Below are positions 1 through 64,000 of a stretch of 64,000 bases of DNA, piece by piece. Both the position numbers and the translations under genes were made by a program. Source of the stretch: a virus (taxonomy: Duplodnaviria; Caudoviricetes); IMG/VR virus record IMGVR_UViG_3300047564_001818; one strand, 5' to 3'. Positions within the stretch are counted from its first letter, which is position 1; each line of letters opens with the position of its first letter. The notes under the pieces are model-generated. The model searched no databases. It worked only from the letters and a program-made list of their open reading frames with translations, and had not been told where the DNA came from.

Positions 1-171
1 GTGTTTACAGGTTTTTCAGCAACAATGTTATTAAAAGTGTTGCGTTTGAGCAACGGCAGTACTGCTGCTTCGGCTTGATCCTGTGTCCATTTGAACTGTT
101 TACGTGCTTCACTGAGCATGTCCTCTACGGCATCATGACGTGCTATAATGCCGTAGAGTATTCGATCTATC

Positions 172-621
172 TCAATCCAATTCACTTAGTAGTGCTTCAA
201 ACTTCTTTTTGCTTTGTCCGTTCATCTTTGCATCTGAGATCATTGCAACTGCTTCTGGTGTTGCGTCACCTACAATCACGATGCCAATCATACCCATGCT
301 AGCGTGTGGGGTGCAAACGTACACATACACACCAGGTTCAGCGAATGTAACAGTTGCGTCAGCACCGACTTTGGATTTGGCTGCAAGTTCAACTCCGTCT
401 GGACCGTCAACAAATTCCACATTGTGTCCTTTGTCTGTGGCTAACCAAGTGACTGTTGCACCTGGTGCTACACGGATCACTTCTTCCGAAAACACCATTT
501 TGCGTGTCTTGTCTGAGGGATCTTTGTTCCACATTTCTAGTGTGTATTCTGTGGGCAGTTCTTGTGCCAATACTGGTGCTGCAACTGCCAACGCAGCAAT
601 CATAGTCAAAATTCTAAACAT
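172..621 (-). CDS. paz: pseudoazurin / type-1 copper cupredoxin with signal peptide
   Basis: GHNVEF...YVCTPHASMGM copper ligand set (H,C,H,M); hydrophobic leader; start moved to MFRIL (GGAG RBS, overlaps AOX stop). Confidence 0.9.
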   Translation of the reverse strand: MFRILTMIAALAVAAPVLAQELPTEYTLEMWNKDPSDKTRKMVFSEEVIRVAPGATVTWLATDKGHNVEFVDGPDGVELAAKSKVGADATVTFAEPGVYVYVCTPHASMGMIGIVIVGDATPEAVAMISDAKMNGQSKKKFEALLSELD

Positions 622-1222
622 TATTTTCTCCATTTAATGTATCGGCCATGCTGTGATTTACATCTGCATGACCTTGTTCGTCTGCTCTTACTGCAATAAC
701 TACATCTCTCAATGTAGCGTCCGTTGCTAGATTATAATAGTCTCTAGCAATCTTTGGAGCAGGAATGTTTTTGGCTCTTCCTGCATCAATTTCTTCTAAG
801 TAATGTGTATAACTTACTACTGCTTGGTCTTCAAAGTATCCTACCATTCGGTGTGCTGTCTTGGGGAAGAACACATATAGTACAAAATAGAAGTGCCAAA
901 ACACAAACTGTGCAAATGCTACAATCATGCGTTCAAACCAGTTAGGGTTTGCAATCTCAATAAAGATCATGAGATGCATACGTTCATTTTCGGCTTCTTC
1001 TAACAGTGTGCGGATCCATCCACGTTTGTCCGGTTCCATTTTACGCAAACTGCGTAGATGTTGCCACATGCCTGCTACCATGCCAGGAACACCAGCAACT
1101 GTTTCTAATACCACTGCTCTGTGTCCATAGCGTTTTGCAAAGAACGTATCCGCAAACCAGCGAAAGAACATGGTCAAAGCATAAGCAAATCTATCACTGA
1201 AATTTTCTGGTTGTTTATTCAT
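614..1222 (-). CDS. aox: alternative oxidase (di-iron ubiquinol oxidase)
   Basis: LETVAGVPGM, LLEEAENERMHL, RADEQGH di-iron motifs; ATGA overlap with upstream ORF. Confidence 0.93.
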   Translation of the reverse strand: MNKQPENFSDRFAYALTMFFRWFADTFFAKRYGHRAVVLETVAGVPGMVAGMWQHLRSLRKMEPDKRGWIRTLLEEAENERMHLMIFIEIANPNWFERMIVAFAQFVFWHFYFVLYVFFPKTAHRMVGYFEDQAVVSYTHYLEEIDAGRAKNIPAPKIARDYYNLATDATLRDVVIAVRADEQGHADVNHSMADTLNGENNV

Positions 1223-1431
1223 CACCATACTCCTAGTGTTTTTAAGTTACCGGCAATAATAACAAAGCAGGTAACAACGTGCAACACAATCCAAAATGTT
1301 CTAAATGCTAGAGCACGTTTTACATCTGTTTGTGTAATGGGCAAGAATTCTGGCTTGTCTTCATCAGTGATACCGATTGGCATCCCAACTGTTCTAGCCC
1401 ACATTTTTAAGAAACGCCTTTGTCCGCTCAT
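1222..1431 (-). CDS. small membrane protein, unknown function
   Basis: 69 aa ORF, C-terminal TM helix, coupled to aox. Confidence 0.75.
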   Translation of the reverse strand: MSGQRRFLKMWARTVGMPIGITDEDKPEFLPITQTDVKRALAFRTFWIVLHVVTCFVIIAGNLKTLGVW

Positions 1432-1443
1432 TGATTTTGTATA

Positions 1444-1509
1444 TTAACTTCCCCATCCTGCAAAGTCACGTTCCTCCACAGGCAATGATGTATTGCTGTT
1501 TTTATTCAT
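1444..1509 (-). CDS. 21-aa micro-ORF MNKNSNTSLPVEERDFAGWGS
   Basis: fills the gap in the operon, start overlaps stop of upstream gene; not in ORF track. Confidence 0.4.
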   Translation of the reverse strand: MNKNSNTSLPVEERDFAGWGS

Positions 1510-1849
1510 GCTCGCCGCCGTTCATGCGACCGTTGTAACCATCTAGTCGATATTCATTGCTACGACGATTGCCTTCATTGAAAACCAAAAAGGTAATAAA
1601 CACCCCGGCTACAAACAGTCCGTGTAGTGCAGCACTGATACCAAAAGCAAGGTAACTGCCCAACATTAGAGCAAAGATAGCCGACCATACAAATGCTAAC
1701 ACTTGAAACAGCATGTGTGCTACCATTGGATCAAAGTTTTTCAGTGGTGAGTGTTCGATAGTCATAACAGTTTGATATACTTCTTTGGGCATTCTCAGCA
1801 AAAACAAAACAGTATTTGCCATACCCGGGCTTGATTTAGGTGTGTTCAT
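1502..1849 (-). CDS. two-TM membrane protein, first gene of aox/paz operon
   Basis: two hydrophobic helices; AAGGA RBS before MNTPKS. Confidence 0.75.
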   Translation of the reverse strand: MNTPKSSPGMANTVLFLLRMPKEVYQTVMTIEHSPLKNFDPMVAHMLFQVLAFVWSAIFALMLGSYLAFGISAALHGLFVAGVFITFLVFNEGNRRSNEYRLDGYNGRMNGGEHE

Positions 1850-1877
1850 TGTATGATCCTTTTGTGTCTCTGTATAT

Positions 1878-1908
1878 AATATATAGTGCATAAGTAGGCA
1901 AAAGTCAA
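1878..1908 (-). promoter_or_regulatory. sigma70-type promoter for aox/paz operon
   Basis: TTGACT-N17-TATATA. Confidence 0.6.
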
Positions 1909-2065
1909 CCTACTAAGGTGCGTTAAATTGTAGCAGTGAGTCTTACAGTTTCAGAGTGGTGCGTTTTGTATTTCCACTATTTGTAACCCGTTGTCCTAGC
2001 CCTAGTTTTATAGGCACAACCTCTTACCCAGCCGGCATAACTATGTTACCCCTTTTTACCGTCTG

Positions 2066-2310
2066 TAAGTGCAACGGTTCTGTTGCTAGGTCCGTTGCCA
2101 ACCCCCGTAACCCTTAGGCTACCATGAGCTCCTGAGGAGCATAGTTGCTGTTTGCGACTATAATTTTATTGCGTTAACCGAGCTTTCGCCGGGTGACTCC
2201 ATCCTGCCTAGTTCGTCTGTCGATCCTGATCACCCCCGCAGTATGTTTTATGGTGGAGGTGGGGGGAATCGCACCCCCGTCCAATCCGTGTTCAGTGAAC
2301 TTCAACATCA
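2066..2310 (-). ncRNA. ssrA: two-piece (circularly permuted, alphaproteobacterial-type) tmRNA; tag ANSNYAPQELMVA at 2155-2114
   Basis: acceptor piece ending CACCTCC-A-CCA at 2251 precedes coding piece starting GGGGGTG at 2237; G3.U70 pair; GGATCGAC after 5' end; resume codon GCA; 3' end GGGGTT..CCTAGCAACAGAA..GCAC resembles alpha tmRNAs. Confidence 0.93.
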
Positions 2311-2315
2311 CAAAC

Positions 2316-2323
2316 TATTTATA
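2316..2323 (-). promoter_or_regulatory. T4-type late promoter for tmRNA
   Basis: perfect TATAAATA a few nt upstream of acceptor piece. Confidence 0.75.
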
Positions 2324-2334
2324 CGCTAAAATTG

Positions 2335-2562
2335 TTATACAGTCAAGAACTTTTTCGTGTATGCTTCTTCAAAACCGTCTTCGTGAACAACGTTTTCATG
2401 ATTGCCCCAGATACGTTCAAAGTAACCGTTGTACACACTCATGATGTCTTTTTCGCTCCATGCATCTGGAATCAGATGCCCTTTGACAATCCAATAATAT
2501 CTATTGGCTTCTTTGTGTTCGTATTGCGTCACAGAATATTTATCAATTGAATTTTTCAACAA
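2335..2562 (-). CDS. hypothetical phage protein
   Basis: 75 aa ORF overlapping upstream gene end. Confidence 0.7.
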   Translation of the reverse strand: MLKNSIDKYSVTQYEHKEANRYYWIVKGHLIPDAWSEKDIMSVYNGYFERIWGNHENVVHEDGFEEAYTKKFLTV

Positions 2563-2758
2563 CGCTTAGAGAATGTTTACATTTACCGTAAAAAGTAAAT
2601 CCTGTGCAGTCGCATGTGAATCCCTGTTCAGTAAGGGCAACTGTGTAGAAGCTGTTTTTCTTACTACCTGCAACACTCCATTCAGTGCCTACCAGCAGAT
2701 TGCCTTTGAAAGTCCAATCCGCAGGTTTCAAGTAACGTTTAGCAAACTTCTTAGCCAC
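2543..2758 (-). CDS. SWIM zinc-finger protein
   Basis: FTCDCTGFTFYGKCKH (CxC...CKH). Confidence 0.8.
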   Translation of the reverse strand: MAKKFAKRYLKPADWTFKGNLLVGTEWSVAGSKKNSFYTVALTEQGFTCDCTGFTFYGKCKHSLSVVEKFN

Positions 2759-2792
2759 AGTTGCCCTCTTGCTTCGTTCACATCGTGTTTAT

Positions 2793-2821
2793 ATTATACA
2801 AGCGTTAGACAAGCTTGTCAA
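2793..2821 (-). promoter_or_regulatory. consensus sigma70 promoter
   Basis: TTGACA-N17-TATAAT, followed by AGAGGGCAAC RBS before GTG at 2758. Confidence 0.85.
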
Positions 2822-2827
2822 TCAAAA

Positions 2828-3007
2828 TCACAGTTCGCTTTTGCGTTCTTGAATTTCTTTGCGACGTTCTTTGGTCAGCTTGTGAAGATCGCCCAGTGCC
2901 TTCCTTGCTCGTGCGGCTGCTGCCTTTACACCTTTCTGTTCAAAGGTCTGTGTTTCTTTGATATAGTTGTTGTAGGCTAGGACAATCTCGTCGTGCAGTG
3001 AGGTCAT
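2828..3007 (-). CDS. small basic helical protein, Hc1/histone-like family candidate
   Basis: 59 aa MTSLHDEIV...KGVKAAAARARKALGDLHKLTKERRKEIQE; ATGA-coupled to HAD gene; below ORF-track cutoff. Confidence 0.7.
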   Translation of the reverse strand: MTSLHDEIVLAYNNYIKETQTFEQKGVKAAAARARKALGDLHKLTKERRKEIQERKSEL

Positions 3008-3597
3008 ACTGTTTCTCCTGTAACATGTGCGTAGATCTCACGCCAGTTTTTAGCTTTAAACATGCCAAATCGCAACGGTTCATTCATGTTAAATCCATGT
3101 TCAACTAGAATAGGACGCAGTCCTGCTTTCAGTCCAGCTACGGCGTTTTCATATTTGTCTTCGATCCAATAAAGGCCAGTATCTTGATATTCAGCCAAGG
3201 CAGCATCTTTGTCTGCGCCAGTGTCAAGGCAGATTAATTTAGTAAATGCAGTGGGTCCAAACAGCTTTTCAAGATTCATTTTGCGCAGTTGATACGCACT
3301 GGGATCAAGACTTAGACTGGTAATACAATGGAACTCGTAACTGTGTTCTTCGTGCAGTCGTTTCACGTAAAACATTGCGTCACGCAGTGCAGGTAAGAAA
3401 CCGATTGCAGCACTTTCGTTAAAAATCTTTACACGCTGTTTTGCTTCTGTGCGAGTAATGTTAAATCGTTCACCTAGATCGTAATAGTGATTACCATTTT
3501 CGATCTGTGTGTATCCATGTTGCTCCATCCAAGTGCAAAATGCATATTCCCAGTTGAGCAGTACACCGTCGCAATCGGTGAGAATAATCTTGTTCAT
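3004..3597 (-). CDS. HAD-family phosphatase / 5'-nucleotidase-like
   Basis: ILTDCDGVLL DxD motif I, WIEDK motif. Confidence 0.85.
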   Translation of the reverse strand: MNKIILTDCDGVLLNWEYAFCTWMEQHGYTQIENGNHYYDLGERFNITRTEAKQRVKIFNESAAIGFLPALRDAMFYVKRLHEEHSYEFHCITSLSLDPSAYQLRKMNLEKLFGPTAFTKLICLDTGADKDAALAEYQDTGLYWIEDKYENAVAGLKAGLRPILVEHGFNMNEPLRFGMFKAKNWREIYAHVTGETV

Positions 3598-3629
3598 AGT
3601 TTGCCTTTCTATTTGCCTTGTTCAATGTT

Positions 3630-3658
3630 AGTATACGCTAGATTAGAACAGTTGTCAA
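3630..3658 (-). promoter_or_regulatory. sigma70 promoter
   Basis: TTGACA-N17-TATACT. Confidence 0.8.
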
Positions 3659-4536
3659 CTGATATAGCCGGCACTTCTCATAGGACCTTGCGCCCATGTA
3701 GGATGATCTCTCCATGTACGCTTGTTACCTATGTCAACGTGCATAAACAGGTTGCCTGAATCGGCATATATTCCTATACCTCCTACACCATTTTCGATAG
3801 CAGCAATCAGCATTCGTTGTTTTTCAGCATCGCTCAATCCACGAAAACTTATGTCCATAGCAACGCCGTACATATGATTACTATTTGCTGCTGCTCCTCT
3901 TAATGTACTATTATAAGATCTACTCCTATAACCACTGTTAACAGTAAGAGGTCTACCTACTGCTCTTGCCATTGCTCTAGCAATATTAACTATAGCCGGA
4001 TCTACCTTTCTACCTTCTTCAGCATATACACTCCAACGTAGAAACTCATCGTCTGGTACAACCGCATAGTTATTTGAAGTTGGGTTTGCAAGGCCCTGAC
4101 CTGCAGGTGTTGGTCTGCCTGTAGCTGTAGCACTAGGATTAGCAGGCTGTCCGTCAGAAGGAGTAGTGTCAGGCGGGAGTGACCCGCCTTCTCCTGATCC
4201 TAACCCTGCATAACTTTCAGCATATTCATTTTCTGATATACTTGATCCTGCACCGTATGGAACGCTAGGATCTCCTCCAGCAGTTGCTCTAGTTCCACCG
4301 CTTCTCATACTTGCAGCATCTGCTTGCACTTCACCTAACAGTGCTTCTGCTTCTGCATCCGGAATGTCAAATGCTCCCGGGCCTCCCAACGCACCAGCTA
4401 GTGCAAGTCCAAGTGAAGCACTGCCTCCACCTCCAGAGAAAACAGTGCAATCATTTTCTCGCATTTTGTCGTTAATAGGCAGAGATGGATGATCTCCATG
4501 ATCGTCTTCGTCGCCGACTCGTACTAATCTTGGCAT
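3655..4536 (-). CDS. peptidase M15 (peptidoglycan peptidase), probable baseplate-associated
   Basis: NSGYRS, SNHMYGVAMDI, FMHVDIG zinc motifs; N-terminus RVGDEDDHG resembles PAAR-like start. Confidence 0.85.
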   Translation of the reverse strand: MPRLVRVGDEDDHGDHPSLPINDKMRENDCTVFSGGGGSASLGLALAGALGGPGAFDIPDAEAEALLGEVQADAASMRSGGTRATAGGDPSVPYGAGSSISENEYAESYAGLGSGEGGSLPPDTTPSDGQPANPSATATGRPTPAGQGLANPTSNNYAVVPDDEFLRWSVYAEEGRKVDPAIVNIARAMARAVGRPLTVNSGYRSRSYNSTLRGAAANSNHMYGVAMDISFRGLSDAEKQRMLIAAIENGVGGIGIYADSGNLFMHVDIGNKRTWRDHPTWAQGPMRSAGYIS

Positions 4537-4553
4537 TTTTTTTCCTAACTAAA

Positions 4554-5369
4554 TTAAAAGTTACCTTCAAAGTCATCAGGTAAATTTGTTGCAGGAATTG
4601 TTCCTACTGCAACTTCATCAAATTCATCAGCTAGAGCAGCAATTCTATCTATAGCAGCCTGTTGAATTCCTTGCGGAGGATCTATTGGACCGACGGATAG
4701 ATTTTGTTCTGCAATACCTCTGTTATATGTGAGAATACCACCTTCTAATACCAATGACTTATAAAGTGACGCTTTTTCAATATTGTTGTATGAACTTAAT
4801 CCCGATGTTTTAAATCCTTGTCCAAGGGCCTGTCCGTCTGTATAACTTCCCCAGTCTCCTAAAATTCTTATTCGATTTACATTGGCATCAATAGTTGTTA
4901 TTTCTGTTGCAATTGTTGTACTGTTAGTTGCGACAGTTGTGTGCTGTGCTAAAATTGATTGTAGTGTTGTGTTTATAGCTTCTAATTCTGGTCTCACATT
5001 TGTCTCCCACCATTGTTCTATATAAGCATTTAAATTAGCTGCATTGAGCGGAGTTGTATCACGAATTGAAACATTGGTTTCAACAAACCCACCGCTTTCT
5101 GGTTCGAATCTAACATATATTTGCCCTTCATAGGTAGCAGGCCAACTACCAACTGCTTGCATTTCTGCTAAAGTAATTTCATATAACCCATCAGGCTGAG
5201 TCGTAGTTCCAGTGTAAGTTCTGGAAAAGCTTAGTATACCCTCGGGAGACCTCATATATATGTCAAATGAGGTAGTTGGTACATTCCATTGAATTTGAGT
5301 GCCTGTAAAATTATTTATACTAAAGCCAAGCCCATTGCCGCCAGTCGCACTAAAGATTTCTACTGCCAT
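4554..5369 (-). CDS. putative virion structural protein
   Basis: 271 aa, T/G-rich, between Sm-like and M15 genes. Confidence 0.6.
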   Translation of the reverse strand: MAVEIFSATGGNGLGFSINNFTGTQIQWNVPTTSFDIYMRSPEGILSFSRTYTGTTTQPDGLYEITLAEMQAVGSWPATYEGQIYVRFEPESGGFVETNVSIRDTTPLNAANLNAYIEQWWETNVRPELEAINTTLQSILAQHTTVATNSTTIATEITTIDANVNRIRILGDWGSYTDGQALGQGFKTSGLSSYNNIEKASLYKSLVLEGGILTYNRGIAEQNLSVGPIDPPQGIQQAAIDRIAALADEFDEVAVGTIPATNLPDDFEGNF

Positions 5370-5378
5370 TTATGTTCC

Positions 5379-5666
5379 TTAAACTAGAATTCCTGTTGTA
5401 CTGCTTACATATTGCTTGGCCATATCACTTTCGGTTTTGGCCACAAACAACGTTGCGGTCTTGTTAATATTAATTTTAGTGTCCTGCGATACTGTAAAAG
5501 CCAGTGGTCCTAATCCTATACCTTGAGCTGTTGCCATAATGGCCATTGGCTTACTGACTACTAGAGTTGTCATAGTTTCTTCTACTAGTCTTGCTACGAT
5601 TTCTTCGCCTGCTGTGGTTTTAATAGTAACTGTGTCGCCTGCTTTGTATGGTGTTTCAATAATCAT
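5379..5666 (-). CDS. small Sm-like beta-barrel protein
   Basis: GDTVTIKTTAGEEIVARLVEE pattern. Confidence 0.6.
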   Translation of the reverse strand: MIIETPYKAGDTVTIKTTAGEEIVARLVEETMTTLVVSKPMAIMATAQGIGLGPLAFTVSQDTKININKTATLFVAKTESDMAKQYVSSTTGILV

Positions 5667-5758
5667 TTTTTTCGTTTCTTTCCTATTTTTGTAGCTCTTT
5701 TTGCAGATTCTTTGATTCTTTTAGGGCCTGATGGTTTTCTTGGTTTTCTAAGTGTCAT
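5663..5758 (-). CDS. 31-aa basic peptide MTLRKPRKPSGPKRIKESAKRATKIGKKRKK
   Basis: ATGA overlaps at both ends with flanking genes. Confidence 0.55.
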   Translation of the reverse strand: MTLRKPRKPSGPKRIKESAKRATKIGKKRKK

Positions 5759-6009
5759 GACAATGAGTGTCCTGTTCCTGTGTATGCTGTGTCTTCGATG
5801 TATTGTATTAGTTCGCTATATCCGCCGATTTTAGTACCGTTCACAATAATCTGTGGAACAGTTTTGGCACCGGGGAATGTTTCAAACAACTGTTCTCTAG
5901 GGTAGTCTATGCCCATAGTAAGGTACTCGTGTGCGAATCCTCTAGATTCGCACAGAGCTTTGGCTTTTTCACAATAAGGACAACCGTCTTTTCCGTATAT
6001 CTTTATCAT
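5755..6009 (-). CDS. grx: glutaredoxin
   Basis: CPYC active site, TVPQI, IGGY; adjacent to RNR. Confidence 0.93.
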   Translation of the reverse strand: MIKIYGKDGCPYCEKAKALCESRGFAHEYLTMGIDYPREQLFETFPGAKTVPQIIVNGTKIGGYSELIQYIEDTAYTGTGHSLS

Positions 6010-6017
6010 TGACTGTC

Positions 6018-7712
6018 TTACGCCTCACATGCTGCACATTCAGATGTGGCCAGTTTTTTGCGTGTTAATGATTGAGCCTTTGACATTGAGTATGCATAAT
6101 AGAGATTCTTAATGCCTAGTTCGTGTGCATATAGATAAAGCGCATTAATTTCTTTCACACTCAAATCAGGGTCTAACATCAAGTTTAAACTTTGACTTTG
6201 ATCAATATAAGATTGACGGATCGCAGCTTGATTGATAATAGCATAGGGATCAATCTCAGAAAATGTCTTGAACACTGACTTTTCGTCTTCTGTAAGTATG
6301 TCAAGATGTTGCACAGATCCATCTGCAACTTTGATAGAATCCCATACTTCTTCAATGTCCATGTCCTTGCTTGCAAGAAGTTTTTGCAGATAAGGATTCT
6401 TTATGGTTACCTTCATTTTGGCTAGATCTTTTACATAGCAGTTAGAAAACTCTGGTTCAATACTTTGACTGACCTGTCCAAGAATAAACGAGCTGCTTTT
6501 GGTAGGAGCAATAGCCATTGTGGTAGTATTGCGCATACCATAACCTTCAAGTACAGGTGGTTCGCCTAGCAGCACAGCAAGTTCTCTAGATGCTGCATGA
6601 CTGCGTTCAGCAAATATTTTAGCAATCTCGTTGTTAAGTTGTGCTGCGGATTTTGATTCAAAACCAATCATTTTTGATTGTAGATATGAATGCCAACCTA
6701 GCACACCTGCTCCTAGCGCACGATGGTTCTGTGCAAACTTGCGAGCTCTTTTTAGGTAATCTTGACCTTCACTTTTGCGTACAAACTCTTCATTCACAGT
6801 GTCCAAGAACATGGTAAGAACTTCAACTGCATCTGTTTGTTTAATGTCATCCCAGTGCAACAGATTAAGTGAAGAAAGTACACAAGTAAATGTTTCGTCT
6901 ACAGTAGATGGCAGTGCAATCTCTGAACACATTTGACTTGCGTGAATCTTCATGTTCTTGTCAAGATAAACCTGTGGCTTGTTGCGGTTTACGTTGTCAC
7001 TGAACATGATGTAGGGATAACCAATTTCAGAACGGCGCTGTAGCACTTTAGCCCAAAGACGGCGCTTTTCTGCATCTCCTGCTTTTACTGCATCAATAAA
7101 CTCATCTGACACAACTACACTTGTAGTCAATCCTTGAATAGGATTGCCTTCTGTACCAATATCTAGAAATTCGTCTGCGTCGGGATGTTCAATGTCCTGA
7201 TAGGCTGCAAAGAATCCTCTGCGAACAGAACCTTGAGAAACCACTGATGCTAATGTGTCATACATCTGCATAAAATGCACAGAACCAGAGCTTTCGCCTT
7301 GATCTGTGATAGGAGCGCCACGATGACGAACAGCACCAAAGTAGCCAGAGCAGCCGCCGCCGTTCTTCATCAGCATACCATTTTCTGCTACTCCATACAG
7401 TATTGACTCCATGTTGTCATCAATATAAGAACCAAAGCAAGAAACAGGAAGTCCACGCTTCTTGCCATAGTTAGCCCAAACAGGAGATGCTAATGAATAG
7501 AAACCACGAGACATATAATCAAAAAACTTATCAGCAAACCCATTAAACTTGCTTTTGTTTTCTTCTGCAAGAGTCATATCTTTGAGATACCACTCTGCCT
7601 TGTCTGCGATTTCGCGTATTCGAGTTTCAGCAGTTTCACCTTTGCTGAGATAACCTCTCGAAAGGAATGTGCGTGAATCGTCGTTTAGCCAGTAGAATTT
7701 TTCGTACTTCAT
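6018..7712 (-). CDS. nrdA: ribonucleotide reductase class I alpha subunit (short, no ATP-cone)
   Basis: SCF, SQMCSEI, TCVLSSLN, IAPTKSSS, LYY, C-terminal CAAC. Confidence 0.95.
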   Translation of the reverse strand: MKYEKFYWLNDDSRTFLSRGYLSKGETAETRIREIADKAEWYLKDMTLAEENKSKFNGFADKFFDYMSRGFYSLASPVWANYGKKRGLPVSCFGSYIDDNMESILYGVAENGMLMKNGGGCSGYFGAVRHRGAPITDQGESSGSVHFMQMYDTLASVVSQGSVRRGFFAAYQDIEHPDADEFLDIGTEGNPIQGLTTSVVVSDEFIDAVKAGDAEKRRLWAKVLQRRSEIGYPYIMFSDNVNRNKPQVYLDKNMKIHASQMCSEIALPSTVDETFTCVLSSLNLLHWDDIKQTDAVEVLTMFLDTVNEEFVRKSEGQDYLKRARKFAQNHRALGAGVLGWHSYLQSKMIGFESKSAAQLNNEIAKIFAERSHAASRELAVLLGEPPVLEGYGMRNTTTMAIAPTKSSSFILGQVSQSIEPEFSNCYVKDLAKMKVTIKNPYLQKLLASKDMDIEEVWDSIKVADGSVQHLDILTEDEKSVFKTFSEIDPYAIINQAAIRQSYIDQSQSLNLMLDPDLSVKEINALYLYAHELGIKNLYYAYSMSKAQSLTRKKLATSECAACEA

Positions 7713-7724
7713 GGTTACCTCTTA

Positions 7725-8999
7725 TTAAAATAGATCATCTTCTGTAAATGCTTTGGTTTTCTTTGAATAGGCTGTGCTGCGCTTTACAAAGAAATCAATG
7801 TTCTTAGTGCTTAGAATTTCTTCAACAAACCAGTCAGTGCTCTTAACAGCTTCTCGATCTACTTCGTAGAGAGGCTTAAGATCAATAGCTTGTAGACTTT
7901 GATTAAAACGATGCTTCAAGAATTCTTTTACAGTTTCTTTTGGTAAGAAATCAAGATCAGCTTCACCATAGATCCAGTCTACGATTGCAGCTTCTGCTTT
8001 GTATGCTTCTTTGCATAGTCTATTGATTTCGTTTACGCTGTCTTTGTTCCACCAATCTGGATTTTCAGATTTGATAATGTTCACCAGTTCAAATCCAAAT
8101 CTAGCATGAAGATCTTCTTCCTTTGAAGTTGCTTCAACTGCGTTTGATATTCCCTTAAGAACATTCTTATGCTTATTAAATGCCATCATAATCAAGAACT
8201 GGGAAAAAAGAGACACGTTTTCTACAAACATAGAAAAAAGGATTATCTTATGAAAATAATCCTTGTCGTCTGCAGGTGACTGAATACTCTGCTCAAGATA
8301 TGCTATACGTTTTTTAATTGCTGGTACATCAACAAGAGTTTCAAACTCTTTATTAAGTCCCATGATCTCTAACAGATTAGAATAGGCATCAGCATGACGT
8401 ACTTCTGATTCTCCAAAAGTAACGCCCACTGCCTGTACTTCAGGCTTTGGCATTTTGTCGCCAATCTTTGACCAGAATGTTTTAACTTGAACTTCAATTT
8501 GTGAAATTGCCAACATTGCTTTTTTAACAATTTCTACTTCTTCCGGCTTCATTCGCACTTTCATATCTTGAATATCAGATGAATAGTTAAACTCTGTGTG
8601 TACCCAGTATGAATGACGGATAGCTTCTAGGTACTCGATTAACTGCGGATATTCGTAGGGTTTTAGATTAGTGCGTTTGCGAAAGATACTGGGCATGTTA
8701 TTATAGCGATAAAGAATATATTCTCTCGCCAAATCATGCAGACCCATGTCCATAATTACATTTTCAACAGTTCTATGAATTGCATCAACATTTACGATGA
8801 TGTCAAGAACATCATTGTTTAGAGTAGACGACACTTCGTCTGCCACTTCAGTTGACAGTGTTTTGCTTTTTATACCAATCGATTTCATAGCTTTTGAAAC
8901 TGCTACACTGATTTTATTTTTATCAAAACTTTCAGTAGTGCCGTCACGTTTGACAACATAACTTACAGTTTTAGGCGTTTGCTTTTGATCATCCGTCAT
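7725..8999 (-). CDS. nrdB: ribonucleotide reductase beta subunit with N-terminal ATP-cone
   Basis: VVKRDG..FDKNKI ATP-cone; SQIE, ESEVRHADAY, VENVSL, KEEDLH metal ligands. Confidence 0.95.
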   Translation of the reverse strand: MTDDQKQTPKTVSYVVKRDGTTESFDKNKISVAVSKAMKSIGIKSKTLSTEVADEVSSTLNNDVLDIIVNVDAIHRTVENVIMDMGLHDLAREYILYRYNNMPSIFRKRTNLKPYEYPQLIEYLEAIRHSYWVHTEFNYSSDIQDMKVRMKPEEVEIVKKAMLAISQIEVQVKTFWSKIGDKMPKPEVQAVGVTFGESEVRHADAYSNLLEIMGLNKEFETLVDVPAIKKRIAYLEQSIQSPADDKDYFHKIILFSMFVENVSLFSQFLIMMAFNKHKNVLKGISNAVEATSKEEDLHARFGFELVNIIKSENPDWWNKDSVNEINRLCKEAYKAEAAIVDWIYGEADLDFLPKETVKEFLKHRFNQSLQAIDLKPLYEVDREAVKSTDWFVEEILSTKNIDFFVKRSTAYSKKTKAFTEDDLF

Positions 9000-9028
9000 T
9001 TTATCTTCCTTAACTAATAATAGAATAT

Positions 9029-9454
9029 TTATTGAAGTGGTGGCATGACATATTCATATTCAGAAACAGCAGATGCGGGGACTTGGTTTCTGTGAACATG
9101 TGTATCTCCTGCTAGACCTACGACACGATCGTCAACGAACAGCAAATAGTATGTGGTTGATCTTTCTTTGTCGTGTGTAATATGTATCTCGAAATTGCTT
9201 TGGGAAAAACGGTCAGTTAACTGAAGACTGTAACAAATTGCAAGTATTTTTACAAAATCACAATAACTGTTTTCTTTGACAGTTTCCCAAGGGTCTGGCC
9301 AGGTGCTGAGTGTGTATGGATCTGCTGCCAGGCTTACCTGAGGCGCTTTGAGATAGAAATTGATTGCGTCCTGAATAGGATCTTCGGCCGTTTCAAGGCC
9401 TTCTCTAAAAGATCTCCACAGAGCTAATCTCTGTTCATATGGTTTGTCAAACAT
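9029..9454 (-). CDS. hypothetical phage protein
   Basis: 141 aa ORF in tight gene chain. Confidence 0.7.
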   Translation of the reverse strand: MFDKPYEQRLALWRSFREGLETAEDPIQDAINFYLKAPQVSLAADPYTLSTWPDPWETVKENSYCDFVKILAICYSLQLTDRFSQSNFEIHITHDKERSTTYYLLFVDDRVVGLAGDTHVHRNQVPASAVSEYEYVMPPLQ

Positions 9455-9460
9455 TATTGT

Positions 9461-11074
9461 TTATGTTTTATATTTCACTGTGTAAATTAACTCAGCCTGG
9501 TCGCTGCTTGTAAAGTTTAACACCATGATAGCCACAGTGTCAACCACTGTGTCACCATTTTCATCTGACAACTGAGCAAAAAATCTTAGATTTTCTTGGT
9601 ACAAGACATCGCCGGTATAATCATACTCGTCTGTGAGATTCTGTGTGCTGTTGTTAGGATCAACTACTAGATTTAGTTTTCCGTTTCTCACAGCGTCAAC
9701 TTGACTACTGCGATACTGGTAATCAATCTCATAACCTCTTGCTGTAGATGCAGGAAGTTTAAACAGTCTAGTAGCTTCTGAATATTGTCCTAGTTCTATT
9801 ACATGTGAACGATTGATCTGTGTAATCTGAGGTCCAAACACTTCAGTTGTGTAAGGAATATTGATTAAAAAGTTAGCATCATATCCTAGCTGTTCAGCAC
9901 GTTCGAAATAATCATTTGTGCTGACGCCGCCGGGCTGATCAAATCTTATTACAGGATTAATATTGTTAGCCGCAGTGCCACCATCGTTACCTACATTATA
10001 GTATTTGTTACTGTCACTAACATTGTCAGTTCCAACCTTAACATAAATGCCGTAGGTCATTATATCATCAAAAGTACTGTTTGAAATTTTATTTCTAATA
10101 GGTCCTGTAAGTTGTCCGCTAGTTCCAATTACAGTGGTTAATCCTAACGCAAATCCTTGATACATTGTTTTAAACTCGCAGTTGTTCCAACGATTGTCTG
10201 CAATATCGTTGTCTGATTTTACTGCTGTAACAAAGTTTCTAACTTTTACATTATCAAATAAATTATTGTTAGAGCTTACTGCTGTGCTCAAACTGTTAAG
10301 TCGTATACCGTCAATAATGCCGGCTGCAAAATCTCCAATATTGTATGATCCTTCTAAAATTAGATTTCTAAACTCACTGTCTCTACAGCTTTGTAGTGTA
10401 AGTGCAGTTCCGCCCGTAGACCTAATTGTTAAATCCGATACTTTAATATTTCTAGCTTGGTTTAGAGTAGTACTCACTGCATCACTTGCATAGTTACCTA
10501 CTGTACTAGTTTCGTTTACAGTTTTAAAAGCTTCAAATGCACCTGATAAAATAATAGTTTTGGCTGCGCCTGCGCCGCGGATTGTAACAAACGGAGGCAG
10601 ATAGATAGTACTAGTAATCAAATATTCCCCAGGCTCAAAGATAAGTTCTACTCTTGACTGAGATTGCCCTTTGTTAGCTGCATTAAGGTATAGCTGATCT
10701 ATGGCACGTTGTATTGCAACTGTTTGGTTGAGGCCATCGCCATTAGCACCAAATGCTTTAACACTTACACGATCGTCTAGTCTGTCTTGTAGTGTTCTCA
10801 GCACAGGTGAGTTAATGCTAGTGCCAGTCTGTAGGTATCCTGTTGTGCTTTTGTAGGCATATGCATCAGCAAACTGGAAAAGGTCGTCGTGTTCACTGAG
10901 CAGTTTAGTATTGCCTACATAAGGTGCGCCTTCAGATACTGCACCGTTACCTATGTAAAGTTCTTGTGTATCTACTGCCCAACCTAGTTCGCCTGATGCC
11001 AACTGTGGCAGGCCTGATCCTGCTTGTTTTCTACCTCTACGAATCTGTATTCTTGAAATCGATACGACAGCCAC
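9461..11074 (-). CDS. virion protein with IQIRRG (Mtd-N-like) start and pectin-lyase-like beta-helix
   Basis: SRIQIRRG...LASGELGWAVDT; VSVKAFGANGDG; FEPGEY; beta-helix-like repeats. Confidence 0.75.
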   Translation of the reverse strand: MAVVSISRIQIRRGRKQAGSGLPQLASGELGWAVDTQELYIGNGAVSEGAPYVGNTKLLSEHDDLFQFADAYAYKSTTGYLQTGTSINSPVLRTLQDRLDDRVSVKAFGANGDGLNQTVAIQRAIDQLYLNAANKGQSQSRVELIFEPGEYLITSTIYLPPFVTIRGAGAAKTIILSGAFEAFKTVNETSTVGNYASDAVSTTLNQARNIKVSDLTIRSTGGTALTLQSCRDSEFRNLILEGSYNIGDFAAGIIDGIRLNSLSTAVSSNNNLFDNVKVRNFVTAVKSDNDIADNRWNNCEFKTMYQGFALGLTTVIGTSGQLTGPIRNKISNSTFDDIMTYGIYVKVGTDNVSDSNKYYNVGNDGGTAANNINPVIRFDQPGGVSTNDYFERAEQLGYDANFLINIPYTTEVFGPQITQINRSHVIELGQYSEATRLFKLPASTARGYEIDYQYRSSQVDAVRNGKLNLVVDPNNSTQNLTDEYDYTGDVLYQENLRFFAQLSDENGDTVVDTVAIMVLNFTSSDQAELIYTVKYKT

Positions 11075-11103
11075 GTGTCTCTCCTACGCATTGTTTTATA
11101 TAT

Positions 11104-11805
11104 TTATGCGTAAGATTGGTAATAACTATGGACCCTGTTCCACCATTCATTGGACCAGTCATCAAAGGTGCGACCAAAGTAAGGATCAGCTTGCGGAGTT
11201 AAATCAAACTGTTGATATTCACAAGCTTGTGTACACATAAAGATGTGTCCATGCTGTATATTAGTTCCGTGTATCTCATTGTGTGCTAGTGCATAGGCAG
11301 TCATCTGTAGATAGTAGTCTTCAATCCACTCGCCTTTCTTTAGCTTGTTAGATTGCTTAAAATCCATAATAGCATAGTTGTCTTTGTACACACCTACTAG
11401 GTCAGTAGTGCCTGCATACATCTCTGGAATGTATAATGGAACTTCACTGCCCCATATTTCATTAATGTCTCCCAGTGCGTGTACTCTAATCACAGTGGCC
11501 ATCTTGTGAGCCTGTTGTGCATAAGGGTTGCTGCCAGGCACGGGCCATTCGCCAGTATCTACATATTGTTCTATATATTTGTGCATACGGGTTCCGCGAC
11601 CCGCAGCTTCTACTGTAATCTCTTGTGCTTTAGCTTCGCCGACACGCTTGCGCCATGCTATGAGATGTGTTTTATCTTTAGTTGCATCAAGTATAGTAGT
11701 AACTGAAGCGACCGGAGGACCACCTGGAGTAGCGTATCTGCGCTTGCCGTTTTCTTCTACTCTTTGCAGTTTTGCGTAGGTGAACTTGTTTGTAATTAAT
11801 GACAT
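11104..11805 (-). CDS. PD-(D/E)XK exonuclease
   Basis: SVTTIL, GTRMH, SEV, AGTTD, MDFKQS, QMTAYA. Confidence 0.85.
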   Translation of the reverse strand: MSLITNKFTYAKLQRVEENGKRRYATPGGPPVASVTTILDATKDKTHLIAWRKRVGEAKAQEITVEAAGRGTRMHKYIEQYVDTGEWPVPGSNPYAQQAHKMATVIRVHALGDINEIWGSEVPLYIPEMYAGTTDLVGVYKDNYAIMDFKQSNKLKKGEWIEDYYLQMTAYALAHNEIHGTNIQHGHIFMCTQACEYQQFDLTPQADPYFGRTFDDWSNEWWNRVHSYYQSYA

Positions 11806-11821
11806 AATAACAAGTATATGG

Positions 11822-12142
11822 TCAAAGTTTTCCTAAGTCAACCGCTGATTTTGCCATTTTGCTCACAGTGTCACTGGGACGACCTGGATTTCCTGGCAGC
11901 TTGGCCACATCATCAACTTCGCTGGTCTTAAACTCTATTTTGTCTTGATCAAAGTTCGTAACCAATTGCTGTAGTCTAGGATCTGCATCATATGTTGCTT
12001 TGAATACTTCGTAGGTAAACTGCCCACGTCCTTGATTCTGTAGATACTTGTCTAGTTTAGCCATACTTAAAGCGGCCACTCCGGCCGCTTTCTGTTGTCT
12101 CAGTATTTGATAGATGAAGTCTGTGTCTACAGCTTCACTTAC
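11822..12142 (-). CDS. -1 frame ORF, probably expressed as frameshift extension of 12139..13065
   Basis: open reading continues 21 codons upstream of the GTG at 12079 to the A-AAA-AAG site; no own ATG/RBS there. Confidence 0.65.
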   Translation of the reverse strand, partial: VSEAVDTDFIYQILRQQKAAGVAALSMAKLDKYLQNQGRGQFTYEVFKATYDADPRLQQLVTNFDQDKIEFKTSEVDDVAKLPGNPGRPSDTVSKMAKSAVDLGKL

Positions 12143-13065
12143 TTTTTTTTTGGTAAACCTTTGTGCTTAGTACCAGCAACTTTTTCAAGTTCTTTTGTGC
12201 TCATGCTCATCATAGACTTTGAAGCACCTTGCAGTTTGCTCTTAGGAGCATCGCCGCGCTTGGCTGCTAGTGCTGCTCCTGCTGCTTGTTGCTGTGACTT
12301 TGATACTGCTTTTTCTTTTAGCGCAGTTCCAGTGCGAGCAACTGATTCACGCTTTTCGCGACCCATTGGCTCTTCGCCGCCTGCCGCTGCATCTGCTGCA
12401 CCAAAATCGTCGTCGCCAGTTTCCATATCCATGTCTAGCTCGTCGCCAGTTTCCATGTCAGTGGTTGGTTCCATGTCCATTTCATCATCTGCGCCCATAG
12501 TATCCATTGGCTCAGCTTCACCAGTTAGCATACCAACACCTTGTGTAAGTGTTTGACGTGTAGTTTCCATTGTGGCATACAGTTGCTCAAGTGCTGACTT
12601 GATCGAGCTTGTAAACGCTTCTGCTTTTTCTGAACCCATTTCGTCACGGATTGCATCTGCTAGTTCTAGCATTGACTCAGTTTGCATTTCGGCAGTGTCT
12701 TCCATCCAGCCAGTAACACGATCAACCATGTCTTTAGCTGCCATTACTAGTTCTGCTGAATCTTCTGCACCTTCGTTTACTCTGCGAACAGCTTCGTCGA
12801 TAGCATCAACGATGTGATCGTTGCGCTCTGCAATAGCTGCATTTAATACATCTAGGAACAGTTTGTTCTTAGCGTAGCTTTCTTTCTGAACAGCATCAAA
12901 GCTTTCAGTGGTTTCTACATTGAATACCTTAGTGCGAAGCTTGTTTCTAGCATCTAACAGTTGCTCAGTAGTAAATGAGTCAATGTCAATTTTGGCACCA
13001 AAACGCTGTGCAAGGCTTTCATTAAGCTTCTTGGCAGTTATTTTTGTAAATTCTCTTAGTTGCAT
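12139..13065 (-). CDS. putative prohead core/scaffold-like head protein
   Basis: acidic helical protein, D/E-rich linker, basic tail; late box ATAAATA at 13095-13101. Confidence 0.6.
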   Translation of the reverse strand: MQLREFTKITAKKLNESLAQRFGAKIDIDSFTTEQLLDARNKLRTKVFNVETTESFDAVQKESYAKNKLFLDVLNAAIAERNDHIVDAIDEAVRRVNEGAEDSAELVMAAKDMVDRVTGWMEDTAEMQTESMLELADAIRDEMGSEKAEAFTSSIKSALEQLYATMETTRQTLTQGVGMLTGEAEPMDTMGADDEMDMEPTTDMETGDELDMDMETGDDDFGAADAAAGGEEPMGREKRESVARTGTALKEKAVSKSQQQAAGAALAAKRGDAPKSKLQGASKSMMSMSTKELEKVAGTKHKGLPKKK

Positions 13066-13100
13066 GGTCTCTTCCCATTAAATGTAATTAATATTATTTA

Positions 13101-13523
13101 TCAATTGTCAAATATAAAACTGTCTATTCTGTTTCGAACTCTAGCAGTTTCTTCTAGTGTAATATCCAATCTGATCTTTCTAACTTCTTTACTAGAAACA
13201 TTTTCAGTTTTTTGTATAATGTTGCGATAAAACACTGCATCATTATAGTGTTTGGTTAACTCTCTATCATAAACCATTACTTGATTTATTACGTCTTTGC
13301 CCTGTGCTAGATTTTTAGCAATGGCCACTGCACTGCTTTTAAACTGTGTTCTAGCTGCTTGACGATTTTCTAGTATATCATAGATTAGATAGCCTTTAGA
13401 GCTTTCACGTATCACATAGTTCTTGATACGTATACTGCGACCTTTGACATGAGGTATAAGACTGTTTTCAAGTCCTTTGTTGACTATTTCTTCTAGTTCT
13501 CTAATCAGCGAGTCAGTAATCAT
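13101..13523 (-). CDS. hypothetical phage protein
   Basis: 140 aa ORF. Confidence 0.65.
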   Translation of the reverse strand: MITDSLIRELEEIVNKGLENSLIPHVKGRSIRIKNYVIRESSKGYLIYDILENRQAARTQFKSSAVAIAKNLAQGKDVINQVMVYDRELTKHYNDAVFYRNIIQKTENVSSKEVRKIRLDITLEETARVRNRIDSFIFDN

Positions 13524-13716
13524 TTATCATCACCATAACTTGATTGTTGTACATCACTTTAGTTAGCGCACTCTTACGAATCAGGTTATTAATAATGACT
13601 TGTTCTCTCTCTTGGAAACTGGTTAACGGTGTAAGCCCACTTACGTTTTCCAAGAGAGACTTTTCCTCGTTCGTAAGGTAGATAGTAAAATCTGTTATGA
13701 GCTCGTTTAATTTCAT
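13513..13716 (-). CDS. hypothetical late protein (MKLNEL start)
   Basis: coupled ORF. Confidence 0.65.
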   Translation of the reverse strand: MKLNELITDFTIYLTNEEKSLLENVSGLTPLTSFQEREQVIINNLIRKSALTKVMYNNQVMVMINDY

Positions 13717-14048
13717 TGTATGCTTTGCAACTGTTGCTGAAGCGCTCTCAGTTGTTCTTGTGTTGCTTTGATTTGCGCTTGTATCTGTTTCTTTTGTTCT
13801 TGCTTGAGTTTAGCAGCTTCGGGTGAGCGAGGATCGATGTCGGGCGCACCCATGGCTTGTCCTACTGCATTACCTGCTGTTCTAGCTGCACCTGCTACAC
13901 CTCTTGCGGCAGCGCCCGCTGCTCTACCAATACCACGGGCTGCGGCGCCGCCAACTGCGGCTGCACCTCTAGCCAGTGCTCCACCAACTGCTCCGATAGC
14001 AGGAACTACCTCATCTGTACGGTCTTCCATAATCTCGTTTATCTTCAT
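13713..14048 (-). CDS. Ala/Gly-rich putative internal head protein
   Basis: MKINEIMED start, GAA repeats, Q-rich coiled coil. Confidence 0.65.
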   Translation of the reverse strand: MKINEIMEDRTDEVVPAIGAVGGALARGAAAVGGAAARGIGRAAGAAARGVAGAARTAGNAVGQAMGAPDIDPRSPEAAKLKQEQKKQIQAQIKATQEQLRALQQQLQSIQ

Positions 14049-14377
14049 ATTCTTTTCCCTGCGCCTGAACGCTTCTTTGGTCTTATGGTTCTACGACCCA
14101 CGTTTAATCTCTTTAGTTTTTGTGTTGTAGGACTAGTTCTAACAGTTCTTGAACGTTTAATATCTATAGTGCTGCCTTTTGATCTACGTGTTCTTTTGAG
14201 TGTTTGACTGGCTTTTACATTTTTAGGAGCATTACAGGTAGCAGCTTTGGCAACCACTCGTCCTTTTCTTGGGCCAGTTGTGCAGCGATATTTGCGCACA
14301 GTGTGACCTCTAGTGCCGCCCCCTTTGCCATGTCCGAATACAGTTGTAACACCTTCCCAAAGATCACGCAGTAACAT
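14045..14377 (-). CDS. basic putative internal head protein (paralog A)
   Basis: MLLRDLWEG; VRKYRCTTGPRKGRVVAK; K/R-rich. Confidence 0.7.
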   Translation of the reverse strand: MLLRDLWEGVTTVFGHGKGGGTRGHTVRKYRCTTGPRKGRVVAKAATCNAPKNVKASQTLKRTRRSKGSTIDIKRSRTVRTSPTTQKLKRLNVGRRTIRPKKRSGAGKRI

Positions 14378-14667
14378 TATCGTCCCCTTGTGGCTTTGTT
14401 CATTTTTTGAACGCGGCGGCTTGCAGGATTCATGCGTTTAGTACGCTTGGCTTTTCTAGATAGTCGTTTACCTAGTCTAGCTTTTGTTTTTTTTAGTGTA
14501 ACTCTTTTTTTGATATCAGGTGCTGCAAAACACTGTGCTATCTTAGCAACAATGCGGCCGTCTCTAGGCCCAGAAGTACAGCGATATTTGCGCACAACCT
14601 TCTTACCAGATCGTGCCCAGGTCTGTCCTTCTTCTATAGGGTCAATAAAAAAATCACGTAATAACAT
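14377..14667 (-). CDS. basic putative internal head protein (paralog B)
   Basis: MLLRDFF..EEG; VRKYRCTSGPRDGRIVAK; late box at 14673-14679. Confidence 0.7.
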   Translation of the reverse strand: MLLRDFFIDPIEEGQTWARSGKKVVRKYRCTSGPRDGRIVAKIAQCFAAPDIKKRVTLKKTKARLGKRLSRKAKRTKRMNPASRRVQKMNKATRGR

Positions 14668-14687
14668 ATAGTTATTTATCGTGATTG

Positions 14688-14927
14688 TCAACTCAGTAGT
14701 ATTACTACGATTGTTGATAGTAGGCCAGCTATTACTGTACCTGCTGTGCCTATCAGCACTTTGGTCATACTCTGTTGACCGTTTTTAATATCTAAATGAA
14801 TATCTCTTAGAGTGTTTTCTACATTAGTAAGACGGCTGTCAAGAGCTGCATATCTTAGAGCGCACAGATCTACGTGTGCCTCTAGGCTCTCTTTTTCAAG
14901 CGAAGTTGTAGTTCTTAGTTCAGACAT
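14688..14927 (-). CDS. small coiled-coil protein with C-terminal TM helix
   Basis: 79 aa, hydrophobic C-terminus. Confidence 0.65.
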   Translation of the reverse strand: MSELRTTTSLEKESLEAHVDLCALRYAALDSRLTNVENTLRDIHLDIKNGQQSMTKVLIGTAGTVIAGLLSTIVVILLS

Positions 14928-15000
14928 CTTTTCCTCTTTCTGATAAAGTAAACTCTTAGTTGGCCTTTATTGTTGTGATGCCTGATGTGCCTGTACAGTT

Positions 15001-15396
15001 TTATTTATCATCTATTTGGAAAAATATATTGGCATATTCAGTGTCTTGTGTAGTAAACACTGAGTTTGTAAACTTAGCTGTTTCGTCTAGTCCATCGATC
15101 ACAGGTATGAGATTAAAATCACTGTTTAACAATTCGAGACTCATTGCGTCTTCATATTCTATTTCAAAATCAAACTGCCATATTGAGTGTTTGCCTTTGT
15201 ATGCACGACCTAGTCCTAGTTTAGCAGGCGTTTCTGTTAAGATATGCGGACTTTTACTATAAGTCGGATTAACTCTTAGGCCTATAGTCTGTAGAACAGT
15301 GAGAAAATTTTGCTGTTGTTGTGCAGACTTAGGTTCGTCGCCTCTGCGAGCACCTGTTTCTGTAATGTCAATCAATGTGTATAATCTAAATCTCAT
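15001..15396 (-). CDS. hypothetical phage protein
   Basis: 131 aa ORF. Confidence 0.7.
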   Translation of the reverse strand: MRFRLYTLIDITETGARRGDEPKSAQQQQNFLTVLQTIGLRVNPTYSKSPHILTETPAKLGLGRAYKGKHSIWQFDFEIEYEDAMSLELLNSDFNLIPVIDGLDETAKFTNSVFTTQDTEYANIFFQIDDK

Positions 15397-15413
15397 ACAC
15401 TATTTAAGGTCAT

Positions 15414-15450
15414 AAAAAAAGCGCCACTATAAAAGTGACGCTTTTATTTT
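15414..15450 (-). terminator. intrinsic terminator
   Basis: AAAAGCGTCAC-loop-GTGGCGCTTTTTTT. Confidence 0.75.
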
Positions 15451-15463
15451 TATGCGTTAATTA

Positions 15464-15820
15464 TTATACGCTTACAGTAAAGCTAACGGCTGCTTCAACA
15501 GTTGAATCGTTTGCTGAAGGAGTAGCTGAAGCAATCTGACGAATACGAGCTTGCAGAGTTGCTGCTGATTGTGCATGTCCATCAACTACTACGTTGATAA
15601 TACCAGTATCCGCATCTGGTGCCCATGCCATTAGTGGTGCTACTTCACGAAGGATTAGGTCGTAAAGTGAACCGTGTGCGCCGTCGTTTGCACGTAGGTC
15701 AACTGCTGTGTTGCTGTCGTCCTTAACAGTGATTTTGTACATAGCGAGTTGTACAACACTCTCTAGTGTACCTACTGTGTTTGCACCACCATTAACTGGG
15801 GTAAAATCGTATGTTGCCAT
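15464..15820 (-). CDS. putative abundant virion structural protein
   Basis: AAGGAG RBS, late box 15879-15885, own terminator, biased codons. Confidence 0.65.
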   Translation of the reverse strand: MATYDFTPVNGGANTVGTLESVVQLAMYKITVKDDSNTAVDLRANDGAHGSLYDLILREVAPLMAWAPDADTGIINVVVDGHAQSAATLQARIRQIASATPSANDSTVEAAVSFTVSV

Positions 15821-15908
15821 TTTATTTCTCCTTGATCTCTAAATGACTTGTCCATTACTCTATGGACTTTTATAATATTATTTATCATTTAGGAAAAATA
15901 AAGCAGTG

Positions 15909-16775
15909 TTATCGCTGTTTTTTAGCTCTAGTGTGTACTGCTCTGAGATTCTGTACATAAGCAGGGCCTGCCTGTACAATATCATCTATCAGTTCTATAA
16001 CTGGCATGTAGGCTTTCATCATTTCGGCACTCACTGCTTTGCCGTTCTTAGCTTGATCAAGGAAGCGTTTGGTCAATGCCATGTTCTTTGCACCTACTAA
16101 GTATCTGTACAGTGCAATGTCAGCCGGTGCTGTGCTGATGTCGGGTATACTAATCTGTGGTTCTGGATCATATACATCTGACTTTTCTAGATTCTTTGCT
16201 GCTACAAACTGTTCAAAGTCATCTGCAATGTCACTGCTTCTCAGTTTAGCACGAACAGCAAATGTCAGTCTTGTTACCAACAATTGACGTTCTTGTAGAT
16301 TTAGTTTACCAAAATCGTTCAACGCACGACGAACGTTCTTGTAATCTGTATTGGTTATGTTTAGTGTAGATTCTATGTCTACAAACATTTTGGTTATGAG
16401 TGCAGGCTCTTTGCCCTGTGCTAGACTGTTAATATATCGGTTAACGGCAGCAACAGGTAGTCGTGTTTTCTTTTTGAGTTCTATAGCAGCGTCAGGATCT
16501 TTAAGCTTACGTTGTGCCTTGTCGTCACCAACTAAAAAATAAACAAAGTTGTAGAGATCGGTGCCCATTATTCTGTAGTATTTGTACAGTTCAAACCCTG
16601 CGGTACGAGCGCAGTACTTTTGTACAGGTATTCTAAACTGCGGGAATTGACGCATAGTTTCTAGTGCCAACAGAATCAAATACATTCTTTCACCGCAGTC
16701 TGTATAGGTCAAACGTTGGCTACTACCATTGTCCTTGGTCATTCTTGATTCATGTAGGTCCTTGATAAAATCCAT
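15909..16775 (-). CDS. hypothetical late protein
   Basis: 288 aa, MDFIKDLHES start. Confidence 0.7.
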   Translation of the reverse strand: MDFIKDLHESRMTKDNGSSQRLTYTDCGERMYLILLALETMRQFPQFRIPVQKYCARTAGFELYKYYRIMGTDLYNFVYFLVGDDKAQRKLKDPDAAIELKKKTRLPVAAVNRYINSLAQGKEPALITKMFVDIESTLNITNTDYKNVRRALNDFGKLNLQERQLLVTRLTFAVRAKLRSSDIADDFEQFVAAKNLEKSDVYDPEPQISIPDISTAPADIALYRYLVGAKNMALTKRFLDQAKNGKAVSAEMMKAYMPVIELIDDIVQAGPAYVQNLRAVHTRAKKQR

Positions 16776-17518
16776 TATCTTATTGCTGCCACTAGTTCTT
16801 TGATTCTAGTTAGATGACGATCTGCCAGTGTTTCAGCTTTAGGAGCAGCTTCTTTCCAGTTTGGGTCTGCTTTTAAATCTGCCAACAGTTGTGCGCCTTT
16901 AGGACCTAGTGCTTTTACAATTGACTCTACTGAACCTAGGTCCTTTGCTGTTGCTTTTGGTCCAATCAGTACTTTTGCAATCTCATCTATATCTGTTGCT
17001 ACTATTGTATCGTCATTTCTGTTTAAGAGTCCTTTAAAAGCACTCCACTTCATGCCTTGATCCTTTGCCAGTTTGGCCATTGCTAGTTGCTTGTTTAATC
17101 CTTTGTAAGGACTGCCTGCTGGAATATCGTGTATGTGGTACTTAGAAATCATTTCAGCGTGTGGTACAACCATAATGTCTACCTGTGCTGAGCCGCCTTT
17201 GATTGGGACTCTTACGTGTACAATGGTGCCGCTCTTTTTAGTATCTAATCCTGCTTGGTTGAATAGCTGTTCTAGTCCTGCTTTTGCACCTTTGGCATCT
17301 TTTGCATTAAAATGCTGTGTTAGTGTGTCTTGATCAACAATAACATCCAAATCTCCTGACTTCTTGCCCGCAGTAGGAGTTGCTCCACTACCAATTGGAA
17401 TTAGCTTTGCTCCTGTGGCGGACATTATTCCGTTAACCTGTTTTAAGATCGCAGCAATCTGACTGTGGTCAAACTCCACAGCGTCTGCAAACATGTTGCC
17501 ACCTTCACTTAGAATCAT
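16775..17518 (-). CDS. nucleotidyltransferase-fold protein
   Basis: IGSG...KSGDLDVIVD (hGS..DhDh) and later QVDIM acidic residue. Confidence 0.65.
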   Translation of the reverse strand: MILSEGGNMFADAVEFDHSQIAAILKQVNGIMSATGAKLIPIGSGATPTAGKKSGDLDVIVDQDTLTQHFNAKDAKGAKAGLEQLFNQAGLDTKKSGTIVHVRVPIKGGSAQVDIMVVPHAEMISKYHIHDIPAGSPYKGLNKQLAMAKLAKDQGMKWSAFKGLLNRNDDTIVATDIDEIAKVLIGPKATAKDLGSVESIVKALGPKGAQLLADLKADPNWKEAAPKAETLADRHLTRIKELVAAIR

Positions 17519-17768
17519 TCTTTTTGGCCTCTATAATCTTGCTCATTGAACGACGAAACTTGCGTGGGTCGCCGCTCTTAATGCTGTTAAAAAAACGTCG
17601 TTCAAGTTCTGAAGCAGTCTCTACATCATACAAACTGTTTATCCTAGTCAGTAGATTGATAGCACTTTCTATTATATTGTTAGCAGTGTTGTCAACAAAA
17701 TGATCGTTGTCACGCTTGCCGTGAACGGTGTTCAGTTCTTCAAGTATGCTTCTAGTTCGTTTCTTCAT
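17505..17768 (-). CDS. hypothetical late protein
   Basis: MKKRTRSILEEL; late box CTAAATA at 17788-17794. Confidence 0.7.
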   Translation of the reverse strand: MKKRTRSILEELNTVHGKRDNDHFVDNTANNIIESAINLLTRINSLYDVETASELERRFFNSIKSGDPRKFRRSMSKIIEAKKNDSK

Positions 17769-17805
17769 TGCTGTGTTCCTATACAAGTATTTAGCGTGGT
17801 TGTAC

Positions 17806-17813
17806 TATAAATA
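17806..17813 (+). promoter_or_regulatory. T4-type late promoter
   Basis: perfect TATAAATA upstream of lipase, divergent from minus-strand late box. Confidence 0.7.
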
Positions 17814-17836
17814 AGTTTGTTACGGAGGGTGTACAC

Positions 17837-18604
17837 ATGTCAATAAAAGATCTATCATTTAAGGAGCGCAGTCTCTTATTTGCTCGCTTGGCATCTATTG
17901 CCTACAGCGATCCTAAAACAGCTAAAAAATCAGTTAAAAGTTTAGGCTTTACAGAAGTTGAGTTCTATGATCGCGGCGGCGCTCAAGCATACAGATTTCA
18001 AAACAGAGATGATCTAGTTATAGTGTGTCGTGGCACCGAACCGACCTGTTTTAACGACATCAAAGCAGACCTACGAGCCATGCCGGTGATGGCAGAAACA
18101 ATCAGCCGTGTGCATAAAGGATTTAAAGCAGAAGTAGATGATCTATGGCCTATGATTGTAGAAGATCTTTTAGCCAAACAGCCCAATCAAAATCTATGGT
18201 TTGCTGGACACAGTCTTGGTGCTGCAATGGCAACCATTATGGCCAGTCGCTGTTTGTACTGTGAAAAACTACCAGATCCTGTAGAACTCTACACATTCGG
18301 TTCGCCGCGTGTAGGTTGGCGCGGGTATGTTGTGCATCTCGGCGTTGAACATCATCGCTGGGTAAATAACAATGATGTTGTTACTCGTGTACCATTAATT
18401 ATTATGGGCTATCGTCATCACGGTACAGAGCATTATATGAATGCATATGGACAGGTACGAAAGAACACAGGATGGCAGCGTGTAAAAGATCGCTGGCGTG
18501 GCATGTGGATGGGATTAAAGAAGGGCAGCATTGACAACTTCTCAGATCATTCTATGACCAACTATATTGCTAATATAGAAGCATGGAACAAGGAGCAGGA
18601 TTAA
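17837..18604 (+). CDS. lipase class 3 (alpha/beta hydrolase)
   Basis: RGTE, VHKGF, GHSLGAA, TFGSPRVG, NNNDVVTRVP, DH. Confidence 0.9.
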   Translation: MSIKDLSFKERSLLFARLASIAYSDPKTAKKSVKSLGFTEVEFYDRGGAQAYRFQNRDDLVIVCRGTEPTCFNDIKADLRAMPVMAETISRVHKGFKAEVDDLWPMIVEDLLAKQPNQNLWFAGHSLGAAMATIMASRCLYCEKLPDPVELYTFGSPRVGWRGYVVHLGVEHHRWVNNNDVVTRVPLIIMGYRHHGTEHYMNAYGQVRKNTGWQRVKDRWRGMWMGLKKGSIDNFSDHSMTNYIANIEAWNKEQD

Positions 18605-18616
18605 TCCTGCTCCTTG
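18589..18616. terminator. perfect 28-bp palindrome between convergent lipase and pstS
   Basis: CAAGGAGCAGGATTAATCCTGCTCCTTG. Confidence 0.55.
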
Positions 18617-18626
18617 AGTATTTCGA

Positions 18627-19589
18627 TTACTTGTTAGCCCACTCTTCTTGAGTTGCTGCTAGTTCTGGATCAGGAACAAGACCGTATTGTGCTAGAGCAC
18701 CGTCTGGGCCTGCCATATCGTCACTTACAAAGAACTGTACGTACTCTCTAAGTCCTGGGATTACTTCAAGATGTGCATCCTTAACATAGAAGTAAAGCGG
18801 ACGACTGATTGGATAATCACCACTTGAGATTGTTTCTACGCTAGGAAATACGCCGCTTACTGTAGCAACTTCTAGCTTGTCAGTGTTGTTCTGGTAGAAG
18901 CTAAGACCAAACACACCAAGTGAAGTTTGATTTGCTGCAAGACGTGCAAGTGTTTCAGTATAGTCGCCGTCAATGTCAACGGCTGCTCCGTCGGTGCGAA
19001 CCTTAACACAAGCCTTCTTCTGATCGTCGTCTAGCTTTTCGACACCCAGTACTGCTTTACAACCATCTTCCATGACCTTCACATCGAACACTTCACGTGT
19101 ACCGTGCTTGGTTCCTGGAATATAAGCAAGAATTTCTACACCCGGTAGAGCAGGATCAACGTCACTCCAAAGTTTTGCAGTGCTGTCAGCATGTAGTGCA
19201 GTGTATAGTTGTGCTACTGTTAGATTGTCAATGTTGAGTTGATCAATGTTAGATGCAAATACAATGCCATCGTAACCAATTCTAACTTCTGTAATAGGGC
19301 CCACGGCTGCTTCGCACTTGGCCCATTCTTCTTCTTTCATCTTTGAACTGCTGTTTGCAATATCAACTGTGTTTTCGCCAGTGCCTTCACATAGCTTTTT
19401 ACGGCCAGCACCCGACCCACCACCTTCTACTACTGGTGTTTGGAAATCGAAATTTTCACCAAATGATTCTGCAACAATAGTTGCGTATGGTAGAACTGTG
19501 CTTGAGCCTGTAACCTGTACGTTGTCACGTGCAAATGCACCTGTGGTTGTTAGGGCTACCACTGCCACTGCTGTTAGTAATGTTTTCAT
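18627..19589 (-). CDS. pstS: phosphate ABC transporter substrate-binding protein
   Basis: signal peptide, GSSTVLP, GGGSGAG, GTKHGT, YPISRPLYFY. Confidence 0.92.
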   Translation of the reverse strand: MKTLLTAVAVVALTTTGAFARDNVQVTGSSTVLPYATIVAESFGENFDFQTPVVEGGGSGAGRKKLCEGTGENTVDIANSSSKMKEEEWAKCEAAVGPITEVRIGYDGIVFASNIDQLNIDNLTVAQLYTALHADSTAKLWSDVDPALPGVEILAYIPGTKHGTREVFDVKVMEDGCKAVLGVEKLDDDQKKACVKVRTDGAAVDIDGDYTETLARLAANQTSLGVFGLSFYQNNTDKLEVATVSGVFPSVETISSGDYPISRPLYFYVKDAHLEVIPGLREYVQFFVSDDMAGPDGALAQYGLVPDPELAATQEEWANK

Positions 19590-19715
19590 GTGTGTTATCC
19601 TTTTGTTAACAAAATAAAACGCAAGGAGACTATATCTCTGTGTGAGCATGTATATGTGTCTGTGTCTCATTACGTTATTATTTACATGATACTATAACAT
19701 AACAGTGTAACAGAT

Positions 19716-20471
19716 TTATGATAATTTTCTAACACTTTTATTATATTTTATAGATTCTTCTATTAAAGTTAGATTTACATCAACTAATTTTCCTGTATGA
19801 ACAATAGCTGCGGTGTCCTTAGGAAAACAGTGTCCACCAAATCCTCTCTCAGGTGTAATTGTAGTATGACTATCACCTATACGACTGTCTGTTGCTATTA
19901 CATGACGCACCATTTCATACTCAATGCCTGTAGCAGAGCAGAGATCATATACCTGATTGAAGAAAGCAACCTTAGTTGCCAGAAAACTGTTACGGAAGTA
20001 TTTGGCTAATATTAATTCTTCTGGCAATGCTACTTGTGTAGTAAACTTATTGTCATCAAAAGCTACACGGAATACAGCGTGCCAAAATCCTACTGCGTCT
20101 CCGCCCATGTAAATTTCACGTGTAGCTAAGAAATCTTTCACTGCACTAGCTGCTCTTAAAAATTCAGGCGCAAAGGTTAAACTATGATTAGGATACAGTT
20201 CTCTTAGTTTCTGCCATCCTTCTAGGCTAACGGTGCTCCTAACTAAAATAGGTGTGTCTTGATCAACGCGACCTACAACATCAATCACGTTGTCAGCATA
20301 GCAAGCACCAGTATCGGACTGAGGAGTACTTACACAAACAATAACACCTTCAGGTTTGCCAAAGTCTGTATGGCCCAGTGCCGGATCGTAGATGTTTACA
20401 TTAAATTTGTCTTTAAGGGCCGCATAGTGAGCTTGCCCTACAAACCCATAACCTGCAATTGTAATGTTCAT
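19716..20471 (-). CDS. ugd: UDP-glucose/GDP-mannose dehydrogenase family (short form)
   Basis: GYGFVG Rossmann, PEFLR, GFGGHCFPKD catalytic Cys; TTGACA-N17-TATTAT promoter at ~20490-20518. Confidence 0.85.
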   Translation of the reverse strand: MNITIAGYGFVGQAHYAALKDKFNVNIYDPALGHTDFGKPEGVIVCVSTPQSDTGACYADNVIDVVGRVDQDTPILVRSTVSLEGWQKLRELYPNHSLTFAPEFLRAASAVKDFLATREIYMGGDAVGFWHAVFRVAFDDNKFTTQVALPEELILAKYFRNSFLATKVAFFNQVYDLCSATGIEYEMVRHVIATDSRIGDSHTTITPERGFGGHCFPKDTAAIVHTGKLVDVNLTLIEESIKYNKSVRKLS

Positions 20472-20642
20472 TTGTTTTCCTTTTTGATGTATAATACTAT
20501 ATGTTATTTACATTGTCAAGTCATGCATTAAACGCATAACGAGTTTGCACTAACCACAGTTGTTTTTTAGGTATAATCGTGTTAAATATATAGTTAATGC
20601 TGCAAGTGCAGCATTTCACACATATATAGAGAGAAAACGAAA

Positions 20643-20807
20643 ATGTTAACACTAAAACTATTTAACGACTGGGTGCATTTACTGTCATCTAGACCTGCAG
20701 ACAAGGATCTAGCAACTTGGGCTCGCATTGAATACAAAAAAGATTCACTTTACGCTTATCACCACATGCTTGAGCATGGTGTTGCTCCCGGAGCAGGAGC
20801 AAGATAA
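20643..20807 (+). CDS. 54-aa small protein
   Basis: MLTLKLFND...GAGAR; TAATG-coupled to next ORF. Confidence 0.6.
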   Translation: MLTLKLFNDWVHLLSSRPADKDLATWARIEYKKDSLYAYHHMLEHGVAPGAGAR

Positions 20808-20965
20808 TGATTGCAAAAATCAAAACTTGGTATGCTCGTCATAGAGTATACAAAACAACTCTAAGAGAGTTAAATTCTCTTACCTACCACGAACTACGTG
20901 ACCTTGGACTTGCACCCGAAATGATCCCAGTGGTTGCCAGCGAAGCTGCTTACGGAATACGATAA
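20807..20965 (+). CDS. DUF1127 (YjiS-like) small protein
   Basis: WYARHRVYKTTLRELNSLTYHELRDLGL...VASEAAYG pattern; not in ORF track. Confidence 0.8.
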   Translation: MIAKIKTWYARHRVYKTTLRELNSLTYHELRDLGLAPEMIPVVASEAAYGIR

Positions 20966-21156
20966 TGTTAGGTACAATAATGCTTAGAAATATGTTTAAA
21001 GATTTACTTAACACCCGTACTGAAAAGCAATATGTTGAAGAATATCTTGCAGACAGTATCAGTTTAGAAGATCTAGAACGTAGACAACGCACAATCAGCA
21101 AAGGTGAAGCACCTTGGCAGCTTAGAGCAAATCAAAACTTGAAAGGGTGGATATAA
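20965..21156 (+). CDS. DUF3563-like small protein
   Basis: EEYLADSISLEDLERRQR motif. Confidence 0.65.
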   Translation: MLGTIMLRNMFKDLLNTRTEKQYVEEYLADSISLEDLERRQRTISKGEAPWQLRANQNLKGWI

Positions 21157-21218
21157 TGTTAGATCCAGATCACAGTTACTATCGCGATCACAGCGAAAAG
21201 AAAGCGGGCGGCAAATAA
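21156..21218 (+). CDS. 20-aa micro-ORF MLDPDHSYYRDHSEKKAGGK
   Basis: TAATG overlaps at both ends. Confidence 0.5.
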   Translation: MLDPDHSYYRDHSEKKAGGK

Positions 21219-21337
21219 TGTGGCAACGCATTATTGCGTTATTTGAACGCACAGGTCGTGCTAGAGCCGCTGCTGAACTAGCACGTCAAGGACGTCATGA
21301 TCTTGCTCGTAAGATCATGCTAGGAGAAAATCTATGA
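21218..21337 (+). CDS. 39-aa small protein
   Basis: MWQRIIALFERTGRARAAAELARQGRHDLARKIML; coupled. Confidence 0.65.
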   Translation: MWQRIIALFERTGRARAAAELARQGRHDLARKIMLGENL

Positions 21338-21405
21338 GTCATATTCCATACTACGGTGAAGATGCTCCAAAAAAAGATCACAAGCCGGTTGACACTGATA
21401 AATAA
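21334..21405 (+). CDS. 23-aa micro-ORF MSHIPYYGEDAPKKDHKPVDTDK
   Basis: ATGA overlap, AGGAG RBS. Confidence 0.5.
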   Translation: MSHIPYYGEDAPKKDHKPVDTDK

Positions 21406-21449
21406 TTTTGTTACACTAGTAACAGTTCACACACATACACAAGGAGAAA

Positions 21450-21761
21450 ATGATGAACGATAAATTCCCAAGCGAAATGATGGAACAGTTTGCTACCATG
21501 ATGAAGGCTGCAATGCCTACTGTAAAAGCAAACAAAAATGGTTTTGAAATCCGTACCAAGGTACTTGAGTTTGCTCAGAACCAAGCATGGCAAGACTATC
21601 ACGCAAAGTGGGGTCAGTTTGAAACTTCAATCAGCAAAGACGGTAAAGAAGTTGTTACTAAAGTAGAACTTCCAAGTGTTCCTGGTGCTGATGCTGTTCT
21701 CGAAACTGCTCAGAAGTTTTACGATTTCGTAAGCAACAACTCAACTAAAACTAAAGACTAA
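21450..21761 (+). CDS. hypothetical phage protein
   Basis: AAGGAG RBS, late box 21398-21404, KNGFEIRT...AQKFYDFV. Confidence 0.75.
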   Translation: MMNDKFPSEMMEQFATMMKAAMPTVKANKNGFEIRTKVLEFAQNQAWQDYHAKWGQFETSISKDGKEVVTKVELPSVPGADAVLETAQKFYDFVSNNSTKTKD

Positions 21762-21840
21762 AATATACTTGACTAAATAGAAATGTTATTATAAACTTAT
21801 TAAATGTAAGGCATAGCCTGTATATTATTATATGAAAGAA

Positions 21841-21872
21841 AGCCCCTGTTAGTGTAATGCTAGCAGGGGTTA
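21841..21872. terminator. hairpin terminator between convergent genes
   Basis: GCCCCTGTTAG-loop-CTAGCAGGGGT. Confidence 0.65.
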
Positions 21873-21876
21873 ACCT

Positions 21877-24800
21877 TTATCTACGCTTAAAGTGATAGTC
21901 ACCATCAGGTCCATAGTTTGTAAACTGTGCTACTAACTCGAATCCTATGCTGTGCATATATTCAAACACAGTTTCTCTTAGAGGCGCACCTTTGTTATAT
22001 TCAACGCTTTGCAGTTCTAGTATAACATGTTCTACAGTTTCTAATACTTCTTCTGCGCCACGCAGTACATCAAGTTCTGCACCCTGTACATCCATTTTTA
22101 ACAGTTCAGGCTTAGGCAACTGTTTTAATCTATGTACTGCATCCAGTGTTACTGTTTGATAAGTGCGCTTGTGTGTTTCATTAAAGTAAAATGCACTGTT
22201 GGCATTGATGTCACTGTTTTCAATATAATAACTGTTGCCGCCAGGATGCCAATCATTCTGATAGAACTCTACAGTTTTGCCACTCGCATTACTTAATACT
22301 CCTATGTGATAAGGTATACCTTTTTCTTTGTATAGAAATTCACAACTGGGCATTGCTTCGAACGCAACTATATTGCTGTTGGGCCAAATCTGTTCTGCTT
22401 CATTGGTCCAGTGCAGCACACATGCACCTACATCATATATCACACTAGGCTCAAAGCCACTGTCTTTTAAATATTGTAGATAGTCCACATGCTGTTTTGG
22501 CAATAGTCGTTGGTTGCTGAGATCTCTCAATCTATCAGTAATGCTGTTGTCCGCAGCAGGTATTGAATCGTCTACGGTAAACTCACCTTGTCCTATGTGT
22601 CTACACTTAATAGCAGTGTCAGCATAGATCTTAAAACCTTTCTTGAGTGCTTTGGCACAAAAGTCTACGTCTTCGCTGATAGTGTTGGTGTGATTCAATG
22701 CGCTGTGATAAACAAAGTGTGGATAGGGTATTGCTTGAAACACAGACTTTTTGATTAGTACACATCCAAAGCCACAGCCGCCGATGGGCACAAGTCCGCG
22801 GTCTTTGATTTTACCGTAAGGTATGTTGCTAACGCCGCCTCGGTCATTGTTTTCGTATATTTCCAGAGTGTGATGCCCTGGCTTGCGTTGTATGTACAAG
22901 CCGCTGACCACGTCAACGTCATGCGACAGAAATCTTCTCAGAGTGTCTCTTGGTAATACAATATCACTGTCTACACTCAGTAGATAGTCATATCCTTTGA
23001 CTACCCAGTCTGCAATTAGATTTCGTATTTGATCTATGTTATAACCATAGAAGTATTGAAACACTGTCTGATAGCCCTCTGGAACGTCCAGATCGTATAT
23101 ACTCTTGAAGGTTTCCGGTTCTATATACTTGGCTGTGGGTATCGCTATCAGGATCTTTTTTTTTGGTTGATTCATGTTGACAATCTCTCTTGCATTTTTA
23201 TTTTGTTCTGTGCTGTTAACTTTGTAATCATTAAGCGGATTAACGTCATTGTAGTTTACCATTATGTCTTGCACTGCCTGTACACTGTTAGGATCAGCCT
23301 GCTCTATCAATGCATAGAATACACTGCCATCGCCGCCTGCGCCGTACCATTCGCCGTTAGTGTCTTTGAACAGTGTGTCATCTACGCTGTCTATTAGACT
23401 TTTTCTAAATGTTCTTAGATGTGTATAGGGCAGTATCCAGTTGAAATGGTGTGTTCTATATGCTCTTGTTTCTTTAATGTGCTGTGGATATTCCTGTGCT
23501 ATCAAAGGAATGTTATCTGCTATGCTCCAGCAACTGCCATAGGTAAACTCTGCTCCGTCTAGGTATCGATCGTTGTAGTAGTGAAATATGCTGTTGTCAT
23601 TGGTTAAACTGTCGTCGCCATCCAGTAACATGATAATGCTGTCTGTTTCTAAACTTCTAACAGTTTCAATTTGATTTCTCACTGCACCGTAGTGACTAGT
23701 TCTCTTTACAATTTTGAACTTGCTTTGTATATGTTCAGGCAAAGATGCAATAGTCCGTTCTATTACAGCAACGCTTTGATCTGTAGAACAGTCATCAATC
23801 AGCGTGTGTTCCCAGTTGTCATAGTCCTGTGCAGCAACACTGAGTATGTGATTTTCTAAGTAGTGTTCTGCATTATAGAAAGGACTTACAATCTCTATCT
23901 TCTGTTGTGGATAACTGGCTGTGTGCGGCATTTCACAGGGATTGGTATAGCGTCTTTTCCATATCTTGTGTATGCGTTGATTTATTTTTTGTACTGCTCT
24001 GTATTCATCCACAGGTAGATGCTGTTTTAACTTGTAATAGAAATGCTGTTTCCACTGTAGAGCCACTGTGTCCCAACCTACTACGTCTTTTATTATATTA
24101 CAATAGTTTTGTTTTTGTTGATGTAGATATCGATCACAATATGCCTGTACAGTAACAGCAACAAACTTTTCAATCTGTTGTGGCGAGTTAATGTTTGGGA
24201 ACAGATTGTTTGGTACTACAGAATAATCAATCACATAGCAGGCTTCGGCCAGTGCTATTTCTTCTAGTGCTCCAAATCTGCAGGTTATCAACGGTGTGTT
24301 GTAGCAGAGACTTTCCACTGAACTGATACCAAATGTTTCTGGAAACGCACTTGGATAGATCATGAAGCTAGATTGTTGAAGTATGTGTGCAATAGACTTT
24401 TGTGATATAACGCCTGTAAACTCTATGTCCAACTGTTGGTTCACAGGATCATTGGCCATAACATGCCAATCCTGCTCCTGTTGATCAGGAGCACTGCTCT
24501 TGCCAAATCTATAGTATCCGCCTATTATTTTTAGTTTAGCATTGGGCAACTGTTGTTTGACTCTGGGCCAAATTTCTTTTACTAAAGGTACCATGCCTTT
24601 GGTAACACTGGCATTGTATACAAACAGATCAGGGTCTTTGCTTTTTAGATCTGTTTGAGTATCGTAGATGTTAACGCCGTTCCTAGTTATAAAAACTTTG
24701 GGTTTAAGCACTTCGAAGTTGCGTCTTGCACCGTGATCGCAGTTGGTAATGTAGGTTAGATGCCAGTCGCTCAGTGTAAAGATATCTGTGATTCTGTTTT

Positions 24801-25227
24801 CGGTTGCAAGTTTTTCTATCAGCAAATCGCCTAGACAGAAGGTGTCGTGCATCCAAAGTATTCGCAATTTGGCTTTGCTGAGTATTCTGTTGTAGAGATC
24901 AAGCTGTTGAAATGGTGCTGCTCTGTTGTCTCTCAGCTGTGGATAGTCTTTGGGATCTGTGAAAGGTATTACAGTTCTTGAACTGATTACAATATCAAAG
25001 TCCCAGTCCTTGGCTAGATCTCTTGTGGGTCTGTAGACAACACCGTTGTATGTGCCAGGCTGTGTGTCTTCTGAATCACAGTTGTTGAATACTGTTACAC
25101 TAAACCCAAGTTTAGCTAGTTGTTCGCTGGCAAAAGTAACAGCACTTTCTGAGCCACCTAGACCTTGTTTGTATACTGTTGTACCATCATAGGGTATACC
25201 AATGATGTCTATGATTGCGATCTTCAT
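21877..25227 (-). CDS. multi-domain glycosyltransferase (GT-B/GT4 + GT2 + GT-A-like + FkbM methyltransferase)
   Basis: GLGGSE and ETFGISSVE (GT4); IVSPFYN..DDCSTD..LLDGDD (GT2); VDSDIVLP; YDVGA...LKMDVQGAELDVL (FkbM). Confidence 0.85.
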   Translation of the reverse strand: MKIAIIDIIGIPYDGTTVYKQGLGGSESAVTFASEQLAKLGFSVTVFNNCDSEDTQPGTYNGVVYRPTRDLAKDWDFDIVISSRTVIPFTDPKDYPQLRDNRAAPFQQLDLYNRILSKAKLRILWMHDTFCLGDLLIEKLATENRITDIFTLSDWHLTYITNCDHGARRNFEVLKPKVFITRNGVNIYDTQTDLKSKDPDLFVYNASVTKGMVPLVKEIWPRVKQQLPNAKLKIIGGYYRFGKSSAPDQQEQDWHVMANDPVNQQLDIEFTGVISQKSIAHILQQSSFMIYPSAFPETFGISSVESLCYNTPLITCRFGALEEIALAEACYVIDYSVVPNNLFPNINSPQQIEKFVAVTVQAYCDRYLHQQKQNYCNIIKDVVGWDTVALQWKQHFYYKLKQHLPVDEYRAVQKINQRIHKIWKRRYTNPCEMPHTASYPQQKIEIVSPFYNAEHYLENHILSVAAQDYDNWEHTLIDDCSTDQSVAVIERTIASLPEHIQSKFKIVKRTSHYGAVRNQIETVRSLETDSIIMLLDGDDSLTNDNSIFHYYNDRYLDGAEFTYGSCWSIADNIPLIAQEYPQHIKETRAYRTHHFNWILPYTHLRTFRKSLIDSVDDTLFKDTNGEWYGAGGDGSVFYALIEQADPNSVQAVQDIMVNYNDVNPLNDYKVNSTEQNKNAREIVNMNQPKKKILIAIPTAKYIEPETFKSIYDLDVPEGYQTVFQYFYGYNIDQIRNLIADWVVKGYDYLLSVDSDIVLPRDTLRRFLSHDVDVVSGLYIQRKPGHHTLEIYENNDRGGVSNIPYGKIKDRGLVPIGGCGFGCVLIKKSVFQAIPYPHFVYHSALNHTNTISEDVDFCAKALKKGFKIYADTAIKCRHIGQGEFTVDDSIPAADNSITDRLRDLSNQRLLPKQHVDYLQYLKDSGFEPSVIYDVGACVLHWTNEAEQIWPNSNIVAFEAMPSCEFLYKEKGIPYHIGVLSNASGKTVEFYQNDWHPGGNSYYIENSDINANSAFYFNETHKRTYQTVTLDAVHRLKQLPKPELLKMDVQGAELDVLRGAEEVLETVEHVILELQSVEYNKGAPLRETVFEYMHSIGFELVAQFTNYGPDGDYHFKRR

Positions 25228-25271
25228 AAATGTAATTATATAGTACTGTTGACAAAAAGTCTAGTTTTGAT

Positions 25272-26312
25272 TTAGGAATCACTCCAGCGTTGGAATGATC
25301 CTGATGTAACAATAAACAGTTCGTAACTGAAAGTTGATCCTCTATAGGCATCTAGCACAGTTACAGAATTAAGCAGACCTGTTCTTACTCTAGAACCTAG
25401 TCTAACTGTGTTAAAGGTAGACACAATGTATCCTGTTGGCGGTGGCGGAAGTACAGTGTCTGGATTGTCAGGAAAAGTAAATGTTGTACCAGGCCAAATA
25501 ATACGAACTGCACCGTTACCACCAGGTGCAACAACACCTGTATTACTGTCCCAAGATCCGCCGCCTCCGCCACCAGGAGAACCACCGTTACCACCTTTTG
25601 ACCCGGCACTTGTTGATCCGTTTCCGTCTCCACCATTAACTGCTGTCGAAGCAAATATATTAGAGCCACCGCCGCCGCCGCCGGTTATGTCACTTTGCCC
25701 TGTGCCACCATTACCACCGCCACCATTACCTGTTCCAGCACTAAACGCCGCGCCGCCGCCACCGCCAGCACCGGTTGCTGCTCCATTGAACCCTGAAGTG
25801 AAAGATCCATGCCCACTAAACGAGGCAGAGCCGTTTCCTCCGTTTCCCCCGTAGCCACCACCGCCACCACCGCCACCACCACCGTTAAATCCGCCTCCGC
25901 CGCCGTTGCCGCCACCAGTTGTCACACCTCCCGGGGTGTTTGAAAAAGTAAATGTTCCGCCAGCAGAACCAGGAGTAGTACTATAACTTGCACCACCTTC
26001 ACCGCCATTTGCAGTTATTACAAAAGATCCAACTGTAAATCTAGATAACCCACCAGATTCTGCTCGTGTATTTTTACCATTACCGTTTGATCCACCAGCG
26101 CCTACAACAACAGTATATGAAACTCCCGGTGTTACTGTTATGTTATTAGCATAAGCTAATGCAGCGCCGCCGCCGCCGCCGCCGCCGCCGTCACCTGAAT
26201 TTCCGTCATCTCCGGCGCCGCCGCCGCCGACAGCAACTACTGATACAGAAGTTACACCCGCTGGTGCTGTCCAACTGTATGTACCCGGGGTTGTAAATTC
26301 AGCCGAAGCCAT
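25272..26312 (-). CDS. glycine-rich tail/virion protein
   Basis: SWTAPAGVTSVSVVAVGGGG and poly-G runs. Confidence 0.8.
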   Translation of the reverse strand: MASAEFTTPGTYSWTAPAGVTSVSVVAVGGGGAGDDGNSGDGGGGGGGGAALAYANNITVTPGVSYTVVVGAGGSNGNGKNTRAESGGLSRFTVGSFVITANGGEGGASYSTTPGSAGGTFTFSNTPGGVTTGGGNGGGGGFNGGGGGGGGGGYGGNGGNGSASFSGHGSFTSGFNGAATGAGGGGGAAFSAGTGNGGGGNGGTGQSDITGGGGGGSNIFASTAVNGGDGNGSTSAGSKGGNGGSPGGGGGGSWDSNTGVVAPGGNGAVRIIWPGTTFTFPDNPDTVLPPPPTGYIVSTFNTVRLGSRVRTGLLNSVTVLDAYRGSTFSYELFIVTSGSFQRWSDS

Positions 26313-26322
26313 GGCTTATCCT

Positions 26323-27456
26323 TTATGAACCGTAGGGAATATTAAATTCTGGAAATGCATAACAAGCATTGTAAGTTGCACTGTTAGGCGCTTGATTTCC
26401 GCATTTGTGAATTCTAAATATTCTAAAATTACCACTGCCTTCTGTTATCATATCGCCGGTAAAACCTATGTCTTCACTGGTTCTGTAACAACTCATTAAT
26501 CTACTGTTTCTAGGATCGCCAAAGTTATCTGTTGAATCACTGTGTCCATTGTACATCAACGGTATCAACTGATGTGCATAGTCGCCACTGGTTACAGGTA
26601 CTTGATAAACTCTGTTCATAGGTCTAGGATGCATTACCGGTGCTGTACTGTTTGCGGTTTGATTGCCGTAGTGTTGTGTTCCGTTAGGACCATCGCCGCC
26701 GTTGGTTGGAGTATTTCTAAAGGTACCGTATTGATCTATATAGTTGGTTCTATAAAGTCCTGTGGCATTATTTGTTGTTGTGCCCACTCCATTGCCCTGA
26801 TCCATGGTGTCCGGCCAAAACCAATAGGCAAACGCCTGTGGCGTATATCTTACGTTACTGTTGTAGGCATAGTTATCAATGCTGGGAATGTATTCAAGAT
26901 CAGCAAGTATCCACGTGCCATAGTCCTTAGTAGTACTGCTGCCAGTTGTTTGAACTTGAATCACCAGCACATGATCAGTGATTATACAGTGTATTACACT
27001 GACTTCATTTGTGTTTGCTAGCTCACCATTCCACCTAGGGCCAGCTGTAGAATTGCTAGATGTTACATAAGCCATAGCGTCAGTGCGAGGGTATCCATTG
27101 CCCAGTTGCGAATCATAGTATCTAGCCTTAAAACCTTGGGTACTGCCCCACTCAAGATACATAATACTTCTAGCTTGAAATGCGCCACCATTTAGTCCTT
27201 TAGCATAATGCCACTTAGTGATAGATGCGTTTGCAGTTGCCGTACCACTTGTAACACTACTGGTATAGATTCCGCTTGTTGGAGCAGTTCCTGATATAAC
27301 AGAAGATTCTTTTGATATAGCTGTAGACGTAATCTGCGACAGGCTGGTCCAAGTTCCGCTGGCAAAATTACCTATCGCTGTAAACACAGGGCCCCAGCCC
27401 GCAGTATTGGTTCCAACAGTAGAGCCAGTTCCGTTGAACACTAGTTTTAAATACAT
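26323..27456 (-). CDS. putative virion structural protein
   Basis: T/S/G/N-rich beta protein; AAGGAG before MYLKL. Confidence 0.65.
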   Translation of the reverse strand: MYLKLVFNGTGSTVGTNTAGWGPVFTAIGNFASGTWTSLSQITSTAISKESSVISGTAPTSGIYTSSVTSGTATANASITKWHYAKGLNGGAFQARSIMYLEWGSTQGFKARYYDSQLGNGYPRTDAMAYVTSSNSTAGPRWNGELANTNEVSVIHCIITDHVLVIQVQTTGSSTTKDYGTWILADLEYIPSIDNYAYNSNVRYTPQAFAYWFWPDTMDQGNGVGTTTNNATGLYRTNYIDQYGTFRNTPTNGGDGPNGTQHYGNQTANSTAPVMHPRPMNRVYQVPVTSGDYAHQLIPLMYNGHSDSTDNFGDPRNSRLMSCYRTSEDIGFTGDMITEGSGNFRIFRIHKCGNQAPNSATYNACYAFPEFNIPYGS

Positions 27457-27457
27457 C

Positions 27458-27712
27458 TCAGTCTCCTTGATATTCGGTATAAACACCGTCTGCGTCTATG
27501 AGTGTGTGTTCGCCCAACACAACAATCTCTTCCCATAGACCATATTTTGATCCTAAGATTCCGTTGGGTTGGTCACCTAGTAGGTAAGCTCTACTCAGTT
27601 GATCAACTGTTGCTGCTTCGCTTCTATACACAGTTATTGTATAGTCAGCGTCCTCTGGAAGACCATATCTAGATTTTATTTGGGTTATTGCCGCTTGATC
27701 AGTCAATGCCAT
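27458..27712 (-). CDS. hypothetical (tail region)
   Basis: 84 aa ORF. Confidence 0.6.
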   Translation of the reverse strand: MALTDQAAITQIKSRYGLPEDADYTITVYRSEAATVDQLSRAYLLGDQPNGILGSKYGLWEEIVVLGEHTLIDADGVYTEYQGD

Positions 27713-27723
27713 GTGTTTGATCC

Positions 27724-28338
27724 TTATTCATATATAAATGTTACTCTTAAACCTTTACCCGGATTGGTACCACCGATTTGTGTAACATCAACAGTGAGAT
27801 AATCGTCTGCTGCTAATGTAAGATTTGGAGAGTTATTTTCAGTTTTTATAGTAGTTGCAGTTATTGTTATATTTACCGATGTTGTAACACCTGCTGATAC
27901 TTTATTCACACGCAGCAACAGATTGTTGCCTGTAGGTGCTTCGTCTACTCGAGCTATAATCTTTGTGATCGTAACACTTGCAGGCGCATACCATCTAGAT
28001 ATGCCATTGAGAACTCTTAGGTTGCCTTCCTGTATTAGGCTTAAAAATCTAGGAGCAGTACTACCACTGGTAGGCGCATCACCAAATTCTAGTCCATCTT
28101 CGGTAGCGTTTACAAGTACAATTTTTCCTGCTTGACTAGTATATTCGGCAGGGGTATCTGTTAATGCTGTAAAAACACTAGCACCACTAGCACCTGCACT
28201 ACCTGTATAACCTTGACTGCCAGTATATCCTAGTGTAAAGCCTGACGACTGCCAATAACTGCCATTCCAAGTCCATTGTCTATCGCCAAACGTATAGGTA
28301 TCGTTTGTTTGCGGTGCATTTGGAAAATCTATAGCCAT
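27724..28338 (-). CDS. short tail-fibre-related protein with GYTGS repeats
   Basis: MAIDFPNAP..TYTFGDRQWTW start, LTDTP motif; late box 28356-28362. Confidence 0.7.
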   Translation of the reverse strand: MAIDFPNAPQTNDTYTFGDRQWTWNGSYWQSSGFTLGYTGSQGYTGSAGASGASVFTALTDTPAEYTSQAGKIVLVNATEDGLEFGDAPTSGSTAPRFLSLIQEGNLRVLNGISRWYAPASVTITKIIARVDEAPTGNNLLLRVNKVSAGVTTSVNITITATTIKTENNSPNLTLAADDYLTVDVTQIGGTNPGKGLRVTFIYE

Positions 28339-28383
28339 GTGTCTACCTTTTTAGATATTTATTCTCAAAAAATTATCGTTTGA

Positions 28384-29952
28384 TTAGTACCAAATTTGTA
28401 CAGGACCTGATATTCCCGGCACTTGTATTGCTCTTGGATCATTTGAGTCAGTTAGAACAGCAAATCCTGCACTACCATCTGCATTGACAAAATATCCAAG
28501 TTCTTGATCGTCTCTAACACTGATGCTGATGTTAGTGGGCACAATTTTTATAAGATTGTATGTTAGATCATTCAGTGATGTCATTATGTCCTTGGAAGCA
28601 ATCTTTTGTTCTATGCTGTCTCTGTCTTGATAAACACTGATTGATGTTTCTTGTGGTACTACAGTTCTAAGTGAATTCAATGCTAAATTATTTTCAGTGT
28701 AAATTGTCTTTTCTGCTGTTGTAACAAGAATTTGCGGTTCATAAGAATTATAAATTACATCAGTATAAGGAGTAGTGGGATTAGACGTTGTAGAGGACGA
28801 TTCAAACCATTTGTACGTTCCGTAATATACTCCTTGATTAGTAGCAGAAGCAGTTTCATACGTTGTTCCATTCACACTAGTATTGAACAGTGTATTAGTT
28901 GTTGCGATACTAGAACTGTCGTCGTGAGTAAAAACACAATTAGTTATCGTCATGCCGGGGCCGCCGCTGTAGGGTGCAGTAGCATTTTCTGTTGTATAGA
29001 ACACGCATTGATCAATAGTAATTGGCATATTATTATTGTTGTCGTAATGTAGACTCCAATTGCCGTTGGCATTGGTTTCTCTAAATACACAATTTAAATA
29101 GGAACCTTTATTTCCTATAAGGTTACCTCTAAACATAGAAACTGCATAATTGTCAGTTCTACCGTTGTTATTACGTTCAATTATAGCGCCAATAACTTTT
29201 GAATTTGCATTAGTAAATTGTCCTATAGGAATATCTCTTTGTCCGCCATTGGCAGTCCAAACAAATCTAACCGCGCCTGGAGAACACAAGTAGGTTCTTT
29301 CATAACCCTTATCCCAAAAAAGTGTTTCTGTATAACCATCACCTGTTGATATACTAGTTGCTGTGTATACCCCTGCAGCAATAACCAGCATGACCGGAGT
29401 GGTAATATTTTCAATTTGTGAGTGTGCGTAATTATACGTTTGCCAAGCAGTTCCTTGACTTAACCCATTGTTAGTATCGCTGCCGTTTGCGGCATCTACG
29501 TATCTAATGTCATTAGTCCAGGTGTTTATAAGATTATTGTATGTAGGAGACAGATTTCCTAAATCAACAATAACAAAATCCAAAACAGTTTGCATACCAA
29601 AGTTTATTTCTGATGTGGTGCTATCACCCAACAGATCACTAACTACAGTCCCGGATCCAGATACAGATACAATTTTATTTGTGCTAAAAGACAGTGTTTG
29701 ATTTATTGTACTGTGTGTTTGAAGATTAATTTCACTGGTAACGTATGAAGGTACACTGTATTCAAAAAGGTTGTAATCTCCAAATACAGTTGTTTCAGTT
29801 TTTGCTCTAACAAAAGTCAAAGGCACAGTGCTATTTGTTATTACTGGTGTTTCAGTGCCTGTAAATTCAATAGGATAGTCTTCAACCGCTAGTTCTGCTC
29901 GATTGATTACAATCTGTTTTACAACTGCTACTACTTCTATGCCAGTAGACAT
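28384..29952 (-). CDS. virion protein with beta-helix domain
   Basis: YVDAANGSDTNNG...WQT motif, parallel beta repeats. Confidence 0.7.
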   Translation of the reverse strand: MSTGIEVVAVVKQIVINRAELAVEDYPIEFTGTETPVITNSTVPLTFVRAKTETTVFGDYNLFEYSVPSYVTSEINLQTHSTINQTLSFSTNKIVSVSGSGTVVSDLLGDSTTSEINFGMQTVLDFVIVDLGNLSPTYNNLINTWTNDIRYVDAANGSDTNNGLSQGTAWQTYNYAHSQIENITTPVMLVIAAGVYTATSISTGDGYTETLFWDKGYERTYLCSPGAVRFVWTANGGQRDIPIGQFTNANSKVIGAIIERNNNGRTDNYAVSMFRGNLIGNKGSYLNCVFRETNANGNWSLHYDNNNNMPITIDQCVFYTTENATAPYSGGPGMTITNCVFTHDDSSSIATTNTLFNTSVNGTTYETASATNQGVYYGTYKWFESSSTTSNPTTPYTDVIYNSYEPQILVTTAEKTIYTENNLALNSLRTVVPQETSISVYQDRDSIEQKIASKDIMTSLNDLTYNLIKIVPTNISISVRDDQELGYFVNADGSAGFAVLTDSNDPRAIQVPGISGPVQIWY

Positions 29953-29963
29953 TGCAGCATCCT

Positions 29964-31811
29964 TTAAATTTCAACGCTGGCTGTGATATTACTAAATCCT
30001 GCACCTGTAATAATAATATTCTGTTGTTTCTCAGCATTGGTAAGAGTGGTTATAGTTTTTACTGTAGTACTATCAGAGAAAGTCATACTACCGCCATTAA
30101 TAACCAGTTTTACATCAGCAGCAATTCTTGTTCCACTGGCATTATACGCACTAACGTTAATGTAACTGTTGATAGGAGTTCCTGCGTAGTCATAACTGCT
30201 GAGTTCAGGCGTAATCGTAATACTAACAGGCAGTGAAGGAGTAAGAATATGTAGCTCTGGACGATCTGCACTATAACTATCTGAACTTTGTACATACCAA
30301 ATTCTACCATCACTGTCTCTTCCACAAGCAGTAATCATTTTATTAATACTTACAGTTTCTTGCCAACCTGTGCTGTTATTCCAAGCATACACTTTAAAGG
30401 TGTTTTGGAAGAACATGCCCATCAATGTCTGTGTGTCATTTAAGAATACAACATTTTTAGGTGTTGAGGGCCAGGTGATTTTACTATGGTAAGTAAGTGC
30501 TTTTGGATTTGCTGCGTTAACAGCATATACAACACTGGTTCTAGGACCAGGTGTAGTTGGATACTGTTCTCTAGAATCTACGTTAAGGAACATTACATAT
30601 CTGTTGCCATCATTTACAAATGTGTGACACATCATATTTGAAGTTATAAAGGAAGAAGATGATGCCCAACTGTAAAGTGAACTCATGTCAGCGTGTACAC
30701 TGGACAGATCTCCAGTAACGGTTATGTCTGTTTCTCTACTAAATGTATCAGCTGTTTGGTCCCAAGTATACACTATAGGATGGAAATTTCTATTATTGTC
30801 AAAGTATGGCCAATACCAGCATTTTGTGGTTCCTGCAACTACTCTAGGATCAGTAAAGTGTGTGCTAGCACTAGCAGGGTAATTATTGCCGTTCATTCTG
30901 TTGCCGCCACTGCTAGTGCCGCCGGCACTGATAGCAGTTGCTATAGTGTACAACTGTGTAATTGTCGGTGTGGTTGTTTGCCATACAACTTTTTGTACAG
31001 TAGTTGCTACTGTACCTACTTGTCTGTTAACTACAAAATATAAAGGCGATCCGTCTAGTAGAGAATTTCCAATAAACTGTGCCTGCCAACCAGCAACCAA
31101 ATTGGTAGTGCTATGATAAGCTGTGGCCAAGCTAGAAGGATAAGTAGGGCCTACTGCTGTCCAAGCCATGTTTGGATTATAATATTGACTACCATCGGGT
31201 GCGCAACCAAATCCGTTTACTAGTTTGCTAACACTGTTTATGTTGACATAGTGTAGATTTCTAGAAGCATTGTTGACGGCAGTAGCATAACTAGGTGATG
31301 AAAAATTTGCATCGGATAATTTTTGGGAGTCGCCCAGTGCACCAGACGACACCCATGCTCTATAAACTGGGTTAGTAGCATTTTGAAGACCATAGGTTAA
31401 AAACAATGATTTACTGGTACCATCATCCAACAAGGTTAGATTTCCGCCATCTTCATAACTTCTATCTAACGTCCACCACATGTTATTATCTATCACAGGA
31501 TTAACACTAGTGTTTTGGTTGATAACGGGCTGGAATGGAGCAACGTGAGTGGTTTGTTTTTTTAGAAACAGTTGATCTTTTCTAAGGTTACCTATGTTTA
31601 TAGTTTGAGATAAATTATTATCCATTCCAGTAAAAGAACCAGGTCCTGCTGTGCCCAGTGCAGAAGTGTTTATCATTACATTAAACACTGGACTTAGACT
31701 GTCTTTATCATGTAGGTGACCGAAGAAATAAACTTCATTGCTGGTAACTCTAGGGTCTTCTAATAACACAGGATATCTCTCAATACCTTTGTAATCATAT
31801 ACTTTAGCCAT
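29964..31811 (-). CDS. putative virion structural protein
   Basis: 615 aa beta-rich. Confidence 0.65.
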   Translation of the reverse strand: MAKVYDYKGIERYPVLLEDPRVTSNEVYFFGHLHDKDSLSPVFNVMINTSALGTAGPGSFTGMDNNLSQTINIGNLRKDQLFLKKQTTHVAPFQPVINQNTSVNPVIDNNMWWTLDRSYEDGGNLTLLDDGTSKSLFLTYGLQNATNPVYRAWVSSGALGDSQKLSDANFSSPSYATAVNNASRNLHYVNINSVSKLVNGFGCAPDGSQYYNPNMAWTAVGPTYPSSLATAYHSTTNLVAGWQAQFIGNSLLDGSPLYFVVNRQVGTVATTVQKVVWQTTTPTITQLYTIATAISAGGTSSGGNRMNGNNYPASASTHFTDPRVVAGTTKCWYWPYFDNNRNFHPIVYTWDQTADTFSRETDITVTGDLSSVHADMSSLYSWASSSSFITSNMMCHTFVNDGNRYVMFLNVDSREQYPTTPGPRTSVVYAVNAANPKALTYHSKITWPSTPKNVVFLNDTQTLMGMFFQNTFKVYAWNNSTGWQETVSINKMITACGRDSDGRIWYVQSSDSYSADRPELHILTPSLPVSITITPELSSYDYAGTPINSYINVSAYNASGTRIAADVKLVINGGSMTFSDSTTVKTITTLTNAEKQQNIIITGAGFSNITASVEI

Positions 31812-32067
31812 TGTTTTCTCCTAGGTCTCCGTTTGCTTGTTTAAACCAAGCAATGCCTTCGTCAATTGTGTTCCACGCTATTCTAGCACCATCATCTGTA
31901 AAGTTCCAAGGTTGATCTACAACTTTGTATTCTGTAGACTCTATGGTTTCATATACAGCAAATACGCCGGTGGCCAGTTCTGCTCTGTAATCAGTTGACA
32001 CACGGGTTTCTACGGGATTTCCGTCACCATCTGCTTGAATCAACAATCTTGTGACTTGAAAAATCAT
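31804..32067 (-). CDS. hypothetical (tail region)
   Basis: 87 aa; late box 32089-32095. Confidence 0.6.
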   Translation of the reverse strand: MIFQVTRLLIQADGDGNPVETRVSTDYRAELATGVFAVYETIESTEYKVVDQPWNFTDDGARIAWNTIDEGIAWFKQANGDLGENNG

Positions 32068-32091
32068 TCACTATCTCCATTCTATATCTAT

Positions 32092-33921
32092 TTATGTATT
32101 TACATATTTAAACTGTAGGTATAAATCAGAACCTGGTTGAACCACAGTTCCCACTTGAACTAGATCTACAGTTATGTATTCACCTTCATTCATTGTTAAT
32201 ACTGTGCTGTCGTCGCCGGTAGTTGACGCAGTGTAAAGACCAACAGGTATTGTAAGTCCTGTTAATAACGTACCATTTTTAAGTATTTCTATTTCTACAT
32301 CGTCGTTTGCGTTTTCTAATACTCTAGCTGTAATTTTACTAAATTGTAAGTTGTAGGGCGCATACCATCTTTGTGTACCTGTAAATACTATTAGGTCTCC
32401 AGCTTGATAAAGATTGGACACTCCTACGTTGCCTTGACTACCTGTATAACCCGTAGGTCCTTGATAACCACTTGCACTGACTTCTACCCACTGTTGACTA
32501 TTTCCGTCGTCTACATAGATTGTTAACACACCTCTAATAGTGTCAAACCAAGTATCACCTATGTTAGGATTTAACGGCGCAGTAGATCCGATATAAAACT
32601 GTGCTCCGTTGCCGCTGCCACTGCCTCCGCTGCCAGTGTAACCTACAACTCTACCTAAATTCTGTTGTGAACTGTCGTCAAATGTAATAACTAATTCATT
32701 GTCTACGATTTCGGTAGATAAAATGCCTAGCCCTGCACTACCAGTATACCCAAATTCACCCTGTGAACCCGCAAAGCCCGTGTCACCTTGGCTACCAGTG
32801 TATCCTATGTCACCTTGACTACCAGTAAAGCCAACTGATCCATCGCCTCCGGCAGCACCTGCACTACCAGTGTATCCTATGTCACCTTGACTACCAGTAA
32901 AGCCAACTGATCCATCGCCTCCGGCAGCACCTGCACTACCAGTGTATCCTATGTCACCTTGTGATCCAGTATATCCTATGTCACCTTGGCTACCAGTAAA
33001 ACCAAGTTCGCCCTGTGAACCCACAAAGCCCGTGTCACCTTGTGATCCAGTAAATCCAGCACTACCGGTGTATCCTAAAAATGTAGGCAAGTTAGTTAGT
33101 TGACTGCCGTCTCCTACAAATCTATCTGCGTAAACTGAATTTGTTACCCTAATGTCATTGTCAACGGTTAGGTCTGCACGTAGTTCGACATTAGGAACAA
33201 ATACTATGCTACTGCTGTCACTGGTATTAATATCATTATCAAAGAATAAATCAATTCTGTCGTCTATGTCTTGTATGCTGGTAGCACCTTGCACAGTGCC
33301 TACAATAGTTTTGTTAAAGTTCCAAGTATCAGTAGCTGCATCATAGGCTATAGTTGCAGGTGTAGCAGGTCCTATTACGGTAATACCTGCTCCGTCACTG
33401 GTCGCCGCACTGGTGCTGTTCTTGGCCAGTTCGATATTTTTGTCTTCTACAGTAAGTGTAGTAGAGTTAATTGTAGTAGTCGATCCTAGTACAGTAAAAT
33501 TACCGTTAACAGTGAGATCGTTCTGTACTTCTAGATTGCTTTGTGCTATAATAGAATTAGCAATAACTATTGATGAGCTGTCTAATGATCTAATGTCGGA
33601 AGTTATTAAAGTAGGAATATTACCTACACTATCAATAGTTAGGTCACCTTCAATGATAGTAGAATTAGTTAAACGTATAGCTGTAGAGCCGTCGGCACTG
33701 TTGATTGAACCTAAAAATATATTACCAGTTACGTCAGCTCTTATACTGGGACTCCAGTATCTAGTTCCGTCTATGTCTGCAACAAGAATACTACCGTCCA
33801 CATTGGGAAGGCCTAGATCAGGTTCTGCATTGGCAAGATTAAGAAAACTGTTTCTGTCAGAATCTAGTTCTAAACCTACAAGTTTTTTTACCTTACCGCT
33901 GATTAATCTACTTTTACTCAT
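32092..33921 (-). CDS. tail fibre with collagen-like G(F/Y)TGSQG repeats
   Basis: Gly-X-Y repeats; C-terminal RWYAP domain paralogous to 27724..28338. Confidence 0.8.
   Translation of the reverse strand: MSKSRLISGKVKKLVGLELDSDRNSFLNLANAEPDLGLPNVDGSILVADIDGTRYWSPSIRADVTGNIFLGSINSADGSTAIRLTNSTIIEGDLTIDSVGNIPTLITSDIRSLDSSSIVIANSIIAQSNLEVQNDLTVNGNFTVLGSTTTINSTTLTVEDKNIELAKNSTSAATSDGAGITVIGPATPATIAYDAATDTWNFNKTIVGTVQGATSIQDIDDRIDLFFDNDINTSDSSSIVFVPNVELRADLTVDNDIRVTNSVYADRFVGDGSQLTNLPTFLGYTGSAGFTGSQGDTGFVGSQGELGFTGSQGDIGYTGSQGDIGYTGSAGAAGGDGSVGFTGSQGDIGYTGSAGAAGGDGSVGFTGSQGDIGYTGSQGDTGFAGSQGEFGYTGSAGLGILSTEIVDNELVITFDDSSQQNLGRVVGYTGSGGSGSGNGAQFYIGSTAPLNPNIGDTWFDTIRGVLTIYVDDGNSQQWVEVSASGYQGPTGYTGSQGNVGVSNLYQAGDLIVFTGTQRWYAPYNLQFSKITARVLENANDDVEIEILKNGTLLTGLTIPVGLYTASTTGDDSTVLTMNEGEYITVDLVQVGTVVQPGSDLYLQFKYVNT
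32792..32961. repeat. 72-bp tandem duplication (~2.4 copies) in collagen region
   Basis: CTACCAGTGTATCCTATGTCACCTTGACTACCAGTAAAGCC...CCTGCA repeated exactly. Confidence 0.85.
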
Positions 33922-34252
33922 TACTGGTCTCTAGTATACTCATTACCAAATTTACTGCACTGTTAACACTGACCACTGCTTTTACACTGGCACCTTCTTC
34001 AATGACCAACTTGCCTGTGGTTACTTCTGCTGCATCGTTAGGGGGAATTGTAAACTCTTTAAGCATAACGTAATCAGTATTGTTTTTTCTTAGGGTAAAA
34101 GTGATAGTCGCAGTATTTGCACTGATATTGCTGGCCTGAGCTCCTAAAACAATAGTAGTTATTCCAGTAGGAGTAGTGTAAATGGTTTGCTCAGATGTTG
34201 TTAATTCAAATGCTAGTGTTCTAAATAGGTTTAATGGTAACGCTACTGCCAT
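33914..34252 (-). CDS. small tail structural protein
   Basis: 112 aa beta-sandwich-like. Confidence 0.7.
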   Translation of the reverse strand: MAVALPLNLFRTLAFELTTSEQTIYTTPTGITTIVLGAQASNISANTATITFTLRKNNTDYVMLKEFTIPPNDAAEVTTGKLVIEEGASVKAVVSVNSAVNLVMSILETSNE

Positions 34253-34255
34253 TCT

Positions 34256-37200
34256 TTAATCTCCAATTGCCAGTATATAGGGTGTCATAACTGCAAATAA
34301 ACTCTTTGTAAATGTTCTACCACTAATAGTACCTGTGTTTCTATTAATTACCAAATCATTACCAATTCTAAAATCGCCTCTTTGATCAGTTCCTGTGTAG
34401 TAAACTCTACCTCCATTAACTTCAATAACTTGATTTTCGGTTATAGGAGTACCTCCTAAATAAGGCAGTGCTGTATTTACATTTGTTCCGGCACCGATCC
34501 ATTCAAAAGTGTGTCCGCTGCTGGTAATCAAACTAAACTGGTGGAAGGTAACATTTGCATTATCTAATATTGTGCCAAGTACAGATTCTTCCAGTGTAAT
34601 AGTGCTAGAATAAGCGTTTTCAATTAGATTAATAACTACATCAAACAGGCCGCCAACTCGAGTTGCTTCAGTGCTAGTAGCCGTAGGTAAACTAGTGTTT
34701 TGTGTTACACTGTTGTTGAGTGGTGTTACCGCTGTGTTAACAATACAAGATTGTGTTACGGACTTAATATAGTTGTAGGTATCGCTAGTAATCAGTCGTT
34801 GGGCGCCGGGTATTACTAGGTAACCACCTGAATAGTATTCATCTGCTGCGTCTGCGGTTTGACTGTTGCCGCCATACAGTACATCATAGGTTATTGCATC
34901 TACAATAAAGTTTATATCCGATCTACATTTTGTTGTGTTGTAGGTAAAGTTAACAAAGTTATCGTTGATATATGTAATAGTGTCTGCAATAATAGTGCTC
35001 TTATCTGTTGCTAATCTATTAGCTGCTGATTTAATTCCAGTTGCGACCCATGTTACAGTTGGATAAGTTACTGTGGCAGGTAATGCTGAGAGATTGTCTG
35101 CTGTGATTACATCTATAATAATCTGCACTAGACCTTCAACTTCGCTTTGTTCAGCTGTAGATCCTATAGGATTGTTTAGATCTTGGCCTGGATAGTTTTC
35201 TAATATGATCTGTCCTACTATTGACTGTAGTTCAGTAAATGCTGCCGCTGTAACAGCTTTTTGGTCTTGTGGTAATACACTTACTGCTCCGTCAAAATAT
35301 GCTCTTGCAGCCATTTGTGTTGCACTGTCACCGCCATACTGCACATCGTAGCTGATTGCATCTATAATATAGTTTAAGTCTCTAGCACACACTGCTTGAT
35401 CATAACTTAGACTAGGATAGTTTGCATTGATCCAATCAATAACTTCAGTAACTATAAAAGCTTTATTGGTTTGTAACTGCAATCTGCTGTTTGTACTTTC
35501 TGTGTCGCCATTGTCAGACCACGTAATAGTGTTTGCACTGGCTACACCATTCTTGATTATATCTACAACTTCGTCCCAGCTGATTATATTTCTATATTCT
35601 GCTACTGCATTGCCTTGCACGCTGTCGGCTGCTTCGTCTCTGGCAAATTCTAATGCACCTATAGTTTGTGGAAGCTGATCATTAATAACCAAACTGGCCA
35701 TTGCACGTCTATAGCTTAATCCATTGTAGACACTATTAAAGTTAGTACCAAGTTGTATATCATAGATAACACCGTCGATTATATAGCCCAAGTCTCTAGC
35801 ACAAGTTGTGCTGTCATAAGTGAAGTTTTCATAAGTTTGAGCAATATATGCGATACCTTCTTCGATTAAAAAGTTTTTGTTAGCCTGTAATATATCTTTT
35901 GCTTTTACTAGATTTTGATCAACACCAGCTGGACTTGCATAGGCTATGCTAGGTGCAACTCCTACACCATTTTCTAAAATATCGATTATAGTTGTTAAAT
36001 TTGTGTTAATACGTTGGTATTCAGGACCTTGTGAACTGTCGCTCGATATTAGATCTAAAACTTGTGTTTTTAGAAAATTTAAACTAGCAACTGTTTCAGT
36101 TTTTTGATTCGCAAGTAGATAAGCACTGCTTGCCCTATAATAGGCTTTGCCTGCCAATACACTTTTATAGTTGGTACTAAACATCATGTCATCTACAGCC
36201 GCGTCTATTACGAATCCAGCATCTCGAGTTGCTTTAAATTGATTAAATTCAAAGCTAGGATAAGTTTCATTGAGAAAGTCTATAACGTCTGTTTTTATTT
36301 TGTTTTTTGCATCTAACACAATCTGTCTAGTGTTTTTTGCATCTGCAGGTTCATTATTAAAGCTAGGATAAGTAATGTCTGTATTGCCGCTTTTTATTAC
36401 TGTTGCAGTTGCTACAGTATAGTAATTTTCATCACCTGCAAATCTTACAGCATCACCGATATTTGGTTTTGCTAATAGATTATCTAAGACAAATGTATTT
36501 CCATTAGTTGGACCTATTGTTTTTGCACTATATAACGGTGTGCTTACTCCGTCTGCTTTCAGCGCATAATTACCAAAACTGCTGTTACTGTTGGTCACAC
36601 TGCAAAAGCCGCCACTTTCACACAAAAAGCCAATGTCACAGCAGATAGTAAACACAGACACCAGCTGTGTATTACCTCTGTTGAGCATGTGGATGCCTAT
36701 ACCGCCTTGATTGTATTGTGTGAACGCATCTACCACCATACTCTTTAGGCCGTTTACATGGGCACCATCTACTCTCATACCTGTACCTGTGGTAGTCATG
36801 CTGGTGCAGTTTTGAACATATGGACTAGTATGAATCACTGTGCCTTGTGTGCTATCGCTTGGGAATGCAACTGCGGCTGCGGGTGCTTCATGATCCTTAA
36901 AGGTCATCTGTTCTAAATAAACACCATTAGTAACCCAAAAAAGATCCAGTGTTTTGTTAGCAGGTCTAACGGTAACTGTTCTTAGGTTATCGCCTACAAT
37001 AGCAACACCTTCTGGTACAACCAGTGGATTGTTTTCTGTATAGTCGCCGCTTTTAACAAAAATAGTTGTACCCTTTGTAGCAACACTTAATGCACTTTCA
37101 ATTGTGAGTTTGCTGCTTACTAAGTTACGTCCATCATAAGCGTCATTGCCGCTTTTACTTACATAGAGAACATTTTGTACAGCAATATTACCTGGACCAG

Positions 37201-37387
37201 TTGATCCTACACTTCCTGTAAATCCTCTTATACCGCCATAGGGCAAACTGTTCCAATTTTGTACGCCATTACCAATTTTGAACAGTTGGGTATCTGTTTC
37301 GAGACCCATTTCTGCTTCCGCAAGAATTGGATTGACACTTGCCCATTCAGATGCTGTACCTCGTCTAAATTGTATTTGTATTGCCAT
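34256..37387 (-). CDS. large tail/virion protein (Mtd-N-like start, beta-helix, repeated helical modules)
   Basis: MAIQIQFRRGTASEW; LYVSKSGND; repeated YDxxxCxRDLxYI..A..YD modules. Confidence 0.8.
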   Translation of the reverse strand: MAIQIQFRRGTASEWASVNPILAEAEMGLETDTQLFKIGNGVQNWNSLPYGGIRGFTGSVGSTGPGNIAVQNVLYVSKSGNDAYDGRNLVSSKLTIESALSVATKGTTIFVKSGDYTENNPLVVPEGVAIVGDNLRTVTVRPANKTLDLFWVTNGVYLEQMTFKDHEAPAAAVAFPSDSTQGTVIHTSPYVQNCTSMTTTGTGMRVDGAHVNGLKSMVVDAFTQYNQGGIGIHMLNRGNTQLVSVFTICCDIGFLCESGGFCSVTNSNSSFGNYALKADGVSTPLYSAKTIGPTNGNTFVLDNLLAKPNIGDAVRFAGDENYYTVATATVIKSGNTDITYPSFNNEPADAKNTRQIVLDAKNKIKTDVIDFLNETYPSFEFNQFKATRDAGFVIDAAVDDMMFSTNYKSVLAGKAYYRASSAYLLANQKTETVASLNFLKTQVLDLISSDSSQGPEYQRINTNLTTIIDILENGVGVAPSIAYASPAGVDQNLVKAKDILQANKNFLIEEGIAYIAQTYENFTYDSTTCARDLGYIIDGVIYDIQLGTNFNSVYNGLSYRRAMASLVINDQLPQTIGALEFARDEAADSVQGNAVAEYRNIISWDEVVDIIKNGVASANTITWSDNGDTESTNSRLQLQTNKAFIVTEVIDWINANYPSLSYDQAVCARDLNYIIDAISYDVQYGGDSATQMAARAYFDGAVSVLPQDQKAVTAAAFTELQSIVGQIILENYPGQDLNNPIGSTAEQSEVEGLVQIIIDVITADNLSALPATVTYPTVTWVATGIKSAANRLATDKSTIIADTITYINDNFVNFTYNTTKCRSDINFIVDAITYDVLYGGNSQTADAADEYYSGGYLVIPGAQRLITSDTYNYIKSVTQSCIVNTAVTPLNNSVTQNTSLPTATSTEATRVGGLFDVVINLIENAYSSTITLEESVLGTILDNANVTFHQFSLITSSGHTFEWIGAGTNVNTALPYLGGTPITENQVIEVNGGRVYYTGTDQRGDFRIGNDLVINRNTGTISGRTFTKSLFAVMTPYILAIGD

Positions 37388-37418
37388 ATTTGAATCTCTA
37401 CATATTTAATGTATTTAT

Positions 37419-40400
37419 TTAGACTACGCCGCCTGCATCTATGCTGCTAATGCCTCCATAGTTAGAATCAGGTTGGCCGCCATCTAAGTTGCCAAATGAT
37501 CCTGCTGCTGTACTAGATATAACCAATGCTTTAGGATTACTGCTGGTATCAGTTGTAAGAATAATATTATTGCCCGCAACAATTTCTAAAGTATCTAAAC
37601 CTATAGCAATTAAATCTTCTTCGCCATCTACTTTGATAGTTTTGAAGGTGCTGTTCATACCTATTTTAACTGAGCCCGACCCTAGATCTGTTACGTCAAA
37701 CCCGCTATCAGTGTCAAATCTTATAGTTTCAACATTAAGAACAGTGAGTTGTCCTATGTTGTTGTCGCTGTCTATAGTGCCCACAGTTACAGTAGCACCG
37801 CTGCCTGCTTCACCCTTACTGCCAGTGAAACCAATTTCACCTTGTATACCTTGGCTACCGGTGTAACCAATATCACCCCGACTACCGGTGTATCCGATTG
37901 CCGCAGCTTCACCCGGTATGCCTTGTGAACCCACAAAGCCTGTATCACCTTGTGAACCTGTATAACCAAATTCACCTTGACTACCGGTAAATCCAGTAAA
38001 TCCTCTGCTGCCAGTAAATCCAGTTATACCCTGTGAGCCAACAAAGCCTGTATCGCCCTGTGAACCAGTGTATCCAATTGAACCTGTATAACCCTGTTCG
38101 CCTTGTGAACCTACAAAGCCTGTATCACCCTGTGAACCTACAAATCCAACCGATCCTGTAAATCCATTTGAACCTGTGTAACCCGTGTCACCCTGACTAC
38201 CCGTGTAACCTTGAACACCCTGACTACCGGTATATCCAATAGAACCAGTATATCCTATGTCACCTTGACTACCAGTATAACCTTGATCACCTTGACTACC
38301 AGTATAACCAATTTCACCTCTGCTACCTGTGTAACCTTGATCACCTTGACTACCTGTGTAACCTTGATCACCCTGACTACCCGTGTAACCTTGATCACCT
38401 TGACTACCCGTGTAACCTTGATCACCTTGAGATCCCACAAAACCTGTGTCGCCTTGACTACCTGTGTAACCTTGATCACCTTGGCTACCGGTGTATCCAA
38501 TTGAACCAGTGTAACCAATATCACCTTGTGATCCTACAAAGCCTGTATTGCCTTGTGAGCCAGTGTAACCTTGATCACCTTGTGATCCTACAAAGCCTGT
38601 ATTGCCTTGGCTACCTGTAAATCCAACTTCACCTCGACTTCCTGTAAATCCAACTTCACCTCGACTACCGGTATAACCTAGCTCACCTATATTTCTTACA
38701 ATAAAAGTTCCTACCATCGATCCATGGAATTGGCAAATATAGTACAGTATGTTAGGTGCATCCAGCGGCACTGTAAATGTTATTATACCAGAATCTATAC
38801 CATTATTCAGTACGCCATTTGTATATGCATTATTTGTTCCAGTGGTTTGACTTGTTTTAATCCAAAATGGATGTCCTGGTGCGTTAATATTAAAGTAATA
38901 AGTAGTACCTCTTGCTAGAGTAATTGTAGGATTGTTGCTACCTAGAATTGTATAAGCACTAGCACCACTATTAGAAACTGTGTAAGTTACTCCACCAATT
39001 ATACCTTGTGAACCTACAAAGCCTGTATCGCCTCTACTGCCAGTAAAGCCTTGACTACCATTAAATCCAATAGGTCCTTGACTACCTGTAAAACCAAGGT
39101 CACCTCTACTACCTACAAAGCCGCCGCTGCCTCTACTACCTGTAAATCCTACACCCTGGCTACCAGTGTAACCTTGATCACCTCTAGTACCAATATCACC
39201 TTTGCTGCCAGTAAAGCCTCGACTACCAGTAAATCCTACTAATCCCTGAATACCCGGGAAACCTTGTGAACCTGCAAATCCTCTACTACCTGTAAATCCA
39301 GTATCACCTTGATTACCTTGATTACCTTGATTACCTTGAGATCCAGTAAACCCTCTACTGCCAGTATATCCTAAGAATCCTTGTTCACCTTGACTACCAG
39401 TAAAGCCAGTGTCTCCACGGCTACCAGTATAACCATCAGGATCTCCCTTGTCACCTTTTGATCCAGTAAAGCCGATAGATCCTGTGTAACCAATTGCTGC
39501 TGCTTCACCTGGTATACCCTGTGAACCAACAAATCCAGTTAATCCTCTACTGCCTGTAAATCCAGTATCACCTTGTATACCTTGATCACCTTGCTCGCCC
39601 TGACTACCAGTGAAACCAGTACTGCCCTCACTACCAGTGTAACCCAATGCAGCAAACTCACCCGGTATACCTTGAAGACCTTGCGATCCAGTGAATCCTC
39701 TGCTACCATTAAATCCAGTGTCGCCTTGCGAACCAACGTATCCTGTGTCGCCTTGAAGCCCTTGTGATCCAGTATAACCTTGAAGACCTTGGCTACCTGT
39801 AAAACCAGTGTCGCCACGGCTTCCGTCATAACCGGTTACACCCTGACTACCAGTAAAGCCGATAGATCCTGTGTAACCAACGTCACCCTGCGAACCTGTA
39901 TAACCCAATGCAGCAAACTCACCCGGTATACCTTGGCTACCAGTAAAACCAGTGTCGCCTTGTGATCCTACAAAACCAGTGTCGCCTTGTGATCCTGTGT
40001 ATCCTATAAATGCAGCTTCACCTGGTATACCTTGTGGACCTTGTGAACCAGTAAAACCAATTGGTCCTATTTCACCTTGATCACCTGTATTACCTTTTGA
40101 TCCAGTAAAGCCGATAGATCCTGTATAGCCTATTGGGCCTATTTCGCCAGTGTCACCTTGGCTACCAGTATAACCAAGTTCACCTCTACTACCAGTATAA
40201 CCCGTGTCGCCTTGACTGCCCGTAAACCCTAGTTCACCCTGTGACCCTGTAAGTCCTACGGCAGCAAACTCACCTGGTATACCTTGTGAACCAGTATAAC
40301 CCTGTTCACCTTGTGTTCCTTGGTCACCTTTGCTGCCTACAAAACCAGTGTCACCTCTACTGCCAGTAAAGCCTCGACTACCAGTAAATCCAATAGGTCC

Positions 40401-43400
40401 TTGTATACCTTGCACACCTTGTATACCTTGACTACCTGTGTAGCCGCCAGGATCGCCTTTGGACCCAGTAAAGCCTAGAGGTCCTTGGTCACCTTCAAAA
40501 CCTTGGTCACCTTGCGGGCCTCTAGATCCAGTAAATCCGATAGGTCCTAGGTCTCCTTGGTCACCTCGGTCACCCTTACTACCTATAAAGCCTCTGCTGC
40601 CTGTAAATCCAGTATCGCCTTGTATACCTTGATCGCCTCGGTCACCTTTTGATCCAGTGAAGCCAATGCCAGCACTACCTGTAAAACCTACACTACCAAC
40701 GTCGCCTTTGCTGCCTACAAAGCCAGAGTCACCTTTGCTACCTGTAAAGCCTTTTAGATCTGTAAAGACTATAATGCCTGATATGCTTGGATTTTGCACA
40801 CTTTGATAATAGATAAAATCTTGTATATCACCTGGCGCAGTAAACGCTATTGAAGTTCCGCTTAAACCAATTTGACTACCTGCAGGAAATCCTGGAACAA
40901 CATCTGTGCTGTTGTTTAAGTCAAGTCTAAATGCAATTTGGTTGTTGATGCCTAAAGATTCTAAATTAAAGAAATAGCTTTGTCTTTTTACTAATCTCAA
41001 TGAAGGGTTGTTTTCATTAAAGCCAACTACAGTAAAGTTGCTACTGCTGTTTCCAAAAACATATTCTATTCCGCTTTGGCTACCGGTGTAACCAATGCTT
41101 CCAGTATATCCCAAATCACCACGTGATCCTACAAAACCAGTAATACCTCTGCTGCCAGTAAAACCAATTGATCCTGTAAATCCTCTAGGACCTCGACCAC
41201 TGCCGCCAGTGTCTACAAACTGTGTTAGTGTAAAGTTACCACTAACAGTTGTAGGTTTACTGTCTGTTATAAAAACAGTATATGATGACGTGTTGAATGT
41301 TTGAGTAACTGTACCATTCAAAAAGCCTGTTGTAGTGTCAAATGTTAATCCTGCAGGTAAAGTTTCTGGTTCTATTCTGTAGGATAAAGGTGCTGTTCCG
41401 CCTGTTACTAAGATAGGTTGAAATGCGTTTGTTGCATTCAACTCTAATTCATAGCTAGCGTTGTTGTTAACTACACTCAAAAGTTGTGGCGGTGTTTCAA
41501 CAATTTGTAGGTTAAACTGTGCTGTTGCAGTAGTGTTAGCTTCGTCTGTAACAGTCACAGTATAAACTGTGTCTGCACTCAAAATCAATGGCGTATTTTC
41601 GAGTGTTCCATTGCTGTTATAAGTCAAGGAACTAGGTAAACTAGGTGATATTGTATAGGTTAGTACGCCTGCTCCGCCTGTTGCTGTAACTGGTCTAGCA
41701 GCAGGTTCTGTTCCGCCTACTGGTACAAACTGCACTAGAGTAATTGTAGGCGTGTTTACAGTGATATTGATAGCAGCAAATGTTAACACAAGATCAAACT
41801 GTGCTGTTTGCGTTGTAACTAAATCACTTACTGAAATTTCAACTGTATAAGTTCCTGAGCTAGAAGTTGCTCTACCTGTAATTCTACCTGTAGCAGTGTT
41901 AAAACTTAAACCACTGGGTAACTCTGTTACAGAATAAACATAAGCGCCTTCACCTTGAGATGCAATCACAGGAACAAAGTTTGCATTTGTGCCAATCGTT
42001 AAATTAACAGACGAATTAGGAACTGTTAGTGTTAAGGGCGGCGGTACTGCAACAGTTAAACTAAAAACTCCTGTTTGAGTTCTACTAAAACTGTCTTCTA
42101 ATGTTATAGTAAACGTACTGGTTGATAGAGCTTGTGTAGGTGTGCCGCTGATTACACCATTGTTAAAAATTAATCCTGTTGGCAGTGCAGGCGAAACACT
42201 TAATGTTCTAGGTGCTAGACCTCCTGTGCCTGTTGCTACTGGAGACAGATCGGTGATTGCATTGTTTCTAGTTAAATTTATTGTGGGCCTGTTTATAGTT
42301 AATGCTAGTGCAGGATCATTAACGATCAATGTAATTGTAACAGAATCAGTTTGTGGAACAGTAAATGTATCTGTAGCAGTAATAACATATGCTGTGTTGC
42401 TGAGTTCAGTTGGGTTGCCACTGATTACTCCGCTTGCTGTATTAAAAGTTAAACCGTTGGGCAATGCAGGAGATATATTAAATCTAATAACACCGAAACC
42501 TTGACTACCTGGCACTACACGTAATGGAGTAATTGAGCCTGCGGTTCCTCTTGTTAATGTAAAACTAGATTGGTTATCTATCAGCGCAATGTCAAGTGCA
42601 GGAGGATTGACCACATTTAGACTAAATGTTCTAGTATCAGTCTGTCCTTCGCTGTCAGTTACTCTTACAGTAAAACCTGTACTCGATAGCACAGTGTTTA
42701 CAACTCCAGTGATCTGTCCTGCACTGTTTAAAGTTAATCCTGTGGGCAGTCCTGCACTGGCATTGCTGGTTTCAAATACTTCAAAAGTATAAACTCCACT
42801 GCCGCCGGAGGCTGTTGCAGGAATTAACGGTGTTGCTATTGAGATAGTTCTAGTTAGCGTAAAACTATTTTGTGTTTGTGTTAGAACAAGAACACTGTTT
42901 ATTACATTTAATCTAAATTCACTGCTGGTGGTCTGTCCTGCACCATCTGTTACTGTTACTGTGTAATTGGCTGCAACTGCTGTTGCTGTTGGTGTACCAC
43001 TAATAAAACCTGTGTTTGAAAAACTCAGTCCTGCAGGCAGTGCAGGCGATACTGCGTAGGTTAGTGTACCAAATCCGCCAACAGCAACCACAGGTCTAAA
43101 CTGTGTAAATGCTTCGTTAACAGTTAAGCTAGTAAGAGCAGGTGGCACAGGATTAGCTATGCTGGTTAATGCAGGTGCTGCATCTACTCTTAAATTAAAG
43201 GTGCCTGTTAAACTTTGACTAGCACTGTCGCTAACAGTTACAGTATAGGTTGCTTGTGAACTGGTAACAGTAGGTGTACCTGAAATAAAACCTGTGCTGG
43301 TATTGAGGGTTAATCCTGTAGGTAGTGCAGGTGTAATTGCATAGGTTAACGGAGTTTCTCCGCCGTTACCTCTTACTGGTCTTACGCTTTCAAGTGCTAC

Positions 43401-44891
43401 ATTTCTCGTGGCCACAATATTGCTGACTGTAACACTCACAGACAATACCGCAGGCAATACAGTTAAGTTAAAAGTTTTGCTACTGGTTTGGCCAGCAGCA
43501 TCTGTTACTGTGATAGTGTAAGCAGTTTGACTAGATGTAGCAGTTGGTGTACCAAATATTCTGCCATTGGCAGTGTTTAGGCTTAGATCCGCAGGCAATG
43601 CAGGAGATACTGCATAAGTTAGTGTGCCGAAACCACCACTGGCAACTACGGGTGTTACGTCGGCGCTGGTATTTTTTATTAGTTCTACACTAGCAGTTAC
43701 CAGTGTTGTTACAATAGGAACCAACGTATCAACAGTTATATCAATAGGTAAACTTTGTGTACTGGTAGGCGGCGTGTTTGAATCAGTTACAGTAATCGTA
43801 TAAGTTGTTTTAGGATTACTGAAGGTAGGTGTACCTGATAAAACCGCAGTACTGGTATTAAATGTTAATCCAGCAGTTAGTGGAGGACTAATAGCAAATG
43901 TTCTCGTGCCTACACCGCCTGTGGCAGTGACCAGTGTGTTAGATCCTGCATTAACTGACTGTGTAAATGTATAGGTGGCTGTGGTTCTAGTTACCACAAT
44001 AGGCACAGGAGTAACTGTTAATGAAAACTGTCCTGTACCACTATCTAATAGATTATCTCGAACTGTTACAATATAGGTTTGATTGTTTACTACAACTGTA
44101 GGAGTTCCAGTTATTGCGCCTGTACTGCTGTTAATTAACAGTCCAGTTGGTAGTGCAGGAGAAATAGTGTAAACTAGAGGTGCTTCACCACCTGTGCCGA
44201 CCACAGGTGTAAATGCTGTGGCAGCAACGTTTTGATTGAGTATTTTTGTTTCAGTTAGTGTTGTTGCTACTAATAATGGTCTTATACCTGGGTCAACTGT
44301 TAGATTAAATATGATGTTTTGTGTTCTACCAGTAAAATCTTGTACAGTGATTGCATAGGCTTGATTGTTGATTTCTGTGCCTAATTCAGCTGTGCCAGTT
44401 AACCTTAGTGTTGTACTGTTAACTTTAATGCTGAACCCGTTTGCATCTACTATCGTAACAGGGCCATTGTTGACCGCAGTAACGGTTAATCCACTAGGCA
44501 AAGCAGGCGAAACACTGTTAACTCTCAGTGCAACTCTAAATGTATTAGTACCACTTTGCCCTAACCAAGAGCCGCCGCCATAGACTGTAGCAATACTTGT
44601 GCTGTTGGTTATACCTGCTGTGGTACTAATACTGCCTACTGAAGAATTTATAGACAATGCAGGCGCTTGTCCATTTACGTTTGCTGGAGGTACAATAGAA
44701 CTAGTGTCACCTACCCAACTGGTAGTAGTAGTGGTTTGTCTAGTAACAGGATTGAATACTGTACTTTGTCTCCATATTTCAGGATTACCGGTTTGGTCTG
44801 TTTGACGGAAAAGATCATTAAGAACAAGTCTAGTATCTGAAGCAGTACTAGGTCTTTGATTTTTTGTACTATAAAAAATTATATTAGTCAT
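37419..44891 (-). CDS. 2490-aa tail fibre: tandem putative Ig domains + collagen-like repeats + cupredoxin-like insert
   Basis: repeated ISPALPTGL.LN..TG.I.GTPT; long G(F/Y)TGSQG arrays. Confidence 0.85.
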   Translation of the reverse strand: MTNIIFYSTKNQRPSTASDTRLVLNDLFRQTDQTGNPEIWRQSTVFNPVTRQTTTTTSWVGDTSSIVPPANVNGQAPALSINSSVGSISTTAGITNSTSIATVYGGGSWLGQSGTNTFRVALRVNSVSPALPSGLTVTAVNNGPVTIVDANGFSIKVNSTTLRLTGTAELGTEINNQAYAITVQDFTGRTQNIIFNLTVDPGIRPLLVATTLTETKILNQNVAATAFTPVVGTGGEAPLVYTISPALPTGLLINSSTGAITGTPTVVVNNQTYIVTVRDNLLDSGTGQFSLTVTPVPIVVTRTTATYTFTQSVNAGSNTLVTATGGVGTRTFAISPPLTAGLTFNTSTAVLSGTPTFSNPKTTYTITVTDSNTPPTSTQSLPIDITVDTLVPIVTTLVTASVELIKNTSADVTPVVASGGFGTLTYAVSPALPADLSLNTANGRIFGTPTATSSQTAYTITVTDAAGQTSSKTFNLTVLPAVLSVSVTVSNIVATRNVALESVRPVRGNGGETPLTYAITPALPTGLTLNTSTGFISGTPTVTSSQATYTVTVSDSASQSLTGTFNLRVDAAPALTSIANPVPPALTSLTVNEAFTQFRPVVAVGGFGTLTYAVSPALPAGLSFSNTGFISGTPTATAVAANYTVTVTDGAGQTTSSEFRLNVINSVLVLTQTQNSFTLTRTISIATPLIPATASGGSGVYTFEVFETSNASAGLPTGLTLNSAGQITGVVNTVLSSTGFTVRVTDSEGQTDTRTFSLNVVNPPALDIALIDNQSSFTLTRGTAGSITPLRVVPGSQGFGVIRFNISPALPNGLTFNTASGVISGNPTELSNTAYVITATDTFTVPQTDSVTITLIVNDPALALTINRPTINLTRNNAITDLSPVATGTGGLAPRTLSVSPALPTGLIFNNGVISGTPTQALSTSTFTITLEDSFSRTQTGVFSLTVAVPPPLTLTVPNSSVNLTIGTNANFVPVIASQGEGAYVYSVTELPSGLSFNTATGRITGRATSSSGTYTVEISVSDLVTTQTAQFDLVLTFAAINITVNTPTITLVQFVPVGGTEPAARPVTATGGAGVLTYTISPSLPSSLTYNSNGTLENTPLILSADTVYTVTVTDEANTTATAQFNLQIVETPPQLLSVVNNNASYELELNATNAFQPILVTGGTAPLSYRIEPETLPAGLTFDTTTGFLNGTVTQTFNTSSYTVFITDSKPTTVSGNFTLTQFVDTGGSGRGPRGFTGSIGFTGSRGITGFVGSRGDLGYTGSIGYTGSQSGIEYVFGNSSSNFTVVGFNENNPSLRLVKRQSYFFNLESLGINNQIAFRLDLNNSTDVVPGFPAGSQIGLSGTSIAFTAPGDIQDFIYYQSVQNPSISGIIVFTDLKGFTGSKGDSGFVGSKGDVGSVGFTGSAGIGFTGSKGDRGDQGIQGDTGFTGSRGFIGSKGDRGDQGDLGPIGFTGSRGPQGDQGFEGDQGPLGFTGSKGDPGGYTGSQGIQGVQGIQGPIGFTGSRGFTGSRGDTGFVGSKGDQGTQGEQGYTGSQGIPGEFAAVGLTGSQGELGFTGSQGDTGYTGSRGELGYTGSQGDTGEIGPIGYTGSIGFTGSKGNTGDQGEIGPIGFTGSQGPQGIPGEAAFIGYTGSQGDTGFVGSQGDTGFTGSQGIPGEFAALGYTGSQGDVGYTGSIGFTGSQGVTGYDGSRGDTGFTGSQGLQGYTGSQGLQGDTGYVGSQGDTGFNGSRGFTGSQGLQGIPGEFAALGYTGSEGSTGFTGSQGEQGDQGIQGDTGFTGSRGLTGFVGSQGIPGEAAAIGYTGSIGFTGSKGDKGDPDGYTGSRGDTGFTGSQGEQGFLGYTGSRGFTGSQGNQGNQGNQGDTGFTGSRGFAGSQGFPGIQGLVGFTGSRGFTGSKGDIGTRGDQGYTGSQGVGFTGSRGSGGFVGSRGDLGFTGSQGPIGFNGSQGFTGSRGDTGFVGSQGIIGGVTYTVSNSGASAYTILGSNNPTITLARGTTYYFNINAPGHPFWIKTSQTTGTNNAYTNGVLNNGIDSGIITFTVPLDAPNILYYICQFHGSMVGTFIVRNIGELGYTGSRGEVGFTGSRGEVGFTGSQGNTGFVGSQGDQGYTGSQGNTGFVGSQGDIGYTGSIGYTGSQGDQGYTGSQGDTGFVGSQGDQGYTGSQGDQGYTGSQGDQGYTGSQGDQGYTGSRGEIGYTGSQGDQGYTGSQGDIGYTGSIGYTGSQGVQGYTGSQGDTGYTGSNGFTGSVGFVGSQGDTGFVGSQGEQGYTGSIGYTGSQGDTGFVGSQGITGFTGSRGFTGFTGSQGEFGYTGSQGDTGFVGSQGIPGEAAAIGYTGSRGDIGYTGSQGIQGEIGFTGSKGEAGSGATVTVGTIDSDNNIGQLTVLNVETIRFDTDSGFDVTDLGSGSVKIGMNSTFKTIKVDGEEDLIAIGLDTLEIVAGNNIILTTDTSSNPKALVISSTAAGSFGNLDGGQPDSNYGGISSIDAGGVV

Positions 44892-44899
44892 TCATGTCC

Positions 44900-47035
44900 T
44901 TAATAAACCGTGAGGTCAAATAGCTGTAAGTAACCGTTGCTAATAGCACCAGTATTTACATCGACGTTGTTAACAATTACTTCAAAGCCACTACCACTGT
45001 CATTTAAATCTATACTTAAACTGTCACCTAGAGTATATCCTGTGCCCTGTTCTGTTAATAGTACTTCGAATATTTCTCCAAACAGTACAATCACTGTAGC
45101 TTCTGCGCCTGAGCCACTGCCGCCAGTAAGCGGCACATCATCAAGAATAGCAAATTCACTGTTAGGTTGATAACCTGTGCCTCTATTAACTACCCATCCG
45201 TTGAATGGAATAAAGCTAGTAACAAATAAAGTACCATTAACATAATCATACAGGTAATCGCCTGCTGTAATTCTGCTGTTGCCCAATTCATCAAAATATA
45301 CAAATCCATCACTATAAAATCTAGGAGCACTAGTAGTTTGTACAGTTCCATTGGCAAAAACTATACCAGTTGTAGGATTTGTAGGCAATGTTGTAGTGGA
45401 ACCCAACACAAGGTTGTTAGCTCTAACATTCTTATAGTTTCCCGCAGCGTTTTTTACCTGTAAATCATCTTCTTCATCACTGCTAATAACTGTATTGCCT
45501 AAATGTAAACTACCTGGACCTACGTAGACATCTCTAAATCTATTGGTAGGAGAACCTAGATCTTGTAGATCATCTGTTTCAGGTACAATCGAATAACCTT
45601 CGTTTAGTGTTATTGTATCTAAACTGTTGCTGGTAAAACCGTCAATTGAACCACTGCCTGATCCATCATAACCTACAACTCTACCAAGATTTTGAGTTGA
45701 ATCATCTTCATAGGTAATGACTAATTCATTATCTACAATTGCAGCACTGGTTATACCAAATCCTTGACTACCGGTGTAACCCTGTTCACCTTGCGATCCA
45801 GTAAATCCAATTGATCCAGTATACCCAAGTTCACCTCGTGATCCTACGTAGCCCGCATTACCTTGACTACCAGTATATCCAATTGAACCAGTATATCCCA
45901 AATCACCACGTGATCCTACAAATCCAACATCGCCTTGTGATCCAGTATACCCAATATCACCTTGACTACCAGTATAACCCTGTTCACCTTGTGATCCGAC
46001 AAATCCCGTATCACCTTGACTTCCAGTATACCCAATTTCACCTTGACTACCGGTGTAGCCAATATCGCCCTGTGATCCTACGTAGCCCGTATTACCTTGA
46101 CTTCCAGTAAAACCTATTGAACCAGTGTAGCCAATCTCACCTTGTGATCCTACGTAGCCCGTATCACCTTGTGATCCCGCAAATCCCGTATCACCTTGAC
46201 TTCCAGTGTAGCCAATTGAACCAGTATACCCAAGTTCACCCTGTGATCCTACGTAGCCCGTATCACCTCTGCTACCAGTATAACCAATTTCACCTTGACT
46301 ACCGGTGTAACCAAGTTCACCTTGAGATCCCACAAAACCAGTGTCACCTCTACTACCTGTAAAACCTATTGAACCAGTATAACCTATATCACCCTGTGAA
46401 CCAGTAAATCCTTTACTACCTACAAAGCCAGTATCACCTATGCTACCAGTATAACCAATCAACCCCTGGCTACCAGTGTATCCAATAGAACCAGTGTAAC
46501 CTAGGTCACCTTGACTGCCAGTGAATCCTGTATCACCTCGTGATCCAACAAAACCTCTACTGCCTGTGTATCCTTGCGGTCCTCTAACTGGTCCTACGTT
46601 TTCAAATGCTGAACCTGTCCAAACATGCAATTCGTTGCTTATGAGGTAGCTATCACCTACTGTAGCAATCTGCGGAAGTTGATTAACTGAATTAAAACTG
46701 CCTAGAACATTGATGTTTGAGCCGGCACCGACACCATCGTCGTCTATGCCTATCACACTGATTTTAATAGTACCGTCGGGCTGTGTTTCTAACGCAAAGT
46801 TGCTGCTGTCAAATGCAAGTGTGCTTGTAAATCTAATGTTGGCAAAGTCGCCTTCGGTATAATCTTGCACTCTCAGTGTGTTTAATAGATTACCGCCAGC
46901 CGTTGCACCATCAGAGATCACTATGATTCGTTGATCAGAACTATAAAATAACTCTCCTGTATCGCCAAGAAAAGTTTCTATTTCGGCCGTTGGCTTATAA
47001 GCTGCATGTATTTTAAAGAGGCCCGGTAAGGACAT
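44900..47035 (-). CDS. tail fibre with collagen-like repeats
   Basis: GYTGSQG arrays; IVDNELVIT(F/Y)xDxSxQNLGRVVGY shared with 32092..33921. Confidence 0.8.
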   Translation of the reverse strand: MSLPGLFKIHAAYKPTAEIETFLGDTGELFYSSDQRIIVISDGATAGGNLLNTLRVQDYTEGDFANIRFTSTLAFDSSNFALETQPDGTIKISVIGIDDDGVGAGSNINVLGSFNSVNQLPQIATVGDSYLISNELHVWTGSAFENVGPVRGPQGYTGSRGFVGSRGDTGFTGSQGDLGYTGSIGYTGSQGLIGYTGSIGDTGFVGSKGFTGSQGDIGYTGSIGFTGSRGDTGFVGSQGELGYTGSQGEIGYTGSRGDTGYVGSQGELGYTGSIGYTGSQGDTGFAGSQGDTGYVGSQGEIGYTGSIGFTGSQGNTGYVGSQGDIGYTGSQGEIGYTGSQGDTGFVGSQGEQGYTGSQGDIGYTGSQGDVGFVGSRGDLGYTGSIGYTGSQGNAGYVGSRGELGYTGSIGFTGSQGEQGYTGSQGFGITSAAIVDNELVITYEDDSTQNLGRVVGYDGSGSGSIDGFTSNSLDTITLNEGYSIVPETDDLQDLGSPTNRFRDVYVGPGSLHLGNTVISSDEEDDLQVKNAAGNYKNVRANNLVLGSTTTLPTNPTTGIVFANGTVQTTSAPRFYSDGFVYFDELGNSRITAGDYLYDYVNGTLFVTSFIPFNGWVVNRGTGYQPNSEFAILDDVPLTGGSGSGAEATVIVLFGEIFEVLLTEQGTGYTLGDSLSIDLNDSGSGFEVIVNNVDVNTGAISNGYLQLFDLTVY

Positions 47036-47062
47036 TAGATCCCTCGCTAAATTATATAATAT

Positions 47063-47356
47063 TTAGCGTGTTAATCCGGCTAGTGTTTTTAGGTTATTAA
47101 TATTATCGTTTTGATCCAGGGCGTCTTCTTCATCACCTTCTGCATCATCGTCTAGCATTTTTTCTATCGAAGGCGACTGTTTACCCTGTTCGGCTTTTTT
47201 AAGTTCTAGTTCTTGTTGTTGTGGAGATATCATTACAGGATTTTGATCCAAATCCTCGTCATCAGTGGCTGGTTTTCCTGCAACACTCACACGAGGTTTT
47301 GCCCCGTCTAGGTCGATGGTAATTGGAATGTTAATTGTAATCTCGTCCATACGCAT
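47063..47356 (-). CDS. acidic putative head protein
   Basis: MRMDEI start; late box GTAAATA 47362-47368. Confidence 0.65.
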   Translation of the reverse strand: MRMDEITINIPITIDLDGAKPRVSVAGKPATDDEDLDQNPVMISPQQQELELKKAEQGKQSPSIEKMLDDDAEGDEEDALDQNDNINNLKTLAGLTR

Positions 47357-47370
47357 ACTGTTATTTACCT

Positions 47371-48675
47371 TTAACGTTGTTCAATCCAAGTCATAGTTCC
47401 TGCGGCCGTGGCGTTGTTGGTAGGGCTGGCCATAGCCAATGTTAGTGTGTCGCTGACCGTGCCTAGACTGCTTCTACCTAACTGATATCTAGTGTCTTGA
47501 TTTAGTTCTATCTGTAGGCCTTGAGCATTCACAGACACAAATCCGCTGTCTATGTCTACACCGCCGGTGTATGCTGTGGCAGTTTCGTCATACTGTGTAA
47601 AACTGTTAGGATCAGGCATGTTCACAAAGTTTGCACCTGTTAGCGTAGCATTGAAGATTAACTTGTAGAACACATTGGCGTTGCTGAGAGATATAGCCTG
47701 AAAGTAGGCGGGAAGGACAATGCCGCTCAGTGCGGTGGACTTGAGTCTAATAGTCAACACTGGTCGGAAGATGTTGGGGGCCCCTAGGCTCTTGCCTGTG
47801 ATAGTAGAAGTAATATTCTGTGCGATACCTAGTTTGCCCACTACACCTTCTGATATGACACTGTTAGATCCTTGGAACATCCTGTGTGTACCTGGCACGC
47901 CAGTGACATTGGTTAGTTCTAACCGTATGGGCAGGAATGGTGTGGAGGTGTATACAGTGGATATGCGGTTGGCGTGATAAAATGTGTGTATGGTATGAGC
48001 AGCACCATCTATGATAAACTTTATCTTTACAGCACCAGCTCCATACCACTCATAGTCAAACAACACCAACTGTTGTGCTGTAGGATCAGCTACAATACCA
48101 CTGATACCCAGTCCATCCAGTCTATCACCGTTCCACTGTTCTCTAGGTATGCGTGTCAGTGTTGGACCGCCGGGTCCGTTGAAGTTGCGTATGCAACAGT
48201 AATAGTTACCATCGCCGCCATCTTCAAAGAAGATACCATCACGCTCGTTGAACAGTCCAAAACGACGGCGTACTCCTATAACAGGTGCTTCCAACCTTAT
48301 GCCAAAACTTAGTTCTGAACTGCGACCAGGAATGTATCTCATCACATTACGAGTCTGTCTGATGACTTCAGCCCCTACTGTGTCATCAACTTCCATAATC
48401 ACTCCGCTGACTGTGACATCGTGAACAGCAGAGCCGCCTGTGGTGACAGCTTCATCCCACACATCGGTTTCTTTACCAAACTGAAAGGTGTTGAAGAACT
48501 GTGTTTCGTAGTTGCTGACTTTGATTCTGTTCTTGCTGGTATAGTCTCCAGAACTGTCAGTGGTTCGTAAGATTGGTTTGCCATCAAAGTTGTAGTCTAG
48601 GGCATGATGGATGTCATTGGTGTTGGGTTCGAAACTGTGAACATAGTTAGTGCTGTTGGGATTTAGGTTAGGCAT
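47371..48675 (-). CDS. putative virion structural protein
   Basis: 434 aa beta-rich. Confidence 0.65.
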   Translation of the reverse strand: MPNLNPNSTNYVHSFEPNTNDIHHALDYNFDGKPILRTTDSSGDYTSKNRIKVSNYETQFFNTFQFGKETDVWDEAVTTGGSAVHDVTVSGVIMEVDDTVGAEVIRQTRNVMRYIPGRSSELSFGIRLEAPVIGVRRRFGLFNERDGIFFEDGGDGNYYCCIRNFNGPGGPTLTRIPREQWNGDRLDGLGISGIVADPTAQQLVLFDYEWYGAGAVKIKFIIDGAAHTIHTFYHANRISTVYTSTPFLPIRLELTNVTGVPGTHRMFQGSNSVISEGVVGKLGIAQNITSTITGKSLGAPNIFRPVLTIRLKSTALSGIVLPAYFQAISLSNANVFYKLIFNATLTGANFVNMPDPNSFTQYDETATAYTGGVDIDSGFVSVNAQGLQIELNQDTRYQLGRSSLGTVSDTLTLAMASPTNNATAAGTMTWIEQR

Positions 48676-49319
48676 TAAGATTTAATTCCGATAAAGATTT
48701 GGCTTCGTCTTTCTGCTGTCCAAGTATCAGTATTAGTTGAACCGTAACCTGTGTTAATTGCTGCACGAACACCAGCATCCACAGCACTAGCATCATAAAC
48801 TACTAATACTACAATGTCGCTAGACGCTACTGCATTAAGAGCGTTCGCTAGTGCTGTAACATCTCCAGGCACATCATAAGTATCAAAATTTGTAATACCA
48901 ACAGTATCACCGTATGTGTCTAGCACTACTAAGGTATGGCCTCGAAGTTCAGTATTCACAATTTGAATATCATTCACTATGACTCTAGCAGGCTGAAAAC
49001 TAGGAACATCATATGTCGATGACTCTGCGTAAATCTTGTTACCACTTACATACTGTGTAGTAGAAATAGCTGTAGTAGTACCGAATGCTTCATAGAACGT
49101 AAATGCCGGAACAGTTGATATCCAAGGACGGCCTAGTGTTAATCCACTAAGGTTAGGATTATCTATTACGCTGTTGTCATTATACTGTGTTGGTAATTCA
49201 GTAAGATCATAGGTTGCTCTAGGATTGCCATCAGCAGCACGTTTAGCAGCGGCTAGATCTAGTTTGGCTTTCTGTCGTAGCTCTTTGGTTGCTAGTGTTG
49301 ATATGCCGTTTGTTGCCAT
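48675..49319 (-). CDS. putative virion structural protein
   Basis: coupled ORF, 214 aa. Confidence 0.6.
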   Translation of the reverse strand: MATNGISTLATKELRQKAKLDLAAAKRAADGNPRATYDLTELPTQYNDNSVIDNPNLSGLTLGRPWISTVPAFTFYEAFGTTTAISTTQYVSGNKIYAESSTYDVPSFQPARVIVNDIQIVNTELRGHTLVVLDTYGDTVGITNFDTYDVPGDVTALANALNAVASSDIVVLVVYDASAVDAGVRAAINTGYGSTNTDTWTAERRSQIFIGIKS

Positions 49320-49603
49320 TATTCAAATCCTCTTGGATCTTTTACTCTAATGTCTTTAGGATTTTTGGGTGCATTGACACCACCGCCTGCCAGTGTGGTT
49401 ACTGAATCTACATCACTTACAACTTCGTTAGGTGTGTTGGCATATTCTCCAAAACTTTCTGCGTTCAGCATTGCTAATATTTGCCTAAAACGATTGTCAG
49501 GTTCTGCGTTCTGTGCCACAGTGACATCTGCTTTGACTGCGTCGTTGCCTTCAACGGCGTCCAACAAATCTAAAATCTGTCTTACAACATCAGTAGCTCT
49601 CAT
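49319..49603 (-). CDS. hypothetical late protein
   Basis: AGGAG RBS, CTAAATA at ~49621. Confidence 0.65.
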   Translation of the reverse strand: MRATDVVRQILDLLDAVEGNDAVKADVTVAQNAEPDNRFRQILAMLNAESFGEYANTPNEVVSDVDSVTTLAGGGVNAPKNPKDIRVKDPRGFE

Positions 49604-49643
49604 CTTGTTCTCCTATAACATATTTAGCGATAAGTAATACACA

Positions 49644-50843
49644 ATGATAAACTTAGATCCATTTCAATTGCTGATAGATCAGCTGAAAACTGAAGGCAAG
49701 TACCGAGTGTTCAACGACATAGTTCGCGAGCGTGGTGAATTTCCACGGGCCATTTGGTACGGTCCATACGCAATTAAAAATATCGTAAACTGGTGCTCCA
49801 ACGATTATTTGGGAATGGGTCAACACAGAGTGGTAATTGATGCGATGCATACTGCGCTTGATCAAACGGGTGCAGGCAGCGGAGGCACTAGAAACATAGG
49901 CGGCACAAGTCATTATCACGTTGCACTGGAACACGAGCTTGCCAATCTCCATAACAAGAACAGTGCTCTATTGTTTTCCAGTGCTTATGTCGCAAATGAA
50001 TGGAGTCTGATTGCTCTAAGCCAAATCGTTCCCAACATTGTGTTTTTGAGTGATAGTAAAAATCACGCAAGCCTAATACAGGGTATCCGCCACAGTGGTG
50101 CAGCCAAAGTGATTTGGCAACACAACGATATGAGCGATCTAGCTGCTAAACTGGCCCAGGTCGTCGCACAAAACCAAACTCCCTGCATAGTGTTTGAGTC
50201 TGTGTATAGCATGGACGGCGATGTAAGCCTAATAGCAGACATTTGCGATCTTGCCCAGCGTTACGGTGCTATAACCTATATTGATGAAGTCCATGCCGTG
50301 GGATTGTATGGCCAGCGTGGAGCAGGGTATCTAGAGCATCTAGGTATTCAAGATAGAGTAGATATAGTCAACGGCACGCTGGGCAAGGCCTATGGCGTTA
50401 CAGGCGGTTATATAGCAGCGGAACGGGTAGTCATAGACGCAATCCGCTTGGTGGCCAGTGGGTTTATTTTCACAACTTCGGTGTCGCCAGTGCTTTGTGC
50501 AGGTGCGTTGTCCTCAATAAAGTATTTAAAAGTTCACAACGACCTTCGTGTTCAGCATCAGGCTCAGGCACTCAAGTTTAAAACTCGATTGCAAGAAGCT
50601 GGCATAGAAGTTTTCGATAAAGCCTGTACTCATATCGTGCCCGTGATGATACGTGACGCTGTACGATGCAAAGCCATTTCTGATAGATTGTTAGATGAAC
50701 ACGGCATCTATGTGCAGAGCATCAACTATCCAACTGTGGCTGTAGGTGAGGAGCGATTGCGTTTTGCGCCAACGCCCTTACACACAGACGCTATGATAGA
50801 CGACTGTGTGCGAGCTCTTAGAAAGGTAATGAATGAAATTTAA
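49644..50843 (+). CDS. hemA: 5-aminolevulinate synthase (PLP, Shemin/C4 pathway)
   Basis: [62 protein letters not shown]. Confidence 0.92.
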
Positions 50844-51249
50844 ACAGTACGCCTACATGGCCTTGGGATTGTTCTGCGTGGGCATGGCCTACATAGGCAT
50901 CATAGTTCCAGGCATACCCTTTTCAATATTTCTAGTCATAGCAGCATGGGCTTTTGCTAAGAGTTCACCTAGACTACACCGTTGGTTGTACAATCATCCT
51001 TGGTTTGGTAGTTTCTTGACCAACTGGACAGAGAGGCGAGTGTTCCCGACTAAGGGCAAGTATGCTATGATACTGGTCATGGCATCTAGCCTAGCATTTC
51101 TTTGGTTCACCACTGAGAATGTCAAAGCTGTGCTGTGGAGCGGTGGGTTCATGCTGCTGGTTGCACTGTGGGCATGGCGTTACCCCGGCAGCTTAGAAGA
51201 ATACCAGCGCCGTGTAGACGCTGGTAAAAGGATCGCTTGGATCAAGTAA
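50833..51249 (+). CDS. ybaN: YbaN/DUF454 inner membrane protein
   Basis: GIIVPGIP...[21 protein letters not shown]. Confidence 0.8.
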
Positions 51250-51777
51250 TTAGGCTGCGTCAATATCCAACCACTGATACCAGCTGGGGTGACGCACTTC
51301 AAAAGGCAATTGCTTGCGCTTTCTAACCAGTTCCCAATAGCCTGGCGTGTAGGGTTTGTATCTAGGACGCATGATGCCCATGCTGTTGCCTTTGGAAGCG
51401 TTGCAGGGCGCACAGGCAGTGAGGATGTTTTCCCAGTTGGTCTTACCACCACGTGAAATCGGAATATAGTGATCCAATGTGGCAGTGCTTTTGGTAACTG
51501 AGCAACCACAGTAGGCACAGTGATACTGATCACGCAGATACACATTGCTCTTTGAGAAGCGAACGCCTGTCTTGCCACGCATGTAGTCTTTGAGCATGAT
51601 CACAGCAGGCACACGAGTTTCCCAAGAGGGGCTACGCACAGTCCAATCGTCGTACCATTCAATTACATTGCACTTGTCGTGGTACATATAGAGAACAGCT
51701 TCTTTCCACTGAATAGCTGAAAGCGGTAAAAAACTAACTGGTTGTGCGTCTGCGTTAAGTAACAGCGTGTCGCTCAC
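51250..51777 (-). CDS. HNH endonuclease
   Basis: LLLNAD, RDQYHCAYCG, TLDHYIPISRGG, ACAPCNASKG. Confidence 0.88.
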   Translation of the reverse strand: MSDTLLLNADAQPVSFLPLSAIQWKEAVLYMYHDKCNVIEWYDDWTVRSPSWETRVPAVIMLKDYMRGKTGVRFSKSNVYLRDQYHCAYCGCSVTKSTATLDHYIPISRGGKTNWENILTACAPCNASKGNSMGIMRPRYKPYTPGYWELVRKRKQLPFEVRHPSWYQWLDIDAA

Positions 51778-51862
51778 GATGTGTCCTTTCTGTGTTCATA
51801 TTTAGTTCACGGGTTGATCCCATGTTTATAATAGCTTGAGATTGAACTGTGTCAACCTTTTT

Positions 51863-52198
51863 CTAGAGAGCGGCCTTCTCTTCAAAGGGTGCTAGGCCTG
51901 CGCCTATGCCCACTACACAGGCCACGTGGTCCCAGGGAAACTCAATCACTATGGTGTAGGTTTCTGTTTGAGGATTCATATAGATTTTCCAAACACCATC
52001 TGCAAACTGTTGGTCGGCTTGCTGCATCATTCCTGGACCACCCACAAAGGGTATTTCATCAGTAGCTTGTACATAGTCTCTTACTGCGGCAGTGCTGGCA
52101 CAATCACTCAACAACAACATGGGCACACTCTGTGCCCATGCTGGTGAGGAGATTGTTAATAAAGACAACACCAGTGTACAAATTCTAAGCATCAGCAA
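51863..52198 (-). CDS. secreted/periplasmic hypothetical protein
   Basis: signal peptide ending AWA. Confidence 0.6.
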   Translation of the reverse strand: MLMLRICTLVLSLLTISSPAWAQSVPMLLLSDCASTAAVRDYVQATDEIPFVGGPGMMQQADQQFADGVWKIYMNPQTETYTIVIEFPWDHVACVVGIGAGLAPFEEKAAL

Positions 52199-52225
52199 TC
52201 TCCTAGATATACTAGTAGTTATCTC

Positions 52226-52813
52226 TTAGAAATAGCTGCGCCAAAAGCCTGAACTAACAGCTTCCAGTGCTAGGTCATACTGACGTTCTGGTTCTGCTGT
52301 GATCAACTCAGTGTCAGGCTGAGTCAGCAACAACCAAGTGGGACGTTCAGCAGTGAGTTCACGTTCTAGTGAGCGTGGTGGCCATGCTGTGATACCCAGT
52401 ATGTATCTGTAGTTGTGAGGAGTGTTGCCTGCCACAGCCTTTTCCAACATGTGATAGTCCGATGATATTGACCATTCGCTGTTGATCTGCATGGTATTGG
52501 CACTGAACCAAGCATTGTCATGCAGCATGATCAGCGCACTTCTGTTGTAGTCGCCACCTCTGTATACAGGTTGATCTTCTGCACAGTCATGGCCTTTGGA
52601 AGCTGCTAGTTCTCTAAAAGTTACAGTGAGCGGTGAGTTGAGCTGTAGAGCCACTGTTGAATAAGCTGTGTGTTCTGTAACAAAACAAACACGACGGTGT
52701 TCGCCCCAACGTGGATGACTGATTAAGATATCTCCAGGCTCTACCAATACGTCTCCTTCAACTCCAATCCGGAAGGTCGCCGCCATACTTGGCGCCTTTG
52801 AGCTTCTTGCCAC
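52226..52813 (-). CDS. YqgE/AlgH (DUF179) family protein
   Basis: GDILISHP, VYRGG, MLH, LGITAW..SLERE pattern. Confidence 0.65.
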   Translation of the reverse strand: MARSSKAPSMAATFRIGVEGDVLVEPGDILISHPRWGEHRRVCFVTEHTAYSTVALQLNSPLTVTFRELAASKGHDCAEDQPVYRGGDYNRSALIMLHDNAWFSANTMQINSEWSISSDYHMLEKAVAGNTPHNYRYILGITAWPPRSLERELTAERPTWLLLTQPDTELITAEPERQYDLALEAVSSGFWRSYF

Positions 52814-53006
52814 CCACTTTGATTCTCTTCTTGCCTATCTTGTGACTCTTGTTGCCTTCACGACGACGATAGCCCTGACTCTTGCACGACGCCAGCGCAC
52901 TGGCACCAATTGCTGAATCAGGCTTTGAACTTTTGCAGAGACTGGCAGTGGCCTGCCAATCCACTATGTCCTGTTCACGACCTTCTATAAGTTCCTCAAC
53001 TCTCAT
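52758..53006 (-). CDS. small basic late protein
   Basis: MRVEELIEG start; late box 53012-53018. Confidence 0.65.
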   Translation of the reverse strand: MRVEELIEGREQDIVDWQATASLCKSSKPDSAIGASALASCKSQGYRRREGNKSHKIGKKRIKVGGKKLKGAKYGGDLPDWS

Positions 53007-53020
53007 ACAGTTATTTAGCA

Positions 53021-53233
53021 CTAGCGATATCGGTCAGCACCTGTTTCTTCAGCAAAATCCTCTACCAGCGCAAAGGTCAGAGCCTTGCGTGCTCCTCGTG
53101 TGGTGTTGAGTACGATCTCTCCTGTGCGCTCATGATACTCAATCTTTGTGATCTCCGCAGGCTGTCTGTTTGGGCCTACAAGAATAGTTTGCCCCAACTC
53201 TAGATTGAGGCTGATGTTACGCAGTGTACTCAT
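53021..53233 (-). CDS. hypothetical late protein
   Basis: GGGAG RBS, late box 53255-53261. Confidence 0.65.
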   Translation of the reverse strand: MSTLRNISLNLELGQTILVGPNRQPAEITKIEYHERTGEIVLNTTRGARKALTFALVEDFAEETGADRYR

Positions 53234-53303
53234 GGTGGTTCTCCCTTGTGAAAATATTTATCGATAGGCGAAACCACACTAAGTAAAAACAAAAGGAAGC
53301 ACT

Positions 53304-53582
53304 ATGAACCTAGAACAACTTGAACCGGGCAAGAGCTATGCCTGCAGATTTCGTACAGTCACATTCCTAGACAGCGAAGGCCAGCCTGTGCAGGCAAATC
53401 TCAGCATAGGCGCTGCACATCCAGGCACACCCGGCACCTACAGCAGTGTGGGCATCATACGAACCAGAGACCTAGCACAGTGTCGAGTAGAACTGATAGA
53501 CACACAGTCACACAGGACCTTTGTGGTCAGTACTGACAGTATATGGGACATAGACAGTGTAGAATGGGTTGACAACAGCTAA
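53304..53582 (+). CDS. hypothetical protein
   Basis: AAGGAAG RBS. Confidence 0.65.
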   Translation: MNLEQLEPGKSYACRFRTVTFLDSEGQPVQANLSIGAAHPGTPGTYSSVGIIRTRDLAQCRVELIDTQSHRTFVVSTDSIWDIDSVEWVDNS

Positions 53583-53603
53583 AACAGATGCTATAAATAA
53601 TGC

Positions 53604-53780
53604 ATGAAACTTAAACAAGAAATGAGCACTGTGCAGTATCTTGAAGCACGACTGTGGGATGCTATTCGAGAAATCGATGATCACAGAGACAGTTACACAG
53701 ACCGAGAACTGCGACGAGCATTTGAACAGATGACAGCGCTGAGCAACTACATCAAACGTAAAATTGTAAAAGGCAAGTAA
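53604..53780 (+). CDS. 58-aa hypothetical protein
   Basis: follows perfect TATAAATA 53592-53599; TAATG-coupled to next. Confidence 0.55.
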   Translation: MKLKQEMSTVQYLEARLWDAIREIDDHRDSYTDRELRRAFEQMTALSNYIKRKIVKGK

Positions 53781-54079
53781 TGGCACGCTACACCTACATA
53801 CACAGTGACCTGTGGAGTGAACGCAGCACAGTGCTGGAAGACGAATTGGCACAACTCACTGGGTACCTACACAGATCAGGATTGGACAGTGAGTTCGACC
53901 CAGACCTGCACAGTTATCGCACAGACACGGGTGACGTATGGCTGTTCCTTCCTGAGCTAACAGAACTGCAACTGTTTGCGATCACACTGATACTGAGCAG
54001 TAGCTCACTGGAGTTTGAGAACCGTCCTGTTCGTTTTGCACAGCCTCCAGAGATTGCACACGATGCGGAAGATCTATGA
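53780..54079 (+). CDS. hypothetical protein
   Basis: coupled ORF. Confidence 0.6.
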   Translation: MARYTYIHSDLWSERSTVLEDELAQLTGYLHRSGLDSEFDPDLHSYRTDTGDVWLFLPELTELQLFAITLILSSSSLEFENRPVRFAQPPEIAHDAEDL

Positions 54080-54347
54080 AATCGACAGTGTACAAGTATA
54101 CAGCCGCACTGGTGTATTCTCAAAACTGAGCCACAGAGCATATACACATAGACCACAACAACGGCCTTGGGATACCACACACCAAGAATGGATCAGTGCT
54201 GCTCTTACACCTGCACAACTGAGATTCATTGAACGGCAGGTTGTGACCTTTAGACCACATCCACGACACAGCCCCACAGTTGAACTGTTTATCTATGATG
54301 CTGATCTAACTGACAGAGACTGGTGTGTGATCAGACTGCTGTTCTAA
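54063..54347 (+). CDS. hypothetical protein
   Basis: MRKIYEIDSV start overlapping upstream gene. Confidence 0.55.
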   Translation: MRKIYEIDSVQVYSRTGVFSKLSHRAYTHRPQQRPWDTTHQEWISAALTPAQLRFIERQVVTFRPHPRHSPTVELFIYDADLTDRDWCVIRLLF

Positions 54348-54356
54348 AGACTGTGC

Positions 54357-54570
54357 ATAGGCCCCGCAAGCCGGATACCTATAGGCCCCGCTGTTAAGTG
54401 CTATACACAGCTATAATGATTACCAGCACACACTGAGTCAGTACTGCACAAGCTGTGATTAGATTATTTCTACGATCACTGTTCATACACATACTTATAG
54501 CATAGGCCCCGCTGTTAAGGTTTAAGCGCACAGCGCAATATGCGTAACTGTATAGGCCCCGCTGTTAAGG
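54357..54570 (+). repeat. direct repeats ATAGGCCCCGCTGTTAAG (3 full + 1 partial)
   Basis: copies at 54357 (partial), 54381, 54502, 54552. Confidence 0.9.
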
Positions 54571-54802
54571 TTACGGCTACGGGTCATGTTTGAGGTCAGT
54601 GAGCGCTAGCTGTGCAACACTGTGAACTAGATTGCGACATGCACCGCACTGTGGCACTGTGTTCAGCACACGAAAGATCAACTCAGACTGTGCAGACTGT
54701 AACTGAACAGCACAGTGTTGCACAGCACTCGCAGTGAGATTGTGACACACGCATACACGCATATGTGTATTTACTGTAGGGCGTAGTAAAAAAGATCTGC
54801 AA

Positions 54803-54852
54803 AAAGATGAAAAAGTATTTGAACTATAAAGATGAAAAAGTATTTGAACTAT
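54803..54852 (+). repeat. 25-bp tandem duplication
   Basis: AAAGATGAAAAAGTATTTGAACTAT x2. Confidence 0.9.
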
Positions 54853-55001
54853 GCCTGCCTCAACCTCGATCAATCTCTGCAAATTTGCACATAAACCGTT
54901 GAGAAGCTTGGCAAATCTGCACACTGAGCTCACGATGGGCCCGTCAAAACACCGGTTTTAGGGCTATAAAACACCCCTAGCGCCGCGTTAAAACCATTCG
55001 A

Positions 55002-55370
55002 TTTCAATGGTTTATACGATCTAGCTCATCCTAGATCTACACTGTGAGCACAGGCTCGATTCTGCCAGCAAGATCAATGACTTAGCATAAGAAGTTCAAC
55101 TGACCAATACACTATATACTTCAATGACTTAGTGGGCACAGTTCATTCAGAGGTCTCAGATTCGATTCTGCCAGCAAGATCAATCACTTAGCACACACAG
55201 TAGATACACAGCAAGATCAATGACTTAGCAGCTACACTAGGTTCTGGTGCTAAGTGATTGATACTATTGGCTTTCTCGCATCAATAGCTTACACAGTGAG
55301 GTTGAACCAATGGTGGTACTTGTAGTCGTTTGATATCGTTGAGCTCTTTGCTACTGATAAGTCATTGATA
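55002..55370. promoter_or_regulatory. cluster of IHF-consensus-like boxes (WATCAA-N4-TTR)
   Basis: plus: 55072, 55120, 55178, 55215; minus: 55251, 55358; further copies 55757 and 63023. Confidence 0.6.
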
Positions 55371-55469
55371 TTGCTGTGTTCTTTTGGTGTTGGTGGCGGG
55401 GCGACGGTGTCGTTGCGTGTCGTGCGAGGGGTGTAAGGCAAAGTTTACAGGTGCAGTGGGAGGGAGATA

Positions 55470-55612
55470 GTTTAACATTAAACCATTCCTGCGGGGTAGT
55501 TTAACGTTAAACCATTTTGGGCGAGATTGTTTAGTGTTAAACCATTTTGAGGGAGACTGTTTAGTGTTAAACTATACAACCTGCGGCCAAGACTGTTTAG
55601 TCATTAAACCAT
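55470..55612. repeat. five palindromic iteron-like repeats GTTTA-N4/5-TAAAC, ~30 bp period
   Basis: starts 55470, 55499, 55529, 55559, 55595; copy 2 is the perfect palindrome GTTTAACGTTAAAC. Confidence 0.85.
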
Positions 55613-55847
55613 AGGTTCAGGGCTCCGTGCCCTCCCGTCTACCGCTCCTGGCTATCGCCTTCTCGCTAACCTCACTTACAGTATAGCACCTGTGCAGGAG
55701 TTTGCAAGAGAATGTATTTCAATGTTTTCAAGGGGTTAGGAAATAAATTTATTTTGTAAGTCATTGATCTACAAGGAAAGTTTTTGGTTGTGCTCGTGTG
55801 TAGATGTGCTATTGTATACGAGTAGGGCAACACAAGAGGGAACGAAG

Positions 55848-56147
55848 ATGGGATACTTTCTTTACGATCGGCACAACACTCGCATAGTCAGCAAGGAGTA
55901 CAAGACTCATGCTGCGGCACAGGCAGAACTTACTCGTCGTCGTAAGGCTGCTGCGGGTGAATGGGGTGTGCTTCACGCAGAAGACGATCCGCTGTTCTTG
56001 TTGGGCATTGCAGAGAAAGAGTACTACTTCCGTCACATTGAGCGCTCTGTGACTCGTGTTAACTTGATGACGGGCGCGGAGTACCGTGAGAGCGTGAACA
56101 CGCCTTTGGCTTGCTCGCCTGCTTCAGAAACCTACTGGAGCCAGTGA
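55848..56147 (+). CDS. early hypothetical protein
   Basis: cassette gene; VNLMTG...CSPASETYWS. Confidence 0.8.
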   Translation: MGYFLYDRHNTRIVSKEYKTHAAAQAELTRRRKAAAGEWGVLHAEDDPLFLLGIAEKEYYFRHIERSVTRVNLMTGAEYRESVNTPLACSPASETYWSQ

Positions 56148-56219
56148 TTAGAGGTTGACAAGCCCTACTCCCTGTGCTATATATATGTGGAGTAGGGCAA
56201 CACAACAGAGGGCGACACA

Positions 56220-56375
56220 ATGAATCCAGAAATTGAGTCCATGCTGCAATTGACTGTTGAGCAATTGCTAAACGAGGATGGTGTAGGATGCGATCCTGCG
56301 GCTTTGGCTGCGGCACTGCGCGAGTTTGCGGAAATGATTGAAGCAGACATTGAGGCTGGCGCTTACGCAGAATAA
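56220..56375 (+). CDS. 51-aa acidic early protein
   Basis: own promoter/leader cassette. Confidence 0.7.
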   Translation: MNPEIESMLQLTVEQLLNEDGVGCDPAALAAALREFAEMIEADIEAGAYAE

Positions 56376-56437
56376 CTGTTGACACAGCCTTGCAGATGTG
56401 CTATAACTTACACATAGGGCAACAAGAGGGAACTGAG

Positions 56438-56629
56438 ATGGAAAATTTGGCATTCTACTCTAAGTATGACTTTGTCAAACTGCTTCGTCAGAAGCGCGGC
56501 AAAGACTATACCCTTGGCTGGTTGGAGATGGCATATGCTATGCCGCCCACCACTGAGGAGTATGAGCAGGAGATGATCCGCAAGGAGATTCCCGTTCTGC
56601 AGGCGCTGCCGGACTACGACGGCGTCTAA
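56438..56629 (+). CDS. early hypothetical protein
   Basis: cassette gene. Confidence 0.75.
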   Translation: MENLAFYSKYDFVKLLRQKRGKDYTLGWLEMAYAMPPTTEEYEQEMIRKEIPVLQALPDYDGV

Positions 56630-56700
56630 GGGGTTGACAAGCTTCAAGGCTTGTGCTATAACTAACATATAGAGCAACACAGTGTAGAGGGATACACACA

Positions 56701-57114
56701 ATGGGAACTCGTTCAACTATCGCAATTGAAAACGCAGACGGCACTGTCACTGGCATCTACTGCCACTGGGACGGCTACCTGAGCCACAATGGGCAAATCC
56801 TGCAAGACCACTATACTGACGAAGCCCGGGTGCGTGAGTTGATTGCTCTGGGCCACATCAGTTCGCTTGGTGCTGAGATTGGCACTGCCCATGACTTTGA
56901 TGCGGCTCCGCGTGGCGAGTGCAATGCCTACGGGCGTGATCGCGGCGAGCGTGATGTTGATGCTTATACTGAGCACAACTGGCGTCAGTACTGTGCTGAG
57001 CACGGACAGGAATACGACTACCTGTTCACTCCTGGGAAGGGCTGGCTGGTCCGCACCTACAACGGCATCTACGACCTTGCTCGTGCATTGGCAATCGAAA
57101 CCGAAGAAGCCTAA
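56701..57114 (+). CDS. early hypothetical protein (MGTRS...IYCHWDGY type)
   Basis: cassette gene. Confidence 0.85.
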   Translation: MGTRSTIAIENADGTVTGIYCHWDGYLSHNGQILQDHYTDEARVRELIALGHISSLGAEIGTAHDFDAAPRGECNAYGRDRGERDVDAYTEHNWRQYCAEHGQEYDYLFTPGKGWLVRTYNGIYDLARALAIETEEA

Positions 57115-57186
57115 GGCAGAAAGTGGTTGACACAGCCCTGCAGATGTGCTATTGTATATGAGTAGGGCAACACAAGAGGGACTGAG

Positions 57187-57426
57187 ATGTACAAGATCTA
57201 TGGCGACTATGGTTACACCAGCGAATGCCTGCTGCACACAGCCGACACTCGTTCAGAAGCCCTGCGCTGGGCAGACGACTATATCGCAGACGACTTTGGC
57301 GGCTATGCTGTGATTGAGGTTGCGGTTCACCTGAGCAATGGCGAATACAGCACCATCCATACCTACCGTGCAGAAGACTACGAGTACGAAGGCGATGACG
57401 ATTTTGCACTCTTGGAGGACTTTTAA
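57187..57426 (+). CDS. acidic early protein
   Basis: cassette gene. Confidence 0.75.
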   Translation: MYKIYGDYGYTSECLLHTADTRSEALRWADDYIADDFGGYAVIEVAVHLSNGEYSTIHTYRAEDYEYEGDDDFALLEDF

Positions 57427-57427
57427 G

Positions 57428-57583
57428 ATGCTCTACTATGTGATGTGGGGCGTTGAGATCATCGCTGTATGCACTCGACCAGAAGATGCTCATGCAATGG
57501 CTGGCTTTGATTACAAGACCAAAAAAACCTACACTGTGGTAGCGAAAATGGTTGACAACACTGTAGAAGGTGCTATTGTATAA
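57428..57583 (+). CDS. 51-aa early protein running through next promoter
   Basis: GGAGG RBS; ends MVDNTVEGAIV. Confidence 0.55.
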   Translation: MLYYVMWGVEIIAVCTRPEDAHAMAGFDYKTKKTYTVVAKMVDNTVEGAIV

Positions 57584-57620
57584 GAGTAGGGCAACGCAAT
57601 AGCAGAGAGGGACACACGCT

Positions 57621-58025
57621 ATGGCATACGTTTCGCAAGAAGACAAAGCTAAACTGACTCCGGCGATCAAGGCTGTGCTGGCTAAGTATGGCATGAAGGG
57701 CACGATTGCTGTGCGTCATCACAGCACTTTGGTAGTCACTGTCAAGAGCGGTGCTATCGACTTCGGCGGCGACAACATTGATGTGAACGAGTATTGGATC
57801 GACCAGCACTACGAGGGCAAGGCTCGTAAGTTCCTCAACGAACTGCACAAGGCTATGATGGGACCGGACTGGTTCTGCGAAGACGACGCGATGACTGACT
57901 ACTTCCACCGCAGCCACTACTGCTCCATCCGCATCGGCAACTGGGGTCGTCCGTATGTGTTCATGGGACGCAGCAAGGACGGTATGGTAAACGGTGTGGC
58001 AGAAGAAGCCTACACCTTTGCCTAA
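57621..58025 (+). CDS. early hypothetical protein (MAYVSQE type)
   Basis: cassette gene. Confidence 0.85.
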   Translation: MAYVSQEDKAKLTPAIKAVLAKYGMKGTIAVRHHSTLVVTVKSGAIDFGGDNIDVNEYWIDQHYEGKARKFLNELHKAMMGPDWFCEDDAMTDYFHRSHYCSIRIGNWGRPYVFMGRSKDGMVNGVAEEAYTFA

Positions 58026-58098
58026 ATAATGGTTGACAGCACACCACTGTCGTGCTATAACTAACACATAGGGCAACACTGCTAGAGGAGCACAGCAG

Positions 58099-58500
58099 AT
58101 GGCATACGGTGATTTTGTTACGTCAGTTGGCGAAACGGTTGGCATCGTGCGTCAGCACCGCCACGGCACAATCTTGATGAGCCGCTTTGGCACTGTTACC
58201 AAGATCAACGGACACGGCCACATCTACGTCCAAAGCGAAGACAAGGAGTATCGCTTCACTCGCCGCGGCTATGCCTACAAGGACGACTATGGTCCTGGCT
58301 TGATGCACGCCGCTAAACTGCGGATGATCCAAGAGAGTGAGACTCGTCGCAAGGAGCAGGTGCGGATTGCTCGTGCTATGGAGCAGGAACTCAAGGAAGG
58401 CTACTCCTACTCGGGCCGCTTCTTCCCCACCGCAGAGCGTATTGCTGCTCTAAAAAATCTGCTTGCAGACTTGGAGAAAGTGGTTGACAGCACGATATGA
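58099..58500 (+). CDS. early hypothetical protein
   Basis: cassette gene. Confidence 0.8.
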   Translation: MAYGDFVTSVGETVGIVRQHRHGTILMSRFGTVTKINGHGHIYVQSEDKEYRFTRRGYAYKDDYGPGLMHAAKLRMIQESETRRKEQVRIARAMEQELKEGYSYSGRFFPTAERIAALKNLLADLEKVVDSTI

Positions 58501-58542
58501 TCGTGCTATAACTATAGAGTAGACAGCAACAAGAGGGCAAAC

Positions 58543-58821
58543 ATGATGCTGAATGTGAATGACACTGTTCGTGCTTACAGCGGCCGGCCTGGCTGCATGT
58601 GCGGCTGCAATGGCACCTACAACGAAGGCGAGCGGGCTCGCAAGATGGCACTGACTGCGCTGCTGAAGAACCCTGCGGTGCGCTTGCAGACTTGGAAGCC
58701 CTCCGGCGGCGATGCTGGTTGCTTGTATGTGGAAACTGCAACTCGCAACCGTGTGCTGTATCTGACTGAAGAGGGTGCTGCGAAGTTGGCTGCACAGTTC
58801 CCTGAAATGGTTGACAAGTAA
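58543..58821 (+). CDS. early hypothetical protein (GCMCGC motif)
   Basis: cassette gene. Confidence 0.8.
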   Translation: MMLNVNDTVRAYSGRPGCMCGCNGTYNEGERARKMALTALLKNPAVRLQTWKPSGGDAGCLYVETATRNRVLYLTEEGAAKLAAQFPEMVDK

Positions 58822-58868
58822 GAACGTTCGTGCTATAACTTACACACAACGAGGCAATGGAGGGTAAC

Positions 58869-59420
58869 ATGCCGAACTGGTGCTCAAACTCAATCACTAT
58901 CACTGGTCCTGTGGAGAAGATTGCTGCGCTGTGGACCGAGGCTTCCACAGCCGGCGAACACAACGCTCTGCTCAATGCTCTGTGTCCGATGCCTAAGGAA
59001 CTCTTAGAAGGTGAAGCATGGTATGGCTGGCGTGTGGCCCACTGGGGAACCAAGTGGGACATTGACATGCAAGGTCTCGAGTTTGAAGAGTTCTCGGACG
59101 GCACGGCTGCCGTCACAGGTTGGGCAGACAGTGCATGGAGCCCGCCCGTTGATGCGTTCCAGGCTTATAGCAATGAGAATCCTGATGTGATGATGGAACT
59201 CAAATACTTCGAGCCCGGCATGGGGTTTGTAGGTGTATGGGACAACGAAGGTGGAGATGCCTATTGGGAAGGTGTTGACGAGTTGCTGGACACCACAGAG
59301 GAAGAAGACGCTGTGCTGCATGAACTGCTGGAATACTTTGACGTGGCCAGTTGGTTTGAGTCTGACGACGAGAACCTCGAGATTGATCTTGACGGCGGTG
59401 TGAGTGCGACGAACGAATAA
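58869..59420 (+). CDS. DUF1281/YubB-like ferredoxin-fold protein
   Basis: MPNWCSN, HWGTKWD, SAWSPP, YFEPGMGFVG. Confidence 0.75.
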   Translation: MPNWCSNSITITGPVEKIAALWTEASTAGEHNALLNALCPMPKELLEGEAWYGWRVAHWGTKWDIDMQGLEFEEFSDGTAAVTGWADSAWSPPVDAFQAYSNENPDVMMELKYFEPGMGFVGVWDNEGGDAYWEGVDELLDTTEEEDAVLHELLEYFDVASWFESDDENLEIDLDGGVSATNE

Positions 59421-59490
59421 TAATGGTTGACACGGCTCTACTCATGTGCTATTGTATATGAGTAGGGCAACGCTGCTAGAGGAGCACACG

Positions 59491-59775
59491 ATGGCACGTA
59501 AGACGATCGAAGTTGGCAAGGTTCTTAAGATTGCGAATAACTTCCTTGCTGCGAAGCATACCACTGCTGATGAGCGCGAGAGTGTGTGTGCTGTGATGGA
59601 AGCTATCTTGTTTGAGACTGATAACTATCGCGGCTTTGCTTACCTGCCCAAAGAGAACTACGCCCACGAGACGGGCTTTGATCACGATGGCACTCGTCGT
59701 CGTTACTTCGTCAGCGGCACTATCGATGCTGACTACGAAGCAGAAGACCGCAACATCAACAAGATCCGGGCATAA
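59491..59775 (+). CDS. early hypothetical protein
   Basis: cassette gene. Confidence 0.75.
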   Translation: MARKTIEVGKVLKIANNFLAAKHTTADERESVCAVMEAILFETDNYRGFAYLPKENYAHETGFDHDGTRRRYFVSGTIDADYEAEDRNINKIRA

Positions 59776-59785
59776 GGAGAACGAC

Positions 59786-59950
59786 ATGAACCCGTTGGCT
59801 TTTTTTGCGATGGTGGGCTTTGTTGTATTACTGATCGTCAGCACCGCAGCTTATACCTTTTCTAAATGCGGCTGGTATACTTTTGCACTGGGCAACGGTG
59901 CTGCGATGGCTGCCGTCACTGGCATGTGTGATAAAATTAATGGAGAATAG
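59786..59950 (+). CDS. small membrane protein, paralog 1
   Basis: MNPLAFFAMVGF...AYTFSKC...TGMCDKINGE. Confidence 0.75.
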   Translation: MNPLAFFAMVGFVVLLIVSTAAYTFSKCGWYTFALGNGAAMAAVTGMCDKINGE

Positions 59951-59951
59951 C

Positions 59952-60119
59952 ATGGACCCTTTGGCTTTTTTTGCAATGGTGGGCTTTGTACTGTTGTTGG
60001 GGATTGGCACCATAGCTTACACCTTTTCCAAATGCGACCAGTATGCCTTTGCACTGGGCAAGGCGGCGGGGGTGTCGGTGCTGATCACTGGCATGTGCGA
60101 TAAAATCAATGGAGAATAA
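59952..60119 (+). CDS. small membrane protein, paralog 2
   Basis: MDPLAFFAMVGF...AYTFSKC...TGMCDKINGE. Confidence 0.75.
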   Translation: MDPLAFFAMVGFVLLLGIGTIAYTFSKCDQYAFALGKAAGVSVLITGMCDKINGE

Positions 60120-60120
60120 C

Positions 60121-60234
60121 ATGGACTGGACCATCGAGGAATATCTTGAGTTTGAACGGCACTTGCTAGAACAAGCAGAAGCGGACGAAGACGAAATTCC
60201 GGTTGACGAACCTGTCTACTGGTGCTATAACTAA
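60121..60234 (+). CDS. 37-aa acidic peptide running through next promoter
   Basis: GGAG RBS; ends PVDEPVYWCYN. Confidence 0.5.
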   Translation: MDWTIEEYLEFERHLLEQAEADEDEIPVDEPVYWCYN

Positions 60235-60262
60235 CACATAGGGCAACACAAAGGACGCTGAG

Positions 60263-60544
60263 ATGAATAACTTCGCAACTGCTGTCACCGCAATCCAAAA
60301 GATGAACAACGACGAACTGAACGCTGTGGTTCGTGCGATCAAACTGCGCCGCACCTACCTTGCTCGTCAGAGTGCTAACACTTTCCAAGTTGGCGACCGT
60401 GTGAGCTTTGCTGCTCGCGGTATGCAGGTGCTGGGCACTGTAACCAAAGTCAACATCAAGACCATCCAAGTCAAGCAGGACAATGCCTACACCACGTGGA
60501 AGGTACACGCAAGTCTTTTGCATCCTGTCAAAGAAATGGCTTGA
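60263..60544 (+). CDS. early hypothetical protein with SH3/KOW-like domain
   Basis: FQVGDRVSF...GTVTKVNIKTIQV. Confidence 0.75.
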   Translation: MNNFATAVTAIQKMNNDELNAVVRAIKLRRTYLARQSANTFQVGDRVSFAARGMQVLGTVTKVNIKTIQVKQDNAYTTWKVHASLLHPVKEMA

Positions 60545-60597
60545 CAGGTTGCTGTATACGTGCTATAACTAACACATAGAAACACAAGAGGGACACG

Positions 60598-60786
60598 ATG
60601 AAAGATTACATGACACTGATCGCAATCATTGACCGGCTAGGCTATATTGCAGAACTTCCGTCAGCTAAGATCCGCCAAGCACTGGATCAATACATTGCTC
60701 AACTGGAAACAGAAGTTCGTCAAATTGATGAAGAGACGGAACGTCAATGTCGAATTGATGACATGTTCGAGAACGTGCCAGTGTAA
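60598..60786 (+). CDS. early hypothetical protein
   Basis: cassette gene. Confidence 0.7.
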   Translation: MKDYMTLIAIIDRLGYIAELPSAKIRQALDQYIAQLETEVRQIDEETERQCRIDDMFENVPV

Positions 60787-60795
60787 ATAGACAAC

Positions 60796-60871
60796 GCCCG
60801 GTTAGCCCAAAGGTAGAGGCAACAGACTTAAAATCTGTCAAGCGTCGGTTCGACCCCGACACTGGGTACCA
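60796..60871 (+). tRNA. tRNA-Leu(UAA), short variable loop
   Basis: cloverleaf, ACAGA-CTTAAAA-TCTGT, TTCG loop, encoded CCA. Confidence 0.88.
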
Positions 60872-60876
60872 AACAT

Positions 60877-60953
60877 GGGGGATTAGCTCAATTGGTTAGA
60901 GCGACGGTCTCATAAACCGCAGGTTATCGGTTCAAGTCCGGTATCCCCTACCA
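60877..60953 (+). tRNA. tRNA with CAU anticodon (elongator Met or Ile2)
   Basis: cloverleaf, CTCATAA loop, paired 1:72, encoded CCA. Confidence 0.88.
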
Positions 60954-60959
60954 AATATT

Positions 60960-61036
<77 letters not shown>

Positions 61037-61039
61037 AGT

Positions 61040-61097
61040 TAGCAGGAGTTGAGATTGCGCTGTGTTGCCCTATGCTGCGTTGGATCTCCTCCTGCTA
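61040..61097 (+). ncRNA. hairpin RNA with loop antisense to early-gene leader
   Basis: TAGCAGGAG/CTCCTGCTA + GAGAT/ATCTC + GCGC/GCGT stems; loop TGTGTTGCCCTATG. Confidence 0.7.
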
Positions 61098-61127
61098 CGC
61101 TGATAGAGTTTAACCAAGGAGAACACC

Positions 61128-61307
61128 ATGGCTATCTGTCCTAACTGTCATACACCAGACAAGAACTTCTTTGCGCCTGCTTGCCATGCTTGCAACGAAC
61201 AGATTCCTTTGATCCAGCAGATCATTGTTAGCTTGATCTTCTTGTCAGTCAAGGCAGTGTTTGTGATTGCGATGTTGTGGTTCCTTTTTGTTTATCTTCC
61301 AGGTTGA
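61128..61307 (+). CDS. 59-aa CxxC..CxxC zinc-ribbon + TM protein
   Basis: AAGGAG RBS; CPNC...CHAC; hydrophobic C-terminus. Confidence 0.7.
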   Translation: MAICPNCHTPDKNFFAPACHACNEQIPLIQQIIVSLIFLSVKAVFVIAMLWFLFVYLPG

Positions 61308-61358
61308 CAACTGCTGCGTAGAGTGTATACTGAACAAGTAATGAGCAAAGGGCACAAC

Positions 61359-62360
61359 ATGACTAACGTTACAATCATTGACGGCACGTACAAGATCCGC
61401 GGCGCTGACACTTCAGTAGCTGGTCTGACCTTTCCGTTGGTAGAACCGTTCCGTATGGGCAAGACTGGCGGCTATGTCACTGTGGATGGTTCAGCTGTGA
61501 ATGGCTTTCCGGCTCGCAACATCAAGATCCGTGTGAACAGTGAGCAGGACTACGAACTGCTAGAAGGCCCCGCTGTATACAACTCTAGAACAGAAACTGA
61601 TGCGGAGATTGTTGAGCGCATCCGTAGTCGCTTTGCTATGCTGGGCGAGATGACCAAGGCTGTGAAGAAGGGCGATGTACGTGCTATGATCGTATCAGGT
61701 CCTCCGGGTGTTGGCAAGAGCCACGGTGTTGAAGAAGTATTGGATCGATACAAGATGATGGAGACCATGGGCGGCAAGAAGACACACGAAGTGATCAAAG
61801 GCGCTATGAGCCCGATCGGACTGTACTGCAAGCTGTTCAAGATGAGCGAAGCTGGAAATGTGGTTGTGTTCGATGACTGTGACAGCATCTTCCAGGAAGA
61901 CCTAAGCTTGAACATCCTCAAAGCTGCACTAGACAGCAAGCAGAATCGTTGGATCCACTGGAACACTGACAGCTTCAAACTGCGCAACGAAGGTGTGCCT
62001 GACAAGTTCAAGTTTGAAGCTAGTGCAATCTTTATCACCAACTTGAAGTTCGACAAGGTCAAAGGCAAGCTTAGAGAACACCTAGAAGCATTGGAGTCAC
62101 GCTGCCACTACATGGATCTAACGATCGATACCGAACGTGATAAGATGCTGCGCATCCGGCAAGTGATTGAAGATGGTATGCTGGATGTGTACACACTGAG
62201 CGATGACATCAAAGAAGACATCATCGACTTCGTGGACATCAACAAGAGCCGACTGCGTGAACTGAGTCTGCGCAGTGTGCTCAAGGTAGCAGACCTGGCA
62301 GTAAGCTTTCCAGACCGCTGGCAGGACTTTGCTGAGAATACGGTGATGCGTCGAGCCTAG
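61359..62360 (+). CDS. AAA+ ATPase
   Basis: GPPGVGKS Walker A, VVFDDCD Walker B, FITN, SRC. Confidence 0.9.
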   Translation: MTNVTIIDGTYKIRGADTSVAGLTFPLVEPFRMGKTGGYVTVDGSAVNGFPARNIKIRVNSEQDYELLEGPAVYNSRTETDAEIVERIRSRFAMLGEMTKAVKKGDVRAMIVSGPPGVGKSHGVEEVLDRYKMMETMGGKKTHEVIKGAMSPIGLYCKLFKMSEAGNVVVFDDCDSIFQEDLSLNILKAALDSKQNRWIHWNTDSFKLRNEGVPDKFKFEASAIFITNLKFDKVKGKLREHLEALESRCHYMDLTIDTERDKMLRIRQVIEDGMLDVYTLSDDIKEDIIDFVDINKSRLRELSLRSVLKVADLAVSFPDRWQDFAENTVMRRA

Positions 62361-62375
62361 CTCCGCATGCCGTTG

Positions 62376-62550
62376 GGACAATGGACCGCCCTCGTCCATT
62401 GTCCACATGTGGACTGAGTGTGCCCTCGCTCAGTTCACGAAGGCCGAAGCAGCCGATAAGAGCTGTTCGGTAAGGCTGGTAGACGAGCCCTCACGCTCTG
62501 CCAGAACAGCCCGGAGTTGGCGTGCCCTCTGCCGCTCCGGGCTATTTTTT
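62376..62550 (+). ncRNA. four-hairpin RNA, each loop carrying GCCCUC, last hairpin an intrinsic terminator
   Basis: stems 62376-62404, 62411-62436, 62476-62504, 62508-62543 + T-run. Confidence 0.75.
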
Positions 62551-62614
62551 TGGTTGACAAGCCGTGCAGAAGGTGCTATTGTTAACACATAGGGCAACAC
62601 GGAAGGGCAAGAAG

Positions 62615-63025
62615 ATGTACACCTTTGATGAACAGATTGTATCCGATCTCCACAAAGACGCTCGTGGCTACCGCCCAGATGCATACTTTTGGGAAGAGTG
62701 GAGCCAAACCGGCGACGACACTCGCCAAGCTATGTGGGACAACCTGCTGCAGGAACTGGCCGCTGAGACAGCACGTCAACAGGACGCCTATGCTCGTGCA
62801 GAGATTGAGTTCCATCAGCGTGTGCAAGGCATGATGCTCTCAGGTGCCAAGGACGAACTGACTGCTATCCGTTGGATCCTCGAAGCCGAACAGTTCACCG
62901 AGAACGATTGGGCTTACGGTTCGGACTATGTGGCTTTCCACTTCAACTTGCCCTACAAAGGCCTATTTGATCAGCAGATCCAGACTGTCCTCAACGAGAT
63001 GGAGACCCAGGCTGACCTTGGCTAA
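62615..63025 (+). CDS. early hypothetical protein
   Basis: cassette gene; MYTFDEQIVSDLHKDARGYRP. Confidence 0.85.
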   Translation: MYTFDEQIVSDLHKDARGYRPDAYFWEEWSQTGDDTRQAMWDNLLQELAAETARQQDAYARAEIEFHQRVQGMMLSGAKDELTAIRWILEAEQFTENDWAYGSDYVAFHFNLPYKGLFDQQIQTVLNEMETQADLG

Positions 63026-63154
63026 GTTATTGATAACATTGACAAAAACTTTTTTGTAAGTGCTTGTTTTCTAACAAAACATTTCTCTTGCAATGTGCGC
63101 TGTATAGTGTATAACTGTATTTGTAAGCAACACAGCATATGCGAGGAGCACAAT

Positions 63155-63433
63155 ATGCAAAACACTGTAGCAAATACTAATTACGTTTTTGTAATGCTTG
63201 ATGACGCTACAAACGCAATTGTACTGCGTATTAATAAAACTGTTGACGTTTTTTGCAATAGTGCAAACGACATAATTGCTGCATTTAAACAATATAATAT
63301 TACGGACTGCGACACTATTATGGCGAGCAGCGACGTGGATTTTGCTACGGAGTTTGACTATGCGTACGACAGTGCAGTACACGACATGCTTGACGAAGCT
63401 TTTGACGCACTAAATTTTAAACAATACGTTTAA
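63155..63433 (+). CDS. early protein with no Pro/Gly/Trp (YC-free DNA)
   Basis: GAGGAG RBS, own promoter. Confidence 0.7.
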   Translation: MQNTVANTNYVFVMLDDATNAIVLRINKTVDVFCNSANDIIAAFKQYNITDCDTIMASSDVDFATEFDYAYDSAVHDMLDEAFDALNFKQYV

Positions 63434-63522
63434 AAAAACAGCAGCACACAGCACTTTTTACTTGACAAGTGCTGTGTGCTGTGCTATAAGTTACACATAG
63501 GGCAACACAAGAGGGACTGCAC

Positions 63523-63714
63523 ATGACACGCGAAGAACTGTTTGCTAATATTGCACAAATTGCTGCTGACGCATACGACAACACAGATGCTGACGAAGTG
63601 CAAAGCTGGGATGCATACGAAGCAGCAAAGCAGATTGTTGCTGCAATGCAAGCGTTTGGCTACGACATTGCAGACATGTTGGAGCAAATAGAGGAAGACG
63701 CAGACGAAGCGTAA
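63523..63714 (+). CDS. acidic early protein (YC-free DNA)
   Basis: cassette gene. Confidence 0.75.
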   Translation: MTREELFANIAQIAADAYDNTDADEVQSWDAYEAAKQIVAAMQAFGYDIADMLEQIEEDADEA

Positions 63715-63814
63715 CACAAAAAAAACAGCAGCGCACAGCAACTTAGGGGTTGACAGTTGCTGTGTGCTGTGCTATTGTTAACACATAGGGCAACACAACA
63801 CAAGAGGGACCTCA

Positions 63815-64000
63815 AGATGAATACCACAAAGCGCAACGCTCAGTTCGAAGCAGCCTTTGATCGAGTGATCGAAGCCCAGCTGTTGATGGAAGGTATTGCT
63901 GTTCTCACTGCTGACAGCCACGCAATGGACATTCAGGCACGCCTGCAGAAGATTGTCAAAGAGATGTGGCAGTTCAAAGGCAACGTTGCTCAAGGACGCA
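63815..64000 (+). CDS. early hypothetical protein, truncated by window end
   Basis: cassette leader then MNTTKRNAQF..., open to end. Confidence 0.65.

Follow-up and report, generated by a model that had tools for sequence, protein, structure and literature searches.

A conserved GCCCU-loop RNA in the 3' trailer of a phage tRNA operon is complementary to the leaders of early genes and may pair with them in trans

The c4 antisense RNA of phages P1 and P7 is a phage-encoded, processed and stable hairpin whose loops pair in trans at or upstream of the ribosome-binding site and thereby silence phage genes; it is matured by RNase P and has a single operon, icd-ant of a temperate phage, under its control. 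The cellular sRNA GcvB, which is free-standing and depends on Hfq, uses a linear seed to bind C/A-rich elements upstream of the ribosome-binding site. In E. coli, the 3' external transcribed spacer of a tRNA gives 3'ETS-leuZ, a base-pairing RNA of 53 nt (Lalaouna et al. 2015, cited from PMC8166272). The cuckoo RNAs (CcsR1-4) of Alphaproteobacteria are tandem hairpins with C-rich anti-Shine-Dalgarno loops, which are cut from an mRNA 3'UTR by RNase E (PMC8034643). In phage T4, the endoribonuclease RegB inactivates many early mRNAs via GGAG in the ribosome-binding site, with late mRNAs escaping; the T4 tRNA region also gives rise to two small stable RNAs, RNAC and RNAD, whose role is unexplained, and a review of 2010 recorded no trans-acting regulatory RNA as characterised in T4 (PMC3014915).

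Here we describe a hairpin at the end of a tRNA cluster in a 64,000-nt stretch of viral DNA (the window, by which the whole stretch is meant). It comes from an uncultured T4-like jumbo phage, a relative of which sits on a 275-kb contig, and the window also has ribonucleotide reductase and collagen-like fibre genes. The hairpin is a member of none of the compared families by sequence or model. An earlier reading of this DNA from its letters alone (the sequence-only reading) had named no described phage system with this architecture, which is, however, comparable in kind to P1 c4, 3'ETS-leuZ and the cuckoo/CcsR anti-Shine-Dalgarno loops. Among phage RNAs, the P1/P7 c4 RNA is the closest analogue, although the hairpin belongs to a phage of the T4-like lytic type, would have many unlinked targets and lies 3' of a tRNA; neither the hairpin nor the multi-hairpin array described below matched the Rfam C4 family in a cmscan of 54000-64000. 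With GcvB, the hairpin would share a G/U-rich seed (here UGUGUUG) facing a C/A-rich leader (CAACACA) upstream of the ribosome-binding site in many mRNAs, whereas the seed would here lie in a hairpin loop and the target would be the very 5' end of the mRNA. By origin, the closest analogue is 3'ETS-leuZ, which PMC8166272 presents as a stable trailer of about 50-60 nt with a hairpin behind the last tRNA of an operon, a stability and size that the phage RNA would be expected to have as well. 3'ETS-leuZ needs Hfq, sponges two sRNAs (RyhB and RybB) and ends at an intrinsic terminator (PMC8166272), whereas the RNA here would pair with about a dozen phage mRNAs, at their 5' ends, and the window's hairpin is without a T-run. 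By the logic of the loop, the cuckoo/CcsR RNAs are the closest, as their tandem loops parallel the array of GCCCUC loops behind the ATPase gene of the phage and the loop that this array has in common with the trailer hairpin (PMC8034643). They differ in their motif (CCUCCUCCC, as against GCCCU(C) here, where no Rfam match was found) and in being cellular stress RNAs tied to DUF1127 proteins, with neither a link to tRNAs nor a private viral early tag (PMC8034643). By biological logic, T4 RegB is the closest analogue, since it, too, relies on a private early tag, as the proposed action of the hairpin would, but RegB is a protein nuclease.

The interrupted hairpin that had been placed behind the CCA of tRNA-Arg is real, with all of its coordinates correct, and its fold is strong: the segment 61037-61100 has a minimum free energy of -28.7 kcal/mol (z = -4.3), and none of 200 shuffled sequences was equally stable. 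It begins 4 nt past the encoded CCA of tRNA-Arg on the same strand, and its basal stem of 9 bp (61040-61048 with 61089-61097) is followed by a 2-nt UU bulge, a 6-bp stem, a 4-bp stem and a second, weak 4-bp stem, including two G.U pairs, which closes the hexaloop UGCCCU (61066-61071). The GCCCU that is invariant in the family lies at 61067-61071 within the apical segment. The hairpin is the sole match of the covariance model in the window (Table 1). No T-run follows position 61097, where the sequence is CGCUGAUAGAG, and a terminator scan of 60400-62700 was negative. Rfam cmscan of 54000-64000 at E <= 1 returned three tRNAs and chance-level matches, none of them at 61037-61100 or 62345-62551; the exact stem-loop pattern had no match in IMG/VR, and a literature search on the motif found nothing relevant. 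In freshwater samples (X1-X4), the phage was present at >90% of words. The region was compared with contigs from four sequencing runs, three of DNA and one of RNA, and two of the DNA contigs span the hairpin, with differences of 7/664 and 3/373. The RNA-run contigs cover tRNA-Leu, the 59-aa ORF and the ATPase gene and not the hairpin, which, in one metatranscriptome of assembled contigs, is evidence neither for nor against it.

Table 1. Positions of the features discussed; a handle (L number) before a position marks a related locus, and all other positions are in the window.
Feature	Position	Strand	Basis
Repeat family 1, three copies of about 37 nt, end AGCAAGATCAATGACTTAGCA	55051-55230		
Repeat family 2, at least three tandem 30-nt units around GTTTAACNTTAAACCATT	55462-55610		
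Span of the 11 TAGGGCAAC leaders	55823-63794	+	
TAGGGCAAC leader starts	55823, 56193, 56415, 57163, 57587, 58069, 59463, 60239, 62590, 63498, 63786	+	
Promoter spacers antisense to their own leader or binding site, examples	56164-56200; L039:667-715; L033:3568-3615; L012:8313-8360		
Early sigma70-type promoter, TTGACA, 17 nt, extended -10 TGcTATAAC	60541-60569	+	read from sequence
GTAAATA box over the stop codon of ORF 60598-60786	60783-60789	+	
tRNA-Leu(UAA), tRNA-Met(CAU) and tRNA-Arg(UCU), CCA encoded	60796-61036	+	ARAGORN and Rfam
tRNA 3'-trailer hairpin, member of the GCCCU-loop family	61040-61097	+	covariance model: 56 bits, E 8e-12
Conserved GUUGAG feature of the hairpin	61048-61053		
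Apical 14 nt UGUGUUGCCCUAUG, exact antisense of leader CAUAGGGCAACACA	61061-61074	+	
59-aa Cys-rich/membrane ORF with canonical AAGGAG site	61128-61307	+	
AAA ATPase gene	61323-62360		
Multi-hairpin RNA in the ATPase 3'UTR, four GCCCUC apical loops	62345-62551	+	z = -6.3
GCCCUC loops of the array	62388, 62422, 62487, 62524	+	
Hairpin polymorphism, absent	L119:2225-2510, L120:1168-1450, L123:912-1195		
Hairpin polymorphism, present	L121:555-910		
Leader/own-antisense hairpin in AACAGTTAG lineages	L032:9067-9135, L018:644-700, L005:8454-8520		
Intra-cluster element of about 100 nt with core GGGACTATTAATAGAYTTGCCC	L004:8157-8261, L048:3558-3657, L073:3581-3685		

The promoter at 60541 serves an operon that consists of the ORF 60598-60786, the three tRNAs and the hairpin, and its own leader is a degenerate CATAGAAACACA without the GGGC core. 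The proposal that the hairpin may be expressed late, which had been drawn from the GTAAATA box before tRNA-Leu, found no support: the operon is driven by this early-type promoter, and the box overlaps a stop codon and belongs to a motif that is not enriched, TAAATA occurring on the + strand of 55-64 kb in 2 copies only, which is about the chance rate. The box is similar to the late boxes of the window (xTAAATA upstream of the minus-strand structural genes), and boxes like it also precede the tRNA clusters of some relatives. Since the hairpin is co-transcribed from an early-type promoter, there is no obvious timing switch. In the window's lineage, the 59-aa ORF comes after the hairpin with no canonical promoter between the two. 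PHROGs and Pfam searches gave no function for the small ORFs beside the hairpin. In blastn against a phage collection, only the tRNAs were matched, and the trailer hairpin, the ATPase gene and the array had no DNA similarity; tblastn of the ATPase in isolate phages reached at most 43% identity, and no cultured relative was found.

Relatives were collected with the ATPase gene as bait, giving 32 viral and 80 metagenomic loci at 45-81% identity, to which closer ones (84-98%) were added; the clade is spread over marine, estuarine and freshwater metagenomes, a single scan having returned 471 related loci, and ATPase homologues number in the thousands. According to the covariance model, about 25 lineages have a hairpin of the same architecture after the final tRNA of their cluster, usually 1-6 nt from the CCA and about 20 nt from it in L036, L057 and L106, and this placement is kept whether the last tRNA is Arg or Leu. 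A T-run directly follows the hairpin in 7/25 lineages, and the next promoter is 8-26 nt downstream in 17/25. Covariation was scored on a trimmed alignment of 17 lineages with explicit structure, RNAalifold having returned no structure from the untrimmed first alignment, in which two divergent groups were misaligned. In the trimmed alignment, 89% of the cells are paired, and the stem covariation is strong, with compensatory changes in 15 of the 19 pairs, a level that none of 500 shuffles and none of the slid registers came near. Furthermore, a U.G pair beside the loop is kept in 11/17 sequences, indicating that the conserved element is an RNA of the + (early-transcript) strand and not a DNA cruciform. 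The GCCCU is invariant in 22 aligned hairpins while the stems vary, and the base after it is C in every lineage but that of the window, which has A. By an energy-based test, 310/507 occurrences of GCCCT[CA] on the + strand are apical in a stable local hairpin, being part of its loop, versus 20/778 on the - strand; a cruder 5-bp loop test gave no strand separation. Taken together, the hairpin represents a genuine conserved and covarying RNA family of an uncultured aquatic clade of T4-like jumbo phages, and the safest statement is that it forms the 3'-trailer of the tRNA operon of the phage and belongs to a new family of GCCCU-loop RNAs.

The trailer hairpin is a solitary copy of a loop module that recurs after the ATPase gene, and the two are sister elements. 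The array has a 5' end that overlaps the ATPase stop codon, and its last hairpin is a terminator with a T7 run. In nearly all relatives, 3-6 consecutive hairpins with unrelated stems follow the ATPase stop codon, with the loop sequences GUGCCCUCG, CCGCCCUCA or AGCCCUCAC.

The early genes are on the + strand at 55.8-64 kb, and the late structural genes are on the - strand at 3.6-48.7 kb, behind T4-late-type xTAAATA boxes. Their ribosome-binding sites fall into two classes, GAGGG(A/C) for early genes and AAGGA/AGGAG-type for late genes, a GAGGG site being present in 1/30 late genes. There are 11 copies of the motif TAGGGCAAC on the + strand and one on the - strand (61064-61072) against a chance expectation of 0.48, and the longer CATAGGGCAACACA is exact at 60237, 63496 and 63784 (+) and at 61061-61074 (-), with one mismatch at 58067 and 62588, against a chance expectation of 0.04. 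Thus, the claim that the loop is the exact 14-nt reverse complement of CATAGGGCAACACA, with a 9-nt core matching 11 leaders, was borne out at every position listed for it. Each leader copy stands behind a near-consensus promoter (TTGACA, 17 nt, TGnTATAAC or TATTGT), with the motif starting 7-8 nt past the -10 hexamer, at about +2 to +10 of the cassette, and about 13 nt before a GAGGG-type ribosome-binding site. This promoter geometry suggests that the transcript starts at or 1-2 nt before the motif, so that the target would be the very beginning of the mRNA, with the first C of the 14-mer probably missing from the transcript.

In most lineages, the early ribosome-binding site reads (A)GAGGGCA(AAC) and the loops can pair with it over 6-7 nt, the pairing of the loop with the AGGGCA site in relatives being predicted at -7 to -9 kcal/mol after opening costs. 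The lineages with the TAGGGCAAC leader (the window, L010, L033, L036/L039 and L113-L118) have GAGGGA or GAGGAG sites, and the loop core can there pair with AGGGCA at +3 to +8 of the leader; the early sites of the window are mostly GAGGGA, and the match of its loop, GCCCUA, is to the leader, upstream of the site. Sequence comparison thus suggests that a tag of about xAGGGCAA(A)C, once at the binding site, was shifted to the leader, with the loops left unchanged. It is unlikely that two independently conserved motifs would be exact complements by chance, for which our rough estimate is about 1e-3. An occurrence of UGCCCU/AGGGCA in the tRNA-Arg acceptor stem of some relatives was judged to be a coincidence; it is absent in the window's lineage.

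The complementarity is longest in the window, in which the apical part of the hairpin is unlike that of all other lineages and could form 13-14 contiguous pairs with all 11 leaders. The predicted pairing of the loop with all 11 leaders ranges from -12 to -19.5 kcal/mol, versus an average of -1 for late 5' regions, with an opening cost of 3.6 kcal/mol for the loop and 0.3-3.4 for the leader. These values are the sum of duplex and opening energies; RNAcofold, which gave weak values, cannot place intermolecular pairs inside a closed loop. For 161 distinct GCCCU loops, the longest perfect complement to early UTRs of the same locus is typically 7-8 nt, with a tail of 9 nt in 10 loops, 10 in 4, 11 in 1, 12 in 1 (L010) and 14 in 1 (the window). 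The 12-nt case is a different hairpin, the first of the L010 array, whose loop of 15 nt is the complement of the leader variant peculiar to L010, AGGGCAAACAAG, of which the L010 leaders hold three exact and three one-mismatch copies and the window's leaders no exact copy. By our own post hoc estimate, about 160 loops with a fixed core of 5-6 nt would yield a 14-nt match by chance with a probability of roughly 0.01-0.04, which is suggestive and not decisive.

The match is not conserved together with the leader. L113 and L114, whose ATPases are 91% and 88% identical, share the window's arrangement of tRNAs, hairpin and 59-aa ORF and have at least 12 TAGGGCAAC leaders, and their loop is AGUAUGCCCUCAAUG, in which only 6 nt are complementary. 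The regulon is also kept in L118 (84%), L033 and L036/L039, which have the generic GCCCUC loop with 6 complementary nucleotides, and L116 (86%) and L010 are without the tRNA-trailer hairpin though the leader regulon is present. Of the joint conservation of loop and leader that the sequence-only reading had foreseen, therefore, what stands is the GCCCU core, which is complementary to the early tag clade-wide; the 14-nt match is lost where the leader is kept, an outcome that this reading had itself named as refuting its proposal. Among siblings with 97-98% ATPase identity, the hairpin is missing from L119, L120 and L123 through a clean indel, about 70 nt long and with AGTT / GTT microhomology at its borders, where the sequence reads tRNA-Arg CCA, two bases, TTTAAC and the ribosome-binding site. 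In L121/L122 the hairpin is present as UGUGUUGCCCUAUA, with a 13/14 match, and both of its substitutions change a wobble pair to a Watson-Crick pair. Selection on the fold is thus visible, and the 14-nt complement appears, from this comparison, to be a recent strain-level state of the window strain and one sibling. The clean loss in such close siblings indicates that the hairpin is no essential master switch and that its effect on fitness is small or redundant. The proposal of a single sRNA that shuts off the early regulon is plausible and partly supported, in that there is a structured RNA of the mRNA strand with predicted pairing to 11 leaders; against it, the hairpin is dispensable and the 14-nt match is not conserved.

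Our best reading, which we hold tentatively and at somewhat less than an even chance, is that the hairpin is an accessory tRNA 3'-trailer RNA that pairs in trans with early leaders. The hairpin would be the 3' external transcribed spacer of an early tRNA operon and would persist as a stable RNA of about 60 nt; as it starts a few nucleotides past the CCA of the last tRNA, ordinary tRNA 3' processing may be expected to release it. Its GCCCU loop would read the AGGGC(A) tag of early 5'UTRs, which is the ribosome-binding site GAGGGCA in most lineages and would be the 5'-terminal leader UAGGGCAAC in the window's lineage, and in the window strain and one sibling the diverged apical part would pair over 13-14 nt with the start of at least 11 early mRNAs. 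By binding the C/A-rich 5' leader by the ribosome-binding site, the RNA could lower translation and/or change the stability of early messages; the simplest effect would be to hinder 30S loading, and a change in 5'-end-dependent decay is also possible. A helix of 13-14 bp in a closed loop would be topologically strained, and it is feasible only by virtue of the free 5' end that the target offers. The trailer RNA and the four-loop RNA behind the ATPase gene might be redundant in their action, and the degenerate leader at 60541 could spare the hairpin's own operon from pairing with itself.

Three other explanations have to be weighed against trans pairing. As the main rival, the hairpin may instead be structural, marking or protecting the 3' end of the tRNA operon as a terminator, exonuclease block or processing signal, with a phage or host RNA-binding protein reading GCCCU, the arrays serving as protein sponges and the leader match being incidental. 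Its strict placement at the cluster's 3' end, irrespective of which tRNA comes last, would be explained in this way, as would the T-run and the nearby promoter in the lineages counted above, the tolerated loss of the hairpin in sibling strains, the array's last hairpin being a true terminator with the same loop, and the arrays themselves, since several hairpins with one loop are typical of protein-sequestering RNAs. The hairpin of the window, however, has no T-run, with no terminator called around it, and GCCCUC does not keep a constant register to the closing pair (hexaloop UGCCCU versus 7-9 nt loops such as CCGCCCUCA), as would be expected of a linear read-out more than of a fixed loop fold. 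A protein-binding loop would also leave unexplained the exact complementarity of two independently conserved motifs, the lineage-specific extensions to 14 and 12 nt and the enrichment of GCCCT in the spacers of AGGGC-leader promoters (see below), and we regard it as possible but rather unlikely. It is more improbable still that the 14-nt match is a coincidence, in which the family loop supplies UGCCCU, eight flanking nucleotides of a free-to-vary inner stem match the leader by chance and the hairpin has a generic function only. The restriction of the match to the window strain and one sibling, with the closest leader-bearing relatives lacking it, the continuous tail of match lengths and a G-to-A change in L121 that reduces the complementarity yet improves the stem are all in keeping with chance; against it are the small number of such matches expected by our own estimate given above, the retention of 13/14 nt in a sibling that differs elsewhere in the hairpin and the independent 12-nt case of L010, which fits that lineage's own leader variant.

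The remaining explanation places the signal in the DNA, with TAGGGCAAC as an operator for a phage DNA-binding regulator (in both orientations) or the apical segment as a weak internal sigma70 promoter for the 59-aa ORF. A promoter scan does call TTGAGA-16-TATGCT at 61049-61076 (9/12 matches), for which the sibling has a better -10 (TATACT), and this would supply the promoter that is otherwise missing before the ORF; moreover, the leader inverted repeats that flank the -10 of many promoters could be palindromic operators. The GUUGAG, however, is found family-wide, including in lineages without a -10-like element after it; L113/L114 have the same hairpin-then-ORF layout and no promoter-like -10; the candidate is without the TG extension and the downstream leader found in every real cassette; and the strand-specific covariation, which includes G.U pairs, indicates RNA. 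We therefore give a DNA-level signal very little weight. The notion that the apical part is a decayed promoter with an anti-leader in its spacer was dropped, as GUUGAG is a feature of the hairpin family.

The antisense of the tag also appears in promoters. GCCCT is present between the -35 and -10 elements of 21/130 AGGGC-leader promoters versus 5/377 others (odds ratio 14, p = 2e-9) and is the commonest spacer pentamer of the former, and spacer-to-leader inverted repeats of at least 9 nt are about nine times over-represented. Many early promoters hold in their spacer the antisense of their own leader or ribosome-binding site, as inverted repeats of 8-12 nt around the -10, an example from the window being GCCCTACTCC / GGAGTAGGGC. 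Such repeats could form a hairpin in read-through transcripts or be a palindromic operator, and the sequences suggest that GCCCU-AGGGC pairing is used in cis too, which counts in favour of a function by pairing. A bolder extension of trans pairing, which we consider doubtful, is that the whole early gene set of the clade would be under RNA control, with the GCCCU hairpins of the tRNA trailer, the ATPase 3'UTR and the promoter spacers as diffusible or cis partners of the AGGGC tag, in an RNA counterpart of RegB shut-off; the trailer copy of the window strain would then have exchanged the ribosome-binding site for the 5'-terminal leader as its target, with a duplex of 13-14 nt and at least 11 messages.

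Should the pairing prove real, it would mean that T4-like phages, too, have a regulatory RNA, by which a virus would tag its early messages privately and read the tag by multi-copy loops made from by-products of tRNA and mRNA processing, and it would offer a function for phage tRNA-region RNAs, a question open since T4 RNAC and RNAD. The presence/absence polymorphism and the single retargeted loop represent a natural experiment on the evolution of a regulator. If the pairing is not real, a new and well-supported structured RNA family remains.

Several minor features of the region were also observed. Where the leader is AACAGTTAG, a short hairpin made of the leader and its own antisense (AACAGT...ACTGTT) comes after one of the promoters near the tRNAs, with no ORF next to it, and may represent a small RNA. 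Among relatives, the tRNA cluster is in flux: both the orders Leu-Met-Arg and Met-Arg-Leu occur, an HNH-like endonuclease ORF (weak Pfam HNH match, E = 1e-3) lies between tRNA-Met and tRNA-Arg at L033:915-1385, and truncated 5' halves of tRNAs stand between intact ones at L010:9244-9336, L036:610-650 (L036/L039) and L118:5270-5310. Some relatives have a second conserved element, about 100 nt long, within the cluster, with the common core GGGACTATTAATAGAYTTGCCC, which is absent from the window. Just before the early island of the window, the ORF-poor segment 54950-55700 holds two repeat families, which are iteron-like and may mark an origin or a regulatory region.

Follow-up and report, generated by a model that had tools for sequence, protein, structure and literature searches.

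A multi-hairpin RNA in the 3' UTR of a phage AAA+ ATPase gene, with loops complementary to a clade-specific early ribosome-binding tag

Behind the AAA+ ATPase gene of an uncultured giant phage of freshwater metagenomic origin lies an array of hairpins that present GCCCUC in their loops, complementary to the G-rich ribosome-binding sites (RBSs) of early genes. The array recurs, with its loop core invariant, in 31 relatives, and in a sister clade both the loop and the ribosome-binding tag have changed and are again exact complements. Judging from sequence comparison, we read the array as a multivalent anti-RBS RNA within the 3' UTR of the ATPase mRNA, whose function would be to pair with early leaders, and put the probability of this reading at about 0.6. 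The outcome would probably be repression of early mRNAs, or early shut-off, a direction suggested by where the pairing falls. Throughout, the window denotes the whole 64,000-nt stretch of DNA that was analysed, to which cultured phages gave no match in a DNA similarity search.

The ATPase-array unit and its structure

The features on which the argument turns are all on the plus strand of the window:

55790..64000 (+): early island of promoter-leader-ORF cassettes with 5' element (A/G)UAGGGCAAC and RBS AGAGGG(A/C), the presumed targets
61040..61097 (+): tRNA-trailer hairpin, 3 nt after tRNA-Arg, loop holding GUGUUGCCCUAUGC, antisense to the leader
61304..61331 (+): sigma70-type promoter of the ATPase-array unit, TTGACA-16 nt-TATACT, 11/12 consensus matches
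61359..62360 (+): AAA+ ATPase gene, 333 aa, PHROG 1250, T4 NrdC.10-like
62353..62363 (+): H0, small hairpin GAGC/GCUC spanning the ATPase stop codon
62376..62404 (+): H1, perfect 11-bp stem, loop CGCCCUC, motif at 62388-62393
62411..62436 (+): H2, loop GUGCCCUC, motif at 62422-62427, U.G closing pair, covariance-model match of 30.9 bits, E 5.6e-7
about 62442..62472 (+): Hm, motif-less, stem GCAGC/GCUG, loop CGAUAAGA, between H2 and H3
62476..62504 (+): H3, 8-bp outer stem plus inner CG/CG, loop AGCCCUCA, motif at 62487-62492
62508..62551 (+): H4, terminator hairpin AGCCCGGAG/CUCCGGGCU, motif at 62524-62529 in the apical loop, then T7

The ATPase is assigned to its family by PHROG 1250 (1e-78), with a weak match to Pfam AAA and with T4-like NrdC.10 homologues at ~34% identity; its nearest cultured homologues, at 41-43% identity, are those of PA5oct-like phages. 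The promoter type that drives the unit is also found upstream of the ATPase homologue in relatives, and between the end of the gene and the next promoter (62554) lie 190 nt of non-coding sequence. The array (62376-62551, plus strand) consists of four hairpins with a GCCCUC loop and a fifth without the motif, in the order H1-H2-Hm-H3-H4. The first-pass annotation, made from the letters alone, had described four stems with their loops and a T-run after the fourth; all four lie where it placed them and the T-run is the T7 at 62545-62551, Hm and H0 being the two hairpins that it missed. Hm is kept in part of the clade (L004, L007, L019, L037), and the loop of H0 carries GCCCUC too in several relatives. 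H4 has a G+C-rich outer stem of 9 bp (62508-62516/62535-62543), an inner GGC/GCC and a loop that holds GUGCCCUCU. Such a stem followed by a U-run marks it, like its counterparts in relatives, as an intrinsic (Rho-independent) terminator, the sole strong one of the early island.

The array is far more stably folded than its composition would give: RNAfold returns -100.6 kcal/mol, as against -74.5 +/- 4.7 for shuffled sequences (z = -5.6), and none of 200 shuffles equals it. The GCCCTC hexamer is not over-represented in the window, with 13 sites against 13.7 expected, and it is the placement of its copies that sets the array apart. Four of the 13 fall inside the array, spread over 142 nt of a single strand and all in loops; a scan of every site in the window found none of those outside the array in a stem longer than 5 bp. 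An open reading frame that runs across the array (62407-62592, 61 aa) was rejected as coding because the stems vary among relatives by compensatory pairs and not codon by codon. A wetland metatranscriptome with 6% of words gave contigs over 61157-61303 and 61434-61584 and none over 62320-62560, and is uninformative on expression of the array.

The ORFs of the surrounding early island are short, and most have a near-consensus sigma70 promoter of their own. The leaders in the window all begin with AUAGGGCAACAC, and a shared early leader, ACAUAGGGCAACAC, is found inside the island in 5 exact copies and 6 further plus-strand copies with 1-3 mismatches.

Conservation and covariation in relatives

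Relatives were gathered by a protein-guided search of IMG/VR together with two exact-word scans; many of the exact 15-16-letter matches that IMG/VR gave were due to chance and were filtered by context. Including that of the window, this gave 32 distinct arrays, each of them directly 3' of an AAA+ ATPase homologue (64-81% identity) and each with a terminator at its end. An array has 3-5 motif hairpins, and 106 of the 109 motifs lie in hairpin loops. The 6-nt core of the loop, GCCCUC within (U/A/C)GCCCUC(A/G), is invariant in 109/109, and the stems have turned over completely yet remain paired. Invariance of the core in the face of complete stem turnover points to selection on the loop. The first-pass annotation had counted loop conservation in homologues among the points on which its proposal depends, and here the arrays of all 31 relatives bear it out. 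The commonest loops are GUGCCCUC (28), CCGCCCUCA (18), UGCCCUC (8), AUGCCCUC (7) and AGCCCUC (7), and the base 5' of the motif is U in 50%, A in 28%, C in 21% and G in 0%. Under constrained folding, the array motifs have a median energy of -15.2 kcal/mol, as against -2.5 for 205 other GCCCTC sites from the same loci and -5.8 with shuffled flanks.

Covariation was assessed on 34 hairpins whose loops have 8 nt, aligned without gaps. Changes on both sides are seen at all 9 pairs, and the inner 4 bp, which show 3-4 pair types, are hardly ever unpaired. The covariation score of 0.657 compares with 0.22 for shuffles (0/500 of which reach 0.657) and with at most 0.18 for slid registers. In 24 of the 34 hairpins a U.G pair closes the loop; its counterpart on the opposite strand would be a C.A mismatch, which argues for the plus-strand RNA as the functional one.

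A covariance model was built from the hairpins of GUGCCCUC type, the other loop types lying outside the model. Its single significant match in the window is H2, and H1 and H4 are only weak matches (E about 2-4), no better than the window background. In relatives of 116-275 kb the model matches the array and one tRNA-trailer hairpin (L012:1727-1752).

These same hairpins might be read as plain terminator or mRNA-stabilising structures, their loops alike through duplication and descent and their match to the RBSs a generic C-rich, anti-SD (anti-Shine-Dalgarno) resemblance. H4 is after all a genuine terminator, with no strong rival in the early island, and stacked 3' hairpins do stabilise mRNAs. 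Common descent would not, however, hold the loop core at 109/109 in stems that have turned over, nor carry the match past the CCUC/GAGG core into a non-canonical GC(A) in both partners, nor switch loop and tag jointly in a second clade (see below), and we regard this reading as very unlikely.

In the first search, ATPase homologues of about 62% identity or less were without such an array, and cmscan of positions 60000-64000 against Rfam, at E up to 10, gave no match on 62376-62551. PA5oct has no intergenic array 3' of its ATPase homologue, the gap being just 43 nt, and its four published ncRNAs are located elsewhere than behind that gene (PMC7318152). Clusters of GCCCTC in L074, L205, L210 and L225 were dismissed as chance occurrences in G+C-rich coding DNA of unrelated contigs. 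In one array-bearing contig, L002, a gene for a 201-aa GIY-YIG-type homing endonuclease (2189-2794, minus strand) sits exactly between the ATPase stop and the array, with a short duplicate of the ATPase 3' end upstream of the array; the near-identical contig L003 is without the insert.

Early tags and their coupled change with the loops

The target side was defined from 220 distinct early promoter-leader-ORF cassettes of array-bearing loci, taken from -20 to -3 of the start codon. The commonest 6-mers there are AGGGCA (126) and GAGGGC (122), which merge to GAGGGCA; its exact reverse complement is the loop UGCCCUC. This tag is present on about 60% of the early cassettes, and the spacing of its GAGGG to the start codon, 4-10 nt, implies that it serves as the Shine-Dalgarno (SD) element. 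The canonical 16S tail can pair with GAGG only, the GC(A) extension being matched by the phage loops alone. The base 3' of the tag is A in 75%, U in 21%, G in 3% and C in 1%, mirroring the base 5' of the loop motif. Late and structural genes have A+T-rich AGGA/GGAG ribosome-binding sites.

In the window, duplexes between loops and 5' UTRs average -9.0 to -11.6 kcal/mol over 22 early starts, as against -4.7 to -5.7 kcal/mol over 35 late ones (p about 1e-8); the canonical anti-SD gives -7.3 kcal/mol on the same 22 early UTRs. The RBS of the window is mostly GAGGGA, not GAGGGC, and loop-RBS pairing there is 5 bp, to which the 5' leader element adds a sixth; the seed also matches that element, UAGGGCAAC. 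The earlier claim that early RBSs here are chiefly GAGGG fits 12 of the 22 early starts; UAGGGCAAC, too, is found in most of the promoter-driven leaders. As a weaker observation, in array-bearing loci the tag is enclosed in the loop of a small hairpin with AUG in its 3' arm (e.g. 57590-57625) in 54% of cases, versus 27% with shuffled flanks; for a tag so placed, loop-loop kissing would be favoured.

In a 275-kb relative, the early island that surrounds the array spans 11 kb and takes in 14 of the 15 forward-strand GAGGGCA sites. Two places in the same genome, at 173.6 and 176.9 kb, have GAGGGCA pairs on the reverse strand; considered as extra arrays, these were rejected, being the RBSs of minus-strand genes. 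So strong a bias of orientation and position within the early island could also suit an element that acts at the DNA level, with GAGGGCA a duplex operator or a nuclease or methylase site and the array a cluster of inverted copies. A duplex site would not explain, however, why the inverted copies sit in loops on covarying stems with G.U pairs, nor why the tag keeps SD distance from start codons, and we find this reading scarcely credible.

The best partner of H2 is the ATPase leader itself, AAAGGGCACAAC, which pairs at 8/8 bp and -14.2 kcal/mol in the strongest duplex of the window; the proposed pairing of AGGGCACA in this leader with UGUGCCCU of H2 is that duplex. Array and ATPase belong to one transcription unit in 32/32 loci, and the loops might on these grounds act in cis only, binding the RBS of their own mRNA and limiting ATPase synthesis alone. 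There is a model for this in Staphylococcus aureus: the icaR mRNA has, in its 3' UTR, a C-rich motif that pairs with its own SD. That system has a single motif, a single target and cis action only, whereas the phage array is multi-loop, and a single RBS would not need 3-5 loops. Nor would autoregulation of one gene lead one to expect that about 60% of early cassettes are tagged and that tag and loop switch clade-wide, that an extra copy of the seed stands behind the tRNA cluster on another transcript, or that the hairpin of clade B is often behind a different gene, ~0.9 kb from the ATPase. We think it unlikely that the array works in this way alone.

The extra copy is the tRNA-trailer hairpin of the list above, which follows a conserved tRNA cluster (Met, Arg-UCU, Leu-UAA). 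In eight relatives (L004, L009, L012, L019, L164, L173, L176, L232) the homologous trailer loop carries CCGCCCUCA or GUGCCCUC. In the window it carries GUGUUGCCCUAUGC, a 14-nt sequence exactly antisense to the early leader GCAUAGGGCAACAC and the leader's sole minus-orientation copy. With a GCCCUC-type loop in relatives and a leader antisense here, the trailer loop tracks each phage's own leader or RBS, and so breaks the GCCCUC consensus in the window and keeps complementarity to the target, as RNA-RNA pairing would predict and a protein-binding motif would not. The trailer hairpin is probably a second source of anti-leader RNA, in which sense the suggestion that the array forms the second arm of one early system has held up.

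The most telling evidence for pairing comes from loci in which both partners differ. A profile search added 80 ATPase loci at 49-76% identity, and the loops behind the ATPase and the 5-mers before start codons were listed independently of each other. Clade A loci in this set again combine GCCCU loops with GAGGG/AGGGC tags. In a second clade, B (L260-L291, L300, L316, L321, L327), the tags are AGGAG/GGAGC/GAGCG(A), i.e. GGAGCGA(A), and the hairpin loop AUUCGCUCC is the exact complement of the tag GGAGCGAA. The pair is UGCCCUC / GAGGGCA in clade A and UUCGCUCC / GGAGCGAA in clade B. Clade B hairpins either form a pair, one of the two being the terminator, directly behind the ATPase or follow the next gene, ~0.9 kb on. 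Clades A and B are sisters on the ATPase tree (support 100/99), and tags sort with loops as follows, counts which overstate independence since the loci are related and the rows are not independent events:

GCCCUC-hairpin loci: 28 loci, 215 cassettes, 134 A-tags, 6 B-tags
CGCUCC-hairpin loci: 27 loci, 152 cassettes, 0 A-tags, 86 B-tags
Loci with neither hairpin: 58 loci, 168 cassettes, 18 A-tags, 17 B-tags

As far as sequences can tell, then, loop and tag have switched together between clades A and B at least once, and the switch may have been a single evolutionary event. The idea with which the first-pass annotation began, a multivalent RNA with loops tuned to a non-canonical early RBS, draws support from the conserved array, from the GAGGGCA complement and from this switch of both partners. 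On a smaller scale, L015 has the RBS GAGGGAA and one loop changed to GUUCCCUC. In L024, a sister locus with an AGGAGCA tag, neither an array nor an anti-tag hairpin was found in the 24-kb contig, which is 7% complete. In a clade adjoining A on the tree (L269-L293), 11 ATPase loci are without GCCCUC or CGCUCC hairpins and have few recognisable sigma70 cassettes; they may hold a third loop/tag pair or none.

The coupled change also bears on whether the loops are read by a protein. As a scaffold or sponge, they would bind an RNA-binding protein of phage or host, perhaps the ATPase, with the same protein or a competitor reading the leaders. Identical loops on variable stems are the architecture of CsrB/RsmZ-type sponges, conservation does extend beyond the seed (the U.G closing pair, the H3 3' flank CACGCUCUGC that is conserved across relatives, and Hm), and the array stays linked to the ATPase gene while the genes downstream vary. 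There is precedent, too, in the CcsR RNAs of alphaproteobacteria, which originate in the DUF1127 (ccaF) gene's 3' UTR and are bound by the encoded CcaF1 (PMC8034643). Yet a reader of GCCCUC would not recognise the complement GAGGGC, and that both partners have switched in the sister clade and are exactly complementary there fits RNA-RNA pairing, not protein recognition, as does a trailer loop that departs from the consensus of the window's relatives yet stays complementary to its leader. The multiple GGA/ANGGA motifs in loops that mark CsrB, RsmY and RsmZ are absent, no loop containing GGA. The predicted fold of the ATPase, generic AAA+ with a beta-rich N-domain, has no recognisable RNA-binding domain and offers no functional clue. 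A protein sponge in place of pairing is, on balance, decidedly unlikely. Within the preferred reading as an anti-RBS RNA, the closing pair, the H3 flank and Hm are conserved features beyond the seed that pairing alone leaves unexplained. They allow for a protein partner, for which the ATPase is a candidate by analogy with CcaF1 and CcsR.

Proposed mechanism and known systems

The mechanism that we propose starts from an ATPase transcription unit ending in a structured RNA of ~200 nt, in which 3-5 copies of a C-rich seed of 6-8 nt, (U)GCCCUC, would be held in the loops of hairpins. The seed would pair with the clade-specific, G-rich tag GAGGGC(A), the SD element of most early genes, and would do so in trans on the remaining early mRNAs and perhaps in cis on the message of the ATPase. 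Loop pairing is predicted to mask the RBS better than the 16S anti-SD binds it, outcompeting a 4-bp SD/anti-SD contact, and early translation would be damped as a stable array RNA accumulates. Array RNA and targets are alike transcribed from early-type promoters, so stability or stoichiometry would have to set the timing. We infer that the array gives a stable or processed RNA, that it pairs in vivo and that the result is repressive. On this basis tag and anti-tag might constitute a private and evolvable translation code, by which a class of ~20 or more early mRNAs is switched off or handed over with host and late messages untouched; we would offer about even odds on this wider proposal.

In architecture the closest known RNAs are cuckoo/CcsR (alpha-r14, RSs0680a-d) of alphaproteobacteria, with 2-4 adjacent hairpins, variable stems and a common loop motif CCUCCUCCC (PMC4615179). 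The phage array likewise has adjacent hairpins (3-5) on variable stems, one C-rich loop motif and a 3' UTR location. Its loops are GCCCUC (109/109) and not CCUCCUCCC, however, the Rfam model is not matched, and it lies behind an AAA+ ATPase gene and not behind DUF1127, the cuckoo/CcsR RNAs being cellular. They act on metabolic mRNAs of the host that have ordinary SDs, whereas the phage array would address the private tag of a whole temporal class. The likeness is one of analogy, and membership fails on loop motif, Rfam model and genomic context.

Among phages, the nearest precedent is the c4 antisense RNA of P1 and P7 (RF01695), whose loops block the translation of a phage mRNA from their own operon by pairing with its RBS region. 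It has one target operon (icd/ant) and two loop-target pairs that differ in sequence, without a repeated seed or a class-wide tag, and the Rfam c4 model (RF01695) is without a match in the array region. The C-rich-loop sRNAs of Firmicutes (RNAIII hairpins 7/13/14, RsaE/RoxS) do use multivalent loops of UCCC type, which pair with the G-rich SDs of many mRNAs. They are cellular, their seed fits the canonical SD and specificity comes from the flanks, whereas in the phage seed and SD share a non-canonical extension.

The nearest functional analogy is found in T4, in which RegB cuts GGAG in early SDs and RegA and the ribosome compete for about 30 mRNAs (PMC3014915). There, too, a whole class of early mRNAs is inactivated through the RBS; the agents are proteins, whereas the recognition module proposed here is RNA. 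Pfam searches for RegA and RegB gave no match in five partial relatives, the controls being without a match as well.

What ties the array to the anti-SD regulatory RNAs is a seed that lies in a loop and is complementary to the target RBS, together with a seed and target that change together between lineages. The searchable literature gave no description of the element under GCCCUC loops or phage anti-SD RNAs. The array is a new RNA family and a variation on the anti-SD sRNA theme. On the best-supported reading, what would be new is the combination of a private SD tag, shared by a whole class of genes, with a multivalent RNA that bears the cognate anti-tag, in at least two naturally evolved orthogonal pairs. 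If so, one small RNA would govern a complete temporal class of genes in a large phage via a custom Shine-Dalgarno tag, regulator and regulon would have co-evolved into those orthogonal pairs, and the array would be the first RNA-based counterpart of RegA and RegB, the early shut-off proteins of T4. The natural RBS/anti-RBS pairs would be usable in synthetic biology, and tag plus anti-tag would give a simple signature for early-gene calling in uncultured phage genomes.

Other features of the window are recorded here in their own right. G+C content is 46-52% on the early side (50000-64000) versus 38-45% in the structural and late region (1-49000), which is encoded on the other strand. Just 5' of the first early promoter, at 55500-55610, are 3-4 direct repeats of ~30 nt with the core TGTTTAGTGTTAAACCATTTTG, possibly serving as an origin, as a terminus or in regulation. 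Two tandem paralogous ORFs (59786-60119; 54 and 55 aa) share a hydrophobic N-terminal half and a common C-terminal GMCDKINGE, and sit in an early operon whose RBSs are of the ordinary GGAG type. On the minus strand, among tail-fibre-like genes, one gene (37419-44891) encodes a protein of 2490 aa that contains 11 stretches of collagen repeats together with 9 He_PIG Ig domains.

What the first reader, a model, noticed from the sequence alone, without database searches (positions are those of the whole stretch)
63088..63807. ~720 nt with zero CC or TC dinucleotides on the top strand
Seen: reading line by line from 63088 to 63807, every C on the plus strand follows A or G. Dozens of YC would be expected from base composition (rough estimate). 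TT is abundant, and GA/GG (YC on the other strand) are still present, so the depletion is strand-specific. It spans two genes and their promoters, forces proteins without Pro, and starts just after IHF-like boxes at 63023/63057. Flanking early genes use CC/TC freely. Inference: localised strand-specific C-to-T loss at YC (UV dipyrimidine or TC/CC-preferring deaminase signature), or selection against a YC-targeting DNA-modifying defence or damage in genes that must work first.
Basis: seen in the sequence. Interest (0 to 1): 0.8.

Follow-up and report, generated by a model that had tools for sequence, protein, structure and literature searches.

The report
Phage early genes banning TC/CC
Two tiny first-expressed genes of an uncultured freshwater giant phage, with their promoters, are written without a single TC or CC on the message strand. 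Selection has kept this so across diverged relatives, so something in the infected cell must read or attack exactly that two-letter step.

Summary
Plus strand 63087-63810 (724 nt) has no CC or TC, against about 62 expected. The next-longest YC-free run in the 64-kb window is 112 nt. The tract is one early unit: promoter P1, orf1 (92 aa), a hairpin-promoter cassette, orf2 (63 aa), and the next cassette up to the start of orf3.

- **Not protein composition:** C after a purine is used normally, C after a pyrimidine never, within codons or across codon junctions. Back-translating the same proteins gives 25.7 +/- 4.1 YC.
- **Not C-to-T decay:** there is no CT or TT excess. The cytosines sit behind purines instead.
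- **Selection:** relatives differ by 104-267 substitutions over this unit, and none created a YC. orf1 homologues down to about 31% identity lie in or mostly in YC-free runs.
- **All-or-none:** other early and late genes have a YC observed/expected ratio of about 0.75. The ban follows the coding strand.
- **In relatives:** the ban also covers apparently untranscribed DNA and, in one gene, both strands.

My best reading (0.4) is target-site avoidance against a single-hit enzyme that acts on YC in single-stranded sense nucleic acid. Rivals are evasion of Rho, whose binding cleft reads 5'-YC (0.25), and the phage's own guanine mark (0.15). This scan noted the same thing in at least seven other giant-phage genomes. 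I found no published account.

The parts
63087..63810 (+). YC-free tract: no CC or TC on the plus (coding) strand
   Evidence: 0 observed against about 62 expected; the next-longest run in the window is 112 nt.
63042..63143 (+). Stretch also free of GA/GG on the plus strand, so P1 core and the orf1 leader (63087-63143) are clean on both strands
   Evidence: 102-nt GR-free run. The same zone is GR-free in relatives L034 (9888-9989) and L038 (9876-9989).
63023..63035 (-). Single exact match to the IHF consensus WATCAANNNNTTR upstream of P1; significance doubtful
   Evidence: 9 matches in the window against 4.1 expected.
63088..63115 (+). Promoter P1: TTGCAA, 16-nt spacer, TATAAC, behind an AT-rich upstream stretch. 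Unlike the other early promoters it has no GA in its -35 box and lacks the shared TAGGGCAAC leader.
   Evidence: Conserved in L034. Two metatranscriptome contigs begin at 63130 and 63139, a weak hint.
63155..63433 (+). orf1, 92 aa, acidic, no Pro; alpha/beta fold of no known family
   Evidence: YC 0 against 24 expected. 32 homologues in freshwater metagenomes. No Pfam, PHROG or fold match. Homologues at 31-46% identity lie in or mostly in YC-free runs.
63439..63481 (.). 16-bp hairpin preceded by A7. On the minus strand it is a canonical intrinsic terminator (stem plus U7). On the plus strand it has no U tract. The P2 -35 box lies in its loop.
   Evidence: -28 to -30 kcal/mol, z -4.7 to -5.3. 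for coordinates.
63462..63490 (+). Promoter P2: TTGACA, 17-nt spacer, TATAAG, followed by the shared early leader (63493-63509) and SD AGAGGGA (63510-63516)
63523..63714 (+). orf2, 63 aa, very acidic three-helix protein, no Pro
   Evidence: YC 0 against 14.8 expected. 37 homologues. Model pLDDT 75. No family match.
63726..63769 (.). Second hairpin of the same design (A8 before it; a minus-strand terminator), with the P3 -35 box in its loop
63750..63778 (+). Promoter P3 (TTGACA, 17-nt spacer, TATTGT) with leader and SD of orf3. The YC-free tract ends in the SD-to-ATG spacer of orf3 (start 63817), which is a normal gene.
   Evidence: orf3 has YC 16 against 19.3 expected.

Best explanation
The tract is a two-gene immediate-early expression unit (P1-orf1-P2-orf2). 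Purifying selection keeps its sense strand free of every 5'-YC-3' step, which also means its template strand has no 5'-GR-3'. I read this as target-site avoidance. It resembles restriction-site-free early regions or ACA-less mRNAs, but here at the dinucleotide level.

The proposed agent is an enzyme in the infected cell that cleaves or chemically modifies YC in single-stranded nucleic acid of sense polarity. That target could be the mRNA, or the non-template DNA strand displaced by heavy early transcription. One hit is enough to ruin the gene, so these two genes tolerate no site at all. They can then be expressed while the agent is active. Their small acidic products plausibly act against it or act first in takeover.

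Shown: the ban is absolute, operates at the nucleotide level, follows the coding strand, is discrete per gene, and is maintained by selection.
For: (1) 0 of about 62 expected YC.

(2) The constraint is on nucleotides, not protein. C3 use in NRY codons is 0.69, against 0.66 in other early genes. In NYY codons it is 0/38 against 0.43. Y3|C1 codon junctions are 0/90 against 18%. Back-translation of the same proteins gives 25.7 +/- 4.1 YC, with a minimum of 11 in 10,000 trials.

(3) Selection: 49-267 substitutions separate the window, L034, L038 and L040 over this unit with no YC created. Random placement of the same changes gives 9-42. Diverged orf1 homologues lie in or mostly in YC-free runs.

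(4) All-or-none: other early genes have observed/expected 0.77 and late genes 0.73, while the island genes have 0. This is the pattern expected of a one-hit agent rather than a density-dependent one.

(5) The ban follows the coding strand. A minus-strand island gene in L034 and L038 has YC 2/30 and 2/34 on its own coding strand. About 30 genes are purged on the coding strand only, against 1-2 of any other type.

(6) Both arms of the stable hairpins are YC-free. In L034 a 78-nt stretch between two divergent promoters, apparently untranscribed, has YC 0/5.2 and GR 0/5.3. This hints that DNA, not only free RNA, is read.

(7) Precedents exist for defence enzymes with such short single-strand targets: CmdT at GA in ssRNA (PMC11618068) and DarT2 at TNTC/TCTN in ssDNA (PMC12945103). 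A TC-free strand contains no DarT2 motif.
Against: - No enzyme with exactly YC (TC and CC) specificity is known in phage defence. DarT2 does not explain the CC ban.
- The host is unknown and no defence gene could be examined.
- orf3 has a nearly identical promoter to orf2 but is not purged, so the explanation needs the extra assumption that only orf1 and orf2 must work under attack.
- A hit on the non-template DNA strand does not obviously stop transcription.
- One relative gene is purged on both strands (L034 12186-12548) and one only of GA/GG (L001 6356-6625). Neither follows simply from a sense-strand reader.
- orf1 and orf2 have no recognisable function.
Confidence: 0.4

Rival explanations
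1. Rho evasion. Each subunit of termination factor Rho grips nascent RNA through a cleft specific for 5'-YC. A transcript with no YC offers no loading site. The unit would then be transcribed to its end even when translation lags, as in the first moments of infection or after the phage's own translational shut-off.
For: - The specificity matches exactly: TC and CC are banned, while CT, TT, AC and GC are not. The Rho primary binding cleft reads 5'-YC (PMC6144790; PMC13323073).
- The ban follows the coding strand.
- It runs through leaders and intergenic spacers that read-through transcripts would contain. The sense-strand hairpins have no U tract.
- In L034 and L001 it starts 110-190 nt before the first island promoter, inside the 3' end of the upstream gene. 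That is where Rho would load to cause polarity.
- Composition-based escape from Rho is documented for Bacillus genes (PMC13323073).
- From my own knowledge, in T4-type phages Rho-dependent termination is what separates immediate-early from delayed-early transcription.
Against: - Rho loading is probabilistic and depends on the density of several spaced YC (PMC6144790). It therefore predicts graded depletion with tolerance of a few sites. What is seen is an absolute ban that costs the proteins all proline, while every other early gene shows no extra depletion (0.77 against 0.73 in late genes).
- YC inside stable stems would be invisible to Rho, yet is also absent.
- It does not explain the relatives' gene free of GA/GG as well, the both-strand-clean P1, or the clean untranscribed spacer in L034.
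Confidence: 0.25
2. The phage's own DNA mark. Virion DNA carries a modified guanine at GA/GG, for example a 7-deazaguanine as in phage CAjan (from my own knowledge). The first unit transcribed from the incoming genome keeps its template strand, and both strands of promoter P1, free of the motif so that unmodified host RNA polymerase can use it.
For: - A YC-free sense strand means a GR-free template.
- P1 uses TTGCAA, not TTGACA, and is clean on both strands in the window, L034 and L038.
- Some DNA in relatives is clean on both strands, including an apparently untranscribed spacer.
- The closest large relative (275-kb contig) encodes GTP cyclohydrolase I next to a QueE-like radical-SAM enzyme, plus a QueD. 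These are the first steps of 7-deazaguanine synthesis.
Against: - No DNA transglycosylase (DpdA/TGT) was found with four profiles (PF01702, phrog_887, phrog_7068, NF041059) in that contig, in four other relatives' contigs, or in the complete PA5oct genome. No QueC was found in the 275-kb contig.
- PA5oct has FolE and QueD without DpdA, so these genes need not serve DNA modification.
- CAjan, whose GA/GGC guanines are known to be modified, has no YC- or GR-free stretch longer than 112 nt. Such a mark does not by itself demand a clean template.
- About 24 other early cassettes in the window use TTGACA and carry GR on the template strand.
- None of these genes is in the window.
Confidence: 0.15
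3. Mutational footprint. Repeated C-to-U deamination (an APOBEC-like TC/CC preference) or UV damage on the exposed non-template strand has simply eroded all YC, without selection for their absence.
For: The dinucleotide set TC plus CC is the classic ssDNA deaminase context, and the non-template strand of strongly transcribed genes is the exposed one (general knowledge).
Against: - There is no YT excess. CT observed/expected is 1.0 in the tract against 1.29 in the flanks, and the C content is kept by placing C after purines.
- orf3, with the same promoter type, is normal, and the boundaries are sharp.
- The ORFs stay intact and conserved through 104-267 substitutions.
- Leu, which Pro codons would decay into, is low, not high.
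- For UV: TT is abundant and the template strand keeps 64 YC.
Confidence: 0.03

Closest known systems
Rho utilisation (rut) sites and the Rho primary binding cleft; composition-based Rho avoidance in Bacillus genes (PMC6144790; PMC13323073)
   Same: The dinucleotide is identical (5'-YC in the transcript). It is strand-specific and acts on coding sequence and leaders alike.
   Different: Known Rho avoidance is a graded, genome-wide purine bias. Here the ban is absolute and limited to two genes, while neighbouring genes are untouched. In relatives it extends to apparently untranscribed DNA and to both strands.
Target-site avoidance in first-entering or first-expressed phage DNA: the restriction-site-free first-step-transfer region of T5, single-orientation EcoP15 sites in T7, and ACA-less mRNAs that survive MazF (from my own knowledge)
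   Same: The logic is the same. The genes that must work before the counter-measure exists carry no target sites, at a cost to coding freedom.
   Different: Those cases avoid 3-6-nt sites. Here a two-letter step is banned on one strand, which removes an amino acid (Pro) and four Ser codons. No agent is known.
Defence enzymes with very short single-strand targets: CmdT (GA in ssRNA, PMC11618068) and DarT2 (TNTC/TCTN in ssDNA, PMC12945103 and references therein)
   Same: They show that dinucleotide-scale, single-hit attack on phage mRNA or ssDNA exists. A TC-free strand contains no DarT2 motif.
   Different: GA is present in the tract (43 copies), so CmdT is not the agent avoided. DarT2 does not account for the CC ban.
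7-deazaguanine DNA modification at GA/GGC in phage CAjan (Queuovirinae)
   Same: GA/GG on the template strand is the complement of the banned step. A relative carries FolE, QueD and a QueE-like gene.
   Different: No DpdA or QueC was found in this clade. CAjan itself shows no motif-free early genes.
Promoter-early-stem-loop (PeSL) cassettes of T4-type phages
   Same: Small early ORFs each have their own strong sigma70 promoter associated with a stem-loop, and their order is shuffled between relatives.
   Different: PeSLs explain the modular layout, not the dinucleotide ban. Here the stems double as terminators against antisense transcription.

Membership tests
Rho-invisible (rut-less) transcript | No 5'-YC dimers available to the Rho primary binding site | tested here: met
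   0 YC in 724 nt.
Rho-invisible (rut-less) transcript | No C>G-rich stretch in the transcript | tested here: inconclusive
   Overall G (165) exceeds C (139) in the tract. C>G bubbles were not mapped window by window.
Rho-invisible (rut-less) transcript | Effect scales with YC density, since termination is probabilistic | tested here: not met
   The pattern is all-or-none. Island genes have 0; all other genes are at 0.73-0.77 observed/expected with no early-gene gradient.
Rho-invisible (rut-less) transcript | Expression depends on Rho activity | not testable with these tools
   Needs reporter assays with bicyclomycin or rho mutants.
Phage 7-deazaguanine DNA modification system | DpdA/TGT-family DNA transglycosylase | tested here: not met
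   No hit with PF01702, phrog_887, phrog_7068 or NF041059 in relatives' contigs (one 275 kb, 77% complete) or in PA5oct. The window's own genome beyond 64 kb could not be searched.
Phage 7-deazaguanine DNA modification system | preQ0/CDG synthesis genes (FolE, QueD, QueE, QueC) | tested here: inconclusive
   FolE, a QueE-like gene and QueD are present in relative G001. QueC is absent. None lies in the window.
Phage 7-deazaguanine DNA modification system | Modified base detected in virion DNA | not testable with these tools
   Needs LC-MS or native long-read data.
ssDNA deaminase or UV mutational footprint | Loss of YC mirrored by a gain of YT (C>T) | tested here: not met
   CT 35 against 34.3 expected. 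AC and GC are enriched instead.
ssDNA deaminase or UV mutational footprint | No dependence on gene identity among equally transcribed neighbours | tested here: not met
   orf3 has the same promoter type and a normal YC count.
PeSL-type early cassette array of T4-type phages | Repeated strong early promoter plus stem-loop flanking small ORFs, with the order shuffled between relatives | tested here: met
   13 cassettes share a leader. Hairpins. Gene order differs in L034, L038 and L001.
DarT2 target avoidance | Absence of TNTC/TCTN on the exposed strand | tested here: met
   It follows from having no TC. However, the CC ban is not required by this motif, so membership is not established.

The most novel reading that the evidence does not exclude
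Freshwater giant phages are under attack by, or themselves deploy, an undescribed enzyme that acts on pyrimidine-C steps (or their GA/GG complement) in single-stranded DNA or RNA. One hit is lethal to a gene. The phages have answered by recoding a small set of immediate-early genes, proteins included, into a restricted dinucleotide alphabet. The recoded genes mark both the enzyme's specificity and the phage's first-line counter-measures.
Probability: 0.4. Interest if true: 0.9.

Novelty: new variant of a known kind. Interest (0 to 1): 0.8.

Why it matters
A complete, strand-specific ban on a two-letter DNA step is among the strongest sequence constraints I know of outside the genetic code. It is kept by selection and is strong enough to delete proline from proteins.

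It gives a precise molecular fingerprint (5'-YC on the sense strand) of an unknown interaction in the first minutes of infection.

It also offers a simple recoding rule for making genes that express under that pressure. Every step is directly testable with recoded reporters.

Tried and rejected
- **Chance or protein composition:** rejected by back-translation and codon-class controls.
- **Assembly artefact:** rejected. An identical contig exists from another sample.
- **One-off hypermutation:** rejected by conservation across relatives.
- **UV-lesion avoidance:** rejected. TT is abundant and the template strand keeps 64 YC.
- **Graded early-gene YC depletion:** not seen.
- **PA5oct as a cultured model:** its 31% GC makes runs of about 240 nt uninformative.
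- **Cultured homologues:** none found for orf1, orf2 or the DNA in INPHARED.
- **Function of orf1 and orf2:** no Pfam, PHROG, PDB, BFVD or Atlas match.
- **DpdA candidate next to FolE in G001 (355 aa):** no similarity to CAjan DpdA or any PDB chain.
- **CRISPR PAM avoidance (CC/TTC), palindromic restriction-site avoidance, McrBC (RmC), primase sites:** considered and rejected by reasoning alone. One-strand depletion leaves the other strand's PAMs. Only 25-44% of palindromes are removed. All remaining C are RC, the worst case for McrBC.
- **RNA evidence:** two metatranscriptome contigs cover only 63130-63303. An RNA library can hold DNA, so this is no proof of transcription.
- **A minus-strand promoter that would explain the both-strand-clean gene of L034 by antisense transcription:** none found.
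- **The 'GR-free only' ORFs:** these are antisense shadows of YC-free genes, not a real class.

Full report
**1.
On the plus strand, 63087-63810 (724 nt) has no CC and no TC. Base composition predicts 27.5 and 34.3. The next-longest YC-free run in the 64-kb window is 112 nt. I scanned all 16 dinucleotides without prior choice. TC and CC are the only outliers, with run length times frequency of 42 and 36 against 14 or less for the rest. GA (43) and GG (21) remain on the same strand, so the template strand still carries 64 YC. The depletion is therefore strand-specific. A contig from another sample (L041) is 100% identical over the shared 3.7 kb, so this is not an assembly artefact.

**2. Anatomy.**
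The window is part of an uncultured freshwater giant phage. It carries ribonucleotide reductase and collagen-like fibre proteins of up to 2490 aa. Relatives lie on contigs of 262-330 kb. The nearest cultured relatives, at only about 40% identity on a marker ATPase, are PA5oct-like and T4-type phages.

From about 55.8 kb onward the plus strand holds small early genes. Each sits behind a near-consensus sigma70 promoter and a shared leader. The tract is one such unit with five elements:
- **Promoter P1 (63088-63115).** It reads TTGCAA-16-TATAAC behind an AT-rich stretch and lacks the shared leader.
- **orf1 (63155-63433, 92 aa).**
- **First hairpin (63439-63481).** It is a 16-bp stem preceded by A7, with the -35 box of promoter P2 in its loop.
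- **orf2 (63523-63714, 63 aa).**
- **Second hairpin of the same design (63726-63769),** carrying the -35 box of P3.

The tract ends in the spacer between the ribosome-binding site and the ATG of orf3. On the minus strand both hairpins are textbook intrinsic terminators, a stem followed by U7-8. On the plus strand they have no U tract. They should therefore stop antisense transcription and let sense transcription run on. L041 shows that the genes after orf2 are ordinary. In this phage the island is just these two genes.

**3. The constraint is on nucleotides, not proteins.**
- In codons ending in a pyrimidine after a purine (NRY), C is used as often as in other early genes (0.69 against 0.66).
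- After a pyrimidine (NYY), C is never used (0/38 against 0.43).
- Codons ending in a pyrimidine are never followed by a C-starting codon (0/90 against 18%). After a purine they are (16/65).
- Ser is encoded only by AGY, and Pro is absent.
- Back-translating the two proteins with the codon usage of neighbouring early genes gives 25.7 +/- 4.1 YC, never fewer than 11 in 10,000 trials.

The ban extends to synonymous sites, codon junctions, leaders, promoter spacers and both arms of the hairpins.

**4. It is not C-to-T decay.**
CT is at expectation (35 against 34.3). TT is only mildly raised. The cytosines are found behind purines instead (AC 75 against 46.9, GC 65 against 32.3).

**5. It is maintained by selection and is a discrete class.**
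- The marker ATPase fetched 32 related loci. Ten non-redundant loci hold plus-strand YC-free runs of 218-1169 nt.
- orf1 homologues at 31-46% identity lie in or mostly in such runs.
- Closer relatives (L034, L038, L040) differ from the window by 104-267 substitutions over this unit, and not one YC arose. Random placement of the same changes would create 21-42.
- Per gene the distribution is bimodal. Island genes have 0-2 YC. All other genes, early or late, sit at 0.73-0.77 of expectation.
- Islands vary from two genes (here) to about eight (L001).

**6. The ban follows the coding strand, but relatives add complications.**
In L034 and L038 a minus-strand island gene is purged of YC on its own coding strand (2/30 and 2/34). 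About 30 genes are purged on the coding strand only. Four observations do not fit a simple sense-strand rule:
- One plus-strand gene of L034/L038 has neither YC (0/41) nor GA/GG (0/32). It consequently has no Shine-Dalgarno sequence, and its promoter has a TTGCAT-type -35 box.
- One gene of L001 is poor in GA/GG but not in YC.
- Promoter P1 is clean on both strands in three relatives.
- A 78-nt stretch between two divergent promoters in L034, apparently untranscribed, has 0/5.2 YC and 0/5.3 GR.

I found no antisense promoter that would explain the both-strand cases.

**7. What reads YC? Three candidates survive.**

(a) *A single-hit enzyme acting on YC in sense-polarity single strands (mRNA or displaced non-template DNA).* This fits the zero tolerance, the strand rule, and partly the DNA-level hints. 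Enzymes with targets this short exist: CmdT at GA in ssRNA and DarT2 at TNTC/TCTN in ssDNA. None with YC specificity is known.

(b) *Rho.* Its primary binding cleft is specific for 5'-YC. This is the only documented reader with exactly this specificity. However, Rho loading depends on the density of several spaced YC. That predicts graded depletion rather than an absolute ban beside untouched neighbours. It also does not explain the cases where both strands are clean.

(c) *The phage's own guanine mark at GA/GG, with a clean template for the first transcription unit.*
- For it, the closest 275-kb relative carries GTP cyclohydrolase I, a QueE-like enzyme and QueD.
- Against it, four profiles found no DpdA-type transglycosylase there or in complete PA5oct, and no QueC was found in that contig.
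- Also against it, CAjan, whose GA/GGC guanines are known to be modified, has no motif-free stretch longer than 112 nt.

I put these at 0.40, 0.25 and 0.15. A purely mutational origin gets 0.03.

**8. The two proteins.**
orf1 models as a small alpha/beta fold (pLDDT 79). orf2 models as a three-helix bundle (pLDDT 75). Both are acidic, both are conserved in freshwater metagenomes (32 and 37 homologues), and neither matches any family or known fold. Two metatranscriptome contigs from different studies cover only 63130-63303 and begin close to the predicted P1 start. This is a weak hint of transcription and no more.

**9. Novelty.**
Full-text searches found no description of YC-free phage genes. 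This scan has noted the same phenomenon in at least seven other giant-phage genomes, with the same three candidate explanations. Here I tested the guanine-mark lead and found it weakened for this clade.

Noticed in passing
window 63439-63481 and 63726-63769: After each island gene sits an A-run plus a 16-bp hairpin. It is a canonical terminator only for the minus strand, and the -35 box of the next plus-strand promoter lies in its loop. In L034 the equivalent hairpins carry the -35 box in their right arm.
   Followed up: partly
L034:12186-12548 (also L038:11917-12270): A 120-aa ORF has no TC, CC, GA or GG at all. Its protein lacks D, E, G, P and W. It has no Shine-Dalgarno sequence, and its promoter uses TTGCAT. 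It lies next to a divergent minus-strand island gene.
   Followed up: partly
L001:6356-6625: A plus-strand island gene shows the reverse pattern: GA/GG nearly absent (3 against 22 expected) while YC is present (17 against 30). It is followed by a bidirectional terminator.
   Followed up: no
L046 (contig of L001, 73.9-77.4 kb) and L051: GTP cyclohydrolase I, a QueE-like radical-SAM enzyme, a HIT-domain protein and a phosphoribosyltransferase are clustered, with QueD elsewhere in the contig. No QueC or DpdA was found. This may be a 7-deazapurine pathway whose product and target are unknown.
   Followed up: partly
L040:7037-10477: A few kb downstream of the island, a relative carries an ADP-ribosylglycohydrolase (PF03747), a HAD-like protein, a zeta-toxin-like kinase and a 690-aa protein with a sigma70 region 1.1 domain.
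   Followed up: no
L041:9259-10224 (about window-equivalent 69.5-70.5 kb); L034:15644-17128: A NodU-type carbamoyltransferase gene sits between the DnaB-like helicase and the primase genes in this clade. In the window's own strain only the N-terminal domain is present.
   Followed up: no
window 63130-63303: In two metatranscriptome runs from different studies, the only contig laid on the 1.7-kb stretch covers the 5' half of orf1 and starts within about 15 nt of the predicted P1 start.
   Followed up: partly
window 37419-44891 (minus strand): A 2490-aa protein with many collagen-like tail-fibre repeats, flanked by further fibre proteins of 711, 1043 and 609 aa.
   Followed up: no
window 21877-25227 (minus strand): A 1116-aa protein combines glycosyltransferase-like and methyltransferase-like domains among the structural genes.
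   Followed up: no

What the first reader, a model, noticed from the sequence alone, without database searches (positions are those of the whole stretch)
63088..63807. ~720 nt with zero CC or TC dinucleotides on the top strand
Seen: reading line by line from 63088 to 63807, every C on the plus strand follows A or G. Dozens of YC would be expected from base composition (rough estimate). TT is abundant, and GA/GG (YC on the other strand) are still present, so the depletion is strand-specific. It spans two genes and their promoters, forces proteins without Pro, and starts just after IHF-like boxes at 63023/63057. Flanking early genes use CC/TC freely. Inference: localised strand-specific C-to-T loss at YC (UV dipyrimidine or TC/CC-preferring deaminase signature), or selection against a YC-targeting DNA-modifying defence or damage in genes that must work first.
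Basis: seen in the sequence. Interest (0 to 1): 0.8.

Follow-up and report, generated by a model that had tools for sequence, protein, structure and literature searches.

The report
Phage early genes purged of YC
Two small early genes of an uncultured giant phage, with their promoters and hairpins, have been recoded to contain no C that follows a pyrimidine; the same purge recurs in about a dozen gene families across related phages, which points to an unidentified factor that attacks or reads 5'-YC-3' in nucleic acid.

Summary
Window 63087-63810 (724 nt, + strand) has no CC or TC, where about 60 are expected; the next-longest such run is 112 nt (naive P about 1e-27).

Protein composition does not explain it. 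Synonymous sites, codon junctions and 254 nt of non-coding DNA are all clean.

It is conserved. Runs of 500-1283 nt occur in relatives from many metagenomes, in at least 10 unrelated small early-gene families, in either orientation and in changing positions. At least 150 substitutions in gene A created a YC only once. In a 330-kb relative this is the only such locus, and no other dinucleotide class shows anything similar.

It is not strictly strand-specific. GA/GG, which is YC on the other strand, is also avoided wherever coding allows. Some relatives have about 700 nt with no YC on either strand, including a gene with no Asp/Glu/Gly/Trp/Pro codons and no Shine-Dalgarno sequence.

The best reading is long-standing purifying selection that makes a guild of early, probably counter-defence, transcription units free of targets for a YC-directed factor. 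The agent is unknown. Rho evasion, a deaminase mutational footprint, UV damage and PAM or restriction-site avoidance each fit less well.

The parts
63087..63810 (+). 724-nt stretch with no CC/TC on the + (sense) strand. It also has a GR-free sub-stretch at 63041-63143.
63023..63035 (-). Exact match to the IHF consensus WATCAANNNNTTR, just upstream of promoter P_A. This is a consensus match only.
63088..63115 (+). Promoter P_A: -35 TTGCAA (63088-63093, a GA-free variant of the family's TTGACA), 16-nt spacer, -10 TATAAC (63110-63115). Its leader lacks the family's TAGGGCAAC box.
   Evidence: conserved in L010/L011
63143..63148 (+). Shine-Dalgarno GAGGAG of gene A, one of the few places where GR is tolerated.
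63155..63433 (+). Gene A: 92 aa, acidic, no Pro, 0 YC. It belongs to a conserved family (32 close and about 20 remote homologues, motif SSxxDFA[ST]E). The AF2 model has beta3-alpha-beta-alpha2 topology with pLDDT 76.
63441..63482 (.). 16-bp hairpin (dG about -28 kcal/mol) preceded by A7 (63432-63438). The U7 tail lies only on the - strand. Its loop holds the -35 of P_B and its 3' arm forms the promoter spacer. Built entirely from YC/GR-free steps.
63462..63490 (+). Promoter P_B: TTGACA, 17 nt with TGn, then TATAAG. The leader is ACACATAGGGCAACACAAGAGGGA.
63523..63714 (+). Gene B: 63 aa, very acidic, predicted three-helix protein (pLDDT 80), 0 YC, 37 homologues.
63728..63770 (.). Second 16-bp hairpin, preceded by A8 (63718-63725). 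It is a terminator-like element for the - strand and overlaps P_C.
63750..63778 (+). Promoter P_C (TTGACA-17-TATTGT) of the next gene, which has normal composition. The YC-free run ends in that gene's SD-ATG spacer.
63817..64000 (+). Gene C, cut by the window end. It has normal YC content (16 in 189 nt in the identical contig L013) and marks the downstream boundary.
55785..63800 (+). Context: an array of at least 15 sigma70-type early promoters (GGTTGACA-N17 with TGn-TATAAC/TATTGT plus a conserved leader) driving small genes with normal YC (7-11 per 100 nt).

Best explanation
Genes A and B belong to a guild of small early genes of a clade of uncultured, T4-style jumbo phages. These phages have host-type sigma70 early promoters, and no phage RNA polymerase was found. 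The whole transcription unit of each guild gene (promoter, leader, ORF, hairpin) is kept free of the dinucleotide 5'-YC-3' by strong, long-lasting purifying selection.

The purge acts on both DNA strands. It is complete on the sense strand, where it costs only Pro, TCN-Ser and some synonymous codons. On the antisense strand it goes as far as coding allows: Gly is cut five-fold, G-ending codons are not followed by purines, the -35 box becomes TTGCAA, and in some relatives the SD is dropped and a protein lacks Asp/Glu/Gly/Trp.

Inferred mechanism: a factor recognises YC in single-stranded or transiently opened nucleic acid, meaning the mRNA and the transcribed DNA. The most plausible candidate is a cytosine-directed host defence enzyme (deaminase, ADP-ribosyltransferase or nuclease) of the short-motif kind exemplified by CmdT (GA in mRNA) and DarT2 (TNTC in ssDNA). 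This factor finds no target in these units. Their products, probably counter-defence 'first responders', can therefore still be made intact while every other gene is vulnerable.

Shown: the purge, its extent on both strands, its selective maintenance and its linkage to gene families. Inferred: the existence and nature of the YC-directed agent, and the counter-defence role of the proteins.
For: - Size and uniqueness: a 724-nt run in the window. In the 330-kb relative G001 there is one locus with runs of 963, 732, 677 and 214 nt, and no other dinucleotide class exceeds 228 nt.
- Not explained by protein composition: synonymous, junction and non-coding positions are all clean.
- Maintained by selection: gene A has at least 150 changes across 8 sequences down to 74% nt identity with 1 YC created, although 25-30% of random substitutions would create one. 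Gene B has at least 79 changes with 3 YC.
- Follows gene families, not position or strand: A', C', MRK, D, E, MKVKV, MQNIA, MQNTQ and L024 g3/g4. E is on the - strand in L011 and the + strand in L024, and is clean in its own sense strand each time.
- Remote A homologues (profile E about 1e-8 to 1e-5) in other phages are also clean: L051/L052 have 745+587 nt over four genes, and L053 and L055 have 0.7-1.5 YC per 100 nt against 9-11 in their neighbours. A weak homologue in the cultured phage Melnitz is only mildly YC-poor (4.1 per 100 nt, within its neighbours' range), so the protein family itself does not force the purge.
- Bimodal gene distribution: 16 of 151 genes have fewer than 2 YC per 100 nt, against a mode of about 8.
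- The unit is the transcription unit: in L016 the run starts just before the -10 and ends in the next promoter's spacer.
- Both strands: GR is below expectation given the protein in every guild gene. G-ending codons are followed by a purine in 24% of cases, against 71% for A-ending codons (OR 0.13, P 1e-28; controls not significant). The 64 GR left in the window run lie almost only in D/E/G codons, the SD, the -35 box and the leader box. There are about 700 nt with no YC and no GR in L011/L020/L025, including inter-promoter DNA.
- Precedent: defence enzymes with 2-4-nt motifs on mRNA or ssDNA exist (CmdT; DarT2).
- No phage-encoded explanation was found in G001: no TGT/DpdA, ThyA-like enzyme, C5-methyltransferase or CDA-type deaminase.
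Against: - No YC-specific anti-phage enzyme is known. Literature searches found none, and no description of YC-free phage genes.
- The host is unknown.
- The proteins have no recognisable family or fold, so the counter-defence role is a guess based on small size, acidity, early promoters and cassette-like turnover.
- If the agent damaged DNA, the template strand should be the better-protected one, yet the non-template strand is the perfectly clean one. This has to be explained by coding cost or by an RNA target.
- The purge of untranscribed inter-promoter DNA in the D/E locus is not expected for a purely RNA-directed agent.
- Neighbouring early genes with the same promoters are not purged, so a special role for the guild must be assumed.
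Confidence: 0.4

Rival explanations
1. Rho evasion. Rho's primary binding clefts each bind a 5'-YC dinucleotide, so transcripts without YC cannot load Rho and cannot be terminated prematurely, even when poorly translated.
For: The specificity matches exactly: both UC and CC (review PMC12360218). The unit of the purge is the transcription unit. D and E have no SD and would be Rho-prone. The GR-free stretch over gene D could keep a long untranslated minus-strand read-through RNA towards E invisible to Rho. The early array has almost no intrinsic terminators.
Against: Rho needs several YC, so zero tolerance is not required. The transcripts are only 200-350 nt, have good SDs, and each has its own promoter. 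Avoidance of GR at silent sites (P 1e-28) would make antisense RNA Rho-proof, which should harm sense expression, and it lowers G, which favours Rho. Untranscribed inter-promoter DNA is also clean. Neighbouring early mRNAs with normal YC evidently cope. It is unknown whether the host has Rho.
Confidence: 0.15
2. The phage's own weapon. The phage makes a YC-directed enzyme to shut off host genes and its own early genes, by damaging or terminating their mRNA or DNA. The YC-free units are the genes that must keep working afterwards, or that encode immunity to it.
For: This makes the same sequence predictions as the best explanation. T4-type phages use C-directed nucleases and Alc against cytosine DNA (own knowledge: T4 EndoIV cuts ssDNA 5' of C, preferring TCA). 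A conserved resident HNH endonuclease sits beside the early array in all relatives.
Against: Middle and late genes of the same genome have normal YC. No cytosine or thymine modification pathway that could protect them was found. No phage RNA polymerase or sigma factor was found. No deaminase was found. The specificity of the HNH enzyme is unknown.
Confidence: 0.12
3. Mutational footprint. Repeated C-to-U deamination at YC (by an APOBEC-like or DddA/SsdA-like enzyme, or by UV) on DNA exposed by transcription has burnt out all YC sites. Selection kept only what the proteins need.
For: YC is the classic context of such deaminases and of (6-4) photoproducts (own knowledge). A rises from 25% to 33% and G falls from 28% to 23%, as antisense C>T would give. 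TT observed/expected is 1.3.
Against: C falls by only 5 points, and T rises by only 1.6. RC contexts are enriched (GC observed/expected 2.0-2.4). GCA is preferred to GCT, and GAC to GAT. The -35 is TTGCAA rather than the decay product TTAACA. Boundaries coincide with transcription units, and neighbours with the same promoters are untouched. The state is linked to gene families across phages, positions and orientations. For UV specifically: TT is enriched, and the template strand is the less clean one.
Confidence: 0.08
4. Evasion of DNA-targeting immunity that needs YC-containing short motifs, such as type I-F (CC) or I-C (TTC) PAMs, NGG PAMs, or common restriction sites (GATC, GGCC, CCGG, TCGA, CCWGG).
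For: The constraint is on both strands and includes untranscribed DNA. YC/GR-free DNA lacks all of these motifs by construction.
Against: Cutting anywhere else in the genome kills the phage equally, so a gene-specific purge has no obvious benefit. 64 GR remain in the window run, which leaves PAMs on the other strand. GAA (TTC on the antisense strand) is preferred over GAG (50 to 25). By my own count, 36 of 64 palindromic hexamers remain possible.
Confidence: 0.07
5. Modification-free islands. Virion DNA carries a bulky modification at YC (or at G in GR, as 7-deazaguanine does at GA/GGC in some phages; own knowledge). The guild units avoid the sites so that unmodified host RNA polymerase can read them at once.
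For: The constraint is on both strands and includes promoters. Carbamoyltransferase, aminotransferase and radical-SAM genes lie near the early/replication junction.
Against: G001 has no TGT/DpdA, no ThyA-like hydroxymethylase and no C5-methyltransferase. Other early genes with the same promoters are full of YC. The -35 TTGACA of most early promoters itself contains the motif.
Confidence: 0.08

Closest known systems
Recognition-site avoidance in phage genomes (restriction-site and PAM depletion; leading regions of T7/T5 poor in sites; own knowledge)
   Same: Sequence is purged of a short motif so that an enzyme finds no target. The purge is concentrated in early-expressed DNA that carries anti-defence genes.
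   Different: Here the motif is a degenerate dinucleotide. The purge is total over 0.7-1.3 kb, reshapes protein composition and regulatory signals, and is tied to particular gene families rather than to the whole genome or the leading end.
Dinucleotide footprints in eukaryotic viruses (APOBEC3 TC depletion in papilloma- and polyomaviruses; CpG/UpA suppression against ZAP and RNase L; own knowledge)
   Same: Depletion at the dinucleotide level, caused by a host factor that edits or senses that dinucleotide. The context is YC, as for APOBEC.
   Different: Those footprints are partial (observed/expected about 0.5-0.8), genome-wide and partly mutational. This one is absolute, local, gene-family-linked and bears the marks of selection.
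Site-free mRNAs that escape endoribonuclease toxins (ACA-less mRNAs resistant to MazF; own knowledge)
   Same: A message stays translatable during a general RNA attack because it lacks the cleavage motif.
   Different: No YC-specific RNase is known. Here the other strand and untranscribed DNA are purged too.
Short-motif nucleic-acid-modifying defence: CmdTAC (ADP-ribosylates GA in mRNA) and DarTG2 (TNTC in ssDNA)
   Same: Anti-phage enzymes with 2-4-nt specificity acting on single-stranded RNA or DNA. In this locus GA/GG is avoided where possible and TC is fully absent.
   Different: Neither motif equals YC. The CmdT authors judged escape by loss of sites implausible. Nothing ties these systems to the unknown host.
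Rho utilisation (rut) sites
   Same: Rho's primary binding site reads exactly 5'-YC, so YC-free RNA would be invisible to Rho.
   Different: See the rival explanation: GR avoidance and clean untranscribed DNA are not explained, and the transcripts are short and well translated.
PeSL cassettes of T4-type phages (promoter-early stem-loop; PMC2839356, PMC4122927)
   Same: Small novel ORFs, each flanked by a stem-loop fused to a sigma70-type early promoter, are shuffled between related phages. Gene order around A and B differs between relatives while the cassettes stay about 90-98% identical.
   Different: PeSLs were described as shuffling motifs. No compositional purge was reported for them. Here the U-tract lies on the opposite strand.

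Membership tests
Rho-blind (rut-less) transcript | No 5'-YC dinucleotides in the RNA | tested here: met
   0 YC from the promoter to beyond the stop codon of A and B.
Rho-blind (rut-less) transcript | The constraint is confined to the transcribed RNA strand | tested here: not met
   GR is avoided at silent sites (OR 0.13, P 1e-28). Inter-promoter DNA is free of both YC and GR.
Rho-blind (rut-less) transcript | The host has Rho, and recoded transcripts are terminated | not testable with these tools
   The host is unknown. This needs bicyclomycin or in vitro termination assays.
Deaminase/UV mutational footprint | YC lost with matching gain of YT, and overall loss of C | tested here: inconclusive
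   TT observed/expected is 1.3, but CT is 1.0. C falls only from 24% to 19% and T rises by 1.6 points. RC contexts are enriched.
Deaminase/UV mutational footprint | The pattern follows exposure (position and expression level), not gene identity | tested here: not met
   Neighbours with the same promoter family are unaffected. The trait follows gene families across positions, strands and distant phages.
UV-lesion avoidance | Avoidance of TT and of template-strand dipyrimidines | tested here: not met
   TT is enriched. The fully clean strand is the non-template one.
CRISPR I-F/I-C PAM avoidance | CC and TTC absent on both strands | tested here: not met
   20 GG and 42-44 GA remain in the window run. 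GAA is preferred to GAG.
DarT2 (TNTC) target avoidance | Loss of TNTC only | tested here: inconclusive
   TNTC is necessarily absent on the sense strand, but the CC purge and the purge of TC without an upstream T are not explained.
T4-type PeSL cassette | A stem-loop fused to a sigma70-like early promoter, flanking small variable ORFs | tested here: met
   16-bp hairpins overlap P_B and P_C. Gene content varies between relatives.
Intrinsic terminator | GC-rich hairpin followed by a U-tract on the transcribed strand | tested here: not met
   For the + (gene) strand the tail is CUAUAAG or CUAUUGU. U7-8 follows the hairpin only on the - strand.
Sigma70-type promoter | -35 and -10 hexamers with 16-18-nt spacing | tested here: met
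   This is a consensus match only. No transcription data are available.
RNase H-like fold (protein A) | Significant structural match and conserved catalytic acidic residues | tested here: inconclusive
   The best Z is 5.8, with RuvC, integrase and YqgF chains among the rows at Z 4-5. Foldseek E values are at or above 0.16. The beta1 Asp is not invariant.

The most novel reading that the evidence does not exclude
Bacteria that host these lake phages, or the phages themselves, possess an as-yet-undescribed enzyme that attacks cytosine in 5'-YC-3' context on mRNA and unwound DNA. A phage lineage has answered with something thought implausible for so short a motif: wholesale dinucleotide recoding of a guild of first-responder genes. 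This goes as far as proteins built without Pro, Gly, Asp, Glu and Trp, promoters with altered -35 boxes, and SD-less messages.
Probability: 0.4. Interest if true: 0.9.

Novelty: new variant of a known kind. Interest (0 to 1): 0.8.

Why it matters
Motif avoidance is a classic readout of what threatens a virus. An absolute, selectively maintained purge of one degenerate dinucleotide from about a dozen gene families has not been described; four full-text searches found nothing. It is a sequence-level fingerprint of an unknown activity with YC specificity.

The finding gives three things:
- A defined set of candidate counter-defence proteins of unknown fold.
- A simple, testable prediction: adding back synonymous YC should cripple these genes in the right host.
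- A computational signature (long dinucleotide-free runs bounded by transcription units) that could be scanned for in other viruses to find both new immune mechanisms and their antagonists.

It also shows how far coding sequence, promoters and ribosome-binding sites can be reshaped by a dinucleotide ban.

Tried and rejected
- **Chance or base composition:** rejected.
- **Protein composition:** rejected. Synonymous, junction and non-coding sites are clean.
- **Assembly artefact:** rejected. The same state is seen in independent JGI, ENA, NCBI and Logan assemblies.
- **Known phage:** no DNA match. A and E have no protein match in 50,697 phage records. The remote A homologue P0074 gave only a weak hit to Methylophilales phage Melnitz, whose gene is only mildly YC-poor. 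P0078 gave none.
- **Function of the proteins:** Pfam and PHROGs found nothing for A, B and ten other guild proteins. ESM Atlas gave no usable hit. Foldseek against PDB and BFVD found nothing significant. The VIA wide search gave Z of at most 5.8, with RNase-H-like topology among the ties.
- **Known RNA families:** only sub-threshold chance hits.
- **mRNA structure:** A and B fold less stably than their neighbours, but they also have lower GC, so this is not informative.
- **Phage-encoded causes in the 330-kb relative:** PF01702, PF00562, PF00940, PF04542, PF00303, PF00145 and PF00383 are all absent. For PF00940 the control search also rang nowhere, so that absence is weak. PF00124 (psbA) is also absent.
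- **Context preferences around the residual GA:** C before GA is also seen in controls, so it is not specific. GAC is preferred over GAT modestly (P 0.001).
- **Positional models** (replication origin, first-injected segment): rejected, because clean and normal genes are interspersed in L010 and L016.
- **The window's own genome** is not held.

Full report
**1. The observation**

On the + strand no CC or TC starts between 63087 and 63809, a gap of 724 nt. The next-longest YC-free gap in the 64-kb window is 112 nt. Base composition predicts about 61 YC, and the rate in neighbouring early genes (0.082 per nt) predicts about 59. The naive probability is about 2e-27. CC and TC each set their window record here (794 and 726 nt); no other dinucleotide exceeds 282 nt.

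**2. Anatomy**

The window comes from a large uncultured phage. It holds structural genes, ribonucleotide reductase (RNR) and giant collagen-like fibres on the - strand. From about 55.8 kb onward there is a + strand array of small genes, each behind a near-consensus sigma70-type promoter (GGTTGACA, 17 nt with TGn, TATAAC/TATTGT) and a conserved leader.

The YC-free stretch contains the following elements:
- promoter P_A, with -35 TTGCAA;
- gene A (63155-63433; 92 aa);
- an A7 tract plus a 16-bp hairpin whose loop and 3' arm carry the -35 box and spacer of P_B;
- gene B (63523-63714; 63 aa);
- a second A8 tract plus hairpin overlapping P_C.

The run ends between the SD and ATG of the next gene, which has normal composition. 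An identical contig (L013) shows that everything downstream is normal too.

**3. Not a by-product of the proteins**

Given the two protein sequences and the neighbours' codon usage, 17 and 10 YC are expected and none is present. No C-ending codon with a pyrimidine at position 2 is used (TTC 0 against TTT 9; ATC 0 against ATT 9). Ser uses only AGY. No T- or C-ending codon precedes a C. The 254 non-coding nt are also clean.

**4. Conserved, gene-linked and selected**

A leader-motif scan and protein look-ups retrieved relatives from many independent metagenomes. These include a 330-kb, 93%-complete genome, G001.

They carry runs of 494-1283 nt. In G001 the phenomenon occurs at one locus only, and no other dinucleotide class gives a run above 228 nt.

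Besides A and B, at least ten unrelated small gene families share the trait. Family E is clean in its own sense strand whether it lies on the - strand (L011) or the + strand (L024). Clean genes can be interspersed with normal ones (L010, L016).

In L016 an isolated clean gene's run begins just before its -10 and ends in the next promoter's spacer. The unit is therefore the transcription unit.

Over 151 genes the distribution is bimodal, with 16 genes below 2 YC per 100 nt against a mode of about 8.

Across gene A homologues down to 74% nt identity, at least 150 substitutions created one YC, although a quarter of random changes would create one. Gene B has at least 79 changes and three YC.

A profile search found remote A relatives. 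Their genes, in other phages with different GC content, are again clean: 745+587 nt over four genes in L051/L052, and 0.7-1.5 per 100 nt in L053 and L055. A weak homologue in the cultured OM43 phage Melnitz is only mildly YC-poor (4.1 per 100 nt, within the range of its neighbours). The trait is therefore lineage-specific, not dictated by the protein fold.

**5. Both strands**

The data show otherwise.
- GR (YC on the other strand) is below expectation, given the protein, in every guild gene but not in controls.
- G-ending codons are followed by a purine in 24% of cases, against 71% for A-ending codons (OR 0.13, P 1e-28). Controls give 60% against 67%.
- Gly falls from 8% to 1.6%.
- Of the 64 GR in the window run, 33 are positions 1-2 of Asp/Glu/Gly codons and 20 are non-coding. 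The non-coding ones all lie in the SDs, the TTGACA boxes with their GGGG flank, and the TAGGGCAAC leader box.
- P_A and the promoters of D and E use GA-free -35 variants.
- In L011, L020 and L025 a stretch of about 700 nt has neither YC nor GR. It covers the divergent D/E promoters, untranscribed DNA between them, SD-less leaders, and gene D. Gene D's 120-aa product has no Asp, Glu, Gly, Trp or Pro, and in-frame indels confirm that it is coding.

The simplest reading is one constraint against YC on both strands. It is complete where it is cheap (the sense strand) and partial where it costs amino acids and signals.

**6. What it is not**

- *Simple C>T decay:* C is kept at 19% but moved into AC/GC contexts (GC observed/expected 2.0-2.4). 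T barely rises. GCA is preferred to GCT. The -35 variants are functional alternatives, not decay products.
- *UV:* TT is enriched, and the non-template strand is the clean one.
- *Position* (origin or leading end): clean genes are interspersed with normal ones and move around between relatives.
- *Phage DNA modification or a phage deaminase:* no DpdA/TGT, ThyA-like enzyme, C5-methyltransferase or CDA-type deaminase is present in G001. No phage RNA polymerase or sigma factor was found either.
- *PAM or restriction-site avoidance:* there is no gene-specific benefit, GR remains, and GAA is preferred to GAG.

**7. Mechanism**

Shown: strong, ancient purifying selection keeps defined early transcription units free of YC.

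Inferred: a factor that reads YC on single-stranded or opened nucleic acid.

Rho's primary binding site reads exactly YC, and this is the only known exact match. However, Rho does not explain GR avoidance, clean untranscribed DNA, zero tolerance, or why short, well-translated messages need the purge.

Defence enzymes with 2-4-nt motifs on mRNA or ssDNA exist: CmdT acts on GA and DarT2 on TNTC. YC is also the usual context of APOBEC-like and bacterial toxin deaminases (own knowledge).

I therefore favour a cytosine-directed enzyme acting on mRNA and transcription-opened DNA, with a confidence of 0.4. The guild proteins are small, often very acidic, ORFan, early, and shuffled between phages in cassettes that resemble the T4 promoter-early stem-loop (PeSL) elements. 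I take them to be first-responder counter-defence factors whose genes must be intrinsically immune.

The agent could instead belong to the phage (0.12). The other rivals are Rho (0.15), a mutational footprint (0.08), a modification-free island (0.08) and PAM or restriction-site avoidance (0.07).

**8. Proteins**

A is predicted as beta3-alpha-beta-alpha2 (pLDDT 76). B is predicted as a three-helix protein (pLDDT 80). No significant fold or family match was found. The weak RNase-H-like topology ties are only a lead.

**9. Verdict**

The phenomenon is an extreme, previously undescribed form of target-motif avoidance. It is of high interest because it points to an unknown YC-directed activity and supplies candidate antagonists and a clean experimental test.

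Noticed in passing
L011:11913-12603 (also L020:11645-12324, L025:3821-4475): About 700 nt with no CC, TC, GA or GG on either strand. It holds divergent sigma70-like promoters with -35 TTGCAT/TTGCGT, SD-less leaders sharing ACAGCAAAGTG, and gene D. Gene D's product is 120 aa, rich in N/Q/H/K/A, has a CxC...CxC motif, and has no D/E/G/W/P.
   Followed up: partly
window 55785-63800: In many early promoters the spacer and the transcribed leader form an inverted repeat around the -10 (for example CCCTACTCC...GGAGTAGGG at 56160-56200, and CTCTACTCAT...ATGAGTAG at 59430-59465). This may be an operator for an early-gene regulator. The YC-free promoters cannot carry the CCCTA half.
   Followed up: no
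window 54381-54572; also L010:9164, L011:11232, L016:8059/8109, L020:10964: The conserved 14-mer GGCCCCGCTGTTAA is present three times in the window and recurs in relatives' early regions. Its function is unknown.
   Followed up: partly
window 54803-54852, 55051-55230, 55462-55572: A cluster of repeats lies just upstream of the early array: a perfect 25-nt tandem duplication, three 37-nt repeats, and about three 30-nt repeats with a palindromic core GTTTAACGTTAAAC. Two exact IHF-consensus matches (55251, 55358) follow the 37-nt repeats, in related sequence. This could be an origin or a regulatory region.
   Followed up: no
window 49644-52813; L016:2552-5633; L047:2732-5960; L050:682-4437: A conserved cluster next to the early array contains a class I/II aminotransferase, DUF454, a resident 170-aa HNH endonuclease and an AlgH-like DUF179 protein. 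In relatives, a carbamoyltransferase lies between DnaB and primase, and a radical-SAM gene is also present. This may be nucleic-acid or metabolite chemistry.
   Followed up: partly
window 37419-44891 and 21877-25227 (- strand): A 2490-aa protein has 9 He_PIG Ig domains and 11 collagen-repeat stretches. A 1116-aa protein fuses GT1, GT2 and an FkbM methyltransferase. Several further collagen-like fibre proteins are also present.
   Followed up: no
G001 (L038:2344-2630, L041:8752-16898, L043:1129-9801): The 330-kb relative carries about 33 tRNA genes in three clusters, covering nearly all amino acids.
   Followed up: no
window 47371-48675 (- strand): This virion structural protein is about 54% identical to proteins of T4-like cyanophages (S-RIM2, S-SZBM1; Kyanoviridae). 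RNR is closest to the jumbo phages SCTP-2 and Atu_ph07. psbA is absent from the relative genome. The sample names of the source metagenomes suggest lakes (my guess from the names; not checked).
   Followed up: partly
L024:7037-10477: A more distant relative with a 1283-nt YC-free run encodes an ADP-ribosylglycohydrolase (PF03747), a Zeta-toxin-like P-loop kinase and a large sigma70-like protein with region 1.1 close to its early array. The hydrolase is of interest if the YC-directed agent is an ADP-ribosyltransferase.
   Followed up: no
window 63155; L010:7677; L011:10645; L016:13120; L047:9474; L051:1865: Many unrelated guild genes start with the same MQN (ATGCAAAAC) behind the same leader ...GAGGGAAACACGCT. 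This suggests that new cassettes arise by recombination within the shared 5' region.
   Followed up: no
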